64,000 nt of DNA from Candidatus Latescibacterota bacterium (lineage in GTDB: Bacteria; Latescibacterota; UBA2968; UBA8231): assembly GCA_965203355.1 (NCBI GenBank), contig OZ241889.1:160001-224000 (forward strand), written 5' to 3'. Positions 1 through 64,000 of this stretch are shown piece by piece (the stretch's first letter is position 1; each line of letters opens with the position of its first letter). The notes under the pieces are model-generated. The model was not told the origin of the DNA and did not search any database. It saw only the letters and a list, made by a program, of their open reading frames with translations. The translations under genes were made by a program, and so were the position numbers.

Positions 1-1006
1 CGACCGGTCCTTGGAGGAAGTCGTAGCCCACGGCCGGCGGGGCCAGTCCAAAAGGTACGTAGTTCGCGTCGTCGTTGATCGAGTTGTACACGTAGCCGAG
101 ACTTAAATCGACATCGGCTCCGGCAAAATCGTCGCCGTAGCTGCCCAAATCCGGATCGGCCCACTGGGCGAAGTACATATCTTCAATGCGGGCCGTATCC
201 GGAGTAGCGCTGGTGCCTTTGTAAACGACCGTGAACTTCTTAAAAATCACATCGCCTAGCGCGTCCGTGCGGGCGTAGCCCCAAAGCAGCACTTGGACTT
301 CAAGACCAACGGGCTTGGAGCCGTACAGGGATTGCGCCGCCCCTACATCGAGGTCGTTAATCACAAACCAAGCCACTTGGTCGGCCCCGGCCACGCCCGG
401 CTCGTCCGCGTCTGGATTGTACTCGCCGTCCCCGTCGTTGTCGTAATAGGGCGCTCCTTTCTGATAGGGCCATTCGCGCCAATCCCGCTCGTACTGAGCG
501 CGGAGGGCCGCCACGTCGCTGTCGGTAACGGCACTCAGCCCAATCCCCAAGCTCTCAGCGGCGTCGAGCCGCAAGTCCGCCGTCCGGTAATCGCGGCGAA
601 TGCGGTAGATGCGGACGCTTGGATCGGCCGGATCTTCGGCCTCGCCTTTGGCGACGATGCGACCGGGCACGGTGCCTATCTCGTAGGTCTGGCCGCCGAC
701 GCGCAACTCCTGCGGGTCGCCATCCTTGACGATGCCGCCCCAGATCAGGCCATCCCGATAGATGACCTGAGCGGTTGAGCGCGGAAAGGTCACCCCGGAA
801 CTGGAAGTGAGTGGGTTGTACCCAGAGGATCCGTTTCGCTCAAACCACATGGCCATGTTGTTGATGTTGAGCAAGGCGCGCTGGCCGAAATCGTTTTCCT
901 GCGCGGTCTTGGCAGCGCGATGCGCGTTCGGTCCGCGGCTTTGGACCGGACCGGCTAGGCCGAGCAAAAGCCCAGTGGTCGCCAAATAGGTGACAAATTT
1001 TTTCAT
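1..1006 (-). CDS. Secreted protein of unknown function following a TonB-dependent receptor (3' end outside the window)
   Basis: Not in the ORF track because it runs off the edge. ATG at 1006 with a GGGAGG RBS; reads MKKFVTYLATTGLLLGLAGPVQSRGPNAHRAAKTAQENDFGQRALLNINNMAMWFERNG... with no stop to position 1. Signal peptide and a DNDGDG Ca-loop motif. Confidence 0.8.
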   Translation of the reverse strand, partial: MKKFVTYLATTGLLLGLAGPVQSRGPNAHRAAKTAQENDFGQRALLNINNMAMWFERNGSSGYNPLTSSSGVTFPRSTAQVIYRDGLIWGGIVKDGDPQELRVGGQTYEIGTVPGRIVAKGEAEDPADPSVRIYRIRRDYRTADLRLDAAESLGIGLSAVTDSDVAALRAQYERDWREWPYQKGAPYYDNDGDGEYNPDADEPGVAGADQVAWFVINDLDVGAAQSLYGSKPVGLEVQVLLWGYARTDALGDVIFKKFTVVYKGTSATPDTARIEDMYFAQWADPDLGSYGDDFAGADVDLSLGYVYNSINDDANYVPFGLAPPAVGYDFLQGPV

Positions 1007-1021
1007 AACGTTTTCCTCCCT

Positions 1022-4000
1022 TTACAGGCCCAGTTTGATCCCAAAGCGGATTTGACGCGGCGAGCCAAAAATGTCACCGCCTTCGTTGAACCAATAGTGC
1101 TGTCGGTTGGCCAAGTTGATGGCCTCGTATAACTGCTGGTACGTCAAACCGGCACTGGCCGCAACAATTTGGCTGCTCAGATCGGGATTGGTGAGGAAGC
1201 CGTCGTCTTCGGCGCTGCCAGTGCGGCTGTACACGTTAATCACGTTTTTGCGGTTGAACAGGTTGTAGACATAGAGGTAGATCTGGGCGTCGGCACCAAA
1301 CAGACCGAAGCCTTTATCTATTTTCATGTCAACTTCAAAAGTGTAAGGCGTCGAAGAGGCATTGATGCTTTCGGCTGGCTTGCGCGAGCGCGGGTCGTCG
1401 TTGGCGAGGATGCCGCCGTCTTCCGGGCCGCGCTGGCCGATGGACCCGCCCGACAAGGTGAAATTGTGGCCGCTGCTAAAACTCAACAGCAGGTTGGCCC
1501 CCAAGTTTTCGAGGATCGGCCCGCCGTCGTTGTCGGCAAAGCGATAGTCGACAAAGATGTTGCCGCGATGCGTCTCGTTAAAGTCCAACGGCGAGATGAT
1601 GGTGGGCAGGTTGGTGTTGTTCTCGACCCCAGAAACGGCCGAATTGATCGATGAGCCGGTGCCGCGGGCATCCGACAGGGTGTAGTTAAGCTCGGTGCGC
1701 AACCGATTGATGCGGCGCAGCTTGAAGACGAACTCCAAACCCTTGGTCGCGGCAAAGTCGCCGTTTTGCAGGAAATTGTACGCGCTGGCGTTTTGGGCCG
1801 CGGTCGAAATGTTTTGGCGCTGTAGCTGTAACTGGCCCTTCACGTCGCGGTAGAAGCCGGTGATGTCGAAGGAAGCCACGTCGGTAAATTGGCGCTCAAA
1901 GCCGATTTCGTACTGGGTGGTGCGGATCGGCTCAATGTCAAAGGCCGTGGGGATGCGGATAAAGTTCTGACCGCCCAACTCCAGGGCCAACCGCGCCCCG
2001 CCAGTAAACATCGAACGCATGGCCGGCATCTGCACAAAGCGGCCGTACTGCACGTGAAAGACCGTTAAGTCCGACACCGGGAACGAAAACCCGAGCCGCG
2101 GGCTAAGTTCGCTGAACGTGCGCGTCTTTTCCATTGAGCCGAGATCAATGGTGAAGAGCGAATCGCTGCGCACGGGTGCCGCGGGCTCCCTGAAGCGAAA
2201 ACTATCGACGTCGAAGTAATCCCAGCGCAGCCCGGCGTTCACGATGAGATCATTGTATTCGATCTTGTCCTGAATAAAGGCCGACGCTAGCACTGGATTG
2301 CGCGGAGCCTCCAGCCCGCGGCCTGCATCCTTGCGCCCAAAGGCGTCGAAGCCGAAGAAATCGGCCCGGCTGGTGTTGCGGATCATGGTGGCGAAATCAT
2401 CCAGACTGCCATCCCCATCGTCCAACGTCTCGGCCTTGTCAATCAGCGCGTCCATCAAGTCGGCGGCGGCAATCTCCCCGGCGTAGTACCGATCGTACAC
2501 TGAGTCCAGCTCGGGATACGTGTTTCTAATGGCGTTGCGGATCGAGTTCAGGGCGATGCCAAAGCGCCGCGAGGTCCAGCGCTGGACGTCAAAGCCCAGC
2601 TTGTACTCATGCACATCGGTCTGGCGGGTCAGGCTACCGCCAACGCCGTAGTAGCGATCCTCCTCCTCGGCGTAAAGGCTGGACCGAGACGTGCCGTCTA
2701 CCGGCCATACCGGCGTACCCGGGCGGGCAAAGGGAAAGCCGTTCAAGTCGTAGTTGCGCGGTGCCACGCCTTGGGCGGAATACGGCGTGAAATCGGGGGA
2801 GGCTTGAGCCACGGCCAAGCTGTCGTTATAGAGCATGAAGTTGTCTCTAAAAACCGGGTCGAAGGTATCGCGACTTTGGTTGTAAAGACTGACGTTCACC
2901 TCGTAGAACATTTTGGGGCTGAGCAAGTGGGTGCCCTTGATATTGAGCAAGCCCGACACCCGCTCCCTTTCGGGCAGCCGCGCCGTATTGAGCATGTTGC
3001 GAACGGGCGTGGGATTGAGTTCCTGATCCTCGATGGAATAGAGGCCGGTGAGGCGCAGTTGGAAGGGCAGCATATCGAATAGCAGAGTGCCGTTGAAATT
3101 GAGCTGCTCGCGGCCAGTATGGTCGATATTGCCCGGCCGCAGATTCAGATCCACGGTATCGGGTATGGCATTGCCGTCGGCGTCCTCGCGCCAGTGGATT
3201 CGGCCGCCGCGGTCGCCGGAATCGACCAAGTCGTCAAACTGGAAGCCCTCCCAATAGGAAGGCTGGAAATCCCGCACCCAGCGCTGCCCGGCGAGAAACG
3301 CCCGCACGTTCTTGAGGCCCACCACCGGACCGCTCAAGGTGACGACCTGGGTAGAATAACCATAGGAATAGGTGCCAAAGCGCTGTTCATACGGGGAAGT
3401 GAAATTATCCGTCTCGCTCAGCACCCCGATCTGCCACGCTGGCGTGCCCGTGCGCAACTCTTGGAGAATGATGCCAGCATTGGCCCCGCCGTACTCGGCG
3501 TTGAAGCCGCCGGCTTGTAGCTGAACTTCCTCGAGCGCCTCGTCAATTAGGCCCACAGCACTGCTGCCGGTGATTGGATTGCGGACGCTAGCCCCATCGA
3601 CGTAGTAGCCAATCTCGTCGGAGCGCGAGCCGCGCACGTGCAACGCGCCTTCGTCCAAAACCACGCCCGGCTGTATGTCGATGACGCCGTTGACCCCTCT
3701 AAACGGCAGGATCTCTAGGTCCTCAGCCCCGACGATGCGCACCGCATTGGTGGCGGTTTTGTCGATAATTGGCCGCTCGGCGCGAATTACCACCTCCTCG
3801 ACTTGGATATCCGAAGAAGTCAGGTCGATGTTGAGATTCGTGGTTAGGTTGGCGGAAACCCGCACATCCTCAATGGTATAATCCGCGTAGCCGATATACG
3901 TGGCCTTGAGGGTGTAGGCACCCGCTGGCACGTTGAGAATAAAAAAGCGGCCCTTTTCGTCCGCCGTCGTCCCTAGCTTGGTATCTACCACCGCGATATT

Positions 4001-4147
4001 GGCATGGGGTAGCCCATCGCCGGTGGCGGCATCCTGGACGACACCGGCGATCTTACCGCCCGTACTGGCCTCGGCCGGAGCCAAGCTCAGCGCGAGCAGG
4101 ACGCCCAGTGCGGTCAGAGTGCGAAAAACGCCTGTGAACTTGGTCAT
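1022..4147 (-). CDS. TonB-dependent receptor with N-terminal carboxypeptidase-regulatory-like domain
   Basis: Start moved to ATG 4147 (MTKFTG) behind AAGGAGG. Signal peptide, GKIAGVVQDAATGDGLP domain, plug motifs HVRGSRSDEIGYYVDG and GGFNAEYG, C-terminal RQIRFGIKLGL beta-strand. Confidence 0.92.
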   Translation of the reverse strand: MTKFTGVFRTLTALGVLLALSLAPAEASTGGKIAGVVQDAATGDGLPHANIAVVDTKLGTTADEKGRFFILNVPAGAYTLKATYIGYADYTIEDVRVSANLTTNLNIDLTSSDIQVEEVVIRAERPIIDKTATNAVRIVGAEDLEILPFRGVNGVIDIQPGVVLDEGALHVRGSRSDEIGYYVDGASVRNPITGSSAVGLIDEALEEVQLQAGGFNAEYGGANAGIILQELRTGTPAWQIGVLSETDNFTSPYEQRFGTYSYGYSTQVVTLSGPVVGLKNVRAFLAGQRWVRDFQPSYWEGFQFDDLVDSGDRGGRIHWREDADGNAIPDTVDLNLRPGNIDHTGREQLNFNGTLLFDMLPFQLRLTGLYSIEDQELNPTPVRNMLNTARLPERERVSGLLNIKGTHLLSPKMFYEVNVSLYNQSRDTFDPVFRDNFMLYNDSLAVAQASPDFTPYSAQGVAPRNYDLNGFPFARPGTPVWPVDGTSRSSLYAEEEDRYYGVGGSLTRQTDVHEYKLGFDVQRWTSRRFGIALNSIRNAIRNTYPELDSVYDRYYAGEIAAADLMDALIDKAETLDDGDGSLDDFATMIRNTSRADFFGFDAFGRKDAGRGLEAPRNPVLASAFIQDKIEYNDLIVNAGLRWDYFDVDSFRFREPAAPVRSDSLFTIDLGSMEKTRTFSELSPRLGFSFPVSDLTVFHVQYGRFVQMPAMRSMFTGGARLALELGGQNFIRIPTAFDIEPIRTTQYEIGFERQFTDVASFDITGFYRDVKGQLQLQRQNISTAAQNASAYNFLQNGDFAATKGLEFVFKLRRINRLRTELNYTLSDARGTGSSINSAVSGVENNTNLPTIISPLDFNETHRGNIFVDYRFADNDGGPILENLGANLLLSFSSGHNFTLSGGSIGQRGPEDGGILANDDPRSRKPAESINASSTPYTFEVDMKIDKGFGLFGADAQIYLYVYNLFNRKNVINVYSRTGSAEDDGFLTNPDLSSQIVAASAGLTYQQLYEAINLANRQHYWFNEGGDIFGSPRQIRFGIKLGL

Positions 4148-4185
4148 ATATCCCTCCTTTGGTAGGACACTCAATAAAGACTCTT

Positions 4186-4899
4186 TCACATCAAATGCAA
4201 CCAGTCTTCCAAGAGAAAAGTCACGCGCCCGATCAACAGCGAAACTCTCGCCATAATGGTGTAACCAAACGACGCCCCAAACGAGACCATCAAAAACCAT
4301 ATCCCCACCTTGGAGACATGGCCGGCCGCGCCAGTGTGCTCGACGGAAAAGAAAAAATAAACCAACACCCCTATTACCCCTACTAGGACGATCAGCAAAT
4401 TAAGCCCCTCCCAGCTCCAAGTCAGTGGTTGTAATGTAGGCTCAATTTGGGCTAAAATAAAAGAAGAAACATAGCGGGGAATCGTCAGGCCGGCCCCCAG
4501 CCCCACAAAAAATGCAAAAGCATAGCGGCTAAGCCAACCAAAGCGCAGCGAAAAGCGCGTCAACATCAACAGCCCGAGTATCGTCGGGGCCAACAACCAC
4601 CAGTTGGGCGTCTCCCCTTCCCCCAGATCGGTCCATTCGGCGATGAGTTCGCCGTAGATCGTCGGATACCAATTCTGGCCGAATATGTAGGCCGCGGCCA
4701 CGCCGACGAAAACGTGTTCGGCAAACTTGAAAAGCGGGTTGTCCTTGTAGAGGAAGCTATAGAGTGCCAAGGTCATGCCTGCCGCGACAATAACGCCCAA
4801 ACCCGTCCAATCCGCCGCCAAGATCCCACTCGCCACCAAGCCGATATTGACCGCGGCAAACAGCAGGAGCAAACCCAAAAAGACATACGTATCGCGCAT
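4186..4899 (-). CDS. Uncharacterised polytopic inner-membrane protein (about 7 TM)
   Basis: 237-aa hydrophobic ORF with a GGAG RBS, 3 bp from the upstream gene's stop. Confidence 0.85.
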   Translation of the reverse strand: MRDTYVFLGLLLLFAAVNIGLVASGILAADWTGLGVIVAAGMTLALYSFLYKDNPLFKFAEHVFVGVAAAYIFGQNWYPTIYGELIAEWTDLGEGETPNWWLLAPTILGLLMLTRFSLRFGWLSRYAFAFFVGLGAGLTIPRYVSSFILAQIEPTLQPLTWSWEGLNLLIVLVGVIGVLVYFFFSVEHTGAAGHVSKVGIWFLMVSFGASFGYTIMARVSLLIGRVTFLLEDWLHLM

Positions 4900-4902
4900 G
4901 GC

Positions 4903-5733
4903 TTAACTCTCCTGCTGCGCTCGGCCCCGCCGAGCAGCGAAATACGCGATATTGCCAAAAATCACGAAGGCGATGATGATCAAATGGGTCGCCGACTGGG
5001 CACTCATGCCCTTGCTGGCACTGCCGCGAAGCCCAATCAAGGTTTCGTATTCGGCGGCACCGGCTAGGCCACCGAGTAGGCCGCGGAGTTGTCCCGAGTC
5101 GAGAAAGGGGTAGAGATCGGGCGCCATCACGGCGGTGCAGCCGGCCGCAAAGGGAAAGCCGTATTTCTCCTGCCCGTAGGGGATCCACCAAAACTCAATC
5201 GAATCCCCGGCGGCTAAATCAAAGACGAGGGCAAAATCGCGTAGCGAGCGCAAACCCCGCGTCAATTCCAAATCGCCGACACTTGCGCCCCAATTGTCCT
5301 GCGGGAAGGTGCCGTGGAAGTCCTGCCCCATGTTGAGGATGACGCTGAACCCCCCGACCTTGTAGCCCATGAAGGCGTAATCCACCCCGTACTCCAAATC
5401 GAATTCGGCCGCCAGTTCCTCCAGCACCTGTTGGGCCAGCCCCGCGGCATCGGGCCACAGGCAGATGGCGATCACCTTGAGGTCGCGGCGAAAGGCGTGG
5501 CGCAAAACCGAACGCGCCATGGGCTGCATCTCAGGATATGTGCTAGCGCCGTAGGAGAAGGAAACCAGCACAATGTCCCCCGCGTCGAGCTTTTCGACTT
5601 GGTCGTATGCGGCTTTTACTTCGCCCGTCGGCGTAATCGGCAGATAAATCCCGGCCAACAACGGCCCGGCTACGCCCACAAAAACTAGGGCGAAAATGAT
5701 GCGGCGGTCGATAGCGAGTAGCTTGTGCATCAC
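4903..5733 (-). CDS. Uncharacterised membrane-anchored alpha/beta protein (N- and C-terminal TM)
   Basis: 276 aa; start overlaps the upstream stop; TM at both ends; GLLGGLAGAAEYE motif. Confidence 0.85.
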   Translation of the reverse strand: MMHKLLAIDRRIIFALVFVGVAGPLLAGIYLPITPTGEVKAAYDQVEKLDAGDIVLVSFSYGASTYPEMQPMARSVLRHAFRRDLKVIAICLWPDAAGLAQQVLEELAAEFDLEYGVDYAFMGYKVGGFSVILNMGQDFHGTFPQDNWGASVGDLELTRGLRSLRDFALVFDLAAGDSIEFWWIPYGQEKYGFPFAAGCTAVMAPDLYPFLDSGQLRGLLGGLAGAAEYETLIGLRGSASKGMSAQSATHLIIIAFVIFGNIAYFAARRGRAQQES

Positions 5734-6389
5734 TCGGAGCCTCCGCCCAAATACGAGCGTTCAATCCCAAAGATGATACGCAGCGAGGTCGCAATGGCCC
5801 CTAGAGACACCCCGAGCAGGACGCCGCGTTTAGCCGCCAAGTTGGGCACGTTCAGCAGCCAATCGCTTACCAGCGGAAAAAACTCGGAGATCTCGCGGCC
5901 AATGGGTACGCGGCCCAGCATGACGATCACGGCCGCGACCAACAACAGCGCGGCCTCGGGCGTACGGGCGCGAAAGGTCCGGTACGCCGCCGAAGCGATA
6001 AAGAAGGCCAAAATCGAGAACATAGTACTCGAACAAGGCCGATGGACGTACAGGAAGAGCCAATTGTAGCCCCCGGCTTTGGCTTGGGCGGCAAACGGGC
6101 CATGTCCATCGTTGTAGATAACGAAGACCATCATCACCACAAAACTGGCGATGGCAACGAAGCTGTAGCCCCAACCGATGGCCTGCTGCCGGATGCGCTG
6201 CCAGTGCAAGTTAAGCAGGCTGTACAGCCCGAGCAGGTAGGAAAACGCAAAAATAATCCGCACCCATTTTCCCCCGACCTCTTGCTCAAAGCCTTGGGCA
6301 TAGCCGTGTGGTATGTAGTAAATGGCAATGCCCAGCAAGCCAAAGACTAAGGCGATGGCCAGCGGTAAGGTCCGACTAAGAAACAGCAT
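5730..6389 (-). CDS. Uncharacterised polytopic inner-membrane protein (about 6 TM)
   Basis: 219 aa, GAGGAGG RBS, hydrophobic segments, motifs FFIASAAYRTFRAR and LRIIFGIERSYLG. Confidence 0.85.
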   Translation of the reverse strand: MLFLSRTLPLAIALVFGLLGIAIYYIPHGYAQGFEQEVGGKWVRIIFAFSYLLGLYSLLNLHWQRIRQQAIGWGYSFVAIASFVVMMVFVIYNDGHGPFAAQAKAGGYNWLFLYVHRPCSSTMFSILAFFIASAAYRTFRARTPEAALLLVAAVIVMLGRVPIGREISEFFPLVSDWLLNVPNLAAKRGVLLGVSLGAIATSLRIIFGIERSYLGGGSE

Positions 6390-6398
6390 GGCCCCTCC

Positions 6399-7646
6399 TC
6401 AATAAGGAGTAAAGAAGTGAGTCAGGTGAGGCAACCGCAGCCCAACAGCCTCTAAAGTCGCCAACACAGTACCCAACACCAAAGCGACCAAAATCAGAGC
6501 CTTACCAGCGTCCTGGCCTTTGAGGCTGCCCAACATGCGCGGCTCGCCCGACAGATAAGCACTGGCTGCGTAGAGCTCCTCGCCGAGCAGGGTATAATCG
6601 CAGGTAGTGATAAAGAACGGCAACTGGGTAAAGGAATCGGTACCAGCGATCTGAATCGCCCCGGTCGTCGAACCCGTCTCGGCCAGCAGCAGCGACTCAG
6701 CATAGAAATATCCCATCATAATGTGAGCCGCCGGGCGGTCGCGGACCATGATGCCCTCGACTGCTGCCGCATAGCTAAACTGCTCGGTGCCGGCGATGAA
6801 AACATGATCGGGATTGAAGGCGTCAGGCCGCCCCGCCTCCACATACGAGGCTTTGACCGTCTCCTGACTTACCGACATAACCACCGGATCCGGGGCCACC
6901 ACCCGCAGCGCGGTGTCGTATTCGGCCGTGCGCCGGGCGACCCGCCCCAAAATATTGACCGCGGCAATGGTCGATATGGAGTCCATGAAGCGCAAGCCGT
7001 GGATGAAAAGCACCGGCTTGCCCATCTCGGTCGCCCGCCCCAGTGCCTCGTCGAGTGCCTCTAGCCCGGCGATGCGGCGGATCTTGAGTTCGCGCCGCCG
7101 CGCAATACCAATATAGCCCATGATGAGCCCTGAAAACACGACGCACAACACCAGATTGTTGACTTTGGCGCGGTTAAAAAAATTGCCTTTGGACTCGGCA
7201 TTGACGATCACTTTGCCGCGGACCGCGCCCCCAGCCGACCGCACATCAATGTGAAAGTAATACGTCTTGCCGTCTTCTAATGGCGTTTTGCCGCCCGCGT
7301 CAGCGAATTCCTCGACGTTGACATAGTGGTAATTCCCCAGCTCGGCCCCGTGCCCAAAGAGCGCCGGTGCCTCGGACATCAAGTTCCCCGTGGGCGCAAC
7401 TTCAGCCACGACGCGAAAAGGTCCGCTGGGCGAATCGGCGATGGCGACCTGATACATCGCATTGTCGCTGATCCGGGGATCGCGCGACCAAGTTAGCGTA
7501 ATGCTGCCCCCGTCGTCGTTGGGCGTGTCGAAGGCTTGTATCTCGATCGGCGGCATGGAGTGCGCCAGCCCTTGTGCCCCGTTCTCTGCCGCGCTCGCCA
7601 ACGGCCAAGCCAAGACGAATGCAGATAGCCAGTTTTTTGCTCTCAT
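6399..7646 (-). CDS. Fibronectin-III-like plus DUF6754-type membrane protein
   Basis: Start ATG 7646 (MRAKNW) after GAGGA. Signal peptide, FN3-like DTPNDDGGSITLTW domain, TM, IRRIAGLEALDEALGRATEMGKPV...TCDYTLLGEELYAASAYL region recalled as DUF6754, C-terminal TM. Confidence 0.8.
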   Translation of the reverse strand: MRAKNWLSAFVLAWPLASAAENGAQGLAHSMPPIEIQAFDTPNDDGGSITLTWSRDPRISDNAMYQVAIADSPSGPFRVVAEVAPTGNLMSEAPALFGHGAELGNYHYVNVEEFADAGGKTPLEDGKTYYFHIDVRSAGGAVRGKVIVNAESKGNFFNRAKVNNLVLCVVFSGLIMGYIGIARRRELKIRRIAGLEALDEALGRATEMGKPVLFIHGLRFMDSISTIAAVNILGRVARRTAEYDTALRVVAPDPVVMSVSQETVKASYVEAGRPDAFNPDHVFIAGTEQFSYAAAVEGIMVRDRPAAHIMMGYFYAESLLLAETGSTTGAIQIAGTDSFTQLPFFITTCDYTLLGEELYAASAYLSGEPRMLGSLKGQDAGKALILVALVLGTVLATLEAVGLRLPHLTHFFTPY

Positions 7647-7650
7647 GCCT

Positions 7651-8766
7651 TTATTCCTCAATCAGTTCCACATTTGCCCGCGGCACTACCGCCTGTTCTC
7701 CATCTTCAAACTCTACGGCCAATACCCGCACCCGCGCCCCAGACTCCACCGTACACAGCTCGGTCGGCAAGTCGCAGACGCGCCCAATCCGCCCAAAATA
7801 GGGCATCCGAATTACCCGCAACAAATCGCCCACCTGCAATCCTTTCGCGCCCGGTCGCACCTCTTCTGCCTCTTGGTCAGCGGCCGTGGGGACGATAATC
7901 TCCGGCCGCAACACGCCAGCGCGGATTTGAGTCGCACCGGCCATAGACGCATCCATGCCAGCGCAGGCCTGCAGAATATCAAATGTCTTGCGCGCCATGG
8001 CGACGCGGCCAAAGCCCTCGGTCGCTACTACCGTCAGGCCGATTTGCTCCGTCCCGGTGATAGCCACACCCAAATCGCGGCCAAGCAGGTCGCGCAAGTC
8101 GCTGTCGCGCAAACCGCCGCCGATCAACCCCACGGCACCTGCCTGCCGGGCCTGTTCCACAGTCTCCGCGCTAATCAGACTGCCTACCACGACAATTTTG
8201 CCTGCAACTTCCGGGCCCAGCGACTCGGCTGCGGTGTCAGGCGCCTCAACCGCCAAGTGCAGCGCACCCCAGCACTCCCCGCCCACGCCGAAAATGCCCT
8301 GGATGTAAGCACCTCGCGCTGCGACGCGCACACCTTCCTCGGCAAAAACTTCCTCGACAACCCCATCGACGTAAGCCAGCACTTCGACCGGCCTAGGAGC
8401 TTGCCGCAATATCACCTGACCCGTAACCGGCGAAATGCTCTCGACGGTGCCGCTGACCGGGGATTCAATCGTGGTCTTGAACCAGCGAATAAACGGCTTG
8501 GTCTCGGCGAGAGGCTCGCCAGCTTCGACCCGGTCGCCTTCCTTTTTGAGCATATAGCTAGCTAGATCTTGCGGCGAGGTGCCTAGGCGGTTGACCAAGT
8601 TGAGCGTCGCTACCTCGCCCGGCAATTCGGTGCGGGCCACGACTTGGTCGCGCCGCACCACTTGGTCTCGCTCAACGACCACTTCGCCTTTGAGGGGCAA
8701 ACGCCGCTCTTTGTGGATGATGGCGCGTTGCGTCACGCGCAGTCCAGGGGTATAAGCATGGGCCAT
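7651..8766 (-). CDS. Soluble protein with barrel-sandwich-hybrid (biotinyl/lipoyl-like) repeats, central alpha/beta domain and C-terminal KOW/SH3-like domain
   Basis: GEVVVERDQVVRRDQVVA and KKEGDRVEAGEPLAE...IESPVSGTVESI patterns; C-terminal LQVGDLLRVIRMPYFGRIGRV...VPRANVELIE. Confidence 0.8.
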   Translation of the reverse strand: MAHAYTPGLRVTQRAIIHKERRLPLKGEVVVERDQVVRRDQVVARTELPGEVATLNLVNRLGTSPQDLASYMLKKEGDRVEAGEPLAETKPFIRWFKTTIESPVSGTVESISPVTGQVILRQAPRPVEVLAYVDGVVEEVFAEEGVRVAARGAYIQGIFGVGGECWGALHLAVEAPDTAAESLGPEVAGKIVVVGSLISAETVEQARQAGAVGLIGGGLRDSDLRDLLGRDLGVAITGTEQIGLTVVATEGFGRVAMARKTFDILQACAGMDASMAGATQIRAGVLRPEIIVPTAADQEAEEVRPGAKGLQVGDLLRVIRMPYFGRIGRVCDLPTELCTVESGARVRVLAVEFEDGEQAVVPRANVELIEE

Positions 8767-8769
8767 GAG

Positions 8770-10551
8770 CTACTCGTATAGGTTTAGCGCCTGCTGCCAG
8801 TCGCTTATCTGACGCCGGCGGTCTTGATCTGACGCCATCTGGATGGGCCGCCCGCGCCCATCCAACACTAGCCCGACTACGCCACCGCGCACTCGTGCGT
8901 TTAGAGCTTGCCCCGGGCCAGCCCCCACATCCCACCGCCGCGCCGGCTGGAGCGAGACTTCGACCACCTCGCCATCGGCCAAAGGCATCCGCTGTAACTG
9001 GCCGATCGGTAACTGGCCGGTTTGACGCCCGCTGGGCAGGTCTATTTCGTATTGGAGGCAGACCTCGCCGGCCTTGCCCTCGCCGACAGGAGCCACACAG
9101 GTGCCCAAGTAGATCAGGCAATCGCGCTCGAAAACCTCGGTGGCAGCGCGCTTGTCCACAGTCGAGAGGACTCCCAAGTGAGGCATCATAAAGATACTAT
9201 CGACCGCCAAGCGGGTGACGCCTTCGGGCTGGAAGGCATCTATGAGCATGGCGCAACTTTGCTCGCGGCGGGGCGCGTGTGAGAGCACTCCGCCGCTGCC
9301 GACTAGCAGGTCCAGCCCCATCATCTCAACTAAACTCTCGCCGGTGGCCCCCTGCTCAAAAACATCGGCCAGCGTGCGCTTGCTCTGCACTCCCTTCAAC
9401 CCCACCGCCAACGCCCGATGCTGATCAAAGGCCAAGCGCAGTGCTTCGCGGGCAATGGCTTGCTCAACTTGTAGTTCCTGCATGAGTTGTGGGATGGTCG
9501 TCGGGCGAATCATCTTGTTTTTGATCCGGTCGCGGAGGTCGGCCTCCTCAATGTCAAAAGGAACCCAGCGCATGATTTGGCCGAGGCCGGCCTCGGCCAA
9601 CACGTTGGAGACGCTATAGGACATGCCGAGATTAGCACTGACCGTGCGGTTGAACACGCCGTCGAAAACGCTGAATACATCGGTCGTCGCCCCACCGATA
9701 TCCACGCCGACGACGTCGATCCCCTGCTGGCGGGCAATAGTCTGCATGATCTCGCCCACCGCCCCGGGCGTCGGCATAATCGGCGCACTGGCCCAGCCCA
9801 TCAGCTTGCTGTAGCCAGGAGCCTGCGCCATGACGTGCTCGAGGAAGAGGTCGTGAATGACGTGCCGCGCCGGGTCCAGATTTTCCTCTTCGAGCACGGG
9901 GCGGATATTCTCGGTAACAGTCAGGGCCATCTTCCCTCCCAGTGCCTTTCCGACCTCCTCGCGTGCGTCCTCATTGCCGGCAAAAATGACCGGCAACTTA
10001 AAGCCGGCGCCAAAGCGGGGCTTGGGATCGGCCGCGCTGATGAATTCGGCCAGTTCGACCACGTGACTGACGGTGCCGCCATCCGTGCCGCCCGACAGCA
10101 ATACCATATCGGGGCGCAACTGGCGAATCCGCTCTATTTTTTCGTGCGGCAAGCGCCTATCGTTGGCGGCGAGCGCGTCCATGACGATCGCCCCGGCACC
10201 CAAGGCGCAACGCTGGGCACTCTCGCCGGTCATCGCCAGGACCACACCGGCCACTACCATCTGCAATCCACCGCCCGCACTGCTCGTCGAGACGTAGCTA
10301 TCGACCCCGACATCGCCGGCGGCCGGCGTGATAATCCGCTCGCCATCGAGGATCTGCCGCCCGGAAAGCTCCTCGACCTCTTGAATGGCGTTGAGAACTC
10401 CCCGAGTGACGTCTTCAAAGGGGGCCTCAACCGTGGTTGGAGCCTCGCCGCGAAAGGTCTGGCGATACCCTTCTTCCTTCTTTTCGATCAGGATCGCCTT
10501 GGTCGTCGTACTGCCGCAGTCCGTGGCGATAACTACGTTGAGTTCATCCAT
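8770..10551 (-). CDS. GlmL/MutL(glutamate mutase L)-like ASKHA actin-fold ATPase
   Basis: Phosphate-1 DCGSTTTK, SSAGGGL, GGTDGG, phosphate-2 VDIGGATTDVFS, adenosine LVGSGGVLSHAP. Start ATG 10551 overlaps the upstream stop. Confidence 0.88.
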   Translation of the reverse strand: MDELNVVIATDCGSTTTKAILIEKKEEGYRQTFRGEAPTTVEAPFEDVTRGVLNAIQEVEELSGRQILDGERIITPAAGDVGVDSYVSTSSAGGGLQMVVAGVVLAMTGESAQRCALGAGAIVMDALAANDRRLPHEKIERIRQLRPDMVLLSGGTDGGTVSHVVELAEFISAADPKPRFGAGFKLPVIFAGNEDAREEVGKALGGKMALTVTENIRPVLEEENLDPARHVIHDLFLEHVMAQAPGYSKLMGWASAPIMPTPGAVGEIMQTIARQQGIDVVGVDIGGATTDVFSVFDGVFNRTVSANLGMSYSVSNVLAEAGLGQIMRWVPFDIEEADLRDRIKNKMIRPTTIPQLMQELQVEQAIAREALRLAFDQHRALAVGLKGVQSKRTLADVFEQGATGESLVEMMGLDLLVGSGGVLSHAPRREQSCAMLIDAFQPEGVTRLAVDSIFMMPHLGVLSTVDKRAATEVFERDCLIYLGTCVAPVGEGKAGEVCLQYEIDLPSGRQTGQLPIGQLQRMPLADGEVVEVSLQPARRWDVGAGPGQALNARVRGGVVGLVLDGRGRPIQMASDQDRRRQISDWQQALNLYE

Positions 10552-10879
10552 GTTTGTGGCTTTCGCGCTGGGCAATGGCCTCCGCAAGTAGGTCTATAGA
10601 TTGGCGTCGCTCCAACATGCGCGTAAATCGCTCGTACTCGTCACGCGAAAAAACCAGCGTGGCAAACGGGGCCAAAAAGGTCAGGGCTTGGCTACCCAAA
10701 AAGTTGAGGGGACGACAAGCCTCCAACGCCATAGACGCAGCCGCTCCCATGCGGCGACGCACTATAAACTCGGCTAACCGCTCGGCCAGCGCACGCTCTT
10801 CCTCAGACCAACTCGCCTCCGGGTCTTCGAGGGCAAAAGCGCGTCGCCACCGCTCTTTCAAGCTATTGACTTGGAACAT
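10544..10879 (-). CDS. Conserved-type hypothetical protein (111 aa, helical)
   Basis: Start moved to ATG 10879 (MFQVNSLKERW); overlaps both neighbours; LEACRPLNFLGSQ motif. Confidence 0.7.
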   Translation of the reverse strand: MFQVNSLKERWRRAFALEDPEASWSEEERALAERLAEFIVRRRMGAAASMALEACRPLNFLGSQALTFLAPFATLVFSRDEYERFTRMLERRQSIDLLAEAIAQRESHKHG

Positions 10880-11279
10880 GGCACCGAACGAAATGCACAA
10901 CTTCTTCGCGGTTCTGCTCAAAGCGCAAAAAAACGCCGCGAAAGGAATCCAGCCGACTCGGGCGAGCAGATGGACGCAAAAAAATGCCGTCCCAATGTTC
11001 ATCTACTCGACGGAATTCCGCCCAAGAGCGGCGCTGCTTGAAACCGAGATGTTCGCTGTTGATCCCCTCGCTGTCGAGCACATAGCGCGTGGGAAAGAAG
11101 TAGCGCGACAGCGAGGCGGTCAATGCCCCGAGCGAAAATGCCCCGTACAACCAATGCTCAAACCCAAAGGCAGCGGCCGCTGAGGAAGCGATGATGAGCG
11201 CGACCAGTAGCACTGATTTGGCCGGCCGCTCCCGGCGCAAGGGGTGAATTGCCCAGCGAAGCGGGGCTGCGAAGGACAC
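10863..11279 (-). CDS. Small membrane protein (2 TM plus short beta-rich C-terminal domain)
   Basis: GTG 11279 after AAGGA, 10 bp from the upstream stop; FFPTRYVLDSEGI...RRSWAEFRRV pattern resembles YcxB/PH-like domains. Confidence 0.7.
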   Translation of the reverse strand: MSFAAPLRWAIHPLRRERPAKSVLLVALIIASSAAAAFGFEHWLYGAFSLGALTASLSRYFFPTRYVLDSEGINSEHLGFKQRRSWAEFRRVDEHWDGIFLRPSARPSRLDSFRGVFLRFEQNREEVVHFVRCHVPSQ

Positions 11280-11289
11280 CGACGTGTCC

Positions 11290-13125
11290 TTAGTACATCT
11301 GCATTTTCTGCGCGACCCACCAATCTTGCAAGCGGACGCCAGGGGGATACCAAGTGACGCCACTGAAGCGGCGGCTATAAGCTTGGGCCGTGCGCGGCTT
11401 CCACAAAAAGGTATAGGGCTGTTCCTCGTGCAGGATTTCTTGAAAGCGCTGGTAGAGTGCGATGCGCCTTTCCATGTCGAACTCGCGGCGGTAGGTCTCC
11501 AAGATGTCGTCAACCTCGGCGTTGATGAAGCTCACCGCGTTGGAACCGTTCGCTACGGCCTGGGAGGAATGCCAGATCTGGTAACCGTCGGGCGCGAACT
11601 TCACATTGCCGGTCCAAGCCAGCACCATGGCGTCAAAATCCTTGCCGCGGACTTTTTGCAAAAAAATCGACCAATCTAACTCGCGCACTTGGCAGTCAAT
11701 GCCGATGTCCTGCAACTCGTATTGCAAAGTCAGGGCGATGTCCTTGCGGATCTGGTTGCCCGAATTGATCAAAATCTCAAAGCGAAATGGCACCCGATTT
11801 CCGCTGATGGCCTTATCGAGAATGCCGTCCTCGTCGGCGTCCTCCCAGCCAGCTTCCGCCAGCAGGTCGAGGGCGCGGTCGGGATCATACGCGTACGGCG
11901 CGAGATCGTGGTTGTATTCGGGGCGGAACTTGTGAATCGGCCCCTCCACCGCTTCGGCTAGGCCGAACATGATGTTTTCGACCATGCCCTCGCGGTCGGT
12001 TAGATAGGTCATGGCTTGGCGCACCCGCTTGTCGCCAAAAATTGGATGATTGTTGTTCCAGCCGATGTACAAATATCCACCAGCATAGCTAACGCCTTTG
12101 AGGAAGCGGCGGTTGAAGTCTTCCGACCAACTCTTTTCCTTAAATTCCAATGGGCGCAGAGCGTGGTAGTCGAGATTGCCATTGGTCAACTCGATGAATG
12201 CCGCGTCAGTATTGTTGATGATGTTAAAGACGATCTTATCGACAAAGCCAGGCGGCAGTAGCCCTTCCACATCTCGCCCCCAGTAGTTTTCGTTCCGCGT
12301 CAGCACGATTTTTTGTTGAGTGACCAAGTCGCGCTCTGGATCTTCTATTATATACGGCCCCGAGCCTAGGACCTTGCGGTTGAAATTTTGATTGAATTGT
12401 TCGGCAAAGCGCTCGACTCGCTCTTTGTGTGGCCCCTCCGCCCAAGAACCATCCACCAAACTCTTGACCTCGACCGGGTCCAGCAAACCCTCTGGATCGT
12501 AAAAGTGCTTAGGCAAGATATCGAAGCCGCCCAAGATCAGGTCATTGCGGAAATAGCGCTTGTCGCACAGAAAGCTGACCTTGTTCGCGCCTACCTGCTG
12601 TACCGCTTCGACAGCGGCGTAGTAGTTGCGCAGATGCGGCGCTAGCACTTGGGGATTGTGAATGACCTTCATGCTGAAGACGACGTCCGCCGCCGTCAGC
12701 CGCTTGCCGTCTGAGAAGTAAACCCCGTCGCGCAGTTCAAACGTATAGGTGAGTTTGTCCGCAGAAATCTCCGGGTAGCCCTTGGCGATTAGCCCTCGCA
12801 ACGCATAGGGCGGATCCGAGTCGGCTTCGAGCAGGCTTTCAAGTACGTAATTCAAGACCGTGCTGGCACCGGCATCATTAGCGGTGTACGGATTGAGTTT
12901 TTCGGGGTCGGACAGCATGTGGCGCACCATCCAATCACCGTAGGTCGGCTCTTCTCCGCTCTCGTAGCGCAGCGACGCCTTCTCAATGCCGTCGAGCACG
13001 ACGATATCCTCGGTACTCATGAGAATTTCCTGCACTACTTCCCATGATTCCTCCTCAGCGGCGACATGACCGCCGATGCAGACACCCAACCAAGCAGCCA
13101 CTATGGACATTCTAACTTTCGGCAT
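11290..13125 (-). CDS. ABC-type oligopeptide/nickel family 5 solute-binding protein (AppA-like)
   Basis: Signal peptide; YTFELRDGVYFSDGKRLTAADVVFS, GSGPY, DKRVRQAM, YDPDRALDLLAEAGW, QEILHEEQPYTFL motifs. Confidence 0.93.
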   Translation of the reverse strand: MPKVRMSIVAAWLGVCIGGHVAAEEESWEVVQEILMSTEDIVVLDGIEKASLRYESGEEPTYGDWMVRHMLSDPEKLNPYTANDAGASTVLNYVLESLLEADSDPPYALRGLIAKGYPEISADKLTYTFELRDGVYFSDGKRLTAADVVFSMKVIHNPQVLAPHLRNYYAAVEAVQQVGANKVSFLCDKRYFRNDLILGGFDILPKHFYDPEGLLDPVEVKSLVDGSWAEGPHKERVERFAEQFNQNFNRKVLGSGPYIIEDPERDLVTQQKIVLTRNENYWGRDVEGLLPPGFVDKIVFNIINNTDAAFIELTNGNLDYHALRPLEFKEKSWSEDFNRRFLKGVSYAGGYLYIGWNNNHPIFGDKRVRQAMTYLTDREGMVENIMFGLAEAVEGPIHKFRPEYNHDLAPYAYDPDRALDLLAEAGWEDADEDGILDKAISGNRVPFRFEILINSGNQIRKDIALTLQYELQDIGIDCQVRELDWSIFLQKVRGKDFDAMVLAWTGNVKFAPDGYQIWHSSQAVANGSNAVSFINAEVDDILETYRREFDMERRIALYQRFQEILHEEQPYTFLWKPRTAQAYSRRFSGVTWYPPGVRLQDWWVAQKMQMY

Positions 13126-13158
13126 ACTCTCTCCTTTTAATTAGCTAAACCAAATCCA

Positions 13159-14079
13159 TCAAACGAAGGTCAACCACCCGTGCGGGTCCTCAGCTCCGAC
13201 GCGGACCACGGCGAAAAAGGCATCTTGGATCTGTGCGGTGATCGGCCCGCACTTCCCACAGCCGATTTGCACTTGGTCTATAGCGCGAATCGGCGTGATT
13301 TCGGCGGCCGTGCCAGTGAAGAAAACCTCGTCGGCAATATAGAGAAACTCGCGTGGAATACCGCGCTGCTCAACCCGCATCCCCAAGTCGCGTATCAAGG
13401 TTATGGCGGTGTGGCGGGTGATGCCCGGCAGAATGGCAAAACACGACTCAGGCGTGTAGATCGAGCCGTTCTTGATGACAAAGATATTCTCGCCGCTGCC
13501 CTCGCTCACCAACCCATCTGTTCCCAAAACAATACCCTCGTCGTAGCCGTTGGCATTGGCTTCAATCCGCACGAGCTGCGAGTTGAGGTAGTTGCCGCCG
13601 GCCTTGGCCAAGGCGGGAAACGTATTCGGGGCCATGCGGTTCCACGACGAGGTGCAGACCGAAACGCCGTTTTTCAGCGCCGCCTCTCCGAGGTACTCTC
13701 CCCACTCCCACACGGCGATCACCACGTCAACCGGGCACCCCATCGGATCAACTCCCAAGTTCTTATAGCCGCGGAAGACAACCGGGCGAATATAGCAGGC
13801 CGCGAGCTGATTGACGCGGATCGTCTCGAGAATGGCCTCGGTGATTTCCTCCCGCGTATAGGGAATGTCCATGCGGTAGATTTTGGCGGAATCAAATAAC
13901 CTGTTGACGTGCTCGTCGAGGCGGAATACGGCCGAGCCTTTCGCGGTCTCGTAACAGCGAATGCCTTCAAAGACGCTCGAGCCGTAGTGTACTACGTGGG
14001 AAAGCACGTGGATCTTGGCGTCGTCCCAATCGACCCATTGGCCATTGAACCAGATTTTATCGCATTTGGGCAGGGGCAT
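13159..14079 (-). CDS. ilvE: Branched-chain amino acid aminotransferase
   Basis: [47 protein letters not shown]. Confidence 0.96.
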
Positions 14080-14154
14080 CTAGAAAATCTCCTTGGGCAA
14101 GTATGCGAGTAATTAAGGTAACATCACAGTGAAACCGCTACCAGTGTTAAGCGA

Positions 14155-16110
14155 TTACAACGTTCGCGTATAGGTTACATTCAAGCTGTCAAACGTGCCG
14201 CTGCGCTGGATACTGCGGCTGCCACGCAAGACGAGCTTGTTGTCGCTGCCGACCGGATTGTAGTTAAAACTCACCGCCAGAGTCCGGTGTTTGTTGTGGC
14301 GGTTGAGGGAACGCGACTGAGCAAACTCGAAGTATTCGTAATCCCACTGGCGATCGCGCCTATAGGTATAGGTTGCGCCGACCGAGTAGTCAGGGCTGGG
14401 CGAGTAGGTCATGCCGAATTGAAGAGTGTATCTGGCGTTTTCCTCTTCGACGATCTGGGTGCCGTTTTCCAAAATCAGCGTACCGTCATCGTTGGCCGAA
14501 TAGTTGTAGCGTGCGTTGAGCGCAAGGTCGTCTAGCACCTTGCGCCGCAGCGAGTGTGCCATGCTCCAGCCGCGGCGGATATTGCTTTTGCGCGACGACT
14601 CGCGGCGATTGACTTGGCGATCGAAATCGTAGATGATGCGCCGCGCCGAGACGCTGAATCGGTGCGAAAAGGACGTGTCCAAGCGCTCGTAATTGGTGCC
14701 GACATTGAGCGAAATGTCGCGGTTGCGCGCGTTGTCCACGGCGCGGGTGGCGTGCAGGTTCACGCGATGCAAGAAGCTATTTTTGAGGTCAACGCTGAGC
14801 TTGACACCCGATCGCAGGGTGCCGTCATAGCTGAGGCTCACGCTGTTGTTGAAGGTGTCGCGGTCCTGCTTGGGGGCCCCTGGGTTTTCCGAGCGTTTGA
14901 TCTCGCCAAAGGTCGCCAACCGCAGCGAATGCCCATCGGCCAAGGGCCAGTTGAGAGAGCCGTTGAGAAAGAGATTGCGATTGATCTCGTCGGACCTTCG
15001 ATCGCGGCACGTTCCGTCCGCCGAGCGCGTGAAGTGGCTATCGCAAAGGCTGGTATCAGGCACCCGCACGGCCAGCCGACGCACGTCGCTGCCTTTGAAG
15101 CGGACGCTGGTGTTGAGGACCAGCTTCTCGACCAACTTGCCCGAAAGGGACGCGCTCCAGCTAAAGTTCTCGCCGAGGCGATCCTTGCCAAAGAAGCGGT
15201 TGTCTAAATCCTGGATCGCATTGTCGGTGTTGGTGTGTTCGTTCTTACTGTACGAGGCACTGTTTTTTATTTTAAAGCGCCCTAGATCAAACTCCACGTT
15301 GGAGGAAAAGCTAGTGCTGCGCGTTTTCGCCAACTCGGCACTGACCACCGTGTCGCGCACCACAGCCTCGCCGACTATAGCCTCGCTGATGGCGCGGCGC
15401 GAGCGGCCCTTCTGAGAGCGGTTTTCAGACATACTCAGGGCGACGCGCACATCGCCGGGAAAAGTATAGCTCACATTGCCGCTCAGCCGCTCGCTGCGGT
15501 CCTTGTTGTGTTCGAGCGTATCGTCTGTTTTGCTCAGCGAAATCGAGTTATTCAGCTTCTTGTCCGCAATCTCAATGTCGGGTGAGACCCTCAGCGAAGC
15601 ATTGTAGCGGATCCCGGTCTCCTTGATGGTGCTGTCGAGGCTGGCGCGGCTAGCGCGGGTGGCCTTGATCAGGCTCGGAACCAAGTTGGCACTCAGACTC
15701 TTGAATGGACCGCTGCTCAGTGGCTTAGACCCAAAGCCAAAGTCAAAGGACTGGCTGTGCGTCTTCTGCTTGTGCAGCGTTACGTTGCGCGTACTCATGC
15801 TGGCACCGAGGCTGATGGTGGCCTTGGGGCCGAGAATGGGATAGTTGACCCGAGATCGGGCCGAGGCATTGTCCTGCCAACTCTTGCCGGTACTGCGATC
15901 GTAGAGGCTAAACCCCATATTCGCCGATGCGTTGATCGCCAGCTTGGAGGTCGAGTCCCCTACCGCCGAAAACCGCACGGGCGTCGAGTAGCTCCAGCTA
16001 GGAAACGAATGGTTCCAAGAGGTTTGGGAACTGGAGCGGCGGAAGTTGAGCGTGTACTGTGCATCGGCCGCCGTCCATGCGACCAATACCAGCCACAAGA
16101 CCGGCTTCAC
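14155..16110 (-). CDS. Putative outer-membrane beta-barrel protein of unknown function
   Basis: Signal peptide (ADA-QY), alternating amphipathic beta-strand pattern throughout, C-terminal LNVTYTRTL. Confidence 0.7.
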   Translation of the reverse strand: MKPVLWLVLVAWTAADAQYTLNFRRSSSQTSWNHSFPSWSYSTPVRFSAVGDSTSKLAINASANMGFSLYDRSTGKSWQDNASARSRVNYPILGPKATISLGASMSTRNVTLHKQKTHSQSFDFGFGSKPLSSGPFKSLSANLVPSLIKATRASRASLDSTIKETGIRYNASLRVSPDIEIADKKLNNSISLSKTDDTLEHNKDRSERLSGNVSYTFPGDVRVALSMSENRSQKGRSRRAISEAIVGEAVVRDTVVSAELAKTRSTSFSSNVEFDLGRFKIKNSASYSKNEHTNTDNAIQDLDNRFFGKDRLGENFSWSASLSGKLVEKLVLNTSVRFKGSDVRRLAVRVPDTSLCDSHFTRSADGTCRDRRSDEINRNLFLNGSLNWPLADGHSLRLATFGEIKRSENPGAPKQDRDTFNNSVSLSYDGTLRSGVKLSVDLKNSFLHRVNLHATRAVDNARNRDISLNVGTNYERLDTSFSHRFSVSARRIIYDFDRQVNRRESSRKSNIRRGWSMAHSLRRKVLDDLALNARYNYSANDDGTLILENGTQIVEEENARYTLQFGMTYSPSPDYSVGATYTYRRDRQWDYEYFEFAQSRSLNRHNKHRTLAVSFNYNPVGSDNKLVLRGSRSIQRSGTFDSLNVTYTRTL

Positions 16111-16934
16111 GGCCTATTCTCTCTCAAATGCGAGCAGGCGTCGCTCAGCCGGACGAATTCCGCTAGCGACAATTCCTCCGGGCGGCGCGTTAGTTCGATT
16201 CCCGCCTGCTGGCCGAGGGCTTCCAGCCAAGGCCGCCCGCCCTCGGGATTGAGACCGAGGAGCGAATTGCGCAGCATCTTGCGCCGCTGGCCAAAGGCTC
16301 GGCGCACCAAGCGGTCGAAACAGTCCACGTCCTGTACTGCATAGCGGGGCTTGGGAATAAAGCGCAACTCGACTACGGACGAATCCACGGCCGGCACGGG
16401 CCGGAAGCAATCGCGTTCCACCGACAAGCGCATCTCCACTTCGGCGCGCATGGCCACCAACACCGACAACAGGCTGTAATCTTTTGAACCGGGGCTGGCG
16501 ACCAAGCGCCGAGCTACTTCGCGTTGGACCATGACGATGGCGCGGCTGATACAATCGGCGTGAGCGAGCAGGTGAAAAATTAGCGGAGCGGTGATGTTGT
16601 AGGGAAGATTGCCGACGATCAGCAGGCGGCACCCGCCCGCATCCCGTAGAACCTCCCCGAGATCAACTTGCAGAATATCCCCTTCTATCAAGCACAACTT
16701 ACGCGCATCTTGGCGCGCGCGCAGCAAAGCCACCAAATCGCGATCGATTTCTACGGCCACTAGGCGATCCAGAGCAGCGAGCAGCACTTCGGTCAACGCG
16801 CCCCGGCCTGGGCCAATCTCGACCACCACCTCGCCAGCGGCCGGACGCACCAGCCCCGCAATGGCCTCTATAACACCCCGAGCGACGAGGAAATGCTGGG
16901 CAAAGCGCAACCGCGGTCGGTGGGCGTTTACCAA
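16107..16934 (-). CDS. rsmA: 16S rRNA adenine dimethyltransferase
   Basis: QHFL, VVEIGPGRGALT, GNLPYNIT, MVQREVA, FGQRRKMLRNSL. Confidence 0.95.
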   Translation of the reverse strand: MVNAHRPRLRFAQHFLVARGVIEAIAGLVRPAAGEVVVEIGPGRGALTEVLLAALDRLVAVEIDRDLVALLRARQDARKLCLIEGDILQVDLGEVLRDAGGCRLLIVGNLPYNITAPLIFHLLAHADCISRAIVMVQREVARRLVASPGSKDYSLLSVLVAMRAEVEMRLSVERDCFRPVPAVDSSVVELRFIPKPRYAVQDVDCFDRLVRRAFGQRRKMLRNSLLGLNPEGGRPWLEALGQQAGIELTRRPEELSLAEFVRLSDACSHLRENRP

Positions 16935-18067
16935 GGTCGCGCCCTCGCCAAGCTAGGGTCAGGTGGCGGCATCCGAGCTGTTCCCCCTCGGCGCAAGCCG
17001 CGCCATAGGTCGGTCAACACCAACTGCGGATTGGCATTGTGCCTAAGGGCCTCGGCCACCCGATCGATTTCCAAGGCGACTCGGGCCGCATCTATTTTCT
17101 CTAGCAGCTCTGCCAAATAAGGACGCCGATCTACTTGGACGATGGACGCGCCGTGGCCGTGCGCCAACAGGAAGAGATCCCGTAGATACAGGCCACAGAC
17201 TTGCAAAAAACGATCTAATTGGCCCCGATCCCCCCCCAACTCCGCGAGGACGCTCCAATAGACTTCGTCCCGCTGCTCCGAACCACCGCTGAGAAACGAC
17301 TCAACTAGCTGTCGCGTTCCGTCAAACGCCCCGGCAGCCACCTCTTTGGCCTGCTGCAACGAGCCTGCCCCCATGCGTACGGCCAGTTCCAAACGCTCTC
17401 CAGTCACGCCCTCTTGTTCGAGCTGTGCCCGCAAGGTCGCTGCGTCTAAAGGGCTCAAAATCATGCGCTGGCAGCGCGAGAGTACGGTGGGCAAAACGCG
17501 CTCTGGTGCAGCCGAAACCAGCGCGATGACCGCCCGGGGCGGTGGCTCTTCCAAGAGCTTGAGCAGCGAATTGGCCCCGGCCGGGTGCATGCGCTCGGCG
17601 GCGAAGATCAAGCCGACTTTGCGCTGGGATTCCGTCGGCGCAAACGCCAACTCCTTTTGCAACTGGCGCAGGTGCTCCACCGCGATATTGGCGTTGCCGG
17701 GGAGCGCTGCGCCCGCGCCGTGAACGTACTCCACTACGGACTCGCGCAAGTCCGCCAGCACAAGCCGCTGCTTGCTTCGGCGAGGAGGTAGTGGCAATGC
17801 GGTGTGGAGGTCGGGATGTATGAACGAAGCGACCTTGCGACAACTTGGGCAACGATTGCAGGCGGCAGGGCCGCTGTCCATGCACAACAGGGCCTGCGCC
17901 CACGCGAGCGCAAAGCGTCGTTTACCGGTTCCCTCGGCCCCGCAGATGAGGACCGCATGGGGGATGCGGCCCGATTCAAGCCACGCTGCAGCCACGGCCC
18001 CAGCTCGATCTCGACGGACCAGACCGCTAAACTCCCCGGAGTGCGAGGTGCCGCCCGTGCTGTCCAA
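16928..18067 (-). CDS. holB: DNA polymerase III subunit delta-prime
   Basis: PHAVLICGAEGTGK, C4 zinc motif, HPDL, ANSLLKLLEEPP, LPTVLSRC. Confidence 0.9.
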   Translation of the reverse strand: MDSTGGTSHSGEFSGLVRRDRAGAVAAAWLESGRIPHAVLICGAEGTGKRRFALAWAQALLCMDSGPAACNRCPSCRKVASFIHPDLHTALPLPPRRSKQRLVLADLRESVVEYVHGAGAALPGNANIAVEHLRQLQKELAFAPTESQRKVGLIFAAERMHPAGANSLLKLLEEPPPRAVIALVSAAPERVLPTVLSRCQRMILSPLDAATLRAQLEQEGVTGERLELAVRMGAGSLQQAKEVAAGAFDGTRQLVESFLSGGSEQRDEVYWSVLAELGGDRGQLDRFLQVCGLYLRDLFLLAHGHGASIVQVDRRPYLAELLEKIDAARVALEIDRVAEALRHNANPQLVLTDLWRGLRRGGTARMPPPDPSLARARPW

Positions 18068-18075
18068 GCCAATCC

Positions 18076-19184
18076 CTATTTCTGCAACAGGCTCTCTTGG
18101 TTGTCCAGAGCAAAAAAGTGGGCTTTGTCGATCTCGACGGCCAACCGTACCGTTTGGTCAACTTGCGGCATGTGTAGCGGATCAACGCGGGCGACAAAAG
18201 CGGTCTTGCCGGTGGTCAGGTTGAGAAAGACCTCGTTGCCCATCGGTTCGACCACTTCGACCTTGGCTGCAACTTCGACGGTCTCGACATTGCGGCCAAT
18301 AGTATCCGGATCGTGGATGTCTTCCGGGCGGATGCCCAGCGTTACTTCCTGCCCCACGTAGCGGTCTAGCTGGTCGCCGTGGCCGGCGGGCAGGGAGAGT
18401 TGCACATTGCCTTCATCGAAGACTAGACCGCTGCCGTTGGCGGTCAGTGTACCGCGGATGAAGTTCATGGAGGGACTGCCGATAAAGCCGGCGACGAATT
18501 GGTTGACCGGTTTGTTGTAGGATGGAGGGGCTTGTCGATTTGCTGAATGAGGCCATCGCGCATGACCACGATGCGATCTCCCATAGTCATGGCCTCGACT
18601 TGGTCGTGTGTCACGTACACCATGGTGGCCCCTAGACGGGTATGCAACTTGCTGATCTCGGTGCGCATCTGCACCCTCAGCTTGGCGTCGAGGTTGGAAA
18701 GTGGCTCGTCAAAGAGAAACACCTTGGGCTTGCGAACAATGGCGCGCCCCACTGCCACGCGCTGGCGCTGACCGCCCGAAAGTGCCTTGGGTTTGCGCTC
18801 TAGCAGCTCTTGGATGCCGAGTATATCGGCTGCTTCTTGCACCCGCGCCTCAATCTCGGCTTTGGGGTATTTCCGCAGTTTGAGCCCAAAGGCCATGTTT
18901 TGATAGACGCTCATGTGCGGATAGAGTGCGTAATTTTGGAATACCATGGCGATATCGCGGTCCTTGGGCGGCACGTCGTTGACGATCGTCCCATCTATCG
19001 AGATCTCGCCAGCGGTGATTTCCTCAAGCCCGGCGATCATGCGCAGCGTTGTGGACTTGCCGCAGCCCGAGGGGCCGACGAGCACCACAAATTCCTTGTC
19101 CTTGATCTCGATATTGGCGTCGTCCACCGCCACCACGTCTTTGTCGTACACCTTGCGAACATTCTTCAGAATTACTTCGGCCAT
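18076..19184 (-). pseudogene. Sugar ABC transporter ATPase (MsmX/UgpC/MalK family) split by a 1-bp frameshift near 18520
   Basis: [16 protein letters not shown] and DEPLSNLD in the 5' frame. The minus strand reads CTC CAT CC TAC AAC AAA CCG GTC AAC CAA TTC GTC GCC GGC TTT ATC GGC AGT CCC TCC ATG; one added base restores (L)[19 protein letters not shown] into the TOBE domain. Could be a sequencing indel. Confidence 0.85.
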
Positions 19185-19255
19185 CGCGTCCCTCTTCTGC
19201 TGTTATAAGCTCTGGCGGTTATTTGTCGCCAAAGCGTTAAAGTATAATAAATAAC

Positions 19256-19711
19256 TTACAAAATCTCTATGTTGCATTCCATTAAAACGGCGGCGTCCGG
19301 GGGATCGCTGTAGTATGCCGCCCGTCGCCCTACGACCCGGAACCCCGCCTTGCAGTAGAGCACCTGTGCGGCCCGATTTGCCGAGCGCACTTCAAGCGTA
19401 CAGCAACTAGCGCCCTGTTCGGCGGCCACGCGCAACATCCGTCCCAACAACTGCCCACCCCACCCCTTGTTCCGATAGGCCGGATCGACCGCGAGATTGG
19501 CAAGATGAAAATAGCGCGCGGCGAAATAACCCAGCGCATAGCCGATTAATTCGCCGCAGTGCAAAAGCCCTAAACACAGGGCATCTCTATCTACGAGTAA
19601 ATGATAAAAATCGGCCTCGCTCCACGGATTAGCGAAAGAGCCTCGCTCAATCTCCATCACGCGATGCAGGTGGGTCGGCCCTAACGGAACGAAGCAACGC
19701 TCGCCGCTCAT
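19256..19711 (-). CDS. rimI: Ribosomal protein alanine N-acetyltransferase
   Basis: ATG 19711 overlaps the tsaB stop (ATGA); IERGSFANPWS, NLAVDPAYRNKGWG, LEVRSANRAAQVLY, YYSDPPDAAVLM. Confidence 0.9.
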   Translation of the reverse strand: MSGERCFVPLGPTHLHRVMEIERGSFANPWSEADFYHLLVDRDALCLGLLHCGELIGYALGYFAARYFHLANLAVDPAYRNKGWGGQLLGRMLRVAAEQGASCCTLEVRSANRAAQVLYCKAGFRVVGRRAAYYSDPPDAAVLMECNIEIL

Positions 19712-20406
19712 GCCCGCGCTAGGGGACGAGCATCGGGCGAGCGCAAGTAATCGGGTTCCACTGAGGCCAAATCCGCGGTTTGGCCCTTCTCCAGCTTGGA
19801 TAGCGCCAACCAGCCAATAGTTCCGGCGTCGGGACGGGCACAGGACAAGGGAGCAAATTGCGCGGCTGGATTGCCCGCTAGCAGCTCGCGATAGGCCGTG
19901 GCCCCGTCCCCAGTGAAAATCGTCGGCGCATTGGCGCGCTCTTGAGCCAACTGCGCTGGAGCGATGGCCCGGGGCGGTGCCAATTCTATCGGAACGCCCG
20001 TCGCCGTGTCGTAGAGCGCGGTATAAACCTCGCGCTTGCGTGCGTCGAGGACAGTACAAACAGGCATATGGGCAAAGGGCAGACGAGCAGCGAGTGCTTC
20101 CAGCGTTGAAACGGTCACCAGATCCTTACTCTCAACTAAACACAAGCCCTTAGCGGCACTCAGCCCGATTCGCAGACCAGTAAACGACCCCGGCCCAATC
20201 GAGACCGCTACGGCCCGCACTCCCTCGACATCTATATTTGCGGCCTCTAGTGCTGCCTCCACCTCGCCGAAAAGCCGCTGTGAATGCTGCAATCCCACGT
20301 CGAAATAGCGGCTGACAACGATCCCTGTTGCCGCACAGAGCGCCACGCTGCCGACCGGGGTAGCCGTATCCAACGCCAGAATCACGTCGCGACCGTGTAC
20401 ACTCAT
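19708..20406 (-). CDS. tsaB: tRNA t6A biosynthesis protein TsaB
   Basis: ILALDTAT, GPGSFTGLRIG, LDARKREVY, EPDYLR; ATG 20406 overlaps the ruvB stop. Confidence 0.95.
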   Translation of the reverse strand: MSVHGRDVILALDTATPVGSVALCAATGIVVSRYFDVGLQHSQRLFGEVEAALEAANIDVEGVRAVAVSIGPGSFTGLRIGLSAAKGLCLVESKDLVTVSTLEALAARLPFAHMPVCTVLDARKREVYTALYDTATGVPIELAPPRAIAPAQLAQERANAPTIFTGDGATAYRELLAGNPAAQFAPLSCARPDAGTIGWLALSKLEKGQTADLASVEPDYLRSPDARPLARA

Positions 20407-21428
20407 AGAAGTTCCAATTGCTCGTCGGGGGTTGGTGGTGCTTCGAGGCCAAGACGCTCCCAAGCTCGCGGCATGGCCACGCGGCCTTTGGGGGTGCGCT
20501 TGATAAACCCTTCTTTGATCAAATAAGGCTCAACTACTTCCTCGATTGTCTCGGCCTCCTCGCCGATTGTGGCTGCCAGATTGCTTAGGCCGACCGGACC
20601 GCCGTTGAACTTTTCAATAATGGCCCGCAGCAACGTGATATCCATCTTATCGAGCCCCAACTCATCGACATCTTGGATGACGAGAGCCTTTTGCACCACC
20701 TCGACATGTATCTCGCCTTCGCCTTCCACTTGGGCAAAATCGCGCGCACGGCGCAGCCAACGCTTGGCAATCCGCGCCGTGCCGCGAGAGCGACGGGCAA
20801 TTTCCATCGCGCCCGACTCTGAGACCAATAGATTTAGCAGGCGAGCGTCGCGCTTGACGATGGCAGCGAGTTCGGCGACCGAGTAATAGTCGAGATGGGC
20901 ATTAAGCCCAAAGCGCGCACGCATCGGCGAAGTCAACAAGCCTTGGCGCGTGGTGGCCCCGATTAAGGTAAAAGGCTCCAAGGGTACGCTGACTGAGCGA
21001 GCGGCCGGCCCTTGGTCAATGATGATGTCAATTTTGAAGTCCTCCATCGCCGAGTACAGATATTCCTCAACCACGCGGTTGACGCGGTGAATCTCGTCGA
21101 TGAAGAGCACATCGCGCGGCTCCATGGTCGTGAGCATACCCGCCAAGTCGCTCGGACGCTCGAGCAAAGGCCCTGACGTGGGATAGATTTCAACGCCTAG
21201 CTCTTTGGCTATCACATACGAAAGCGTCGTCTTGCCCAGACCAGGCGGCCCGTATAGCAACACGTGATCCATGGCTTCGCCGCGCTGACGAGCCGCTTCA
21301 ATGGCAATGCCGAGTTGCTGCTTGGTCTTCTTTTGGCCCAGCATCTCGGCAAGGGACTGAGGACGTAGGGTATGATCGAACTGAAGGTCGTCGTTGCTGC
21401 CACTAGGCTCTATGGGTCGATGGTCCAT
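20403..21428 (-). CDS. ruvB: Holliday junction helicase RuvB
   Basis: LRPQSL, GPPGLGKTT, FIDEIHR, EPYLIKEGFIKRTPKGR. Confidence 0.98.
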   Translation of the reverse strand: MDHRPIEPSGSNDDLQFDHTLRPQSLAEMLGQKKTKQQLGIAIEAARQRGEAMDHVLLYGPPGLGKTTLSYVIAKELGVEIYPTSGPLLERPSDLAGMLTTMEPRDVLFIDEIHRVNRVVEEYLYSAMEDFKIDIIIDQGPAARSVSVPLEPFTLIGATTRQGLLTSPMRARFGLNAHLDYYSVAELAAIVKRDARLLNLLVSESGAMEIARRSRGTARIAKRWLRRARDFAQVEGEGEIHVEVVQKALVIQDVDELGLDKMDITLLRAIIEKFNGGPVGLSNLAATIGEEAETIEEVVEPYLIKEGFIKRTPKGRVAMPRAWERLGLEAPPTPDEQLELL

Positions 21429-21438
21429 AACCGAGCCT

Positions 21439-22029
21439 TCAGCGTTCCTTGAGGGCCAGTTTGACTAGCTCTTGCACCCTTAGATCGGTGCCGTGCTTTT
21501 CGACAGCCTTGCGTACCGCTTGGCGAGCCGCCGGCGCTGCGTATCCCAACGTCATCAGCGCCTTTGCTGCCTCCTCGCTCGTGCCGGGTCTGGCCCCCAA
21601 GGCCGCTTCGCCTGCCGCGGCAGCACTCAAACGAATCTTGTCCTTTAGATCGAGCACTAAGCGTTCCGCGGTCTTGCGACCAATGCCTTTGATCGCCGTC
21701 AGTTCGGTTACGCGCTCCTGTAAGATGGCCTCCTGTAAGTCGCGCAGAGTCATACCCGACAGCACGGTCAACGCCGAATGAGGGCCAATGCCCGAAACGC
21801 CTATCAGCAACTCAAAGACCTCCCGCTCTTCCTCATCGGCAAAGCCGAAAAGTTCCATGCGGTCTTCGCGCACATAGAGATAGGTGGACAAATGGACCGC
21901 TTCGGAGGTTAGGGGTAGTTGATCGAAAGTAATTAGGGATATGGCCAAGCCATACCCCACACCCCCGACGTCGACGACGGCATGGGTGGGTGATTTGGAC
22001 AGAAGTGTTCCGCGCAGGTGTGTTATCAC
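21439..22029 (-). CDS. ruvA: Holliday junction binding protein RuvA
   Basis: VGGVGY, VSGIGP, IKGIGRKTAERLVLDLKDK. Confidence 0.97.
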   Translation of the reverse strand: MITHLRGTLLSKSPTHAVVDVGGVGYGLAISLITFDQLPLTSEAVHLSTYLYVREDRMELFGFADEEEREVFELLIGVSGIGPHSALTVLSGMTLRDLQEAILQERVTELTAIKGIGRKTAERLVLDLKDKIRLSAAAAGEAALGARPGTSEEAAKALMTLGYAAPAARQAVRKAVEKHGTDLRVQELVKLALKER

Positions 22030-22037
22030 GGATATAC

Positions 22038-22577
22038 CTAACGCCGTACCATGCGGCTGAGCAAGGTCTCTATCTCAGGCTTGCGATGGCCTCGGCCCTC
22101 GCATAAAACTCGGCCGGACTGCTGGGTGTGACATAGCGCGATGGCCAAGGCATCTGATGCGTCGAGAGGCTTGGGTCGTTTCTCCAGACCCAAGCTACGG
22201 GCCACCATGAACTGGACCTGTTGCTTGGTCGCTTGGCCATTCCCGGTCACCGCTCTTTTAACCATCGTAGGCGCATAGTGGGAAATGGGCAAGCCGGCTT
22301 TGCGCATGGCAATGAGCAGGACGCCTCGCGCTTGGCCCAGCTTGGCCGCCGCGGTGGCGTCCTTACCAAAGAATGTGGTTTCGATCGCGCTTTCGTCTGG
22401 GGCGTATTCGCCGACGAGCCGCGTCATTTCATCGAATATGAAAACCAGCCGGTCCTCAAACGCATCTTCCTTAGGGCGAATACAGCCGCAGGCAACATAG
22501 CAGGCTTTGCGCTTGCTGTATTCGACGAAGCCGTAGCCTGTGCTCGTGCTGCTAGGATCTACTCCAAGAACAAGCAA
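22038..22577 (-). CDS. ruvC: Holliday junction resolvase RuvC
   Basis: LGVDP, KLGQARGV, VTGNGQATKQQV, DASDALAIALCH. Confidence 0.96.
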   Translation of the reverse strand: MLVLGVDPSSTSTGYGFVEYSKRKACYVACGCIRPKEDAFEDRLVFIFDEMTRLVGEYAPDESAIETTFFGKDATAAAKLGQARGVLLIAMRKAGLPISHYAPTMVKRAVTGNGQATKQQVQFMVARSLGLEKRPKPLDASDALAIALCHTQQSGRVLCEGRGHRKPEIETLLSRMVRR

Positions 22578-22589
22578 AGCGAAGACCCG

Positions 22590-23348
22590 CTAGTCCTGAG
22601 CCATGAGTTTTTCCAGTTCGTCTTCTCGGAGGTCGAAATTGGAAAAAACCTTCTGTACGTCGTCTAAATCCTCCAATGCTTCGAGGAGGCGGATGATTTT
22701 CTCGGCCTCTTCGCCTTGTACCTCGAGCATGTTTTCGCGTCTGGGCATCCAAGCCAACGTCGCTTGGGCGAAGGCGATGCCGTTGTCTTCTAGGGCCTTT
22801 TTAACCGGCTCCAAGTCGGCAACCGGAGTCGTTACCTCGTGGACTTGATCGCCGTCTTGGATATCCTCGCCTCCCGCATCTACGATCGCCAATAGGAGGT
22901 CGTCTTCGGAGACATTGGTCTTGTCCACTTCGATAACGCCTTTGTGTTCGAACATCCAGGCTACTGCTCCACTCTCTGCTAGATTGCCGTTGTACTTAGT
23001 AAATATGTGGCGGATTTCCGAAACCGTGCGGTTGCGGTTGTCCGATAGGGTTTCAACGATGATGGCCACCCCACCGGGTCCATAGCCTTCAAAAAGTCCT
23101 TCCTCGTATATCGCCCCCGGCTCGTCGCCAGTGCCTCGGCGTATGGCTCGCTCAATGGTTGCGGCGGGCATGTTGGCCGCTTTGGCATTCTGGACTGCCG
23201 TGCGCAGACTTGGATTGGCCACCTCATCACCCCCGCTGCGGGCCGCCACTGAAATTTCGCGGATCAGCTTCGTAAAAATCTTGCCGCGCTTGGCGTCATT
23301 GGCACCTTTTTTGCGCTTAATTGTACTCCATTTGGAGTGGCCAGACAT
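22590..23348 (-). CDS. yebC: YebC/PmpR family protein
   Basis: Start moved to ATG 23348: MSGHSKWSTIKRKKG; EGYGPGG; LEDLDDVQKVFSN. Confidence 0.96.
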   Translation of the reverse strand: MSGHSKWSTIKRKKGANDAKRGKIFTKLIREISVAARSGGDEVANPSLRTAVQNAKAANMPAATIERAIRRGTGDEPGAIYEEGLFEGYGPGGVAIIVETLSDNRNRTVSEIRHIFTKYNGNLAESGAVAWMFEHKGVIEVDKTNVSEDDLLLAIVDAGGEDIQDGDQVHEVTTPVADLEPVKKALEDNGIAFAQATLAWMPRRENMLEVQGEEAEKIIRLLEALEDLDDVQKVFSNFDLREDELEKLMAQD

Positions 23349-23465
23349 CGGCTTTATCTCCTTGCCAATCCCGTCCGTGCGCTCACTACTCAAATCAAAG
23401 GCACCGTTCGGAGAAATCGGCTGTTTTCTATAGACAGTATTAAGATAAAAAAACCCGCGCAATCC

Positions 23466-23505
23466 AAAAAGCAAAGGGCCGCCGACCGCTTGGCCGACCG
23501 CCCTT
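23466..23505 (-). terminator. Probable intrinsic terminator after the EF-G-like gene
   Basis: Minus strand AAGGGCGGTCGGCC-AAGC-GGTCGGCGGCCCTTT GCTTTTT: imperfect GC stem with GU pairs and a U-rich tail. Confidence 0.5.
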
Positions 23506-23528
23506 CACAATGGGTAGAAACAAGCCTC

Positions 23529-25598
23529 TCAGGCCGCTTCTTTGCCCTTGTCTTTCTGCGAGTTCTCGATGATTTTAGCCATGATGTCCCCGGGAACTTC
23601 CTCGTAGCGGTCGAATCGCTGCGTATGGAATCCCTTGCCCTGCGTCATGGAGCGCACCAACGTGGCGTAACGGTCTATTTCGGCTAGGGGGGCCTCGGCG
23701 TGGATGACTTGGAAATGGCCGTTCGCGTCCATGCCGCTGATCCGACCGCGCCGCGACGAGAGGTCGCCCATTACGTCGCCCATAAATTCCTCGGGCACCG
23801 TAATCTCCAACTGATAAATAGGCTCTAGCAGAATTGGCCTGGCCTTGAGGAAGGCGTCTTTGAAGGCATGGGAACTGGCTAATTTAAAAGAAACTTCATC
23901 CGAATCTACCGGGTGGTACTTACCGTCGTACACAGTAACCGCCACATCAATGACTTGGTAACCGGCCACTGGCCCCTCGCTCAGCGTCTCGACGATGCCC
24001 TTTTCCACCGCCGGGATGAAGTTGCTCGGTATATTGCCGCCGACGACCTCATTGAGAAACTCAAAACCTTCACCGCGCCCTTTAGGGGCAATGCGTAGAA
24101 ACACCTCGCCAAACTGCCCTCGTCCACCCGACTGCTTCTTGTGCCGATATTGCGCATCGGCATTGCCGCGGATCGTTTCTCGATACGGAATCCGCGGCAC
24201 CTCCATATCAATCTCCACGCCAAATCGCCCTTTCAGCCGGCTAACGATAGTTTCCAGATGCAACTCTCCTTGGGTCAACAGGATCGTTTGGCGGACCTCA
24301 CCGTCGTATTTCATAATGAAGCTCGGATCTTCCTCGCGCAATTGGGAAAGTCCGGTAGCGACGCGCCCCTCGCCTCCCTGCTCCTTGGCGTGAATAGCCA
24401 CTCGAATTAGCGGCTCAGGGAATGCAATGCCCGGAAGTTGTAGCGAGGCACCCTTGGCGCAAAGCGTATCGGTCGTATGGGTGTTCTTGAGCTTGACTAA
24501 GGCGACGATATCGCCAGCCTCGGCACTTGTGACTTCGGTCCGCTTGTTGCCGTTGAGGTGATAGATCTGTCCAATGCGCTCGGTGGCTCGCTTGTTTGAG
24601 TTGGCCACTTCGTCGCCGGGCTTGATCGCTCCAGAGAAAAGGCGTAGCAGAGAAAGCTCTCCTACGTGCTGCTCGGCCAAGGTCTTGAACACCAGAGCAG
24701 CCAAGGGCGCAGTAGCGGTACCTTCAAGCTCAACCTCCTGTTCCTCTCCATTTTGGAATCTGAGTCCTGCCGCTTCGGCAGGCGACGGTCCGTATTGCAC
24801 CAAGGCGTCCAGCAGGCGATCAATGCCGATATTGTTGTAGGAATCCCCAAAAAAGACCGGAAAAAATTCTAGCTGTAACACGGCTCGGCGCAGACCAGCA
24901 ACCATATCCTCTGTGGTTAATTCACCCTCGCTGAAATACTTCTCCATCAGTTCTTCGTCGGTCTCGGCGATGGATTCTACCAGTTGCTCGCGCAACTCTT
25001 CGGCGCGGCTCTGGACCTCGTCAGGTATGTCTCCTTCTGTGGCTCTACCATCTTGGTACACATAAGCTCTCATCGCAACCAGATCGACAATATGGTTGAA
25101 TCCCTCGCCGGGATTTACCGCCATTTGCAAAGGCACGACTTGGCGACCGAAACGCTCTTGAAGCATTTCTAAGACCTGATCGGCGTCGGCATCGGCTCGG
25201 TCCATCTTGTTGATGAATAGCACCCGAGGCAAATTGTAATCAGAAGCGAAATTCCAAGTCCGCTCAGTGCCGATCTCTATCCCGGTAACCGAATTGACGA
25301 CAGCGACCATCGCGTCGGATACGCGTAGTGCCGCCTTGGCTTCGGAGATAAAGTCTGCATACCCTGGCGTATCAATTATGTTGAGGTGATGATCTTCCCA
25401 CTGGCCGTTCAGCAAAGAGACCTTGAGCGAAATTTGACGCTCAATCTCGGCCGAATCGTAATCCGATGTCGTCGCCCCGTCATCAATGCGCCCCAAGCGA
25501 TTTACGACGCCCATGTTGAATAACATGGCCTCAGACAGCACTGTTTTACCTGCGCCGCTATGGCCACACAGAGAGAAGTTCCTCGTTTGTCCGCTCAA
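23529..25598 (-). CDS. fusA: Elongation factor G paralog (EF-G2-like)
   Basis: TTG start after AGGAGG; GHSGAGKT, DTPGYADF, NKMD, KKQSGGRGQFG, GDVMGDLSSRRG. Switch I reads RQISL instead of RGITI. Confidence 0.92.
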   Translation of the reverse strand: MSGQTRNFSLCGHSGAGKTVLSEAMLFNMGVVNRLGRIDDGATTSDYDSAEIERQISLKVSLLNGQWEDHHLNIIDTPGYADFISEAKAALRVSDAMVAVVNSVTGIEIGTERTWNFASDYNLPRVLFINKMDRADADADQVLEMLQERFGRQVVPLQMAVNPGEGFNHIVDLVAMRAYVYQDGRATEGDIPDEVQSRAEELREQLVESIAETDEELMEKYFSEGELTTEDMVAGLRRAVLQLEFFPVFFGDSYNNIGIDRLLDALVQYGPSPAEAAGLRFQNGEEQEVELEGTATAPLAALVFKTLAEQHVGELSLLRLFSGAIKPGDEVANSNKRATERIGQIYHLNGNKRTEVTSAEAGDIVALVKLKNTHTTDTLCAKGASLQLPGIAFPEPLIRVAIHAKEQGGEGRVATGLSQLREEDPSFIMKYDGEVRQTILLTQGELHLETIVSRLKGRFGVEIDMEVPRIPYRETIRGNADAQYRHKKQSGGRGQFGEVFLRIAPKGRGEGFEFLNEVVGGNIPSNFIPAVEKGIVETLSEGPVAGYQVIDVAVTVYDGKYHPVDSDEVSFKLASSHAFKDAFLKARPILLEPIYQLEITVPEEFMGDVMGDLSSRRGRISGMDANGHFQVIHAEAPLAEIDRYATLVRSMTQGKGFHTQRFDRYEEVPGDIMAKIIENSQKDKGKEAA

Positions 25599-25628
25599 TT
25601 TGACTCCTCCTGAATTAAGAGAAGTGCC

Positions 25629-25658
25629 TAATTAATTGGCCTACCTTGGCGTTGTCAA
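25629..25658 (-). promoter_or_regulatory. Possible sigma70 promoter for the EF-G paralog
   Basis: TTGACA (25658-25653), 17-18 bp spacer, TTAATT/TAATTA, just downstream of the rRNA terminator. Confidence 0.4.
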
Positions 25659-25676
25659 GGTATTTTCCATAGACAC

Positions 25677-25708
25677 AAAAAAGCCCACCCCAAAGGGATG
25701 GGCTTTTT
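25677..25708 (-). terminator. rRNA operon intrinsic terminator
   Basis: AAAAAAGCCCACCCC-AAA-GGGATGGGCTTTTT hairpin with A/T tails on both sides, immediately after 5S. Confidence 0.85.
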
Positions 25709-25716
25709 AAAAAAGA

Positions 25717-25833
25717 TCCGGCAGCGTCCTACTCTCCCACTAGGCGACCCCAGCAGTACCATCGGCGCAAGAGGGCTTAACGGCTCTGTTCGGAATGGGA
25801 AGAGGTGTTTCCCCTCCGCTATGACCACCGGAA
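25717..25833 (-). rRNA. rrf: 5S rRNA
   Basis: Conserved CCCATTCCGAAC, GATGGTACT and GTGGGAGAGTAGGACGCTGCCGG; ends approximate. Confidence 0.95.
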
Positions 25834-25912
25834 AACTCAAATTCTCTTCAACAACCGAATACAGGCCCACGCCAAAAGCAATGCAAAACTCCAGTATTGC
25901 TGCGATAATAAA

Positions 25913-28937
<3,025 letters not shown>

Positions 28938-29050
28938 AAATCACTGTCACAACACTACTAGAGGTAATGCATCACGGTGTTTCGAGCAGTAAGCACACAA
29001 CGTGCTTCCACTCGGTAAACCTTGATTATTAATTGGTATGAACCTGTATT

Positions 29051-29067
29051 CGATTGTCAAAGAGCAA
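29051..29067 (-). promoter_or_regulatory. Spacer boxA antitermination element
   Basis: TGCTCTTTGACAAT between tRNA-Ile and 23S, close to the boxA consensus. Confidence 0.65.
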
Positions 29068-29077
29068 AAAGCCTGAA

Positions 29078-29154
<77 letters not shown>

Positions 29155-29243
29155 GAAAATCGAATAACGCACATGAGGACAGGTCAAAGAGTAAAACATT
29201 GACCTAGGCGGATAATGTCGGGAGTCTAGGACTCCCAATAATC

Positions 29244-30807
<1,564 letters not shown>

Positions 30808-30875
30808 AAAAATTTGATATACCACTTTTTGCAAATCCAAGCTCTTCGACGCTGGACCCTCATGTACGTTATTCG

Positions 30876-30890
30876 ATTTTCAAAGATCAA
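30876..30890 (-). promoter_or_regulatory. Leader boxA-like element
   Basis: TGATCTTTGAAAAT between the promoter and 16S, similar to the spacer boxA. Confidence 0.55.
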
Positions 30891-30919
30891 TCTTGCTCAA
30901 GTATCGAGCGTAACATTTA

Positions 30920-30948
30920 AAAATAAGATTCGACTCCCATTCTGTCAA
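30920..30948 (-). promoter_or_regulatory. rRNA operon sigma70 promoter
   Basis: TTGACA (30948-30943), 17 bp spacer, TATTTT (30925-30920), with an AT-rich UP-like tract upstream. Confidence 0.75.
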
Positions 30949-30999
30949 GAGAAAAAAGTAAAATAGCGGCCTCAAAAACAGAGCCGATACAACCTTCCA

Positions 31000-32238
31000 T
31001 CAACCCCAGCTAGCAGCCCCCTTTAATTCGTCCTGCCTTTCTAGGGCAATACGCTTAAAGTAGCCACTGCGGTGATAGGCACCTAGGGGATCGGGTTCGG
31101 CCCCCAGTTCCTGGCGCACTATCGCCAGCAAGGAGCGCACATCCGTGTCATAGGCATTGCGCAAAATTTCTTCGCATGATACTACGTCGTCCTCCGCCTG
31201 CGCCTCAGCTAGTGCCGTGCGGTCAACCAGCAATGCACGGGCGTAGGCCGTCTGGATATTGAGCACCGACTGAATCATCGCCTCGACTTTGGGTTTGATA
31301 ATATGGCTTTGGTCAATCATGTAGGCGATATTTACCGTTGCAGTTCCGCGCAGCTCCGCGTTGAGGATTTCGTGGTAAATCAAAAAAACCTCATAGAGGT
31401 TGACCGACCCAGTCGTCACATCATCATCAGCGTATTTGCGATTGTTGAAGTGAAAACCACCCATCCGCTCTTCGTCGAGGAGCAAGGCCACAATGTGTTC
31501 AATGTTGGTGGAAAGAGGATGATGCCCTAGATCAACCAGCACTTCGGCCTTCGGCCCGGCCTTAATGGCGAAATTTAGTGCCATACCCCAGTCGGCAATG
31601 TCCGTATGGTAAAATGCCGGCTCGAAGAATTTGTATTCAATTAGCATCCGCGCCCCCTCGGGTAGCATGGCGTGCGTCTCACCCAGACATTCTTCAAAGC
31701 GCCGCTTGCGGGCGATGATATCGTCTTGACCCGGATAGTTCGTACCGTCGGCAAACCAAAGGCTCAGCACTGTGGACCCTGCCTGCTGCATGATATCCAC
31801 GCATTCGTGCATGTGATCAAGTGCTTTGCGACGCACGACCGGGTCCCGATGGCCGAAACTGCCCAATTTGTATTCGGGTTCTTGGAAGACATTGGGATTG
31901 ATTGCCCCAATGTACACCCCCAACTCCGTCGCTTCTTGCTGCAAGGCGTCGTAGTCATCCACTTTATCCCACGGGATGTGCAAAGCCACGCCGGGACAGA
32001 TACCCGTCACCTTATGCACTTGGGCTGCGTCGGAAAGCCGTTCGTGGACATCGCGGGCGGCACCGGGCTGTTTGAAAACGCCAAAGCGCGTCCCAGAATT
32101 GCCGTATCCCCAAGAAGGCGTTTCGATCTCCTGGGCTTTGAGCTTAGCTTTGACTTCTTCGACTTCAATACCTTGGCCTGAGAGCATTTCGGCTAAAGCT
32201 GCGAATTGGTCTTCTATATTGTACCCTGAAATTCCCAT
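31000..32238 (-). CDS. L-rhamnose isomerase (RhaI/xylose-isomerase fold)
   Basis: [69 protein letters not shown]. Confidence 0.9.
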
Positions 32239-32281
32239 TCTACCTCTCCCTTATGTCGGGCCTAGCGTATAGTGGTTACAC

Positions 32282-32851
32282 TCAACCGCTGCGATCTGCT
32301 ACCAAACTTAGGTATTCTGCAGAGGCACTGCGACGACGCCCCCGCGCCAAGGTCTCCATTTCCGCGTAAAAGGATTCTACGGTAGCGAGCGAGCCACAGG
32401 CCTCCTCGTATAACTGCCGGTAGTTGGGTAGCGAAGCAGCGTATTGAGTACAGACCCCCAAGTGCAGATTGGTTTGCCTCGCCAAATCAACCAAGGCCCG
32501 CGCCTGTATCTGCGTCTGCTCCGGCCCATCCGAATGCCAGACTAAGGGCTTTTCGCAGAGGACGTGACAACCCCGTTCAAGAGCGCATTTGACACAGTCG
32601 AAATGGGCTTCGTTCGGCAAACAGACATCAACCACATCGGGTGCTTCTTCGCTCAGCAGTCGGTCCAAGTCCCAATAGCCTTGTCCCGAAAAGGGAAAAA
32701 TATCGCGTAGAACTCGCTCTGTAGCAGCGGCACTTTCCCGACTGCGGCCTAAAAAGCCTACTACTTGTGCATTGGCGTGGTGGAACCACTTGGCGTGATG
32801 CTTGCCAATACCGCTGGCACCGGCGATCGCGACACGCAAGGCCCTTTTCAT
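32282..32851 (-). CDS. Gfo/Idh/MocA family oxidoreductase, probably C-terminally truncated
   Basis: VAIAGASGIG Rossmann motif and HVLCEKP, but only 189 aa. Confidence 0.7.
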   Translation of the reverse strand: MKRALRVAIAGASGIGKHHAKWFHHANAQVVGFLGRSRESAAATERVLRDIFPFSGQGYWDLDRLLSEEAPDVVDVCLPNEAHFDCVKCALERGCHVLCEKPLVWHSDGPEQTQIQARALVDLARQTNLHLGVCTQYAASLPNYRQLYEEACGSLATVESFYAEMETLARGRRRSASAEYLSLVADRSG

Positions 32852-32860
32852 TTTTTAAAT

Positions 32861-32892
32861 AAAAAAGAGCCGACAGCCCATCTGTCGGCTCT
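32861..32892 (-). terminator. Intrinsic terminator after the small basic ORF
   Basis: Perfect stem AGAGCCGACAG-ATGGG-CTGTCGGCTCT followed by TTTTT on the minus strand. Confidence 0.88.
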
Positions 32893-32917
32893 CCTAAGGC
32901 TAGTGGCAGCTTAGCTA

Positions 32918-33034
32918 TTACTTCTTCCGCGGTGCCAGTTTGGCCTCCTGAGCGCGTTGCTTCAAGCGCTTTTTGCGCCGCTGCCGTCGGCTCCTCAGTT
33001 CCTTATCTCTCATTCTGCCTTTACTCGAACCCAT
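32918..33034 (-). CDS. 38-aa highly basic small protein (resembles DUF6800-type R/K-rich proteins)
   Basis: Below the ORF-track cutoff. MGSSKGRMRDKELRSRRQRRKKRLKQRAQEAKLAPRKK, with a TAGGAGGA RBS and its own terminator. Confidence 0.8.
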   Translation of the reverse strand: MGSSKGRMRDKELRSRRQRRKKRLKQRAQEAKLAPRKK

Positions 33035-33096
33035 CTGTGTATCCTCCTAAGCATAAGAAGCGGTTGCCGGCAATATATTCGGCGATACCACTGAGG

Positions 33097-34020
33097 TCAA
33101 GCGAGGATCATCCGCAAAAGAGCCATGCGCACGTACAGCCCGTTGTGGGCTTGGCGAAAATAGGCCGCCCGAGGGTCTGCGTCCACTTCCGGGTCAATCT
33201 CATCGACGCGCGGCAACGGGTGCATGACCACAGCGTGTTCCTGCATACAGTCCATTATCGAGCGATCGACAATGTACTTGCCTCGCGCCTGCTCGTATTC
33301 TCCTGTGTGGTCGCCAAAGCGCTCTTTTTGGATGCGCGTCTGATAGACGACATCGGCTTGCCTCGCCACTTCATGGAGGTCGTCCACCTCCTCAAAAGGG
33401 ACCCGGTGCCGCTGTAAATAATCCTTTATGTCGTCCTTCATCCTCACCGTCTCAGGCGCGACGAAGTACATCTTAACGCCCTCGTACTTGGCCAGCAGAT
33501 AACACAGCGAACGCACTGTCCGCCCATTGGCCAAATCCCCCACCAAAGTAATGGTAATTTTTTCGAGACGTCCGATTTCGCGCTGAATAGTAAAAAGGTC
33601 CAAGAGGGCTTGGGTTGGGTGCTGCCCGGCCCCGTCGCCGGCATTGATTACCGGAATGCCAGCGACAGCAGCCGCTCGGTTACTAGCACCACTTTCGTAG
33701 TGTCGCAACACGATCACGTCCGAGTACCCGGCAACGACGCGAATGGTGTCCTCGAGGGTCTCGCCCTTGGCAACCGAAGAAAATTCCTGTGCGCTCTCAG
33801 TTGTAATGACCGCCCCACCCAATCGCGTCATCGCCGACTCAAAAGACAGCCGTGTGCGCGTACTTGGCTCGTAGAACAGCGTCGCCATGACCCGGCGATT
33901 GAGGATATTGGATCCGTAGTGCTGAACTACTTGCTCCATCTCTTGAGCCGTAAAGAAAATGGACTCTATCAAGTCTAGGTCGAATTGCTGCGCTTCGAGG
34001 ACGTGATAAAGGCGATCCAT
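33097..34020 (-). CDS. pyrB: Aspartate carbamoyltransferase
   Basis: FYEPSTRTRLSF, HPTQALLD, YQTRIQKER, MHPLPRVDEI. Confidence 0.97.
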   Translation of the reverse strand: MDRLYHVLEAQQFDLDLIESIFFTAQEMEQVVQHYGSNILNRRVMATLFYEPSTRTRLSFESAMTRLGGAVITTESAQEFSSVAKGETLEDTIRVVAGYSDVIVLRHYESGASNRAAAVAGIPVINAGDGAGQHPTQALLDLFTIQREIGRLEKITITLVGDLANGRTVRSLCYLLAKYEGVKMYFVAPETVRMKDDIKDYLQRHRVPFEEVDDLHEVARQADVVYQTRIQKERFGDHTGEYEQARGKYIVDRSIMDCMQEHAVVMHPLPRVDEIDPEVDADPRAAYFRQAHNGLYVRMALLRMILA

Positions 34021-34030
34021 CAGATACTCC

Positions 34031-34468
34031 TCAACGGCCTTCTCGCTCCCCCAACACCGCCATAATCTCCGCCGCCGCCGCCACTTCCTCCCCTACTAGT
34101 GCTCGCCCCTGCAACTTACAGGACCCGCCCCGTTTCCTAAGTACTTTTAGTTCCAGTCGCAATTGATCGCCTGGCACAACCGGGCGGCGAAATTTGCAGC
34201 GGTCAATGCCGGCGAAAAACGGCACCTTGGATCTGGGATTTTCTACGCCGCTCAGCATCATTGCACAACCCGCTTGCGCCAGAGCCTCGACGATCAGCAC
34301 GCCGGGCATGACCGGATAACCGGGAAAATGCCCTTGGAAAAACGACTCGTTGATTGTCACGTTCTTCAAAGCCACGACGCGTTCCCCTGGTACCAATTCG
34401 AGAATGCGGTCAATGAGCAGCAGCGGATAGCGGTGCGGCAATAGGTCGAGAATCTCCGTTAAATTCAC
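34031..34468 (-). CDS. fabZ: 3-hydroxyacyl-ACP dehydratase
   Basis: LPHRYPLLLIDR, FFQGHFPGYPVMPGVLIVEALAQ. Confidence 0.96.
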   Translation of the reverse strand: MNLTEILDLLPHRYPLLLIDRILELVPGERVVALKNVTINESFFQGHFPGYPVMPGVLIVEALAQAGCAMMLSGVENPRSKVPFFAGIDRCKFRRPVVPGDQLRLELKVLRKRGGSCKLQGRALVGEEVAAAAEIMAVLGEREGR

Positions 34469-35001
34469 TCCTGTTCCTCTTCTTTTTCCTTCTCCATCAG
34501 TTCCAGTAACTGCTCAGTTAGATCGTATTCTTCTTTGGCAAAAACCAGCCCACTCGAAGGCGCAGCGGCATCAAAAATAAAATCGTAGCCCTTTTCCTCG
34601 GCCATGCCCTGAATGGCATCGTTAATTTTTTTGAAAATCGGCTCGGAAAGCTCAATGTTCTTGCGCATCAGTTCGCCTTCGGGGCCGAACTTCTCTTGGG
34701 TAAATTGCTGGAGTTGCTGCATTTTGGTCTCGAACTCAGCTTGCAGTTCCGCCTTTTTCGCCTCGCTCAACAGCAACTCCTGCCGCCGAAAATCCTCTTG
34801 CAGTTTAAGCAGTTTGGCCTCGCGATCCTTAGCTTGGTTCTCGTAGTCCTGACGTAGCTGGTCCAACGTGCGCTGCGCATCCCGGAATTCAGGCAGGCGC
34901 TCTTTCAGCACTTCCGAATCAATGTAGCCTAATTTCAACTGAGCCAAGGCACCTGTGGCGCAACAAGCCACGACGAGGGCGGACAATAGGGCGCGTTTCA
35001 T
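34465..35001 (-). CDS. skp: OmpH/Skp periplasmic chaperone
   Basis: Signal peptide, KLGYIDSE, coiled coil, AEEKGYDFIFD, YDLTEQLL; downstream of bamA. Confidence 0.9.
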   Translation of the reverse strand: MKRALLSALVVACCATGALAQLKLGYIDSEVLKERLPEFRDAQRTLDQLRQDYENQAKDREAKLLKLQEDFRRQELLLSEAKKAELQAEFETKMQQLQQFTQEKFGPEGELMRKNIELSEPIFKKINDAIQGMAEEKGYDFIFDAAAPSSGLVFAKEEYDLTEQLLELMEKEKEEEQE

Positions 35002-35102
35002 ACGTACTCCTCTTTATGGACGAGAATCAATGGGATTGAAGTTGCGTTCATCTTTTAATTCAACTGCGCTATTTTCGCTGCAGCGTTGGAGCAAGGATTA
35101 GG

Positions 35103-35384
35103 CTATTTGCTCTTGCGCCGCCTCAACGAGAGACCCCCAAAGCCGCTGATAACGGCAACGTAAAACCCAACATCGTACCACCAGCCCGTGTTGTGCGGTT
35201 CATAGAGGCGGATGTCCGAGTTAAACAAGCCCCATATGAGCGATATGGGAGCGACCCAACCGTGCCAGATTCCCCAGAAAAACCCGGCGGGATTTGCTCC
35301 AGTGTGTTTCCCATCGCCAGGGACACATCCGGTAAGCGAAACCAGAACGATCAAGACAAATATGCAGCTCAACTGTTTGGCCAT
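35103..35384 (-). CDS. Small putative lipoprotein/membrane protein
   Basis: LTGC lipobox; AGFFWGIWHG and NTGWWYDVGF motifs. Confidence 0.75.
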   Translation of the reverse strand: MAKQLSCIFVLIVLVSLTGCVPGDGKHTGANPAGFFWGIWHGWVAPISLIWGLFNSDIRLYEPHNTGWWYDVGFYVAVISGFGGLSLRRRKSK

Positions 35385-35494
35385 GGAAAATCCTGCGTCG
35401 GTCCGTTTTTGTACAATCCGCTATTTCTTTCGCTCCAAGTAAATTATATAAGATACGACCTGGCAGAATTTTGTGAAACAGCGGACATAATAAG

Positions 35495-35522
35495 GCCCAA
35501 GATGTCAGACGACATCTTGGGC
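35495..35522 (-). terminator. Perfect hairpin after bamA (terminator or mRNA stabiliser)
   Basis: GCCCAAGATGTC-AGAC-GACATCTTGGGC 12-bp perfect stem; weak U tail. Confidence 0.7.
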
Positions 35523-35549
35523 TTCGTCTTGTGCCCCTGAGATCAGAGC

Positions 35550-37943
35550 CTAGTAAAACTGCGGGCCGAACTGGAAGTGGGTCTTCCAGCCAGCCGGCGT
35601 ACCATCGATATCCTTGCGGTCAAAACCATAGCCGAAGTCGAAGCCGATCATCCCCAACATCGGCGTCTGGACGCGAAAGCCAAAGCCTAGCGAACGCTTG
35701 AGATCCAAAGGATTAAGGTCGGGAATCGTCGCCCAAGCGTTGCCTGCGTCTGCGAAGAGGATGCCGTACACTTGCTGCTCGGCTATCGGAAAGCGGTATT
35801 CTAGGTTCAACACCATCATCGAGCGACCGCCGAGGGGAATCCCGCTGGCTTTGTCTCTCGGCCCCAAAGAGTAATCTGGATAGCCCCGGACCTGTCCGTC
35901 CCAGTAATCAATGCCGCCTGGAGTAAACAGATCATAGTACGAAATGAGGCCATCGTCCTCGTCGGAAAAACCATCTATAACCGCGACTTTGGTCTCCAAA
36001 CTCCAGACGAACTTCCACCAACTCGGTCGGTAATAGTTGAAGTTCACTTCGTGGTTGTGGAAGTCCACATCGCCAGCCACGATCGAAGTCGCGACCGATG
36101 GAGTGTAGCTAAAAACCGTCCCCTTGGTCGGAAACTCGGCCCGGTCGCGCGTATCGCGCGTATAGATCAACTCAAAGCGGCTCGTAAGCCGATCTTGATA
36201 GCGGGGATCGTTTTCAGCCCCCGTAAAGCTATCGCTGAAGTCGGAATAGCCTTGGCTATAAAGGCGATAGCCAAGCGAAAGGCTGGAGTTGGCTGGCTTC
36301 TTCAACCGCCGACCCACCCGCAGATTGATCGACTTGCGCTGGGATTTCCAGAGAATCGAATCGTACCTGCCTGATCGGTAGTCATAGTAATGGAGGTTTT
36401 GCGTATAAGCGCGCGCCGACAAACTGGTCGGGGTGTCAAAGAGCCACGGCTCGGTAAAACCGACGAGGAACTGCTCGCGCCGGGTGCCGAACTCCCAGTT
36501 AAAGTCCAGGCTCTGGCCCATGCCACGGAAGTTGGGAATTTGCAAGCCGATTTGGCCCACCATCTTGTCGCGGTCCGAATACCCGGCCCCCATAGACGCT
36601 TGCCCAGTCTGCCGCTCATCGACATGAAACACCATATCCACCAGCCGCTCGCCCTCGCCAGTACTGTATTGGGGCTGAATTTGCACATCTTTGAAGAAGT
36701 TCAACAGCATGATGCGCCGCTGACTTTCTTGAACGAGATTTTGCTGATAAATATCGCCCGGACGCAATTCGATCTCGCGCCGGATCACCTTTTCCCGCGT
36801 CTTGGTATTGCCGGCGATCTCGACCTTGCGAATCGTCCACGGCTGCCCTTCAAACACCTGGAACGACACGTCAATCGAGTCGTTGCGAATCGTCTCCTGC
36901 GGCACTACGCGCGTGTCCAAGTAGCCCTTCTCGTAATAGACAAAGCGCGCCAAATCGGCGAGCTCTGGCCCCGAGCGCCCATATACCATCCCCGCCTGTA
37001 ACTCCAGCTTCTCCACCAACTCGTCGGAGCCAAACAACTCGTTGCCTTCCCAAGCGACCTCGCCCAACCGGTATTGTAGCCCCTCGTCGATTTCCACGTC
37101 GATGAACAAGTGCCGTCGAGTCGAGTCGTAATAGACGCTGTCGCGCACTATGGCTGCCTGTTGAAAACCCAAGCTGCGATAGTACGCCAGCAATTTCTGC
37201 TTATCTTCCTCGTACGTATCGCCGTTGAACTCGCCTTTGCGCCACCAGCGCTTCTCCTCGGTCGCCATCAACGACGCCAATCGGCGCGGCTCCGGACCTT
37301 GGCCATCCCATTTTTGCGGTCGCCGAGGACTGCGTGCTGGCAACTCTCGACTGTCAATCACTGTGCCGTCGGCGCGATGTTGGATCAAGCGGATCTGCTT
37401 GATCTGTACCTTGGCTCCCTCGTTGATGTCGTATTGGAGGAATACCTCACCCTCTTCCGCACCGGCAAAAGTCTGGCCTTTGACCTCGGCGCGCAGATAG
37501 CCCTTCTCGCGATAGAGATCGAGAATTTTTTGCTCGCCCCGCACCACGTCTTTCGGCGCAATAACCTGACCGGTGACCAAGCTCAGCGCTTCCTTGAGGT
37601 CTTTCTCCTTGACGTTTTTCTGTCCCTTGAACTGCAAACCCTCTAAGGCCGGATATTCTTCAACCATGATGATCAGGTTGATTCCTTCGGGAACGGGGTC
37701 GCCCCATATCTGAATATCCTCAAAGACGTTGAGTCCTTGTAGATCGCGCACTGCCTGCTGCACATTCTCTTGCGATAACTCAACTCCAGGTTCCAAGCCC
37801 ACCGTGGTCAGGATCAGCGACTTGGCCACCTTGCGCAGTTTGCCCTGCACCTCGATCGAGACAACCTTTTGAGCCTCGACTGCGCTACCCAGCAACCCCA
37901 CAGCGACGATAGCAAAAAGTATGGTGCGGAAATTCTGCTTCAT
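35550..37943 (-). CDS. bamA: Outer membrane protein assembly factor BamA
   Basis: POTRA repeats (GNTKTREKVIRRE), VRGY loop motif, C-terminal HFQFGPQFY. Confidence 0.96.
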   Translation of the reverse strand: MKQNFRTILFAIVAVGLLGSAVEAQKVVSIEVQGKLRKVAKSLILTTVGLEPGVELSQENVQQAVRDLQGLNVFEDIQIWGDPVPEGINLIIMVEEYPALEGLQFKGQKNVKEKDLKEALSLVTGQVIAPKDVVRGEQKILDLYREKGYLRAEVKGQTFAGAEEGEVFLQYDINEGAKVQIKQIRLIQHRADGTVIDSRELPARSPRRPQKWDGQGPEPRRLASLMATEEKRWWRKGEFNGDTYEEDKQKLLAYYRSLGFQQAAIVRDSVYYDSTRRHLFIDVEIDEGLQYRLGEVAWEGNELFGSDELVEKLELQAGMVYGRSGPELADLARFVYYEKGYLDTRVVPQETIRNDSIDVSFQVFEGQPWTIRKVEIAGNTKTREKVIRREIELRPGDIYQQNLVQESQRRIMLLNFFKDVQIQPQYSTGEGERLVDMVFHVDERQTGQASMGAGYSDRDKMVGQIGLQIPNFRGMGQSLDFNWEFGTRREQFLVGFTEPWLFDTPTSLSARAYTQNLHYYDYRSGRYDSILWKSQRKSINLRVGRRLKKPANSSLSLGYRLYSQGYSDFSDSFTGAENDPRYQDRLTSRFELIYTRDTRDRAEFPTKGTVFSYTPSVATSIVAGDVDFHNHEVNFNYYRPSWWKFVWSLETKVAVIDGFSDEDDGLISYYDLFTPGGIDYWDGQVRGYPDYSLGPRDKASGIPLGGRSMMVLNLEYRFPIAEQQVYGILFADAGNAWATIPDLNPLDLKRSLGFGFRVQTPMLGMIGFDFGYGFDRKDIDGTPAGWKTHFQFGPQFY

Positions 37944-37944
37944 G

Positions 37945-40413
37945 TCAACTCGCGGTCTCGCGTTTTTTCTTCACCCCTTGGCTCGCCCCCCCTCGACGCT
38001 CCTCGTCAAAGACTAGTTCCTCACCCCTTTTGGTGACGCGGATGCGACTGCCTTCGCCAAAGCGACCTTGGAGAATCTCCTCGGCCAACGGATCTTCGAG
38101 CATCTTCTGGATGGACCGCTCCAAATAGCGCGCACCATACGCCTGGTCAAAACCCTTGTCAGCAAGCAAGGTTTTCGCTCCAGGCGTAACTCGCACTTGG
38201 ATATCCTGCAATGCTAAACGCTCTTTGAATTCACCTAAGCGAATATCTATTATCGCGGTGATGTGATCTTTGTCGAGCGCGTGGAAAGTGATGATGTCGT
38301 CAACGCGATTGAGGAATTCGGGATTGAAGGTCTTTTTCAAGGCGTCGTTGATTTTGCCCTCCATCAGCGCGTACATCGAGTCAGAATCGGACTTTTGGAA
38401 ACCCAACACACCACCCGTGCCCACATCCCGACTGCCCACGTTAGAGGTCATAATTAGCACGGTGTTGCGAAAATCTACTTTGCGGCCCGCGCTGTCGGTA
38501 AGCCGTCCCTCGTCGAGAATCTGCAACAGGATGTTGAAAACATCGGGATGGGCTTTCTCGACCTCGTCTAGCAGAACCACTGAATACGGACGCCGACGAA
38601 CCCGCTCGGTAAGCTGCCCCCCCTCGTCAAAACCAACGTAGCCCGGAGGCGCACCAATCAGGCCCGACACTGCGAACTTCTCCATGTACTCAGACATATC
38701 GACCGAAATCAACGCATCGGCATCGTCGAAGAGGAATTCGGCTAGCCGCTTAGCCAACTCGGTCTTGCCCACGCCCGTTGGGCCGAGAAAGATGAACGAG
38801 CCGATAGGCCGCTTGGGATCCTGGAGGCCCGCCCGGCTGCGGCGAATGGCCCGCGCAACCGCAGAGACCGCCTGTTGCTGACCGACGATGTTCTTTGTGA
38901 GTTCGTCTTCCATGGCCAGCAGGCGCTCGGTCTCGGTCTTAGCCAGCCGCGAGATCGGGATGCCGGTCATACTGGCGATGACCTCGGCGATGTCGTCTGT
39001 GGTCACTTCAACCACTTCGTCGCGGACCGCTTCCTCCCACGCTTGGCGTTTGTTTTGAAGCTGTTCATTCAGATGGAGCGCCTTGTCGCGCAGCACGGCA
39101 GCGTCCTCGAAGTCTTGGCGCTCGGACGCTTCGTTTTTTTGGCGATTGATTTCCTGTATCTCAGCCTCGATGCGGCCGACCTCTTCCGGCGGACTGAGCC
39201 GCGCCAGATGCACACGCGAGCCCGTCTCGTCAATCACATCAATGGCCTTGTCGGGCAAGTAGCGGTCGCTTATATAGCGATCAGACTGGCGCACCGCATA
39301 GGCAACAACATCGTCGGCAAACTCCACGTGATGGTGGCTCTCGTAGTTGGCGCGCAGTGCCTTGACGATCTCAATGGTGTCTTCGACCGAGGGTGGATCG
39401 ACCATGACGCTCTGAAAACGCCGCTCAAGGGCCCCATCCTTTTCAATGTGTTTGCGGTACTCGTCGAGCGTGGTCGCCCCGATGCACTGCAATTCGCCGC
39501 GGGACAAAGCGGGCTTGAACATATTAGAAGCATCCAATGTGCCCTCGGCACTACCGGCCCCGACAATGGTGTGTAACTCGTCGATGAAAATGACGACTTC
39601 GGAGTTTTGCTGCAGTTCGTTCATCACCGCCTTGATGCGCTCTTCAAACTGGCCCCGATATTTGGTGCCGGCGACCACCCCGCCCATGTCGAGAGTGACC
39701 AAGCGCTTGTCTAGCAGGATCTGCGGTACGCGTTTTTCAATGATGCGTTGGGCCAGCCCTTCGACAATAGCCGTCTTGCCGACGCCTGGGTCGCCGATGA
39801 GGATGGGATTGTTCTTCTTGCGGCGGCTGAGTACCTGCGTGACGCGCTCGATCTCCTTCTGGCGACCAATCACTGGGTCTAGCTTGCCCTCGCGGGCCAA
39901 CTGAGTCAGGTCGCGACCAAAGTGGTCGAGGAAGGGCGTCTTGCTCTTCTTGCCCTTTTCCTTGCGCCCGGTGGTCTTGCCTTCGAGCACGGCCAAGGTC
40001 TCTTCTAGGGCCGTTTTGTAATCAACCCCAAAGGCCGCCAAAATCTGCGCGGCAACCCCATCCTTGTCCTTGAGTAGAGCCAAGAGCAGATGTTCGACGT
40101 CAATGAACTGCGTCTTCATCTCCTTGGCCTCGTTAGCCGCTACTTCGAGGATCTGTTTAGCGCGGGGAGTATAGGGCACCTCGCCGATGGTCATGGTGCC
40201 GCCCGAAGTCGTCACGTAGTCTTCTACTGACTGCTTGACCGTCTCCAAGCTCAACCCCAGATTCGTCAGCACAGCCACGGCCTTGCCCTTGCCGTCCTTG
40301 ATAAGGCCCAACAGCAAATGCTCGGTGCCGATGTAGTTGTGACCTAAGCGCGCCGACTCTTCGCGCGCTAGCTTCATTACCTGTTTTACGTTTTCGGTGA
40401 ACATGTTGTCCAT
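37945..40413 (-). CDS. clpC: ATP-dependent Clp protease ATPase ClpC
   Basis: Clp-N repeats, GDPGVGKT and GPTGVGKT Walker A motifs, UVR-like middle domain, LGF ClpP-docking loop. Confidence 0.96.
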
Positions 40414-40533
40414 CTAATTGTCCTCCACAATCTGCCTATGGCTATATAATAAGGAAGCTTGATTCTCGACAATTCGGAGAGCGCAAATTGAATATCGAGT
40501 CTGGCAAACTTTGCTGGATAAAACTCAATTTTG

Positions 40534-40562
40534 AACCTACCAAATGGGCCGATTATTGTCAA
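40534..40562 (-). promoter_or_regulatory. Possible internal sigma70 promoter for clpC-bamA
   Basis: TTGACA (40562-40557), 17 bp spacer, TAGGTT (40539-40534) in the mcsB-clpC gap. Confidence 0.5.
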
Positions 40563-40567
40563 TGTTG

Positions 40568-41632
40568 TCAAGATAATCCCCTCTGTTCGGCCCAGCGCCG
40601 TCTCACTAGTTCGGCGCGGCGCACATCGCGGGCTGCCGACGAGAGCTCCGCTCTAGCTTCGGCCTGCAAATGCGAGGGCTGAGTAACGATCATTAACTGA
40701 TTGATAAAGCCGAGGGGAAAGCCGTCGATGATCCCCAAACTACACCCTAAACGAACTGCCGACAACAAATTCATAAACTCCTGCCCACTCAACACCCGTG
40801 CGTGTTGCAAAATCCCATACGCCCGCCAAACCTTGTCCTCCACTTGGGCCGATGCGTCTGCCAACAGGGTGGCCTGCGCCTCTTTTTCATGGCCCATGAT
40901 CTGTTGGGTTATCTCCGAGAGTTTCTCGACGGTCTCTCCTTCGGTTACGCCCAAAGTGGCTTGGTTGGATATCTGAAACAGGTTGCCGACCGCATTGGTA
41001 CCTTCTCCGTAGAACCCGCGCACCGCAAAAGCCATGCGGGCCAACCCGCGCATCACTCGTTCCATATCCTCGGTCAGAACTAAGGCCGGCAGGTGGATGA
41101 GCACTGATATCCGCAAACCCGTCCCGGTGTTGGTCGGGCAGGCCGTCAAGAAGCCCCAGCGCTCCGATTGCGCCCAGTCCAACTCGCTCATGAGCGCATC
41201 GTCGAGCGCATCAACTCGCTGCCACGCCGCGTGCGTTTGCAAACCCGGGAGGATGGCCTGCAAGCGGAGGTGATCCTCCTCATTAATCATCGCGCTAAGC
41301 GACTCATCCGCATTGAAAAGCACACCGCGCTGGCCCTTGCTTTTGGCCAGAGCCGGACTAATCAGGTGGCGTTCCACCAGCAACTGACGCTGGTTGGCCT
41401 GTAGGGCGTTCATATGGAAAAAGGCCGCATCGCACATAGGGCGACACTTTTGGGCGGCACTCAGGACCTGTTCGATGATCTTTTCTTGATCTTCAAGTGT
41501 GGTTTTCGGCGCAAAAGCCCACCCGGCAAGATTGCGAGCCAAGCGGGCGCGACAACTAACGACCATGCCGTCGGCATCCCCTTCTCCGCTAAGCCAGCTA
41601 GCCGCATTGTAAACGAGATCCTCAATGTTCAC
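40568..41632 (-). CDS. mcsB: Protein arginine kinase McsB
   Basis: RARLARNL, INEEDHLRLQ, LTACPTNTGTGLR, RGFYGEG, FQISNQATLG. Confidence 0.95.
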   Translation of the reverse strand: MNIEDLVYNAASWLSGEGDADGMVVSCRARLARNLAGWAFAPKTTLEDQEKIIEQVLSAAQKCRPMCDAAFFHMNALQANQRQLLVERHLISPALAKSKGQRGVLFNADESLSAMINEEDHLRLQAILPGLQTHAAWQRVDALDDALMSELDWAQSERWGFLTACPTNTGTGLRISVLIHLPALVLTEDMERVMRGLARMAFAVRGFYGEGTNAVGNLFQISNQATLGVTEGETVEKLSEITQQIMGHEKEAQATLLADASAQVEDKVWRAYGILQHARVLSGQEFMNLLSAVRLGCSLGIIDGFPLGFINQLMIVTQPSHLQAEARAELSSAARDVRRAELVRRRWAEQRGLS

Positions 41633-42144
41633 GGCTGTTTTCCTTCGAGGACGCGGATGCGGTCTCTGAGCTGAGCAGCCTCTTCAAATGCCTCTTCCGC
41701 TACCGCTTGGGACAGCGCTTCGCGCAATCGCTCCAACTCGTCGGCCGCGCCAGAACTTTGCGCCGCTTCCAGCCGCCCTTTGCCCCGATGCCGATCGTCG
41801 CCGTGGATGCGTTTGAGCAGGTGCTCTAGCTGTGAGGCGAAGGCATCGTAACAATGAGGACAACCGAGGCGACCTATCTTCTTAAACTCCTCGTAGCTCA
41901 TCGCGCAAGTCGCACAGCACACCTCCCCGTCGCCTTCGGCTCCGGCCACCTTGACCAACTCTATCTTGATTTCCTTCACCAGCACGGGTACCTCTTTGGC
42001 CTGTGTAGTCGGGACGCCCAGCATCTTGATGTTTTTTTCGTTAGCGCACTGATGGCAGAGCAAGAGCGTCTGTTTTACGTCGTCGACAATATGGTTATAG
42101 GACACTGCGGCCTCGCGCTTATTGCATACTCCGCACTTTTTCAT
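41629..42144 (-). CDS. mcsA: McsA activator (4 CxxC plus UVR domain)
   Basis: CGVC, CHQC, CATC, GRLGCPHCY, HRGK, EEAFEEAAQLRDRI. Confidence 0.92.
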   Translation of the reverse strand: MKKCGVCNKREAAVSYNHIVDDVKQTLLLCHQCANEKNIKMLGVPTTQAKEVPVLVKEIKIELVKVAGAEGDGEVCCATCAMSYEEFKKIGRLGCPHCYDAFASQLEHLLKRIHGDDRHRGKGRLEAAQSSGAADELERLREALSQAVAEEAFEEAAQLRDRIRVLEGKQP

Positions 42145-42833
42145 GTCGCATCGTCTTCCATGTGCAACACACCTGCTTCTATGCGCCCCCGGCGATCCAT
42201 GCTCTGGGCCAATTTGCGGTCGTGAGTCATCACCACAAAAGCCTGTCCGCGCTCTCGGGCCAACCCGGCGAGCAGTTGATGCAGCGACTCGCTGGCCGTC
42301 TCGTCGAGATTGCCCGATGGCTCATCGGCCAGCACGATCAACGGCTCGTTGACCAGCGCGCGCACCATGGCCACCCGCTGGCATTCGCCGCCCGACAGGG
42401 CCCCAGGCCGGTGGTGCAAGCGGTCCGCTAGTCCGACGGAATTCATCAAATCAAGGGCCTCCTTGCGGCGCTCGACGCCAGCGACCCGCGCCGGCAGCAA
42501 GACGTTTTCCAGCGCGGTAAATTCCGGCAGCAGATAGTGAAATTGGAATACGAAACCAAGGTGCCGATTGCGGAAGCGCGACAGCGCCTGATCTTCGAGG
42601 TTGAGCACGTCAATACCGGCAATCCGCAATTGGCCAGCCGTCGGCAGGTCGAGCGTACCCAACAGGTGCAGCAAGGTGCTTTTGCCAACACCGGATTCAC
42701 CCATCACCGCCACCAACTCACCCGGTCGCACGGCTAAGTCCACGCCTTTGAGTACTTCCAAGCCCGTGCCGCCGGTGTCGAACACCTTGCACAAACCGCG
42801 CGCTTCGAGGATGATGTCGGCCTGTTTCACCAT
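42141..42833 (-). CDS. lolD: Lipoprotein-releasing ABC ATPase
   Basis: GESGVGKS, GFVFQFHYLLPEFTALENV, LSGGECQR, ADEPSGNLD. Confidence 0.9.
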   Translation of the reverse strand: MVKQADIILEARGLCKVFDTGGTGLEVLKGVDLAVRPGELVAVMGESGVGKSTLLHLLGTLDLPTAGQLRIAGIDVLNLEDQALSRFRNRHLGFVFQFHYLLPEFTALENVLLPARVAGVERRKEALDLMNSVGLADRLHHRPGALSGGECQRVAMVRALVNEPLIVLADEPSGNLDETASESLHQLLAGLARERGQAFVVMTHDRKLAQSMDRRGRIEAGVLHMEDDAT

Positions 42834-42834
42834 T

Positions 42835-44100
42835 TTACATTATATACCGAATGGCTTCTACGGGCATCAACCCCGCGGCCTTGCGCGCCGGATAAATCGA
42901 CGTCGCCAAGCAGATAACCATGCTAATCGCCGCTACCAGTGCAAAGTCCACGACATCCATATCCACGGGCAACGAACTGATAAAATACATGTCCCCGGGA
43001 ATGGAAATCAGCGCAAAGCGCTGTTGGGCTGAACAGAGCGCAAAACCGATCAAGCAGCCCAAGAAGGTGCCAATGCCACCAATGACCAAGCCCTGATAGA
43101 TGAAGATGCGGTAAATCTCGCCCACGGTGCAACCAATCGTCCGCAAGATGCCGATCTCGGGCGTCTTGACCAGCACCGACATAACTAGAATCGACATGAT
43201 GTTAAAAGCAGCGACCAGCACGATGAGGCTCAGCGCGAGGAAGATTGCCCATTTTTCCAACTCGATCCAGCGGAAGAACTCGGGAAAAAGCTGGGTCCAA
43301 TCGCGCACTTGATAGGGATAACCCAACTCCTCGGCTAGGCGGTCGCGGATCTCAGGTGCTTGGTAGATGTCTGCGACGTGGATGTGGATATCAGTAATCG
43401 CATCGCCCAATTCGAGCATGCGCTGGGCGTCCTCTAGGTGAATAAAAGCATAGTTGTCATCGTACTGGTACATGCCGCTTTCAAAGTGATCGGTCACAAA
43501 AAAGGACCACGGACGCGGTGAGAAGCCGTCCATCACGGCTGCCTCCACATCGAGATTCTGCACCGTCATCAGCAACACTTCAGAACCCGGCCCCACGTGC
43601 AAACGCCGCGCCAAGTACTCGCCGAGGACAATCCCCCGCTTATTTAGCTCGGCGAGCAAGCCGAGGCGCAGTTGACCTGCTGGATTGGCGTAGCTCAGGT
43701 GTTCGGTCAGGTCGGAAACCGCTGGAAAGGTCCCCGGATCAACGCCCCACACGGGAATGCCATCGACCCGGCCCAAATCGAGCTGCGAAGCAATAATGAC
43801 CTTGAAATCCACGACCCCGGCCGTGCCCACGACCCCGGCCGCGCCGTTCACCTGCTGCAACAGCGCATCCCAATCCGCGATGGGGCCGCCGTCAAAGCGG
43901 CGAATGTTCACGTGGGCGTTCATGCCGATCAGTCGGTTTTTGACTTCGCCGGCAAAACCATTGGTCACCGAGAGAATGATCACCAAAGCCGCAACCCCCA
44001 AGATCACCCCACCGACGGCCACATAGGCGATGACCGAGAAGAAGCCCTCGCGCTGCTTGGAACGCAGGTAGCGGCCAGCGACAAACAAAGCAATGCTCAC
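42835..44100 (-). CDS. lolE: Lipoprotein-releasing ABC permease LolC/E
   Basis: GTG 44100 overlaps the prfB stop; GVAALVIILSVTNGF, VAAFNIMSIL, EIGILRTIG, YPARKAA. Confidence 0.9.
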   Translation of the reverse strand: MSIALFVAGRYLRSKQREGFFSVIAYVAVGGVILGVAALVIILSVTNGFAGEVKNRLIGMNAHVNIRRFDGGPIADWDALLQQVNGAAGVVGTAGVVDFKVIIASQLDLGRVDGIPVWGVDPGTFPAVSDLTEHLSYANPAGQLRLGLLAELNKRGIVLGEYLARRLHVGPGSEVLLMTVQNLDVEAAVMDGFSPRPWSFFVTDHFESGMYQYDDNYAFIHLEDAQRMLELGDAITDIHIHVADIYQAPEIRDRLAEELGYPYQVRDWTQLFPEFFRWIELEKWAIFLALSLIVLVAAFNIMSILVMSVLVKTPEIGILRTIGCTVGEIYRIFIYQGLVIGGIGTFLGCLIGFALCSAQQRFALISIPGDMYFISSLPVDMDVVDFALVAAISMVICLATSIYPARKAAGLMPVEAIRYIM

Positions 44101-45192
44101 GTTGGTCCCTCGGTCAAATAGGCCCGGATAAATCGGTCGATGTCGCCGTCCATTACCGCTTGGACATTGGCCGTTTCGCAAGCGGTGCGGTGATCTTTGA
44201 CTACGGTGTATGGATGAAACACATAGGAGCGGATCTGCGACCCGAAGTCAATGCTCTTCTTGGTGCTCTCCACCGCAAGCTGCTTCTGCTTCTGTTCATC
44301 CCTGAGGCGCTGGTACAGACGCGCCTTCAGCACCTTAAACGCAGTGGCCTTGTTCTTGAACTGCGAGCGCTCGTTTTGGCATTGGACGACAAGGCCGGTG
44401 GGCAGATGCGTGAGCCGCACGGCCGAGGCGGTCTTGTTCACGTGTTGACCGCCCGCGCCCCCGGAGCGGTAGGTTTCGACCTTCACGTCCTCGTCGTTGA
44501 TATCCACCTCGATATCGTCTTCGACCTCTGGATAGACAAATACCGAAGCAAACGAAGTGTGCCGGCGACGATTCGTATCAAACGGCGAGAGCCGCACTAG
44601 GCGATGGACGCCCGCCTCGGCTTTGAGGTGGCCATACGCATAATCCCCTCTAATCTCAATGGTTGCGCCTTTGATGCCGGCTTCCTCGGCCGGCTGCAGA
44701 TCCACGACTGTACATTCCATGCCATGACGCTCGGTCCAGCGCGTGTACAAGCGCATCAACATCGACGCCCATTCGGCCGCGTCCGTGCCGCCCGCGCCCG
44801 AGTGAATGACGAGAATCGCGTTCTTGGAGTCGGCCTCATCGTTGAGCATCGTGCGGAATTCCAATTCGCCGATGTCCTGCATGGCGCGTTCGACCTCGGC
44901 TTCGACCTCGGTCAGCGCTTCTGCATCGTCCTCTTCGGCCGCCATCTGCCGCAGCTGACCCAAGTCCTCCAACTGCGCGTCCAAGGTCTCCCAATCCGCG
45001 ATGGTGTCCTTGAGGATGCGCACTGTCTTGCCGACGGATTCGGCCTGTCGCCTATCGTTCCAAAAGTCCGCGGCCACCATGCGCTTCTCTAGCGCGGCCA
45101 ACTCTTCCTTCTTACCGCTTATGTCAAAGATACCCCCGCAGCCGCTCTAGCTGCTGCCGTCCACTTGTCAACTGTTCCTCAATCGTGGCCAT
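44097..45192 (-). CDS. prfB: Peptide chain release factor 2 (programmed +1 frameshift)
   Basis: ATG 45192 gives MATIEEQLTSGRQQLERLRGYL, then CTT TGA C; the +1 frame continues DISGKKEELAALEKRM... with SPF and GGQ motifs. Confidence 0.97.
45123..45138 (-). promoter_or_regulatory. RF2 autoregulatory frameshift site
   Basis: CGGGGG TAT CTT TGA C: internal SD-like sequence 3 nt before the slippery CTTTGAC. Confidence 0.95.
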
Positions 45193-45706
45193 TGTCATCT
45201 TCCTCGGTTTCGTAGTAGCGATCAAAAAGGAGACTTTCGTGCTTGCGTTCAGCGGGTATTTCAAAAAGTAGCTGCCCCTCGTACACCTTGCCCTTGGTCC
45301 CCTTTAGCTGGTCGGTGTGCGCAATAAAAAACGGCGAGCGCGACAGCGGGTAGTACCGCCGCCCTTGGCCGTCAACGAGCTGAAAACAGCGCGGCACAAT
45401 CGCCCACGCAAGCTGCAAATTCACCTGCAAACGCACATCAACGAGCACGAACTTATGGCCCTCGTCAGGCGGACCGTGAAAAAAGTGCATGTAGCGCACC
45501 CCGTCCGCGGGCACCGTCAGGGCAACCTGATTGTTGATGTTGGCGAACAGATTGGTCAGGTTCTCCAGTTTATCCGCCGATCCGCCCGTCAAGCTCACCC
45601 CAATGTAGATGGGCACAAAGAGGCTCACGCCACCCAAGACGACGCGGTTGAGCATCCGCAGGCGTTTGTTAAACTGCTTCTTGCGCTCTTTTGCCGGGAG
45701 CACCAT
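45179..45706 (-). CDS. Membrane-anchored protein with DUF4352-like Ig domain
   Basis: N-terminal basic stretch plus TM; FVLVDV...FQLVDGQGRRY...EGQLLFEIP pattern. Confidence 0.65.
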   Translation of the reverse strand: MVLPAKERKKQFNKRLRMLNRVVLGGVSLFVPIYIGVSLTGGSADKLENLTNLFANINNQVALTVPADGVRYMHFFHGPPDEGHKFVLVDVRLQVNLQLAWAIVPRCFQLVDGQGRRYYPLSRSPFFIAHTDQLKGTKGKVYEGQLLFEIPAERKHESLLFDRYYETEEDDNGHD

Positions 45707-45724
45707 GGCGTTTCCCCAAAGCAC

Positions 45725-47389
45725 CTAGCGCACAAGGGCGATTTTGCCCAAGCGACTGCGGCTGGGCAGCCGCAGTTGATAGAAGTACATCCCGTTGGCC
45801 ATGGCCCGGCCTGGCATCCAACGCGGGGCGCGGCCCGGCCCGTCGTGCCTGCCCGGCCACAGGTACCAACGCTCGGTGAACACCAATCGGCCCGCTAGGT
45901 CAAAAACGCTCAACTCGACAAAGCCGCGCTCGGCTAGCTGCACTGGAAAATGCACCACCCCGTCCCGGGCTGGATTGGGAAAAGGCGCCAACAGGCGGTC
46001 CGCCTCCGGCGGCACCTCGTCGAGGCCACTGGCCGCCCACGCGTTTATCTGCCCCCAGCCATACACCGTGTCGGGACCAGCGGTTCCCAAGTCCAACGCG
46101 GTCGAGCGCAAAGCCGCCATCACTTGGTCCGGTCCCCATTCGGGATTTTTTTGCAACAATAAGGCGCAAACCCCGCTCACCAAGGGCGTAGCAAAGGAAG
46201 TGCCGCCCCGGCGCACATAGCCACCGCCCCGCAGATCCGCGACCACCACGCCGCTGCCGGGCGCGACTACATCCGGCTTGATCCGGCCATCAGCCGTCGG
46301 TCCCCGCGAGCTAAAGGAGGCAATCTGCGGTGCATGCGCCGCACTGCCGGGCACATCTACCGCGCCCACCGCAATCGCGCCGGCGGCGTCCGCTGGCATC
46401 GTTATGTAGTGCCAATCCACGTTGGCCTCATTGCCTGCGCCCACGACCACCACGATGCCGCGCCGCACCGCCAGCTCCGCCGCCACGCTCGTCAGCGCGG
46501 TTTGTCCGTCCAGATCCGCTGGCGAGTAACCCGTGCCGTCGTCCCAGCGATTGTAGCCCAATGAACTGTTGACCACCTGCGCTCCCAAGCTGTCGGCCCA
46601 TTCCAAACCGGCGACCCAGCGATCCTCCTCCGAGGGCATTTCGGGCAAGTTGTCGTCTAGTTCGGTCTTGGCCAAGATGTACTCAGCGTCGGGTGCCACG
46701 CCGACAAAGTGACCGGGCTGATAGCCTGCCAACAGAGAAAGTACTTGCGCACCGTGCAAATTTTGGCTACCGCTCATTTCGTCGCCCGTGATGGGTTGGT
46801 TGGCTTCATCGCTGACAATCTCGTCGCTATTGACAAAGTCGCGCTGGGCCACCACGCGAATGGAGGCGAAGGCCGCGTGTTCGACGTAGTGGAAACCGTT
46901 GTCGAGCAAGGCCACGCGCACCCCAGCACCCGTCAGACCTCGGTCGTGTAGAGGAGGAACGGCGATTTGAGCTAGTTGCTCAAAGGCGAGGCCATAATGG
47001 CTTTGCTGCAACTTAGGACTGACAAACAGCGCGGGCGGCGATGGCTTGGGCCGCTGCAAGCGCTGCACGGGCCGGGTTGCGACGACAAAGTCCGCCTTCT
47101 GCACTCGATGCTGTACCTCGGGCGAAACCCGCGCACTGACCGCGTTGAGCCAACGCGAGGAAAAGCGCACGGCCACTCCCATCTCCCGCAGCCGCTCGAT
47201 GTAGCGTGGGCTGATGGGCAGGTCCAGCTCCGCGTCCGTATGACCAGCCCCCAAATCCACCCAAGCGATGCGCCGTCCCTCGGCATCCGTTTTGTCGCGC
47301 AACAAAATCCAGATACTCTGATCCGCTGCAACCGCCAAGGCCCCCGCGTGTACCAGCAGAGCCGCGCACCACCACACTTTCTTACTCAA
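45725..47389 (-). CDS. S8 subtilisin-like serine protease with C-terminal FlgD/T9SS-type sorting domain
   Basis: LLDNGF, HGAQVLS and GTSFATP catalytic motifs; IKPDVVAPG; C-terminal PFPNPARDG...VFDLAGRLV...GMYFYQL. Start uncertain (TTG 47389 or GTG 47377). Confidence 0.9.
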   Translation of the reverse strand: MSKKVWWCAALLVHAGALAVAADQSIWILLRDKTDAEGRRIAWVDLGAGHTDAELDLPISPRYIERLREMGVAVRFSSRWLNAVSARVSPEVQHRVQKADFVVATRPVQRLQRPKPSPPALFVSPKLQQSHYGLAFEQLAQIAVPPLHDRGLTGAGVRVALLDNGFHYVEHAAFASIRVVAQRDFVNSDEIVSDEANQPITGDEMSGSQNLHGAQVLSLLAGYQPGHFVGVAPDAEYILAKTELDDNLPEMPSEEDRWVAGLEWADSLGAQVVNSSLGYNRWDDGTGYSPADLDGQTALTSVAAELAVRRGIVVVVGAGNEANVDWHYITMPADAAGAIAVGAVDVPGSAAHAPQIASFSSRGPTADGRIKPDVVAPGSGVVVADLRGGGYVRRGGTSFATPLVSGVCALLLQKNPEWGPDQVMAALRSTALDLGTAGPDTVYGWGQINAWAASGLDEVPPEADRLLAPFPNPARDGVVHFPVQLAERGFVELSVFDLAGRLVFTERWYLWPGRHDGPGRAPRWMPGRAMANGMYFYQLRLPSRSRLGKIALVR

Positions 47390-48026
47390 CAGGAGGTTCC
47401 CTAGTGTCCAGCACCTCCACCCCCTCTGGTATCGCAAAAGAAAAGACCTCGTCGGCTATCTTCCTGTTGGCGCGATGATCCCTAAGAACGTACGTAGTGC
47501 GATTGCCATTGACCTCGCGCTGCTCGACTTGCAGCAGAATCCACCCCCTAGGATCCACCCAAATCCGCATCTGTTCGACCACAGACGCTTCGTTTTCCGG
47601 TGCCGCGATCAGCAAATAGCAGGGCCGGCCCCCCAACGCACTTTCCTCCACCGCAATGGGCACATAGCGCTCGGTATAGTCGAAAAACACTTCCCACGGG
47701 GTCTTTATTTCCGCTTCGTAAGGGCTGATCACCACTTGGCCGTTCTGCACGACATACGACCAGACGGCCTGGCCATCAGCCACCACCACATCGCCGCCTT
47801 CTAGCTCGATGCGGAAGCGGTTCGGGCGGCGCAAATAGAGCCGCCCCTCGCGGCTGGAGTACTTGTCCAGCACGGCCCAGTAGAATTGCTTTTCAAAACG
47901 GGCTGAAAACGTCTTGTAGCTAGCGAGGCGCTTTTGCACCCTAGCGATGATTTCTTCGCCGCTCTGTCCAAGAGCGGTGCTCGCCGCCAAGCACATACAA
48001 GAAACGGCCCACAACCACAGTCTCAT
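47382..48026 (-). CDS. lolA: Outer-membrane lipoprotein carrier LolA
   Basis: Signal peptide, FSARFEKQ, GRLYLRRPNRFRIE, VADGQAVWSY, FSFAIPEGVEVLD; follows ftsK. Confidence 0.88.
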   Translation of the reverse strand: MRLWLWAVSCMCLAASTALGQSGEEIIARVQKRLASYKTFSARFEKQFYWAVLDKYSSREGRLYLRRPNRFRIELEGGDVVVADGQAVWSYVVQNGQVVISPYEAEIKTPWEVFFDYTERYVPIAVEESALGGRPCYLLIAAPENEASVVEQMRIWVDPRGWILLQVEQREVNGNRTTYVLRDHRANRKIADEVFSFAIPEGVEVLDTREPPVE

Positions 48027-50302
48027 TCTTTTGCGTACTCCTCTTCCGCGCGCTCGAGGAGAATCTCGCGCGGCTTTGCCCCAACGATCGGCCCGACGAT
48101 ACCGGCGGCCTCCAACTCGTCCATCAAACGCGCGGCGCGGGAATAACCCACTTTCAAGCGCCGCTGCAAAAACGAGGTGGAGGCCTGCTGGTGTTCGCAG
48201 ACTAAGCGCACGGCATCGTCGAAAAGGTCGTCGCGCACATCGGCAACCGCGTTAATATCCGGCTGCTCGGAAAACACCGCAACTTCCTCGGCCTCGTACT
48301 GGCTCTCTTTTAATGCCGCGACCAAACGCTCGGTTTCCTCGCCGGAAATAAAGGCTCCGTGGACGCGGAGCGGCTCGCCTTGACCGCTCGGCAAAAAGAG
48401 CATATCGCCCATCCCCAACAGCCGCTCAGCCCCGTTGAGATCGAGAATCGTGCGCGAGTCCGTCTTTGACGCCACTTGGAAGGCAATGCGCGACGGGAAG
48501 TTGGCCTTGATTACTCCGGTAATCACGTTCACCGAAGGCCGCTGGGTCGCCAAAATGATGTGAATGCCCACAGCGCGCGACTTCTGCGCCAAACCCATCA
48601 GTGAGGTCTCCACCTCAGCGGGAGCCGTCAGCATCAAATCGGCAAATTCGTCGATTACTATCACGATGTAAGCCAGCGGCTTCTCAGGCTCAACGCCGTC
48701 TTCTGCGGCCTCGGCTTGGACGCACGCCAGCTTGGCGTTGTAGTCGGACAGATTGCGCACCCCCAGTTTGGCCAGTTTCTGGTAGCGAGTTTCCATTTCG
48801 GCTACCGCCCACTTCAGGGCCTCGGCGGCCTTTTTCGGCTCGGTGATAACCGGCACCAGCAAATGCGGTATATCGTTGTACATCGTCAATTCGACGACCT
48901 TGGGATCCACCATGATAAAGCGCACTTCGTCCGGCGTGGCCTTGAGGAGGATACTGCAAATTAGGCTGTTCAGGCACACGCTCTTGCCAGCCCCGGTGGC
49001 ACCGGCGACCAATAGATGAGGCATTTTAGCCAGATCTGCGGCGCACGGCTCGCCCGAAATAGTCTTGCCCAGCGCCATGACCAGCTTGGAATCCGACCGG
49101 CCAAACACCTCGTCTTCGATGATCTCGCGCAAGTAAACGGTCTCCCGCTCCTGATTGGCAATCTCCACCCCCACCACGGATTTGCCCGGCACTGGTGCTT
49201 GAATGCGAATGCCTTTGGCACTCATCACGCGCGCGAGATCGTCCGAAAGCGCGGCAATGCGATTGACCTTGACGCCAAGGGCCGGCTCTACCTCGTAGCG
49301 GGTCACTACCGGCCCGGGACTTACCTCTACGACCTTGCTGGCCACGTCGAAATTGTCCAACGCACTCTCCAGCAGCTTGGCGTTTTCCAGCAAGGTCTCC
49401 TTGGATACACCGCTACGGCTGGCCGGGATTTCGTCTAACAACGCAGAACTCGGGATTTCGTAACGACCCCCGGCTGGCTTGCGGGCTGGCTCTGGTATAG
49501 CTGCGGCTGCAACCGCCGGTTCCTTTTTCTTTTGGCGCACCCGTCGCTCAACGCGCACTGGTTCCTGCACCCGAGGCTCCGCTGCGTCAACCTGTTCAAC
49601 CATTGGCTTCCAAGGGGCTGCATCCTCGACCCGAGGCACCGCACTGATCTCAGGTCTCATTTCTCGCGCCATAGCGGTTTCGTCCCGTTCCCGTTTTGCG
49701 GCTTTGCTCTTGTGTATAGCCGGGAGCAGTTTCCGCAGCCGCCCGAGCAGCCGCCAAACCATCGCCAAACCATCGCCCAGCCACGCCAACAATCGCCAGT
49801 TCAGACCGGGGGTCAAAATCACCGCAACCACAAAAAGCGCACCCAGCAAAACCGCCGACCCTAGCCTCCCTAGGTACGGTATGAGGATATCCAAACTGAT
49901 CTGAGTTCCCAGCACACCGCCCAGCTCAAAGGCCGTGTGCGGCGAATAGTCGGGCAGACCGGTAGCGACGCTAATAAAGACAGCCATGAGTAAAAGGCCC
50001 ACACTGCGCTGCACCGCAAGAGCCACCGGCTGGCACCGCACCCTATTCCAACCCCACAGCAACAAAAGCACAGGCCAGACATACGCAGCCCATCCCATGC
50101 CCACAAAGGCCCCATACGACGCATACGCACCAATCCGCCCCCCCCAATTCAAACTCTCCGCCACCGAGCGGCTCGAATTAGGAGGATCTAGCTCCTCATA
50201 GGATATCAAGCAGACAAGCAAAAACGCGCCGAGGCCAAGGAGGAGGACCCCTAGTGCTTGGGGTCTCTTATCGCCTTCGGACGTATGTAAAAACTCGAAC
50301 AT
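48023..50302 (-). CDS. ftsK: DNA translocase FtsK
   Basis: 4-TM N-terminus, PHLLVAGATGAGKS, IDEFADLM, LATQRPS, gamma domain LQRRLKVGYSRAARLMD. Confidence 0.97.
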   Translation of the reverse strand: MFEFLHTSEGDKRPQALGVLLLGLGAFLLVCLISYEELDPPNSSRSVAESLNWGGRIGAYASYGAFVGMGWAAYVWPVLLLLWGWNRVRCQPVALAVQRSVGLLLMAVFISVATGLPDYSPHTAFELGGVLGTQISLDILIPYLGRLGSAVLLGALFVVAVILTPGLNWRLLAWLGDGLAMVWRLLGRLRKLLPAIHKSKAAKRERDETAMAREMRPEISAVPRVEDAAPWKPMVEQVDAAEPRVQEPVRVERRVRQKKKEPAVAAAAIPEPARKPAGGRYEIPSSALLDEIPASRSGVSKETLLENAKLLESALDNFDVASKVVEVSPGPVVTRYEVEPALGVKVNRIAALSDDLARVMSAKGIRIQAPVPGKSVVGVEIANQERETVYLREIIEDEVFGRSDSKLVMALGKTISGEPCAADLAKMPHLLVAGATGAGKSVCLNSLICSILLKATPDEVRFIMVDPKVVELTMYNDIPHLLVPVITEPKKAAEALKWAVAEMETRYQKLAKLGVRNLSDYNAKLACVQAEAAEDGVEPEKPLAYIVIVIDEFADLMLTAPAEVETSLMGLAQKSRAVGIHIILATQRPSVNVITGVIKANFPSRIAFQVASKTDSRTILDLNGAERLLGMGDMLFLPSGQGEPLRVHGAFISGEETERLVAALKESQYEAEEVAVFSEQPDINAVADVRDDLFDDAVRLVCEHQQASTSFLQRRLKVGYSRAARLMDELEAAGIVGPIVGAKPREILLERAEEEYAKE

Positions 50303-50405
50303 AGAGCCGCAGACTCCGCTAGTACCTAGGCTGGAAAGCAATCAGATTGGCAAGGGGATTAACGAAAAATAAGCAAAAACGCGGCTTTTTGCATCTTGCG
50401 GCGCG

Positions 50406-52547
50406 TCAGATCATGCCGCTGCGCTTCCGTCCAAACCACTCAACAGCCAACAGGGCCGTAGCCAAAAGCGCGGGCCACAGCGGCCCCCACAGCGGCAAAA
50501 CCTCGGCCTTTTCGACCCAATGCTTGCGCGGCGCAAGCTGTTCCAGCATGTCCTCCCAGTCCGCAAGCGAATAGGCGCGACCACCGCTGGCGCGGGCCAA
50601 CTCGCCCAAGAGCAATGGGTCGGCGCGCAAATCCCCAAGCTCAACGCTGTACTCTTCGACGACAAAGCGACCCGTAGCCGCACCTACCGCGGCTTGGTCC
50701 ACTGCGGCCCGGACTTCGTATTCATACGTGCCGGGCGCCAGCCCACTAGCGACGCCTCGGTAGTGTCCAGCTCCTTGTGATTGCAAATCGAACGCTTCCC
50801 GCCCGGCTAGCGCGACCTGTACCGTCGCTCCCGGTTGTGGCTTCAGCAGCTCGTCGAAAACCTGTACCGCGAAAATCACTTCCTCGCCCGCCCGGTACAC
50901 AGGTCGCTCCGTCGAGGCACGGACCCGCCCGCCCGGAGCGTCAAGCGCGAGCCACTTGGCAGCGTCACGCCAGAACGCACGAATGGTCTGCGGCTGGCCA
51001 TTGACGCCGCTGCTCATCAGATCAAGCCGCCAAAAAGACGCGGATAGGGCCGCGAGTACCTTGCCAGCGCCATAAACACCCGCAACTATCACAGGCTCGC
51101 CGGCGGCGCTCTCGACCAGCACGGTGGTTCCCGGCCGCTGCTGCGCCGTGCGAAAGTAGCCTGGCAGTGGCGGCAACCGCAGCCACGGGTCATCCGCCCC
51201 TGCGGGCGGGCGCACGACCGGATGGTGCCGCCCGCCCGCGCTGAGCCGCAACAAGACCTCGCCCGGCACAAAGGGCATAGGGCCAGCCACCTGAAGCGGC
51301 ATGAGCGCAGCCAACGGCGAGTCGGCACGCCAAGCCCGCGCCATCTTGGGACCTCCGACGACGAGCAAACCGGCGCCGGCGTACACGTGCTGTACCAACG
51401 CAGCAGCGGGTGGGCCTTTGAGCAGCCACGCGCCCGGATTCACCAGCAGCACCACATCCCGGCCCTGCAAAACAGCCGGACTCCACGCGCCGCCGTAGAA
51501 CGCGCCCGGGTCCCGCTGAGTCATGGCCTCTACTACCCAACTTGAATCTGCGCTTAAACTGCGGTGCAAAAAGGCCAAGTCCTCGCTAGGACCTCCGGCT
51601 AGCAACAGCACCCGCGTACGCCCGGCGAGAATGTGAGTAAACGCGAGGGCCTCGTTGTCTGCGGTCGCAAATTCCCCGGCCACGGGCGCAATGGCCACGC
51701 GAAAAATGCGCGGCCCAGCCTGCTGGGGCGTCACTGCAAAGGAAACGCGCTGCACCTGTCCATCGCCGGCCAACAGCAGCGATTGTCTCTGAAGCAATCG
51801 CTCGCCCTCGTAGAGCCGGACTTCCACGCGCTGTCCCTCGTATCCCCAACTCCGCACCTCGGCGTCAACTGGCTGGCTCTGACCGACGTATCCAGTTTCG
51901 GCCGTGCGCACGTCCACTAGCTGGATATCAACCGGGACCTCCGTGCCCCCTACGCCAAGCGCGTACACGGGCACACCCAATTCCGCGCCCAGTTGTACCG
52001 GGTCGCGGCCCAAATTGTGGCCTCCGTCGGAGAATAGGACCACGCCTCGTACGCGCTCCCGCTCGGTGACCGCCTCCAAGCTAGTGACGAGGGCGCGGCC
52101 TATATTGGTCGCCTGACCGCGAGTAACTGCGGTCGCAACCGTATCAAGCGCGAACGGATACGCGGATTCGGCAAATCCCCAAGCGCGGACTTCGGCCTGT
52201 TCCAAGCGCACCGCCCACCCCTCGTCGTCCAGCACGGCCGCCACTTGTTGTAGTCGCGTATCAGGCCCGTCGGCTACCCCCATGCTCGGGCTGGTATCGA
52301 CCAACACCAACACCAGCGGCCGGATGACCTGCTGGTGCCACCACGTCAAAACCGGCTCGCACAACACCATAGTTAGCAAAGCCACGGACGCGGAGCGCAA
52401 CACCACGAGCACCATGCGACGCTTGGGATCAACCTGCGGATACGTCCGCTGATACACCCAATAAACGAATGCGAGTAGGAAGGGCAGCAGGACGAGGAAT
52501 ACGTGCGGTCCCGCCAACTGTAGATGGCTATCCGACCACTCAGACAC
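50406..52547 (-). CDS. Membrane-anchored VWA plus Ig-like plus GATase1-like domain protein
   Basis: N-terminal TMs, MIDAS DTSPS, T, and SDG; LLVVGGP GATase-like region; C-terminal TM ending EWFGRKRSGMI. GTG 52547 overlaps the tsaD stop. Confidence 0.8.
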   Translation of the reverse strand: MSEWSDSHLQLAGPHVFLVLLPFLLAFVYWVYQRTYPQVDPKRRMVLVVLRSASVALLTMVLCEPVLTWWHQQVIRPLVLVLVDTSPSMGVADGPDTRLQQVAAVLDDEGWAVRLEQAEVRAWGFAESAYPFALDTVATAVTRGQATNIGRALVTSLEAVTERERVRGVVLFSDGGHNLGRDPVQLGAELGVPVYALGVGGTEVPVDIQLVDVRTAETGYVGQSQPVDAEVRSWGYEGQRVEVRLYEGERLLQRQSLLLAGDGQVQRVSFAVTPQQAGPRIFRVAIAPVAGEFATADNEALAFTHILAGRTRVLLLAGGPSEDLAFLHRSLSADSSWVVEAMTQRDPGAFYGGAWSPAVLQGRDVVLLVNPGAWLLKGPPAAALVQHVYAGAGLLVVGGPKMARAWRADSPLAALMPLQVAGPMPFVPGEVLLRLSAGGRHHPVVRPPAGADDPWLRLPPLPGYFRTAQQRPGTTVLVESAAGEPVIVAGVYGAGKVLAALSASFWRLDLMSSGVNGQPQTIRAFWRDAAKWLALDAPGGRVRASTERPVYRAGEEVIFAVQVFDELLKPQPGATVQVALAGREAFDLQSQGAGHYRGVASGLAPGTYEYEVRAAVDQAAVGAATGRFVVEEYSVELGDLRADPLLLGELARASGGRAYSLADWEDMLEQLAPRKHWVEKAEVLPLWGPLWPALLATALLAVEWFGRKRSGMI

Positions 52548-53550
52548 GCCAGCCCAAACGGGGAGCGGCGTCCACATTGAGACTGTCGCAGACGCCGCGA
52601 CTAAGGTAGAAAGCTCCAACAGCCCCCACCATAGCAGCGTTATCTGTACACAAATCGTACGCCGGACAATGGAAGGCTAGGCCGCGGTGCTCAACCGCGA
52701 CGCGCAGCCGCTGGCGCAGCCGCTGGTTGGCGGCAACGCCGCCCGCAAGGCATACGGCCGCCACGTCTGCTCGCTCCAAGGCCAACAGGGTCTTGGCGAC
52801 CAAGGCATCCACTACGGCTTCTTGGAAGCTAGCGGCAATATGGGCGAGCTGCTGCGTACGCGCTTGCGGGGTAAGAGAGCGGACGTAGTGTAACACCGAG
52901 GTTTTGAGGCCACTGAAGCTGAAGTCCATCTCGTCCACGAGCGCACGGGGGAAATCAATAGCCTTGGAATCGCCAGCCTCGGCCAATTCGGCGATGAGCC
53001 TACCACCGGCCACCACCCCTTCTCCGGGCAGCAGGCCCAGCAGCTTAGCGACCTTGTCAAATGCCTCGCCAGCCGCGTCGTCGCGCGTACGGCCCAGCAC
53101 CTCGTATGAGCCGAGTTCGCGCACCAAGATCAACTCAGTGTGTCCGCCCGACACCAGCAGCGTCAGGAAAGGAGCCTCGACCTGCGCGGCGACCAAGTTG
53201 GAAAACACGTGGGCTTCCAAGTGGTGGACGCCTACTAGCGGCTTGTTGCACGCTAACGCCAACCCCTTGGCTAGTGACAGCCCCACGATCAACGACCCGA
53301 CTAAGCCAGGCCCTCGCGTCACTGCCACTCCATCCACTTCTTCCCACCCAACTCCTGCAGCCGCTAGGGCCTGTCGCACGACCGGCACCAAAGCACACAT
53401 ATGGGCGCGCGAAGCCAACTCGGGCACCACGCCCCCATATGGCGCGTGATCTTGCTGCGAGAAGATGATATTGGAATGCACGGCGTACGACTCATCAACT
53501 ACGGCCGCGGCCGTCTCATCACAGGAGGTCTCCAGCCCCAGTACCAACAC
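52540..53550 (-). CDS. tsaD: tRNA t6A transferase TsaD
   Basis: LGLETSCDETAAA, GGVVPELASRAH, HHLEAH, VSGGHT, DDAAGEAFDK, CTDNAAM. Confidence 0.97.
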   Translation of the reverse strand: MLVLGLETSCDETAAAVVDESYAVHSNIIFSQQDHAPYGGVVPELASRAHMCALVPVVRQALAAAGVGWEEVDGVAVTRGPGLVGSLIVGLSLAKGLALACNKPLVGVHHLEAHVFSNLVAAQVEAPFLTLLVSGGHTELILVRELGSYEVLGRTRDDAAGEAFDKVAKLLGLLPGEGVVAGGRLIAELAEAGDSKAIDFPRALVDEMDFSFSGLKTSVLHYVRSLTPQARTQQLAHIAASFQEAVVDALVAKTLLALERADVAAVCLAGGVAANQRLRQRLRVAVEHRGLAFHCPAYDLCTDNAAMVGAVGAFYLSRGVCDSLNVDAAPRLGWRV

Positions 53551-53551
53551 G

Positions 53552-54484
53552 CTAGTAGCTCACCAAATCGACGTATGCCGGCGCGATCTCGCGCACCTCA
53601 AAAAGCGATGTTTCCGAGCTGTGCACTGGCAGCGCATTCCCCTGATATTCGGCGTAATCTACGTATAGCTCTATGTCGTGGGCTGGGTCGAGCTGGGTGA
53701 TCACGCCAACTCCACCGCGCACCTTGACTTGGGCGGTGGCCGGCTCGGGACGCAGGCGCATCCCGCCGGCATGACGCACGTTAATCGGCACTCCGATTAA
53801 ATCGTCCTCGGCTAACATCTGCACGGTGGCGCGTACGCGTACCGCCTCGGGTACCAACGAGAATTGCGTGTGCTCGGGATGTCGCAAAGACCACTTCACA
53901 TCCACATCTTCTCGGACATCCTGCAAAACCAGCGAATCCGTATCCACATAACGCAGTGCTGCGACCTGCTGCTGCGGGCCGATCACCCGGACAAACGCGG
54001 GATCGGCTAGCACCGGCGTCACCTGTACGTGGGCAGCAGCCACTTCTAGCCTCGCTTGCACCCGCACGGGCACGTCCCGTTCTATCCTCGGTGCTAAGGC
54101 TATTGCAATTTCTTTTGGTTCGAGAATTTCCTTGACTTCGACATCCAAGTCGGCCACCCGCTTGGTGATCTGGGAAGGAGTCAAGCGGTGGATTCGATTC
54201 TTGCCTTCGGCTCGTAACTTCAGGACAAAGGAATCGTCGTCCAAGTTAAACAGCAGATCCTTGCCCCCGCCAGTGACCAAGACGCGAACCGTGGAGGGCA
54301 CTTCACTGGCCAGCGCCATATCCCCATCCACCCCTTCGCCCGGCGGCGGGACTTCGATCCAGAGGCGCACTGCAATTTCTTTATCGTAGTACTTCTCTGT
54401 AACTGCGTGAAGCCACAGCGCAAAAGATAAGACCAAGGCACTTACCTTGATCCCCCAACTTCTTACACTGATGTTGGCCAACAA
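53552..54484 (-). CDS. CdaR/YbbR-like protein
   Basis: WGIKVSALVLSFALWLHA N-terminal TM followed by three YbbR-type repeats (PSTVRVLVTG, PAFVRVIGP, PATAQVKVRG); start approximate. Confidence 0.8.
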   Translation of the reverse strand: MLANISVRSWGIKVSALVLSFALWLHAVTEKYYDKEIAVRLWIEVPPPGEGVDGDMALASEVPSTVRVLVTGGGKDLLFNLDDDSFVLKLRAEGKNRIHRLTPSQITKRVADLDVEVKEILEPKEIAIALAPRIERDVPVRVQARLEVAAAHVQVTPVLADPAFVRVIGPQQQVAALRYVDTDSLVLQDVREDVDVKWSLRHPEHTQFSLVPEAVRVRATVQMLAEDDLIGVPINVRHAGGMRLRPEPATAQVKVRGGVGVITQLDPAHDIELYVDYAEYQGNALPVHSSETSLFEVREIAPAYVDLVSY

Positions 54485-54494
54485 TAGACCCCAT

Positions 54495-54529
54495 AAGAAG
54501 AAGAGGCTCCGCAAAAGGGGGCCTCTTCT
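54495..54529 (-). terminator. Probable terminator after the small Zn-ribbon gene
   Basis: AGAAGAGGC(C/T)CC stem around a 6-nt loop, followed by TCTT on the minus strand. Confidence 0.65.
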
Positions 54530-54575
54530 CGTGATCTACTACTTTACCGCGTACCAAAGGCGAAGACGGGACCTC

Positions 54576-54770
54576 TTACTTAAACGATCGCTTGAGTTCC
54601 TCGCCGATACTCAACTCGCCGTTGTCAATTCTTATATGATACCCGCAACTTGGATTCGTGCAGACCCACGCTTTGTAGTGAATGGCTGCGCCGTCTCTTC
54701 CATAGTCGGAAAGCGGAATCAAAACGCCTTCCTTGCACTTCAAACACTCAGGAAAATCAACCTTTTCCAT
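54576..54770 (-). CDS. Small zinc-ribbon protein (64 aa)
   Basis: GGAGGAAG RBS; CLKC...WVCTNPSC motif; own terminator. Confidence 0.8.
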   Translation of the reverse strand: MEKVDFPECLKCKEGVLIPLSDYGRDGAAIHYKAWVCTNPSCGYHIRIDNGELSIGEELKRSFK

Positions 54771-54849
54771 CCGAGCCCTTCCTCCGGTTTTAACGTATAG
54801 TATAGCCCTCGAAGCTACACTTATTGTTCAATGTACTGGTGCCGTCCCA

Positions 54850-55323
54850 CTATGTCAATTGCCCAAGATGCACGGCGTATTCATATACGGCCCGCTCTTG
54901 GGCGGCTGTTTCCACCGAGCCGGGGCGCAGGCTCCGCACCTGCGTTAGGGCGTCAGCCGCACTGCTGCCCATGCTTACCAAATAACTCGCCAACATCGTG
55001 CCCGTGCGCCCCAAGCCCGCACTGCAATGGACCATCACCGGCCGTCCTTGCTTGACGGCCTCGTCAACGAATTGGACAAACGTCCGTATCTCCCCGAGCG
55101 AAGGCGACCGCATATCCTGTATGGGCAAGTGCAAGTACTCCATATCGCACGCCGCCACCTCGCCTGCTGGCAGGGCATTCGAGGTCAGCGACACAATCGC
55201 CTTTACACCCTGCGCCGCCAGCAAATCAAGATCGTCCTCCAACCGCTCGACCCCTTCCCAACCACCAATCTGCCCGGCACCTGCCAATCGGCCCTCCAAT
55301 AGCCAACCAAAGTTGAACACCAT
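54850..55323 (-). CDS. Dual-specificity protein phosphatase family protein
   Basis: HLPIQDM acid loop, HCSAGLGRT P-loop, RPGSVETAAQ. Confidence 0.92.
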   Translation of the reverse strand: MVFNFGWLLEGRLAGAGQIGGWEGVERLEDDLDLLAAQGVKAIVSLTSNALPAGEVAACDMEYLHLPIQDMRSPSLGEIRTFVQFVDEAVKQGRPVMVHCSAGLGRTGTMLASYLVSMGSSAADALTQVRSLRPGSVETAAQERAVYEYAVHLGQLT

Positions 55324-55325
55324 AC

Positions 55326-55766
55326 TTAGCGGCCTTCATAGGCTGCCTGTGGACCTTCAACCCAGCTTTCGCCTTGATCCCCTACTTCCTTCTTCCATAT
55401 CGGCACGACCTGTTTGAGCCGATCAATGGCGTACTGACACGCGGCCAGAGCCTCGGCTCGATGCGGGCTAGCGACGGCAATTAACACGCTGACCTCCCCG
55501 ATTCCGAGCTTTCCTACGCGGTGAATCATCCCGACATCCACGACGCCCCACCGCGCCTTCAGTTCTTTGCCAATCTCCGCCATTTTCTTCTCGGCCATAG
55601 CTGGATAGGCTTCGTACACCAAGTACTCGGTTTTCTTATCCCCGGAGTGATTGCGCACCACGCCGGCAAACGTGGCCACCGCGCCATTCTCATCGCGCAC
55701 CACGTCGGCAAACAAATCGCTAGGTTCAATTGGGTCTTCGGTAATTTTGAACACGTCAGCCCCCAC
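55326..55766 (-). CDS. moaE: Molybdopterin synthase catalytic subunit
   Basis: GAVATFAGVVRNH, YEAYPAMA, IHRVG, VASPHR, LKQVVPIWKKE; the start may instead be GTG 55754. Confidence 0.95.
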   Translation of the reverse strand: MGADVFKITEDPIEPSDLFADVVRDENGAVATFAGVVRNHSGDKKTEYLVYEAYPAMAEKKMAEIGKELKARWGVVDVGMIHRVGKLGIGEVSVLIAVASPHRAEALAACQYAIDRLKQVVPIWKKEVGDQGESWVEGPQAAYEGR

Positions 55767-56001
55767 TGACCGGCGGAATAAAGGCTACCTCGTCCCCGGC
55801 TTGTAACGCGGTCTGGCTCTCCGCGTACTCGGAGTTGACCGCAATCGACAACACCTGCTGCACCGCGGCCAGTTGCGGATACGCAGCCACGAGTTCGCGC
55901 TGCAAGTCTGCGACTCGACAGCCTTCGGCAATTTCCCACTCACAGCTTCTGTGGCCGACGGCATCGCGGCAGGAAGCAAAAAATAAAACCTTGATCTTCA
56001 T
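55756..56001 (-). CDS. moaD: Molybdopterin synthase sulfur carrier
   Basis: MKIKVLFFA, AVNSEY, C-terminal GDEVAFIPPVSGG. Confidence 0.95.
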   Translation of the reverse strand: MKIKVLFFASCRDAVGHRSCEWEIAEGCRVADLQRELVAAYPQLAAVQQVLSIAVNSEYAESQTALQAGDEVAFIPPVSGG

Positions 56002-56044
56002 CACCAAGTACCAATAACGCCGCCTGACGCAACGAGCCACGGCC

Positions 56045-56082
56045 AAAAAAGGAAATGGGACCCCTCATTGAGGCCCCATTTC
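56045..56082 (-). terminator. Intrinsic terminator after the 682-aa surface protein
   Basis: GAAATGGG...CCCATTTC stem followed by CTTTTTT on the minus strand. Confidence 0.75.
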
Positions 56083-56120
56083 ACTCAGTGATTACTGCTG
56101 TTATATCTCGCTGAGAAAAC

Positions 56121-58169
56121 TTACCTCAGCAGCACCATCTTGCGCTTAGCTACGTAGTCGCCAGCGTGGAGCAAGTAAAAATACATGCCGCTGGCCACGC
56201 TAGCACCGCTTTCGCTCCGGCCATCCCACACGGCTTGGTACTGACCTGCGGCCAACGCCTCGCCGTCAACCAGCTTGCGCACGACCTGACCCGCGATGTT
56301 GTAAATCGTCAGGGAGACGATTGCATCGCTGCTCAGAGCGTAGGGAATCGTGGTTTCCGGATTAAACGGGTTAGGATAGTTTTGACTCAGCGAGCTAGCC
56401 AACGGCAGCGCGGCTAGTGGCTTAGCAGCAGCCCAAGCCGCGCTGAAGTCAATCGCTAAGTCGAGATGCTTGCCGGCCGCATTCTCTGTGGCGGTACTCG
56501 CCGTAATACTAAGGAAAGACACGACATCGGCGTCAACTTCGATCGACGAGTTGCCATGGGCATCTGTCGTATTGCGCACGAACGCGCTACCATGGGGGGG
56601 AATCGTGCCAATGCCGAGCACTGACACCCACTCCGTACTACGGTTGAACACATCCCACAAGATACGCTGCCCCTCGCCCGGCTCACCCCAGAGGTTGGTG
56701 AAATTGACCGAGTACGTGATCTCGCCGGGACTATCGTCGTCAACAGCTCCTGTGTCAACCCCAGAAGTCAACGCGTTGCCAACCAGCGGCGCGGTGGCCA
56801 CCAGCACTGGATCCGGCCGGTTGAGGTGAATGCTGCGACTCAACAACTCGGTGTCCAAGTAATCGCGTTCGCCAGACGACGGGCCCAAAGACACGCTGTG
56901 GACCACAATCCCCGCCTCCATATCCTCGGTAAAGTTGTCCGAGGTGACGAGGGTGAAGGTCCCCAGATCGGCATCTCCATCTACGGCTTCGCTAATAACA
57001 ACTGCGCCGCCCCGCACCTGATTGCCGGAAACTTCTACACCCGGTGCCGACAAGAGAAACGCACTGGAACCCCCAAATGTGGTGGCCTCTAGATCAAAGG
57101 CTTCGGCGGGCGACACCGTCAAGATGACCTCAACCTGCTTCACGCCGGCTAGTCCGGCCGCAGACACCACGACTGGGATTTTCGTACCTGGCCCCGCAAC
57201 TAGCTCGTTGAGGGCGTTATCATCGTTATTCAAGGAAACCTGCGAGACGAACATCAACTTGTCGGAGTCTGGAACTTCCCATGTGGCATTGAAGTCAACT
57301 TCCAAGGGAAGGGTGTCACCGGCTGGATTCACAGCAGTCGTACGCGCCTTAACGTCGAGCGAAGTCGCAGCCGCCTTTAGGTTGCCTTCGGCATCAAACT
57401 GTACTGCCGCATTCCCGTCCGCATCGGTCACATTCCGCAAGCATACGTACACGCCAGAGGGAACCTCGCCGACACCAAGCAGATAGACCGACCGCGAGCC
57501 GGTATTGGTGATGTCCCAAGCAATGGTCTGGCCCTTGGATGGGGCTCCATCATCGGTAAAATTGACCGAGAACTCGATCTCACCGGGGCTACCATCCGCG
57601 GCCGCACCTGTGCCGACCGAGGAATAAGCCTGGTTAAGGGTGAGTTCTGAGGTTGCCAGCATATTCGGCGGGGGCACGGCCCAATTGACGATAAACAATC
57701 CCTCGACGCCAAGGACATCCCGGTCCATAGACGACGGCCCAAGGGACACGCTACTCACTACGATCTCGGCGGGGGAATCCCTAGTAAAACTACTCGACAT
57801 CGTGAGGGTAAAAACACCCAAAGTACCATCGCCATCTACCGCCTCGCCGAGAGTGGCTACACCGCTTTTGATCTGGTCATCCCCCAGCAACTCCACGCCG
57901 GGCGAAAAACCAAAAGCAGGGGTAAAGGTCGTCGCCGCCAGATCAAAGGCATCCGCAGGCAATACCGTCAGGGTAACGTCAAACTGCTTTACCCCGACCA
58001 TTCCAGCAGCCGACAGTGGTACCTGGACTTGCTCTCCAGCATCAGCGGCGGCATGTTCCCCATCAAGCGAAATGACGACACTCGCGTTATTCCCGGCGAC
58101 AGCGGCACCACAGAATGCGAGCAACAGGGCGATGGCAAGAGGAAACGTCTTGCACAAGCTGTTCTGCAT
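56121..58169 (-). CDS. Secreted surface protein: tandem duplicated (cohesin-like plus Ig-like) unit and FlgD/T9SS-type C-terminal domain
   Basis: Signal peptide; repeated SAAG..GVKQ..V.LTV.PA.AFDL.ATTF...VSLGPSS..RD and G....D.SPGEI..SVNFT; C-terminal LSQNYPNPFNPETT...WDGRSESG...KRKMVLLR. Confidence 0.88.
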   Translation of the reverse strand: MQNSLCKTFPLAIALLLAFCGAAVAGNNASVVISLDGEHAAADAGEQVQVPLSAAGMVGVKQFDVTLTVLPADAFDLAATTFTPAFGFSPGVELLGDDQIKSGVATLGEAVDGDGTLGVFTLTMSSSFTRDSPAEIVVSSVSLGPSSMDRDVLGVEGLFIVNWAVPPPNMLATSELTLNQAYSSVGTGAAADGSPGEIEFSVNFTDDGAPSKGQTIAWDITNTGSRSVYLLGVGEVPSGVYVCLRNVTDADGNAAVQFDAEGNLKAAATSLDVKARTTAVNPAGDTLPLEVDFNATWEVPDSDKLMFVSQVSLNNDDNALNELVAGPGTKIPVVVSAAGLAGVKQVEVILTVSPAEAFDLEATTFGGSSAFLLSAPGVEVSGNQVRGGAVVISEAVDGDADLGTFTLVTSDNFTEDMEAGIVVHSVSLGPSSGERDYLDTELLSRSIHLNRPDPVLVATAPLVGNALTSGVDTGAVDDDSPGEITYSVNFTNLWGEPGEGQRILWDVFNRSTEWVSVLGIGTIPPHGSAFVRNTTDAHGNSSIEVDADVVSFLSITASTATENAAGKHLDLAIDFSAAWAAAKPLAALPLASSLSQNYPNPFNPETTIPYALSSDAIVSLTIYNIAGQVVRKLVDGEALAAGQYQAVWDGRSESGASVASGMYFYLLHAGDYVAKRKMVLLR

Positions 58170-58212
58170 GGTTGCTTCTCCTTCTATAATTGTAACCTGT
58201 TGATTTAATAGT

Positions 58213-58246
58213 GAAAATGGGACCCAAAAAATTGGGGCCCCATTTC
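58213..58246 (-). terminator. Hairpin after the 1874-aa surface protein
   Basis: AAATGGGACCC...GGGGCCCCATTT stem with arms matching the 56052-56082 hairpin. Confidence 0.65.
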
Positions 58247-58269
58247 CCTAACTCGCTGTACAGTGGGTG

Positions 58270-61200
58270 CTACTTGAGCAGCAACATCTTCTGGATGTCG
58301 AGGAAATCACCGCCCGCCTGCAAGCGGTAGAAGTACATTCCCGACGACACGCTCTGGCCGCTATCGTTGGTCGCGTCCCACTCCACCGCGTAACGACCCG
58401 CCGCCTGATGCTCGGCGACCAGCGTCCGAATCGGCTGACCCAACACGTTATACACCGTCAGCACCACGTCCGCCGCCTGCGGCAACGCATACTGAATCGT
58501 CGTCTGCGGGTTGAACGGGTTCGGGTAGTTGGCCGCCAGCGAGAACACGGCCGGCCGCGTCTGCACCGAAATCGGCGCGGGCAATGCCAAGCGGTTGAAG
58601 CCCAACGCCCGGTCATACGTCTGGCTGTCGGTGATTTCGAGGGTCGTGTGCGCGATCTCGGTCGTTGGCCGGAACACTAAGCGCAGCATCAGTTCACCGT
58701 CCGAAACGACATCGCCGTGAGCGGCTACCGTCAACACGCCCGCTTGATCGGCCAACACCTGCGGCGTAGCAAATGCGCTCCCGCCCAGCGGCTGATCGGT
58801 CCGCACTTCGACGAAGGTCAACTGGTCGGCGTCATACGCCACCTGCAAGCCGTAGCCTTTGACCGCCACGAAATCGGCTAACCGCACATTAACGATGAAC
58901 TCTTCTCCTACGCTCGGCAGGGCTGTCGGCGCGTCCAGATACAGTCGCGCATCCGCATTCAGCCCGGTCCGCAACGGCACCGGCTTGCCCGCCACGGCCA
59001 CGCTGCGACCGAAATGGTCGGCCAACACGAAGAAGTCGTCGAAGTCAATCGTCCCATTCGGCGCCAGGTCAAACGCCGGATCAAACCCGGCGTCGCCCGC
59101 CGTCAAGCCGAAGCGGTCGGCCAACACGAAGAAATCGTCGAACCCAATGCGAGCGTCCGCACCGAACAGCCCCAACAGAGCCTGCCCTTGGCTATCGGCC
59201 ACCCGGTTGCGCACGGCCAACGCGGTATGCTCGACCGAACCGGTCTCGTTGTCTAAGTCGAAAGCACGCACCTGATAGGTGTAATGCACGCCATGCTGCG
59301 CCGTCTCATCGACGAAGGACGCGACCCCGGACGCCACCTCGGCGACCACGGAAAACGTTTCGTCTCCCACGGCGCGGCGATAGATGCGGTAGCCATGTAC
59401 GCCCACGACCGGCTCGACCGGTGCCGGGCCTAACGCGCCAGCCACGACTCCTTGCAGCACCTGATCCGACGGCGACAGCGTCCACGTCAGCGCGATGCGA
59501 CCGCCTTGATCGTCCGGCGCATCCAACACCTGTAGTGCGGACACAGCCAACGGTGCGATGTCGTCAGTCGCCCGCACGGCCTCGGCCGTCCAAGTAATCG
59601 ACGAACTCAGCACACTACTGACGACATTTAGCTTCGGCGCCACGCCGCGAGCGTAGGCCAACGCCTCCGGCAGCAACGACGCCAGCACCGGCCCCTCACC
59701 GCCCTGCGCGGCGTCCCGGCTGGCTTGCAACGTCGCCGCCATTTGCGCGTAAGGCTGGGTCAGGTCGTCGGCCTCGACGAACACGGCTTTGGCCACATGA
59801 TGCGTAGTGCGCCCCCCGCGCTCGGCGGCAATACCCCAGCGCGTCGAGACGTTGTCCAGCGTCGCCACGATAGCACGGCCCATCGCTACGCCGGGCACGG
59901 CATCCACTCGCGCCCACGGCACCATCTCATTTTCCAGCACCGGCAAGGCGCGGAAGATGCGATAGCTGTCCAGCGACTTATGATCAGCCGACAATTCCCA
60001 AGACAGCATTACGAAACCGCCTTGGTCGCCTTGGCCGTCCGCACCTTTGTAGTCTTCGGCGACCAAGTTAGTCGGCGCCGACAGCGGCGGCTCCACCACC
60101 GCCATGCTCACCGGCAGCGACTGACTCGCGCCGTTGGCATCCATGACCGTGTAGGTCGCAACCGTCTCGCCCATCGTCGTCGGCGTCCCGGAAATCGTCC
60201 GGGTGGCCGGGTCAAACGACAGCCCGGCCGGCAAACCCGACACGCTATACGTCAGCGGCGGGGTGCCCCCGGAGACGGCCGGCAACGTCAGGTTTGCTGG
60301 CACGTTAATGGCGAGTTGAATCATACTGTTGTCGTGCGAGTCGGCTGGATTGGCTTTGCCGGCTCCGCTGTTGAACAGACCGAACAACGCGCTCAAGTCG
60401 CCAAAATCCAGCATCGCGTTGACCGTAATCGTGAACATCAGCGAGACGCTTTCGTCGCCAGCCATGGCCGTGTAGGTGACTTCCATGGTTCCCTCGGCTT
60501 CTGGCGTCCCGGAAAGCGTCCGGGTGGCCGCGTCAAACGACAGCCCGGCCGGCAGCCCCGACACGCTATACGTGATGGTGCCTTCGCCGCCCAACGCCAC
60601 CGGCAGCACCAACGGCGTAATCGCCGTGCCCGCCGTGTAGGTGTGTACGGCAATCGAAGCACCATCGACAAAGGCCAAGGGGAGCATCATCTCCTTATCA
60701 TCGTCGCCGTCCATCATGCCGCTATCCATGTCGGTCAGCACCAGCGTCGCCGAACTCTCAGCAAAGCCCGGCAGCATCGCGTTGAGCACGATCGTCTCGT
60801 CGCCCTCGGCCATACCGTCGGAGACCGGATCAACCAACAGGCGTGTCGAACCCATAATCGAACCGGCGGCAATGGTAATGGTCGGATTGAACAGCGCCGA
60901 GTAGTCCGTGTCGCGCGTGGCACTACTCGCAGCCGCGTCAATCGAAACGGAGACCGTCGCGTTCTCAGCCAGCGGCTTGCCGTCCAGCGCGGCCATGACC
61001 ATCACTTCCGTCAATTCGGCTGACTCGCTGATCGCGCTCGGCATTACCGACAGCACCAAAGACGTGCTGGGCGTTTCGTCGTCGGAAATGCGGATGTCCA
61101 CCTGCGCCCAACCGCCCGAAGCCGCCGCCCGAACACCCAAGTGCTTATGGCCGTCCGCCGAAGCATTGTCAATGGGCGACAGGAACAGCGTCGTCCAGCC

Positions 61201-63894
61201 CGCCTTTTCCCCGGCCGCAATGGTGACGGTCCCTGCTAATGTCGCGGTATAATCCACGTCGCGGGTCGCCATCGCGCCGCTGGCCGGCGGCACAATCGTA
61301 AAGCGGACCGTCTCAGCCGCCGGAGCCGCGCCCGACAGAGTCGCCGTAACGCGGATTTCAGCCGTCTCGCCGTTTTCGCGCACGGCCGATTGCGAAGCCA
61401 TTACGCTGGCGACGCCAATCGTAACCGGCGCGGCGTCAGCAACCGTGATGGTGAAAGTCCGCACCCCGCCATCGCCGTCGGCATCGATCGCCGTATAGAC
61501 GACCGTGGCCATGCCCGCCAGCGTCGGCGTACCCGAAATCGTCCGCGTGGCCGGGTCAAACGACAGACCCATCGGCAGGCTCGACGAAACGCTGTACGCG
61601 AGGGTGCCTTGGCCGCCCGTGGCCGCGGGCAAAACCTCGCTGAACGCTTGGCCAACAGTCGCTTCAAAGGCTAACGCTCCAGAACCGAAACTCGGTCGGC
61701 CCGTGTCCGCGGGCGTATCCGTATCCGAAGAACCAGAATCGTCCATCTTCGCCGCGTCTTTCAGCTTGATCGCCACGGAACTGACCGCGATCTTGTCGTC
61801 GTCTTGGTTCTTGAGGTTGTCCGTCAACTGCTTCAGCGTGATCGTCTCGTCGTTGTCAGCGGCTCCGTCATTCACCGGCGTGATCGAGATCGTCGTCGAG
61901 CCGGTGATCTCGCCCGCCGGAATCGTCAGCGAGCGAAGCACCGCCGTGTAGTCCACGTCCCGCGTCGCGGCACCGGACACATCCTCATCCAAAACCAACG
62001 TGATCGTCGCATTCGCGTCGAGCACCTTGCCGTCTAATGTGCCCGTAACCGTAACCGTCGTCTCACCCGCGTCCTCTTTGACTTCACCCGGGCTGACCGA
62101 CAGCGTAATTTTTTCGCTCAGCGTCTCATCATCGGTGATCGTGAACTCCGCATCCCTCGTCTGATTATCGTCGGAGCCGACTTTCGCTGTCACCGTGAAC
62201 GTCCGCGCATTATTCGCACCGCTGTTGTCCACCGGCGTGACCCGCAGCGTCGCCGTGCCCTTGGTATCGCCGGCCGGGATCGTCAGCCCCTCAATGACCT
62301 CCACCTCATAATGCACATCGCGCGTCCCAACCCCCGCCGTAATTTGAAAGTCCACCGCCTTAGAGCCAGTTAAAGCCGTCTCCAACTCAACGGTCATCGT
62401 AACGTCCGTCACCCCAGCGGCCTCGCGGATCGTCGCCGGACTCAGCGTAAAATTATCCTTGAGCCGCGCCACCGCAATGTCCTCAACCGTGATGGTGCCG
62501 GGGTTGACCACAATAGGAATGACAAAAGAATCCAAACGCTTGATAACTGTGCCTGCGGGAAGACCAGTCGCCCCCTTAATCACCCCATCGCCGTTAAGGT
62601 CAACACCGATCTCGAGCAGCCTGGGAATACTGCCGGAGCTAAGAGCTCCTCTATCGACTTCATAGGGACCTGCTTCCGTTAGCAATTTTCCTTCGGGCAC
62701 CACATAGGTATCCAAAAAATCGCCATCCCCGAAAAAGTCGATCCCCAAGTCTCGTTCTACTAAGACGGTGCCCGACGTGAGGGTGTCGGAGTTGCTAAGG
62801 TCATATCGATAACCGGACCATGCCCCGAACACTGCTCCGGATCCTAATTTAACACTCCCATCGCCATCCAAGTCTATGGTGGTGGTGAAGTTGGTTCCCA
62901 TAACTTCCGCAATAACAGCGAGTCCTTCCCCTGTCGGTTGTACATGACCATCTTTTTCTAAGGTACCATCACCATTGTAGTCGAACCGGACCTGCTTACC
63001 CGCCTTATTGATCCGTTTCTTAAACTCCACCAGCAGCGTATCCTTGGCCCCCAGCACGATATTGCCCGCCTTATTATTCGGATCAACGGTGATCGTCGTC
63101 TTCCCGTCGACCCTCCGCTTTGGAATGGTCAACTTCCCCAGCCCCCGAATCGAATAATCCACATCGCGCGTCAACGTACTGGTAGAAGCAACAACCAATT
63201 GGTTTTCAAGGTCGCGCTCCGTCCACGAGCCGCCCTTCAACAGCGCCGTCACTTCAACCGAAGTCGCATCCGCCTGCTTGCTGAGCTTGGCCGGCGAAAC
63301 AGAGAGGTCGATATTGGGGACGAACACATCGTCGTCAATCAGCTCGATATAGAAGACGCCCGTAACACCAGTACCACTCTCCGTATAGGACGCGGCGGTT
63401 TTGCCTTTCTCGAAAATGGTTCCAGTAGAACCCCCCACATCAATCACGATAGGAAGATTAACCCGCATTTTAACCTTACCCGTATCGACCGCCGTACCCG
63501 CCGTTATGGTCAGGGTATCGACATCCGCCGAAGCGTTGGCCGCGTTAATTCCAATCCGATTATTGTTGATCGGAGTTATGGTGATCGTCCCTGTCGCCTT
63601 GCGCTCGCCCTTCTTAATCACCAAAGAAGGGAAAGAGATTCTGAACAAATCGTTGAGATAGCGGGACGTGATACCGACAAGACGCAACGGAAGCTGAAGA
63701 TCGGCCTTCGCCTTCGCGTCAGCCGTTCGCAATTCGGCTGTTATCGTAATATCCTGCGCTCCTCCATCCTCGCGAACGGAACGCCGATCAATGGATATGT
63801 CGATGTTCTCGTCCTGAGCCATAGCCTCGCCGGCCCAGCCAAACACCAAACTAGCCGTCAGCAAAAAAGGCACGAACAACTTCGAGTATTTCAT
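58270..63894 (-). CDS. Large secreted surface/adhesin protein: Calx-beta-like repeats, three putative Ig (He_PIG) domains, FN3-like, dockerin-like, cohesin-like and FlgD/T9SS-type C-terminal domain
   Basis: AAGGAG RBS; signal peptide; TRD(V/T)(D/H)Y repeats; LP.GLSFD.ATRT.SGTP x3; FDDFFVLAD.FG x2; NYPNPFNPQTT...QKMLLLK. Confidence 0.9.
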   Translation of the reverse strand: MKYSKLFVPFLLTASLVFGWAGEAMAQDENIDISIDRRSVREDGGAQDITITAELRTADAKAKADLQLPLRLVGITSRYLNDLFRISFPSLVIKKGERKATGTITITPINNNRIGINAANASADVDTLTITAGTAVDTGKVKMRVNLPIVIDVGGSTGTIFEKGKTAASYTESGTGVTGVFYIELIDDDVFVPNIDLSVSPAKLSKQADATSVEVTALLKGGSWTERDLENQLVVASTSTLTRDVDYSIRGLGKLTIPKRRVDGKTTITVDPNNKAGNIVLGAKDTLLVEFKKRINKAGKQVRFDYNGDGTLEKDGHVQPTGEGLAVIAEVMGTNFTTTIDLDGDGSVKLGSGAVFGAWSGYRYDLSNSDTLTSGTVLVERDLGIDFFGDGDFLDTYVVPEGKLLTEAGPYEVDRGALSSGSIPRLLEIGVDLNGDGVIKGATGLPAGTVIKRLDSFVIPIVVNPGTITVEDIAVARLKDNFTLSPATIREAAGVTDVTMTVELETALTGSKAVDFQITAGVGTRDVHYEVEVIEGLTIPAGDTKGTATLRVTPVDNSGANNARTFTVTAKVGSDDNQTRDAEFTITDDETLSEKITLSVSPGEVKEDAGETTVTVTGTLDGKVLDANATITLVLDEDVSGAATRDVDYTAVLRSLTIPAGEITGSTTISITPVNDGAADNDETITLKQLTDNLKNQDDDKIAVSSVAIKLKDAAKMDDSGSSDTDTPADTGRPSFGSGALAFEATVGQAFSEVLPAATGGQGTLAYSVSSSLPMGLSFDPATRTISGTPTLAGMATVVYTAIDADGDGGVRTFTITVADAAPVTIGVASVMASQSAVRENGETAEIRVTATLSGAAPAAETVRFTIVPPASGAMATRDVDYTATLAGTVTIAAGEKAGWTTLFLSPIDNASADGHKHLGVRAAASGGWAQVDIRISDDETPSTSLVLSVMPSAISESAELTEVMVMAALDGKPLAENATVSVSIDAAASSATRDTDYSALFNPTITIAAGSIMGSTRLLVDPVSDGMAEGDETIVLNAMLPGFAESSATLVLTDMDSGMMDGDDDKEMMLPLAFVDGASIAVHTYTAGTAITPLVLPVALGGEGTITYSVSGLPAGLSFDAATRTLSGTPEAEGTMEVTYTAMAGDESVSLMFTITVNAMLDFGDLSALFGLFNSGAGKANPADSHDNSMIQLAINVPANLTLPAVSGGTPPLTYSVSGLPAGLSFDPATRTISGTPTTMGETVATYTVMDANGASQSLPVSMAVVEPPLSAPTNLVAEDYKGADGQGDQGGFVMLSWELSADHKSLDSYRIFRALPVLENEMVPWARVDAVPGVAMGRAIVATLDNVSTRWGIAAERGGRTTHHVAKAVFVEADDLTQPYAQMAATLQASRDAAQGGEGPVLASLLPEALAYARGVAPKLNVVSSVLSSSITWTAEAVRATDDIAPLAVSALQVLDAPDDQGGRIALTWTLSPSDQVLQGVVAGALGPAPVEPVVGVHGYRIYRRAVGDETFSVVAEVASGVASFVDETAQHGVHYTYQVRAFDLDNETGSVEHTALAVRNRVADSQGQALLGLFGADARIGFDDFFVLADRFGLTAGDAGFDPAFDLAPNGTIDFDDFFVLADHFGRSVAVAGKPVPLRTGLNADARLYLDAPTALPSVGEEFIVNVRLADFVAVKGYGLQVAYDADQLTFVEVRTDQPLGGSAFATPQVLADQAGVLTVAAHGDVVSDGELMLRLVFRPTTEIAHTTLEITDSQTYDRALGFNRLALPAPISVQTRPAVFSLAANYPNPFNPQTTIQYALPQAADVVLTVYNVLGQPIRTLVAEHQAAGRYAVEWDATNDSGQSVSSGMYFYRLQAGGDFLDIQKMLLLK
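59016..59142. repeat. 28-bp direct repeat encoding the two dockerin-like/EF-hand halves
   Basis: GGTCGGCCAACACGAAGAA(G/A)TCGTCGAA at 59016-59043 and 59115-59142. Confidence 0.85.
60182..60573. repeat. Near-identical 71-bp direct repeats (60182-60252 and 60503-60573) encoding Ig-domain cores
   Basis: Four mismatches in 71 bp by manual alignment; a more diverged third copy lies near 61525-61600. Confidence 0.85.
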
Positions 63895-64000
63895 CGGTAA
63901 AACTCCTTTGTGGAAAGAGTATGATGTGGTATGTTGATTAGCTTCTTAAAAAGCGCTTGCGTTCTCGCGTCTGCAATCCTAAGAAATATAGATGTAAATA

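Follow-up and report, generated by a model that had tools for sequence, protein, structure and literature searches.

A conserved seven-gene cluster pairing a GlmL-like actin-fold ATPase with a candidate inner-membrane complex

What does a relative of GlmL do in a gene cluster that contains no mutase gene? GlmL, EutA, and DdrAB are thought or known to act as reactivases or maintenance factors for B12 enzymes. In the window (the whole 64,000-nucleotide stretch of Latescibacterota DNA that was analysed), the gene for a GlmL-like ATPase lies among genes for membrane proteins. A sequence-only reading of the locus saw in it a candidate envelope-spanning system, a non-ABC machine for uptake (perhaps of peptides), signalling, or export. 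Our best guess is that a smaller unit of seven genes encodes a new kind of transmembrane actuator or transporter driven by ATP, and the product is probably an ATP-driven machine in the inner membrane. No paper on these seven genes as a system was found, and it is undescribed.

The gene cluster and its conserved core

The cluster consists of 11 genes, lettered here A to K, all of them on the minus strand:

A, 11290-13125, minus strand: OppA-like family-5 solute-binding protein (SBP_bac_5, 1.2e-74)
B, 10863-11279, minus strand: membrane-anchored accessory protein of 138 aa, found in some lineages only; no family found
C, 10544-10879, minus strand: small helical protein of 111 aa, core member of the cytoplasmic module; no Pfam family, conserved RPLNF-GSQ ... 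LERR
D, 8770-10551, minus strand: GlmL/MutL-family ASKHA (actin-fold) ATPase of 593 aa with a conserved C-terminal extension of ~100 aa
E, 7651-8766, minus strand: partner of D, 371 aa, with predicted barrel-sandwich hybrid, swivelling beta/beta/alpha, and KOW/SH3-like domains
F, 6399-7646, minus strand: 415 aa, with signal peptide, periplasmic FN3 domain, TM helix, cytoplasmic DUF6754 alpha/beta domain, and second TM helix
G, 5730-6389, minus strand: membrane protein of 219 aa with 6 TM helices; no known family
H, 4903-5730/5733, minus strand: 276 aa, with TM helix, periplasmic alpha/beta domain, and second TM helix; no known family
I, 4186-4899, minus strand: membrane protein of 237 aa with 6-7 TM helices; no known family
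J, 1022-4147, minus strand: TonB-dependent-receptor-like outer-membrane protein (CarboxypepD_reg and Plug); a neighbour, outside the core
K, 2-1006, minus strand: large secreted protein, of which the window edge leaves the N-terminal 335 aa; a neighbour, outside the core; no Pfam family

Gene starts are the most plausible ones, judged from start codons, Shine-Dalgarno-like motifs, and orthologue alignments. The junctions between genes run from -17 to +38 bp (A/B +10, B/C -17, C/D -8, D/E +3, E/F +4, F/G +9, G/H -1 to -4, H/I +3, I/J +38, and J/K +15), in keeping with the first description of at least 11 co-directional genes that overlap or lie 3-38 bp apart. That description also noted no evident terminator, and a scan found 15 sites against 17.8 +/- 4.1 in shuffled sequence, i.e., no enrichment, with none credibly placed in a gap of the cluster. 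The domains it named were recovered (SBP_bac_5 in A, MutL in D, DUF6754 in F, CarboxypepD_reg/Plug in J), and E is modelled with a swivelling domain in its middle as well. Base composition is unremarkable. By alignment-averaged hydropathy, F is predicted to have a signal peptide and 2 TM helices, G 6, H 2, and I 6-7.

Which of these genes belong together? The conserved unit is C-D-E-F-G-H-I (window 4186-10879), and it has two modules, a cytoplasmic one of C, D, and E and a membrane one of F, G, H, and I. The comparison set comprises 80 related loci that were found with F and whose record titles name four or more phyla; all taxon names used here come from such titles, given to metagenome bins. 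The partner genes keep a constant offset from F and share its strand: G was present in 80 of these loci, H in 79, I in 77, E in 66, and D in 61. The titles name Latescibacterota, Gemmatimonadota, Planctomycetota (including anammox genera), Nitrospirota, and Methylomirabilota, and gene order is kept across loci labelled Latescibacterota, Planctomycetota, Nitrospirota, and Methylomirabilota. Clustering of this kind is far beyond chance. Loci without D or E mostly have a short upstream flank; nine loci labelled Planctomycetota, several of them Brocadiaceae, are exceptions. In several loci with that label, many of them Brocadiaceae, the two modules lie apart, and in one Brocadia-like genome the D-E pair lies ~169 kb from F-G-H-I on the same contig. 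No further gene family conserved across phyla was found at these loci.

Do the modules also travel together at the level of whole genomes? In a sample of 101 Planctomycetota genomes, F occurs in 27, D in 27, and both in 25 (Fisher p = 3.6e-19, with shared ancestry ignored). Among the discordant genomes, one with only F and one with only D have the gene at a contig end, and the second D-only genome has a weak match (1e-29), which leaves one F-only genome without an explanation. PF20539, the DUF6754 family, is present in 125 of 150 genomes of the closest relative's phylum, nearly always in single copy, in 7 of 61 Nitrospirota genomes, and in none of 14 control genomes; the system is nearly universal in Latescibacterota. 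Relatives of F number more than 8000 at 90% clustering, with at least 577 matches in species genomes. The six core genes (4186-10551) that the sequence-only reading had picked out do recur elsewhere, their order kept across phyla and the small gene C added to them, and the presence and absence of D and F are near-identical in the Planctomycetota sample.

The remaining genes tell a different story. A is present in 16 of the 80 loci and J and K in 8 each, close relatives in every case, and an envelope-spanning system that includes the binding protein and the TonB-dependent receptor is not upheld. In relatives, A is followed by OppB and OppC. Latescibacterota relatives carry OppA/B/C before E and OppD/F after I, such that Opp genes are interleaved with the core or flank it. 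In the closest complete genome, a PorV-like gene, a TPR gene, OppB, and OppC come next after the K orthologue (1173 aa), a position that would fall just beyond the left edge of the window. The earlier statement that ABC permease and ATPase genes are absent holds for the part of the cluster inside the window, whereas in that relative the permease genes OppB and OppC come after K; nor does non-ABC peptide uptake follow from such an absence, given the Opp genes of the relatives. A belongs, as OppA, to a conventional Opp ABC system, and A, J, and K are lineage-specific neighbours outside the system, whose core is embedded here in an ordinary operon for Opp peptide uptake and outer-membrane proteins. 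J has a clear CarboxypepD_reg match, a Plug match just above the cut-off (1.2e-5), and barrel matches to TIGR receptor models only below their cut-offs. The Opp and TonB neighbours are limited to one phylum. Envelope-related neighbours change from one phylum to another: Planctomycetota have a PD40 beta-propeller between D and E, Latescibacterota a PD40/peptidase_MA protein, and Nitrospirota an AsmA/YhdP-like protein.

The cytoplasmic and membrane modules

D matches the Pfam MutL model (PF13941) from end to end, over profile positions 1-450, with 426.7 bits against a gathering score of 27. Its scores for the more specific NCBIfam models stay under the curated cut-offs: 232.3 bits for GlmL (NF040745; cut-off 475), 211.4 for Or-4 (NF040744; 600), and 158.8 for TIGR01319 (204.05). 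The phosphate-1, phosphate-2, and adenosine motifs of the ASKHA fold are invariant in 24 orthologues, as are the stretches DCGSTTTK, SGGTDGG, GVDIGGATTD, and GSGGVLSHAPR. A sequence search of the PDB with D found no relative. Public records label homologues of D "glutamate mutase L." Is D, then, a mutase accessory protein? Each of five related genomes has exactly one MutL-family gene, and GlmE (PF06368) was found in none of the five, three of which are complete chromosomes by record title; GlmE was the one B12 enzyme searched for. Because GlmE was not found in these five genomes, the MutL-family gene is single, and the scores lie below the NCBIfam cut-offs, D does not appear to be such a protein; as the sequence-only reading noted, the cluster contains no mutase gene.

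E shows weak matches to barrel-sandwich families (Biotin_lipoyl, RnfC_N, and NqrA_N), and its middle domain is modelled as a swivelling beta/beta/alpha domain. The phosphohistidine swivel domain of PTS enzyme I, PPDK, and rifampin phosphotransferase was considered for E and rejected for want of a conserved catalytic histidine. Within residues 135-297, no histidine column is kept in more than 10 of 25 sequences, and the sole conserved histidine is H3 (24/25). Without the conserved histidine of such domains, E is unlikely to work by phosphotransfer of that kind.

The close relation of D and E is also seen in natural fusions, in which E follows D. These account for 43 of 150 representatives of the D family and arose several times on the tree, 29 in one clade and the remainder scattered. 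C, traced with its own HMM, immediately precedes D in 55 of 55 eligible loci, across every phylum sampled, and one C-D fusion (P0143) was found among the 150 representatives. HMM matches to B, on the other hand, precede C-D in 30 of 51 eligible loci: by label, all 27 from Latescibacterota/Gemmatimonadota, 3 of 14 from Planctomycetota, and none of 8 from Nitrospirota. Three loci with D-E fusions of the Cloacimonadota type have unrelated neighbours and no F-I nearby, so D-E could act on other targets, although Cloacimonadota records also contain long F proteins.

The membrane module is less familiar. F matches DUF6754 (PF20539) at 1.2e-111, with 372.4 bits against a gathering score of 27, and no mention of this family, which is without a described function, was found in the literature. 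The domain has many invariant polar residues, and its model shows a parallel alpha/beta arrangement, with a pLDDT below 50 over the stretch of highest conservation (residues 328-382). Fold searches with F were swamped by the FN3 domain. What about the other three? Against Pfam at E<=1, 25 orthologues of G gave no consistent or significant match (any one family in at most 3 of 25, best E 0.0069), and the same is true of 24 orthologues of H (at most 2 of 24, best E 0.012). Matches for 24 orthologues of I were also not significant (DUF3704 in 8 of 24, best E 0.026; best single E 0.0015). The Atlas look-alikes of H are all "hypothetical" and occur most often in Chloroflexota, Latescibacterota, and WOR-3. 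Invariant charged or polar residues are present in both polytopic proteins, namely, H62, R137, R140, R142, and E210 in G and D53, E61, R125, Q151, H188, R218, and R225 in I. Mean column identity across phyla is 71% for D, 64% for E, 61% for G, and 79% for the DUF6754 domain; judged by sequence, the core proteins are conserved at housekeeping level.

The periplasmic parts vary while the remainder stays constant. The periplasmic loop after TM3 of G (residues ~90-100) is a hot spot for domain insertions: 25 relatives carry inserts of 180-400 aa, all at this one loop, one with TPR and one with FG-GAP/VCBS, and in five relatives the soluble domain of H is inserted there. Relatives of F of at least 806 aa form 519 clusters, and the best 120 of these have only four extra Pfam domains, FN3-type or unidentified. 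Three F-G fusions and a single G-H fusion, which could be gene-calling read-throughs, were also seen; F-G fusion is at odds with the predicted topology. No fusion linking the two modules was found in the 150 D representatives, 36 long G relatives, or best 120 long F relatives. Counted against a single machine were this lack of intermodule fusions, the separation of the modules in several Planctomycetota loci, and the lone D-E fusions.

A proposed mechanism and its rivals

How might the two modules work together? Module 2 would form an inner-membrane complex of ~16-17 TM helices, with the conserved DUF6754 domain on the cytoplasmic side and the FN3 domain of F and the alpha/beta domain of H in the periplasm, and we take the modules to assemble physically. 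D would bind and hydrolyse ATP, and hydrolysis would move the swivel domain of E, by analogy with the reactivases of B12 dehydratases. E would then engage or release the cytoplasmic face of F-G-H-I. Transmitted across the membrane, the change would reach the variable periplasmic domains, and these would act on envelope or periplasmic targets if the system is an actuator or gate a substrate path if it is a transporter. That the seven genes form one functional system of some kind is likely. That they form a conserved seven-protein system whose two modules work together by the mechanism just described is a claim to which we give somewhat better than even chances. If one functional system is granted, an actuator or regulator of periplasmic partners is a serious possibility, though one that falls short of even; a transporter is somewhat unlikely, and reactivase-style maintenance of a membrane enzyme is unlikely.

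Could the genes not belong together at all? D would then be an ordinary glutamate- or aminomutase accessory protein beside unrelated membrane genes in an operon of convenience. The public annotation of D homologues and the unlinked modules of several Planctomycetota-labelled loci, many of them Brocadiaceae, would suit this. However, it is contradicted by synteny and co-occurrence (order conserved across phyla, 25 of the 27 Planctomycetota genomes with either gene of the D and F pair having its partner too, C adjoining D in 55/55 eligible loci), as well as by the lack of GlmE in 5/5 relatives and the scores of D below the GlmL, Or-4, and TIGR01319 cut-offs, and we regard it as very improbable. 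Even less credence is due to an anti-phage defence system or mobile accessory island. A multigene, ATPase-containing locus with a patchy distribution in Planctomycetota (27/101) and Nitrospirota (7/61) might recall one, but PADLOC 2.0 models matched B-I with 0 families at E<=0.01, the genes are single copy and nearly universal in one phylum (125/150), and housekeeping-level conservation and unremarkable base composition point the same way.

The other two alternatives accept a single system and differ in what it does. In a primary active transporter of a new class, ATP hydrolysis by D/E would drive uptake or export through G and I, with the periplasmic domains of F and H binding or guiding the substrate. 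The thirteen polytopic TM helices of G and I with their invariant charged and polar residues, the tight linkage of ATPase and membrane genes, and, in Latescibacterota, the interleaved Opp genes and adjoining TonB-dependent receptor are consistent with this. On the other hand, G, H, and I bear no significant likeness to a transporter family (Pfam, E<=1), and those Opp/TonB neighbours are confined to one phylum. Ordinary OppD/F ATPases accompany the binding protein and permeases, so no ATPase is "missing," and highly variable periplasmic add-ons suit the binding of partners better than that of a fixed substrate; we consider such a transporter unlikely. Alternatively, D-E could be a reactivase- or chaperone-type factor that uses ATP to exchange or repair a cofactor or subunit of a membrane enzyme, F-G-H-I. 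D is in the Pfam MutL/GlmL family, D and E as modelled would mirror the pairing of ATPase and swivelling domain in dehydratase reactivase alpha, as portrayed in PMC7674605, and lone D-E fusions in some phyla are what a soluble chaperone might produce. The DUF6754 domain, modelled as parallel alpha/beta, is conserved at an enzyme-like level (79% column identity and many invariant polar residues). Nevertheless, F-I gave no match to a cofactor-binding or catalytic family, GlmE, the only B12 enzyme searched for, is absent in 5/5 relatives, and the periplasmic variability would have no obvious role. We regard a maintenance factor as rather improbable.

Returning to the actuator or transporter that we favour, what would it mean? 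If the two modules are one machine, an actin-fold ATPase with a swivel-domain adaptor would couple ATP to work across the inner membrane in a new way. DUF6754 and three membrane-protein families without a Pfam entry would gain their first function, as would the large non-mutase branch of the GlmL family, which public records wrongly call "glutamate mutase L." The long-standing question of what GlmL-type ATPases do is made testable. Carriers include, by record title, environmentally important organisms of the nitrogen cycle (anammox genera, Nitrospira, and Methylomirabilis), and a role in envelope biology or nutrient acquisition could matter for organisms that are hard to grow. A bolder proposal, of which we remain doubtful, is that C-I is the first of a new class of transmembrane machines, unrelated to ABC, P-type, rotary, and Sec-type systems. 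Here, an actin-fold ATPase and swivel adaptor would power a dedicated ~17-helix inner-membrane complex that moves or actuates something periplasmic, and in Latescibacterota, anammox Planctomycetota, Nitrospira, Methylomirabilis, Cloacimonadota, and other phyla with few cultured members this would be a core function of the envelope.

Relation to known systems

With GlmL/MutL, the accessory protein of coenzyme-B12 glutamate mutase, and with Or-4 of ornithine degradation, D shares the MutL model and the ASKHA motifs. It differs in its extra conserved C-terminal ~100 aa and in scoring under the curated cut-offs. Unlike GlmL, it never adjoins glmS/glmE in the 80 loci and is always accompanied by C and E and usually by F-I. 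In the diol/glycerol dehydratase reactivase (DdrAB/GdrAB), as described in PMC7674605, a swivelling beta/beta/alpha domain is combined with an ATPase of the actin/Hsp70 type, and what that domain holds is altered by the hydrolysis of ATP. The middle domain of E is predicted to be of the same fold class, though here ATPase and swivel domain belong to two separate polypeptides that other lineages have fused. D showed no sequence similarity to the reactivases (there were no PDB matches). There is no B12 enzyme in the neighbourhood, and the presumed client is a membrane complex.

Resemblances to other membrane systems are more limited. NqrA and RnfC, peripheral subunits of Na+-NQR and Rnf, match just one domain of E, and redox cofactor domains and the Nqr/Rnf membrane subunits are lacking. 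The Opp/Dpp importer shares with this locus the family-5 binding protein A, and relatives carry OppB, OppC, OppD, and OppF around or inside the cluster; however, Opp genes are absent from the cluster outside Latescibacterota-type genomes and constitute a neighbouring operon. The mechanotransmitting ABC systems of the FtsEX and MacB/LolCDE type offer a functional analogy only. Like them, C-I would combine a cytoplasmic ATPase, a compact TM core, large lineage-variable periplasmic domains, and periplasmic partners. In contrast to them, C-I has no ABC ATPase or permease fold (B-I include no ABC ATPase [PF00005] or ABC-type permease, with OppB/C/D/F present only as neighbours in relatives), and its ATPase is of the actin fold.

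A gene set with conserved order

The left 13.1 kb of the window is occupied by 11 co-directional genes, lettered A to K in transcription order.

Genes at the left end of the window
A, 13125-11290, minus strand: family-5 binding protein (Pfam/NCBIfam)
B, 11279-10863, minus strand: membrane-anchored accessory protein, no Pfam/NCBIfam family
C, 10879-10544, minus strand: small helical protein, no Pfam/NCBIfam family
D, 10551-8770, minus strand: ATPase, matching Pfam MutL/GlmL end to end
E, 8766-7651, minus strand: partner of D, weak barrel-sandwich matches
F, 7646-6399, minus strand: DUF6754 protein
G, 6389-5730, minus strand: membrane protein, no Pfam/NCBIfam family
H, 5730/5733-4903, minus strand: membrane protein, no Pfam/NCBIfam family
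I, 4899-4186, minus strand: membrane protein, no Pfam/NCBIfam family
J, 4147-1022, minus strand: TonB-dependent-receptor-like, CarboxypepD_reg and Plug domains
K, 1006 to the window edge (which cuts inside K), minus strand: large secreted protein, no Pfam/NCBIfam family

Gene starts were picked by weighing start codons and ribosome-binding motifs together with alignments of orthologues. Adjoining genes overlap by at most 17 bp or stand at most 38 bp apart, and terminator-like sites number 15 versus 17.8 +/- 4.1 in shuffled sequence, none of them credible within a gap. The co-directional cluster with no evident terminator described in the sequence-only reading is thus confirmed, and the domain calls made there agree with Pfam and NCBIfam for A, D, E, F, and J. 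At the RNA level, a single sponge metatranscriptome library has contigs, derived from relatives at 90-95% identity, that overlie parts of A, D, E, and F, and one of them (304 nt, 7569-7872) crosses the E/F junction. Because contigs cannot prove a single transcript and the library may contain DNA, they are not counted as support; bins without coverage carry no meaning. Near-identical copies of window 4186-11300 occur in public runs, some of which are labelled as sponge metagenomes, with shares of at least 0.55 in two of the sponge-labelled runs, and the organism could be a Latescibacterota-type bacterium that lives with sponges.

How widely is this arrangement shared? F has more than 8000 relatives in a 90%-clustered protein collection, and with one genome scanned per species at least 577 F-encoding stretches came up, from which 80 loci were kept. 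By record title these belong to Latescibacterota, Gemmatimonadota, Planctomycetota (Brocadia, Scalindua, and others), Nitrospirota, and Methylomirabilota. Searched by tblastn with the window proteins, the 80 loci encode F and G in every case (80/80 each), H in 79, I in 77, E in 66, D in 61, C in 53, B in 32, A in 16, and J and K in 8 each. Within a locus, all of these share one strand, and their offsets hardly change. Profile HMMs place C directly upstream of D in 55/55 loci with sufficient flank. They detect B in 30/51, comprising 27/27 loci labelled Latescibacterota or Gemmatimonadota, 3/14 Planctomycetota, and 0/8 Nitrospirota. All-against-all clustering of every open reading frame (ORF) in the loci revealed no extra gene family conserved across phyla. 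Together with the constant position of C, this defines the core as C-D-E-F-G-H-I. The sequence-only reading had staked its proposal on the core genes occurring together elsewhere, and they do, with their order kept across phyla.

D and E are missing mostly from loci with short flanks. They are also absent from nine Planctomycetota-labelled loci with ample flank, several of them Brocadiaceae, and one such genome carries D and E side by side on the same contig as F-G-H-I, approximately 169 kb away. This suggests two modules, C-D-E and F-G-H-I, each kept even if unlinked.

The same association is seen across whole genomes. Among 150 sampled genomes from the phylum of the closest relative, 125 encode DUF6754, nearly always in single copy; the domain is found in 27/101 Planctomycetota, 7/61 Nitrospirota, and 0/14 control genomes. 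The MutL family is likewise present in 27 of the 101 Planctomycetota genomes, 25 of which are shared with DUF6754 (Fisher p = 3.6e-19, a value that ignores shared ancestry). In the four Planctomycetota genomes with a single gene, one F-only and one D-only genome have that gene at a contig end, the second D-only match is weak (1e-29, 439-aa frame), and the second F-only genome is without explanation. Some genomes contain two or three copies of both genes; those in the Planctomycetota sample (G180, G212, and G237), with two or three MutL-family genes beside two DUF6754 genes, hint that the complete system has paralogs. Distant phyla keep the order of the seven-gene set and inherit its genes together.

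An actin-fold ATPase and its partner

D is an intact member of its fold: the ASKHA phosphate-1, phosphate-2, and adenosine motifs are invariant in its orthologues, and identity per column is 71% across phyla. Its score stays below the curated cut-off of each of three models, the GlmL and Or-4 equivalogs and the TIGR GlmL family, and so D belongs to the Pfam superfamily, outside the mutase-accessory families. A sequence search of the PDB with D gave no match. The sequence-only reading had detached this ATPase from a mutase partner, and this stands: five related genomes each encode exactly one MutL-family gene, and GlmE is found in 0/5. In the genomes searched there is no tie to glutamate mutase.

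Searching 1.84 billion representatives yielded 3109 clusters of D relatives at E<=1e-3. Among the best 150 of these, an E-like region follows D in 43, and one representative fuses C to D. In one D-E fusion, P0122 (995 aa), the whole of E aligns at 44% identity. Public records name D homologues "glutamate mutase L." A tree of 101 near-full D domains places 29 fusions in one clade (support 1.0), while 12 are scattered outside it, so the fusion arose repeatedly.

The AlphaFold model of E (pLDDT 86.4, pTM 0.74) divides into three domains in a fold search against 48,161 PDB representatives, namely a barrel-sandwich hybrid, a swiveling beta/beta/alpha domain in the middle, and a KOW/SH3-like domain; a PDB sequence search gave only weak matches to RnfC or pyruvate carboxylase lipoyl-type domains (E 0.02-0.05). 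Could E be a carrier protein? The swivel domain has no conserved histidine, which makes a phosphohistidine carrier unlikely, and biotin or lipoate attachment was dropped because the Lys of the "ETK" motif is absent from the conserved columns.

A membrane module that varies on the periplasmic side

By alignment-averaged hydropathy, F has two transmembrane (TM) helices besides a signal peptide, while there are six helices in G, two in H, and six or seven in I. With 24-25 orthologues of each of G, H, and I at E<=1, there was no significant or consistent Pfam match, and H look-alikes in the ESM Atlas are unnamed clusters throughout. The model of F (pLDDT 70.9) contains a TM helix (residues 164-189), a parallel alpha/beta domain (198-330), a low-confidence stretch holding the most conserved motifs (328-382), and a second TM helix (377-405). 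Fold searches with this model returned FN3/Ig matches only, a PDB sequence search with F returned none, and the DUF6754 domain had no usable match among named Atlas clusters. Hidden paralogy was rejected both for F and H (profile-profile probability 1.3%) and for G and I (0.3%).

From charge distribution, the FN3 domain of F is predicted to be periplasmic and its DUF6754 domain cytoplasmic, with the H domain and the G loop after TM3 also periplasmic. Among 36 long G relatives, 5 have the H soluble domain inserted exactly in this loop, and a further 25 carry different inserts (180-400 aa) at that site, one with TPR and one with FG-GAP/VCBS repeats. Such repeats are extracytoplasmic domain types. 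These long relatives support the predicted topology. The same 36 include one G-H fusion and three F-G fusions, the latter at odds with the predicted topology; these four could be read-through artefacts. P0325 (545 aa, precomputed Pfam PF00474) matches the middle of G over its first 91 residues; it may be chimeric or a genuine fusion. F relatives of at least 806 aa form 519 clusters, in which the N-terminal periplasmic part is extended. The best 120 of these contain, as extra Pfam families, only PF00041 (fn3), PF16656 (which we take to be FN3-like), PF25059, and PF18705, and no D or E domains. On this evidence, the cytoplasmic side and TM core are constant and the periplasmic side variable.

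Neighboring genes and possible functions

What surrounds the core differs among lineages. A, J, and K are found in close relatives only. L019:2596-15560, along with L009, L021, and L026, has the order B-C-D-[SBP5-OppB-OppC]-E-F-G-H-I-[OppD-OppF], followed by a PD40 plus peptidase_MA protein of approximately 1200 aa. In this unusual interleaving of two multi-gene systems, an Opp-type peptide ABC importer is divided into two blocks, one inside the conserved set and one after it. Other Latescibacterota-type loci have an OppD/F-like pair directly after I (tblastn with an ABC-ATPase probe), and one has a TPR gene, OppB, and OppC there. An ABC-type ATPase ORF of the window that served as a probe (18465-19184, minus strand) is only 239 aa; its end differs from what sugar-type ABC ATPases normally have at the C terminus, so it may have been cut short or carry a frameshift. 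The closest complete genome (L089:68-11203) has I followed by J, K (1173 aa, no Pfam family), a PorV-like gene, TPR, OppB, and OppC, co-directional with gaps of 0-27 bp. Judging by this gene order, the permeases of A very probably lie just past the left edge of the window. That peptide-uptake genes are interleaved with the system again and again in this phylum is notable and could reflect co-regulation with foraging for protein or peptides.

In some Planctomycetota, a TolB-like PD40 beta-propeller gene sits between D and E (L082:724-1794 and L083:12381-13421). In these two loci, F reaches 1270-1310 aa, and its long N-terminal region matches no Pfam family; L082 has two long F genes, and L083 has two tandem copies of I. 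Nitrospirota loci carry Memo-like and AsmA/YhdP-like genes downstream. Two minus-strand genes upstream of A are conserved beside the cluster in 11-12 of the 80 loci: 13159-14079 (306 aa), presumably branched-chain aminotransferase-like, and 14155-16110, whose Ser/Arg-rich product (651 aa) begins like a signal peptide. A very large ORF (58270-63894, minus strand, 1874 aa) lies toward the right end of the window.

What might the system do? In this set, an actin-fold ATPase with its motifs intact stands beside a partner, with which it is fused in many lineages, and beside four membrane proteins outside the characterized families. The two modules would assemble, ATP turnover by D would shift the swivel domain of E, this movement would act on the cytoplasmic DUF6754/TM core, and the change there would be relayed to the periplasmic domains. 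Because the design is constant inside and variable outside, and envelope neighbors are specific to each phylum, we favor a system that actuates or regulates partners in the periplasm or envelope. A rival reading is a transporter. The sequence-only reading, which saw no ABC permease or ABC ATPase in the cluster, had suggested a non-ABC uptake, signaling, or export machine; the lack of ABC genes in the window does not speak for non-ABC uptake, as OppB and OppC lie downstream of K in the closest complete genome.

Several observations count against a single machine of any kind: no cross-module fusions were found among the best 150 D relatives, the 36 long G relatives, or the best 120 long F relatives, and D-E fusion genes have unrelated neighbors in three metagenome loci. 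The modules also lie apart in several loci labelled Planctomycetota, and Brocadiaceae make up many of these. A predicted complex of E with F residues 186-390 scored 0.00 in two runs without controls and counts neither way. The other rival is that D-E maintains a membrane enzyme in the manner of a reactivase. In glycerol dehydratase reactivase, the alpha subunit joins an Hsp70-like ATPase domain to a swiveling domain, from which ATP hydrolysis frees the partner subunit (PMC7674605); D plus E appear to recreate this pair of domains. The reading we favor remains the actuator or regulator.

PADLOC defense models gave no match. Open-access PubMed Central and bioRxiv texts, without supplements, yielded no paper naming DUF6754 or PF13941 and none on GlmL-like proteins outside mutase operons. 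The components do have distant structural relatives, in the form of ASKHA, barrel-sandwich, swivel, KOW, and FN3 domains. To our knowledge, no described kind of system joins an actin-fold ATPase to a dedicated polytopic membrane complex, as C-I is proposed to do.
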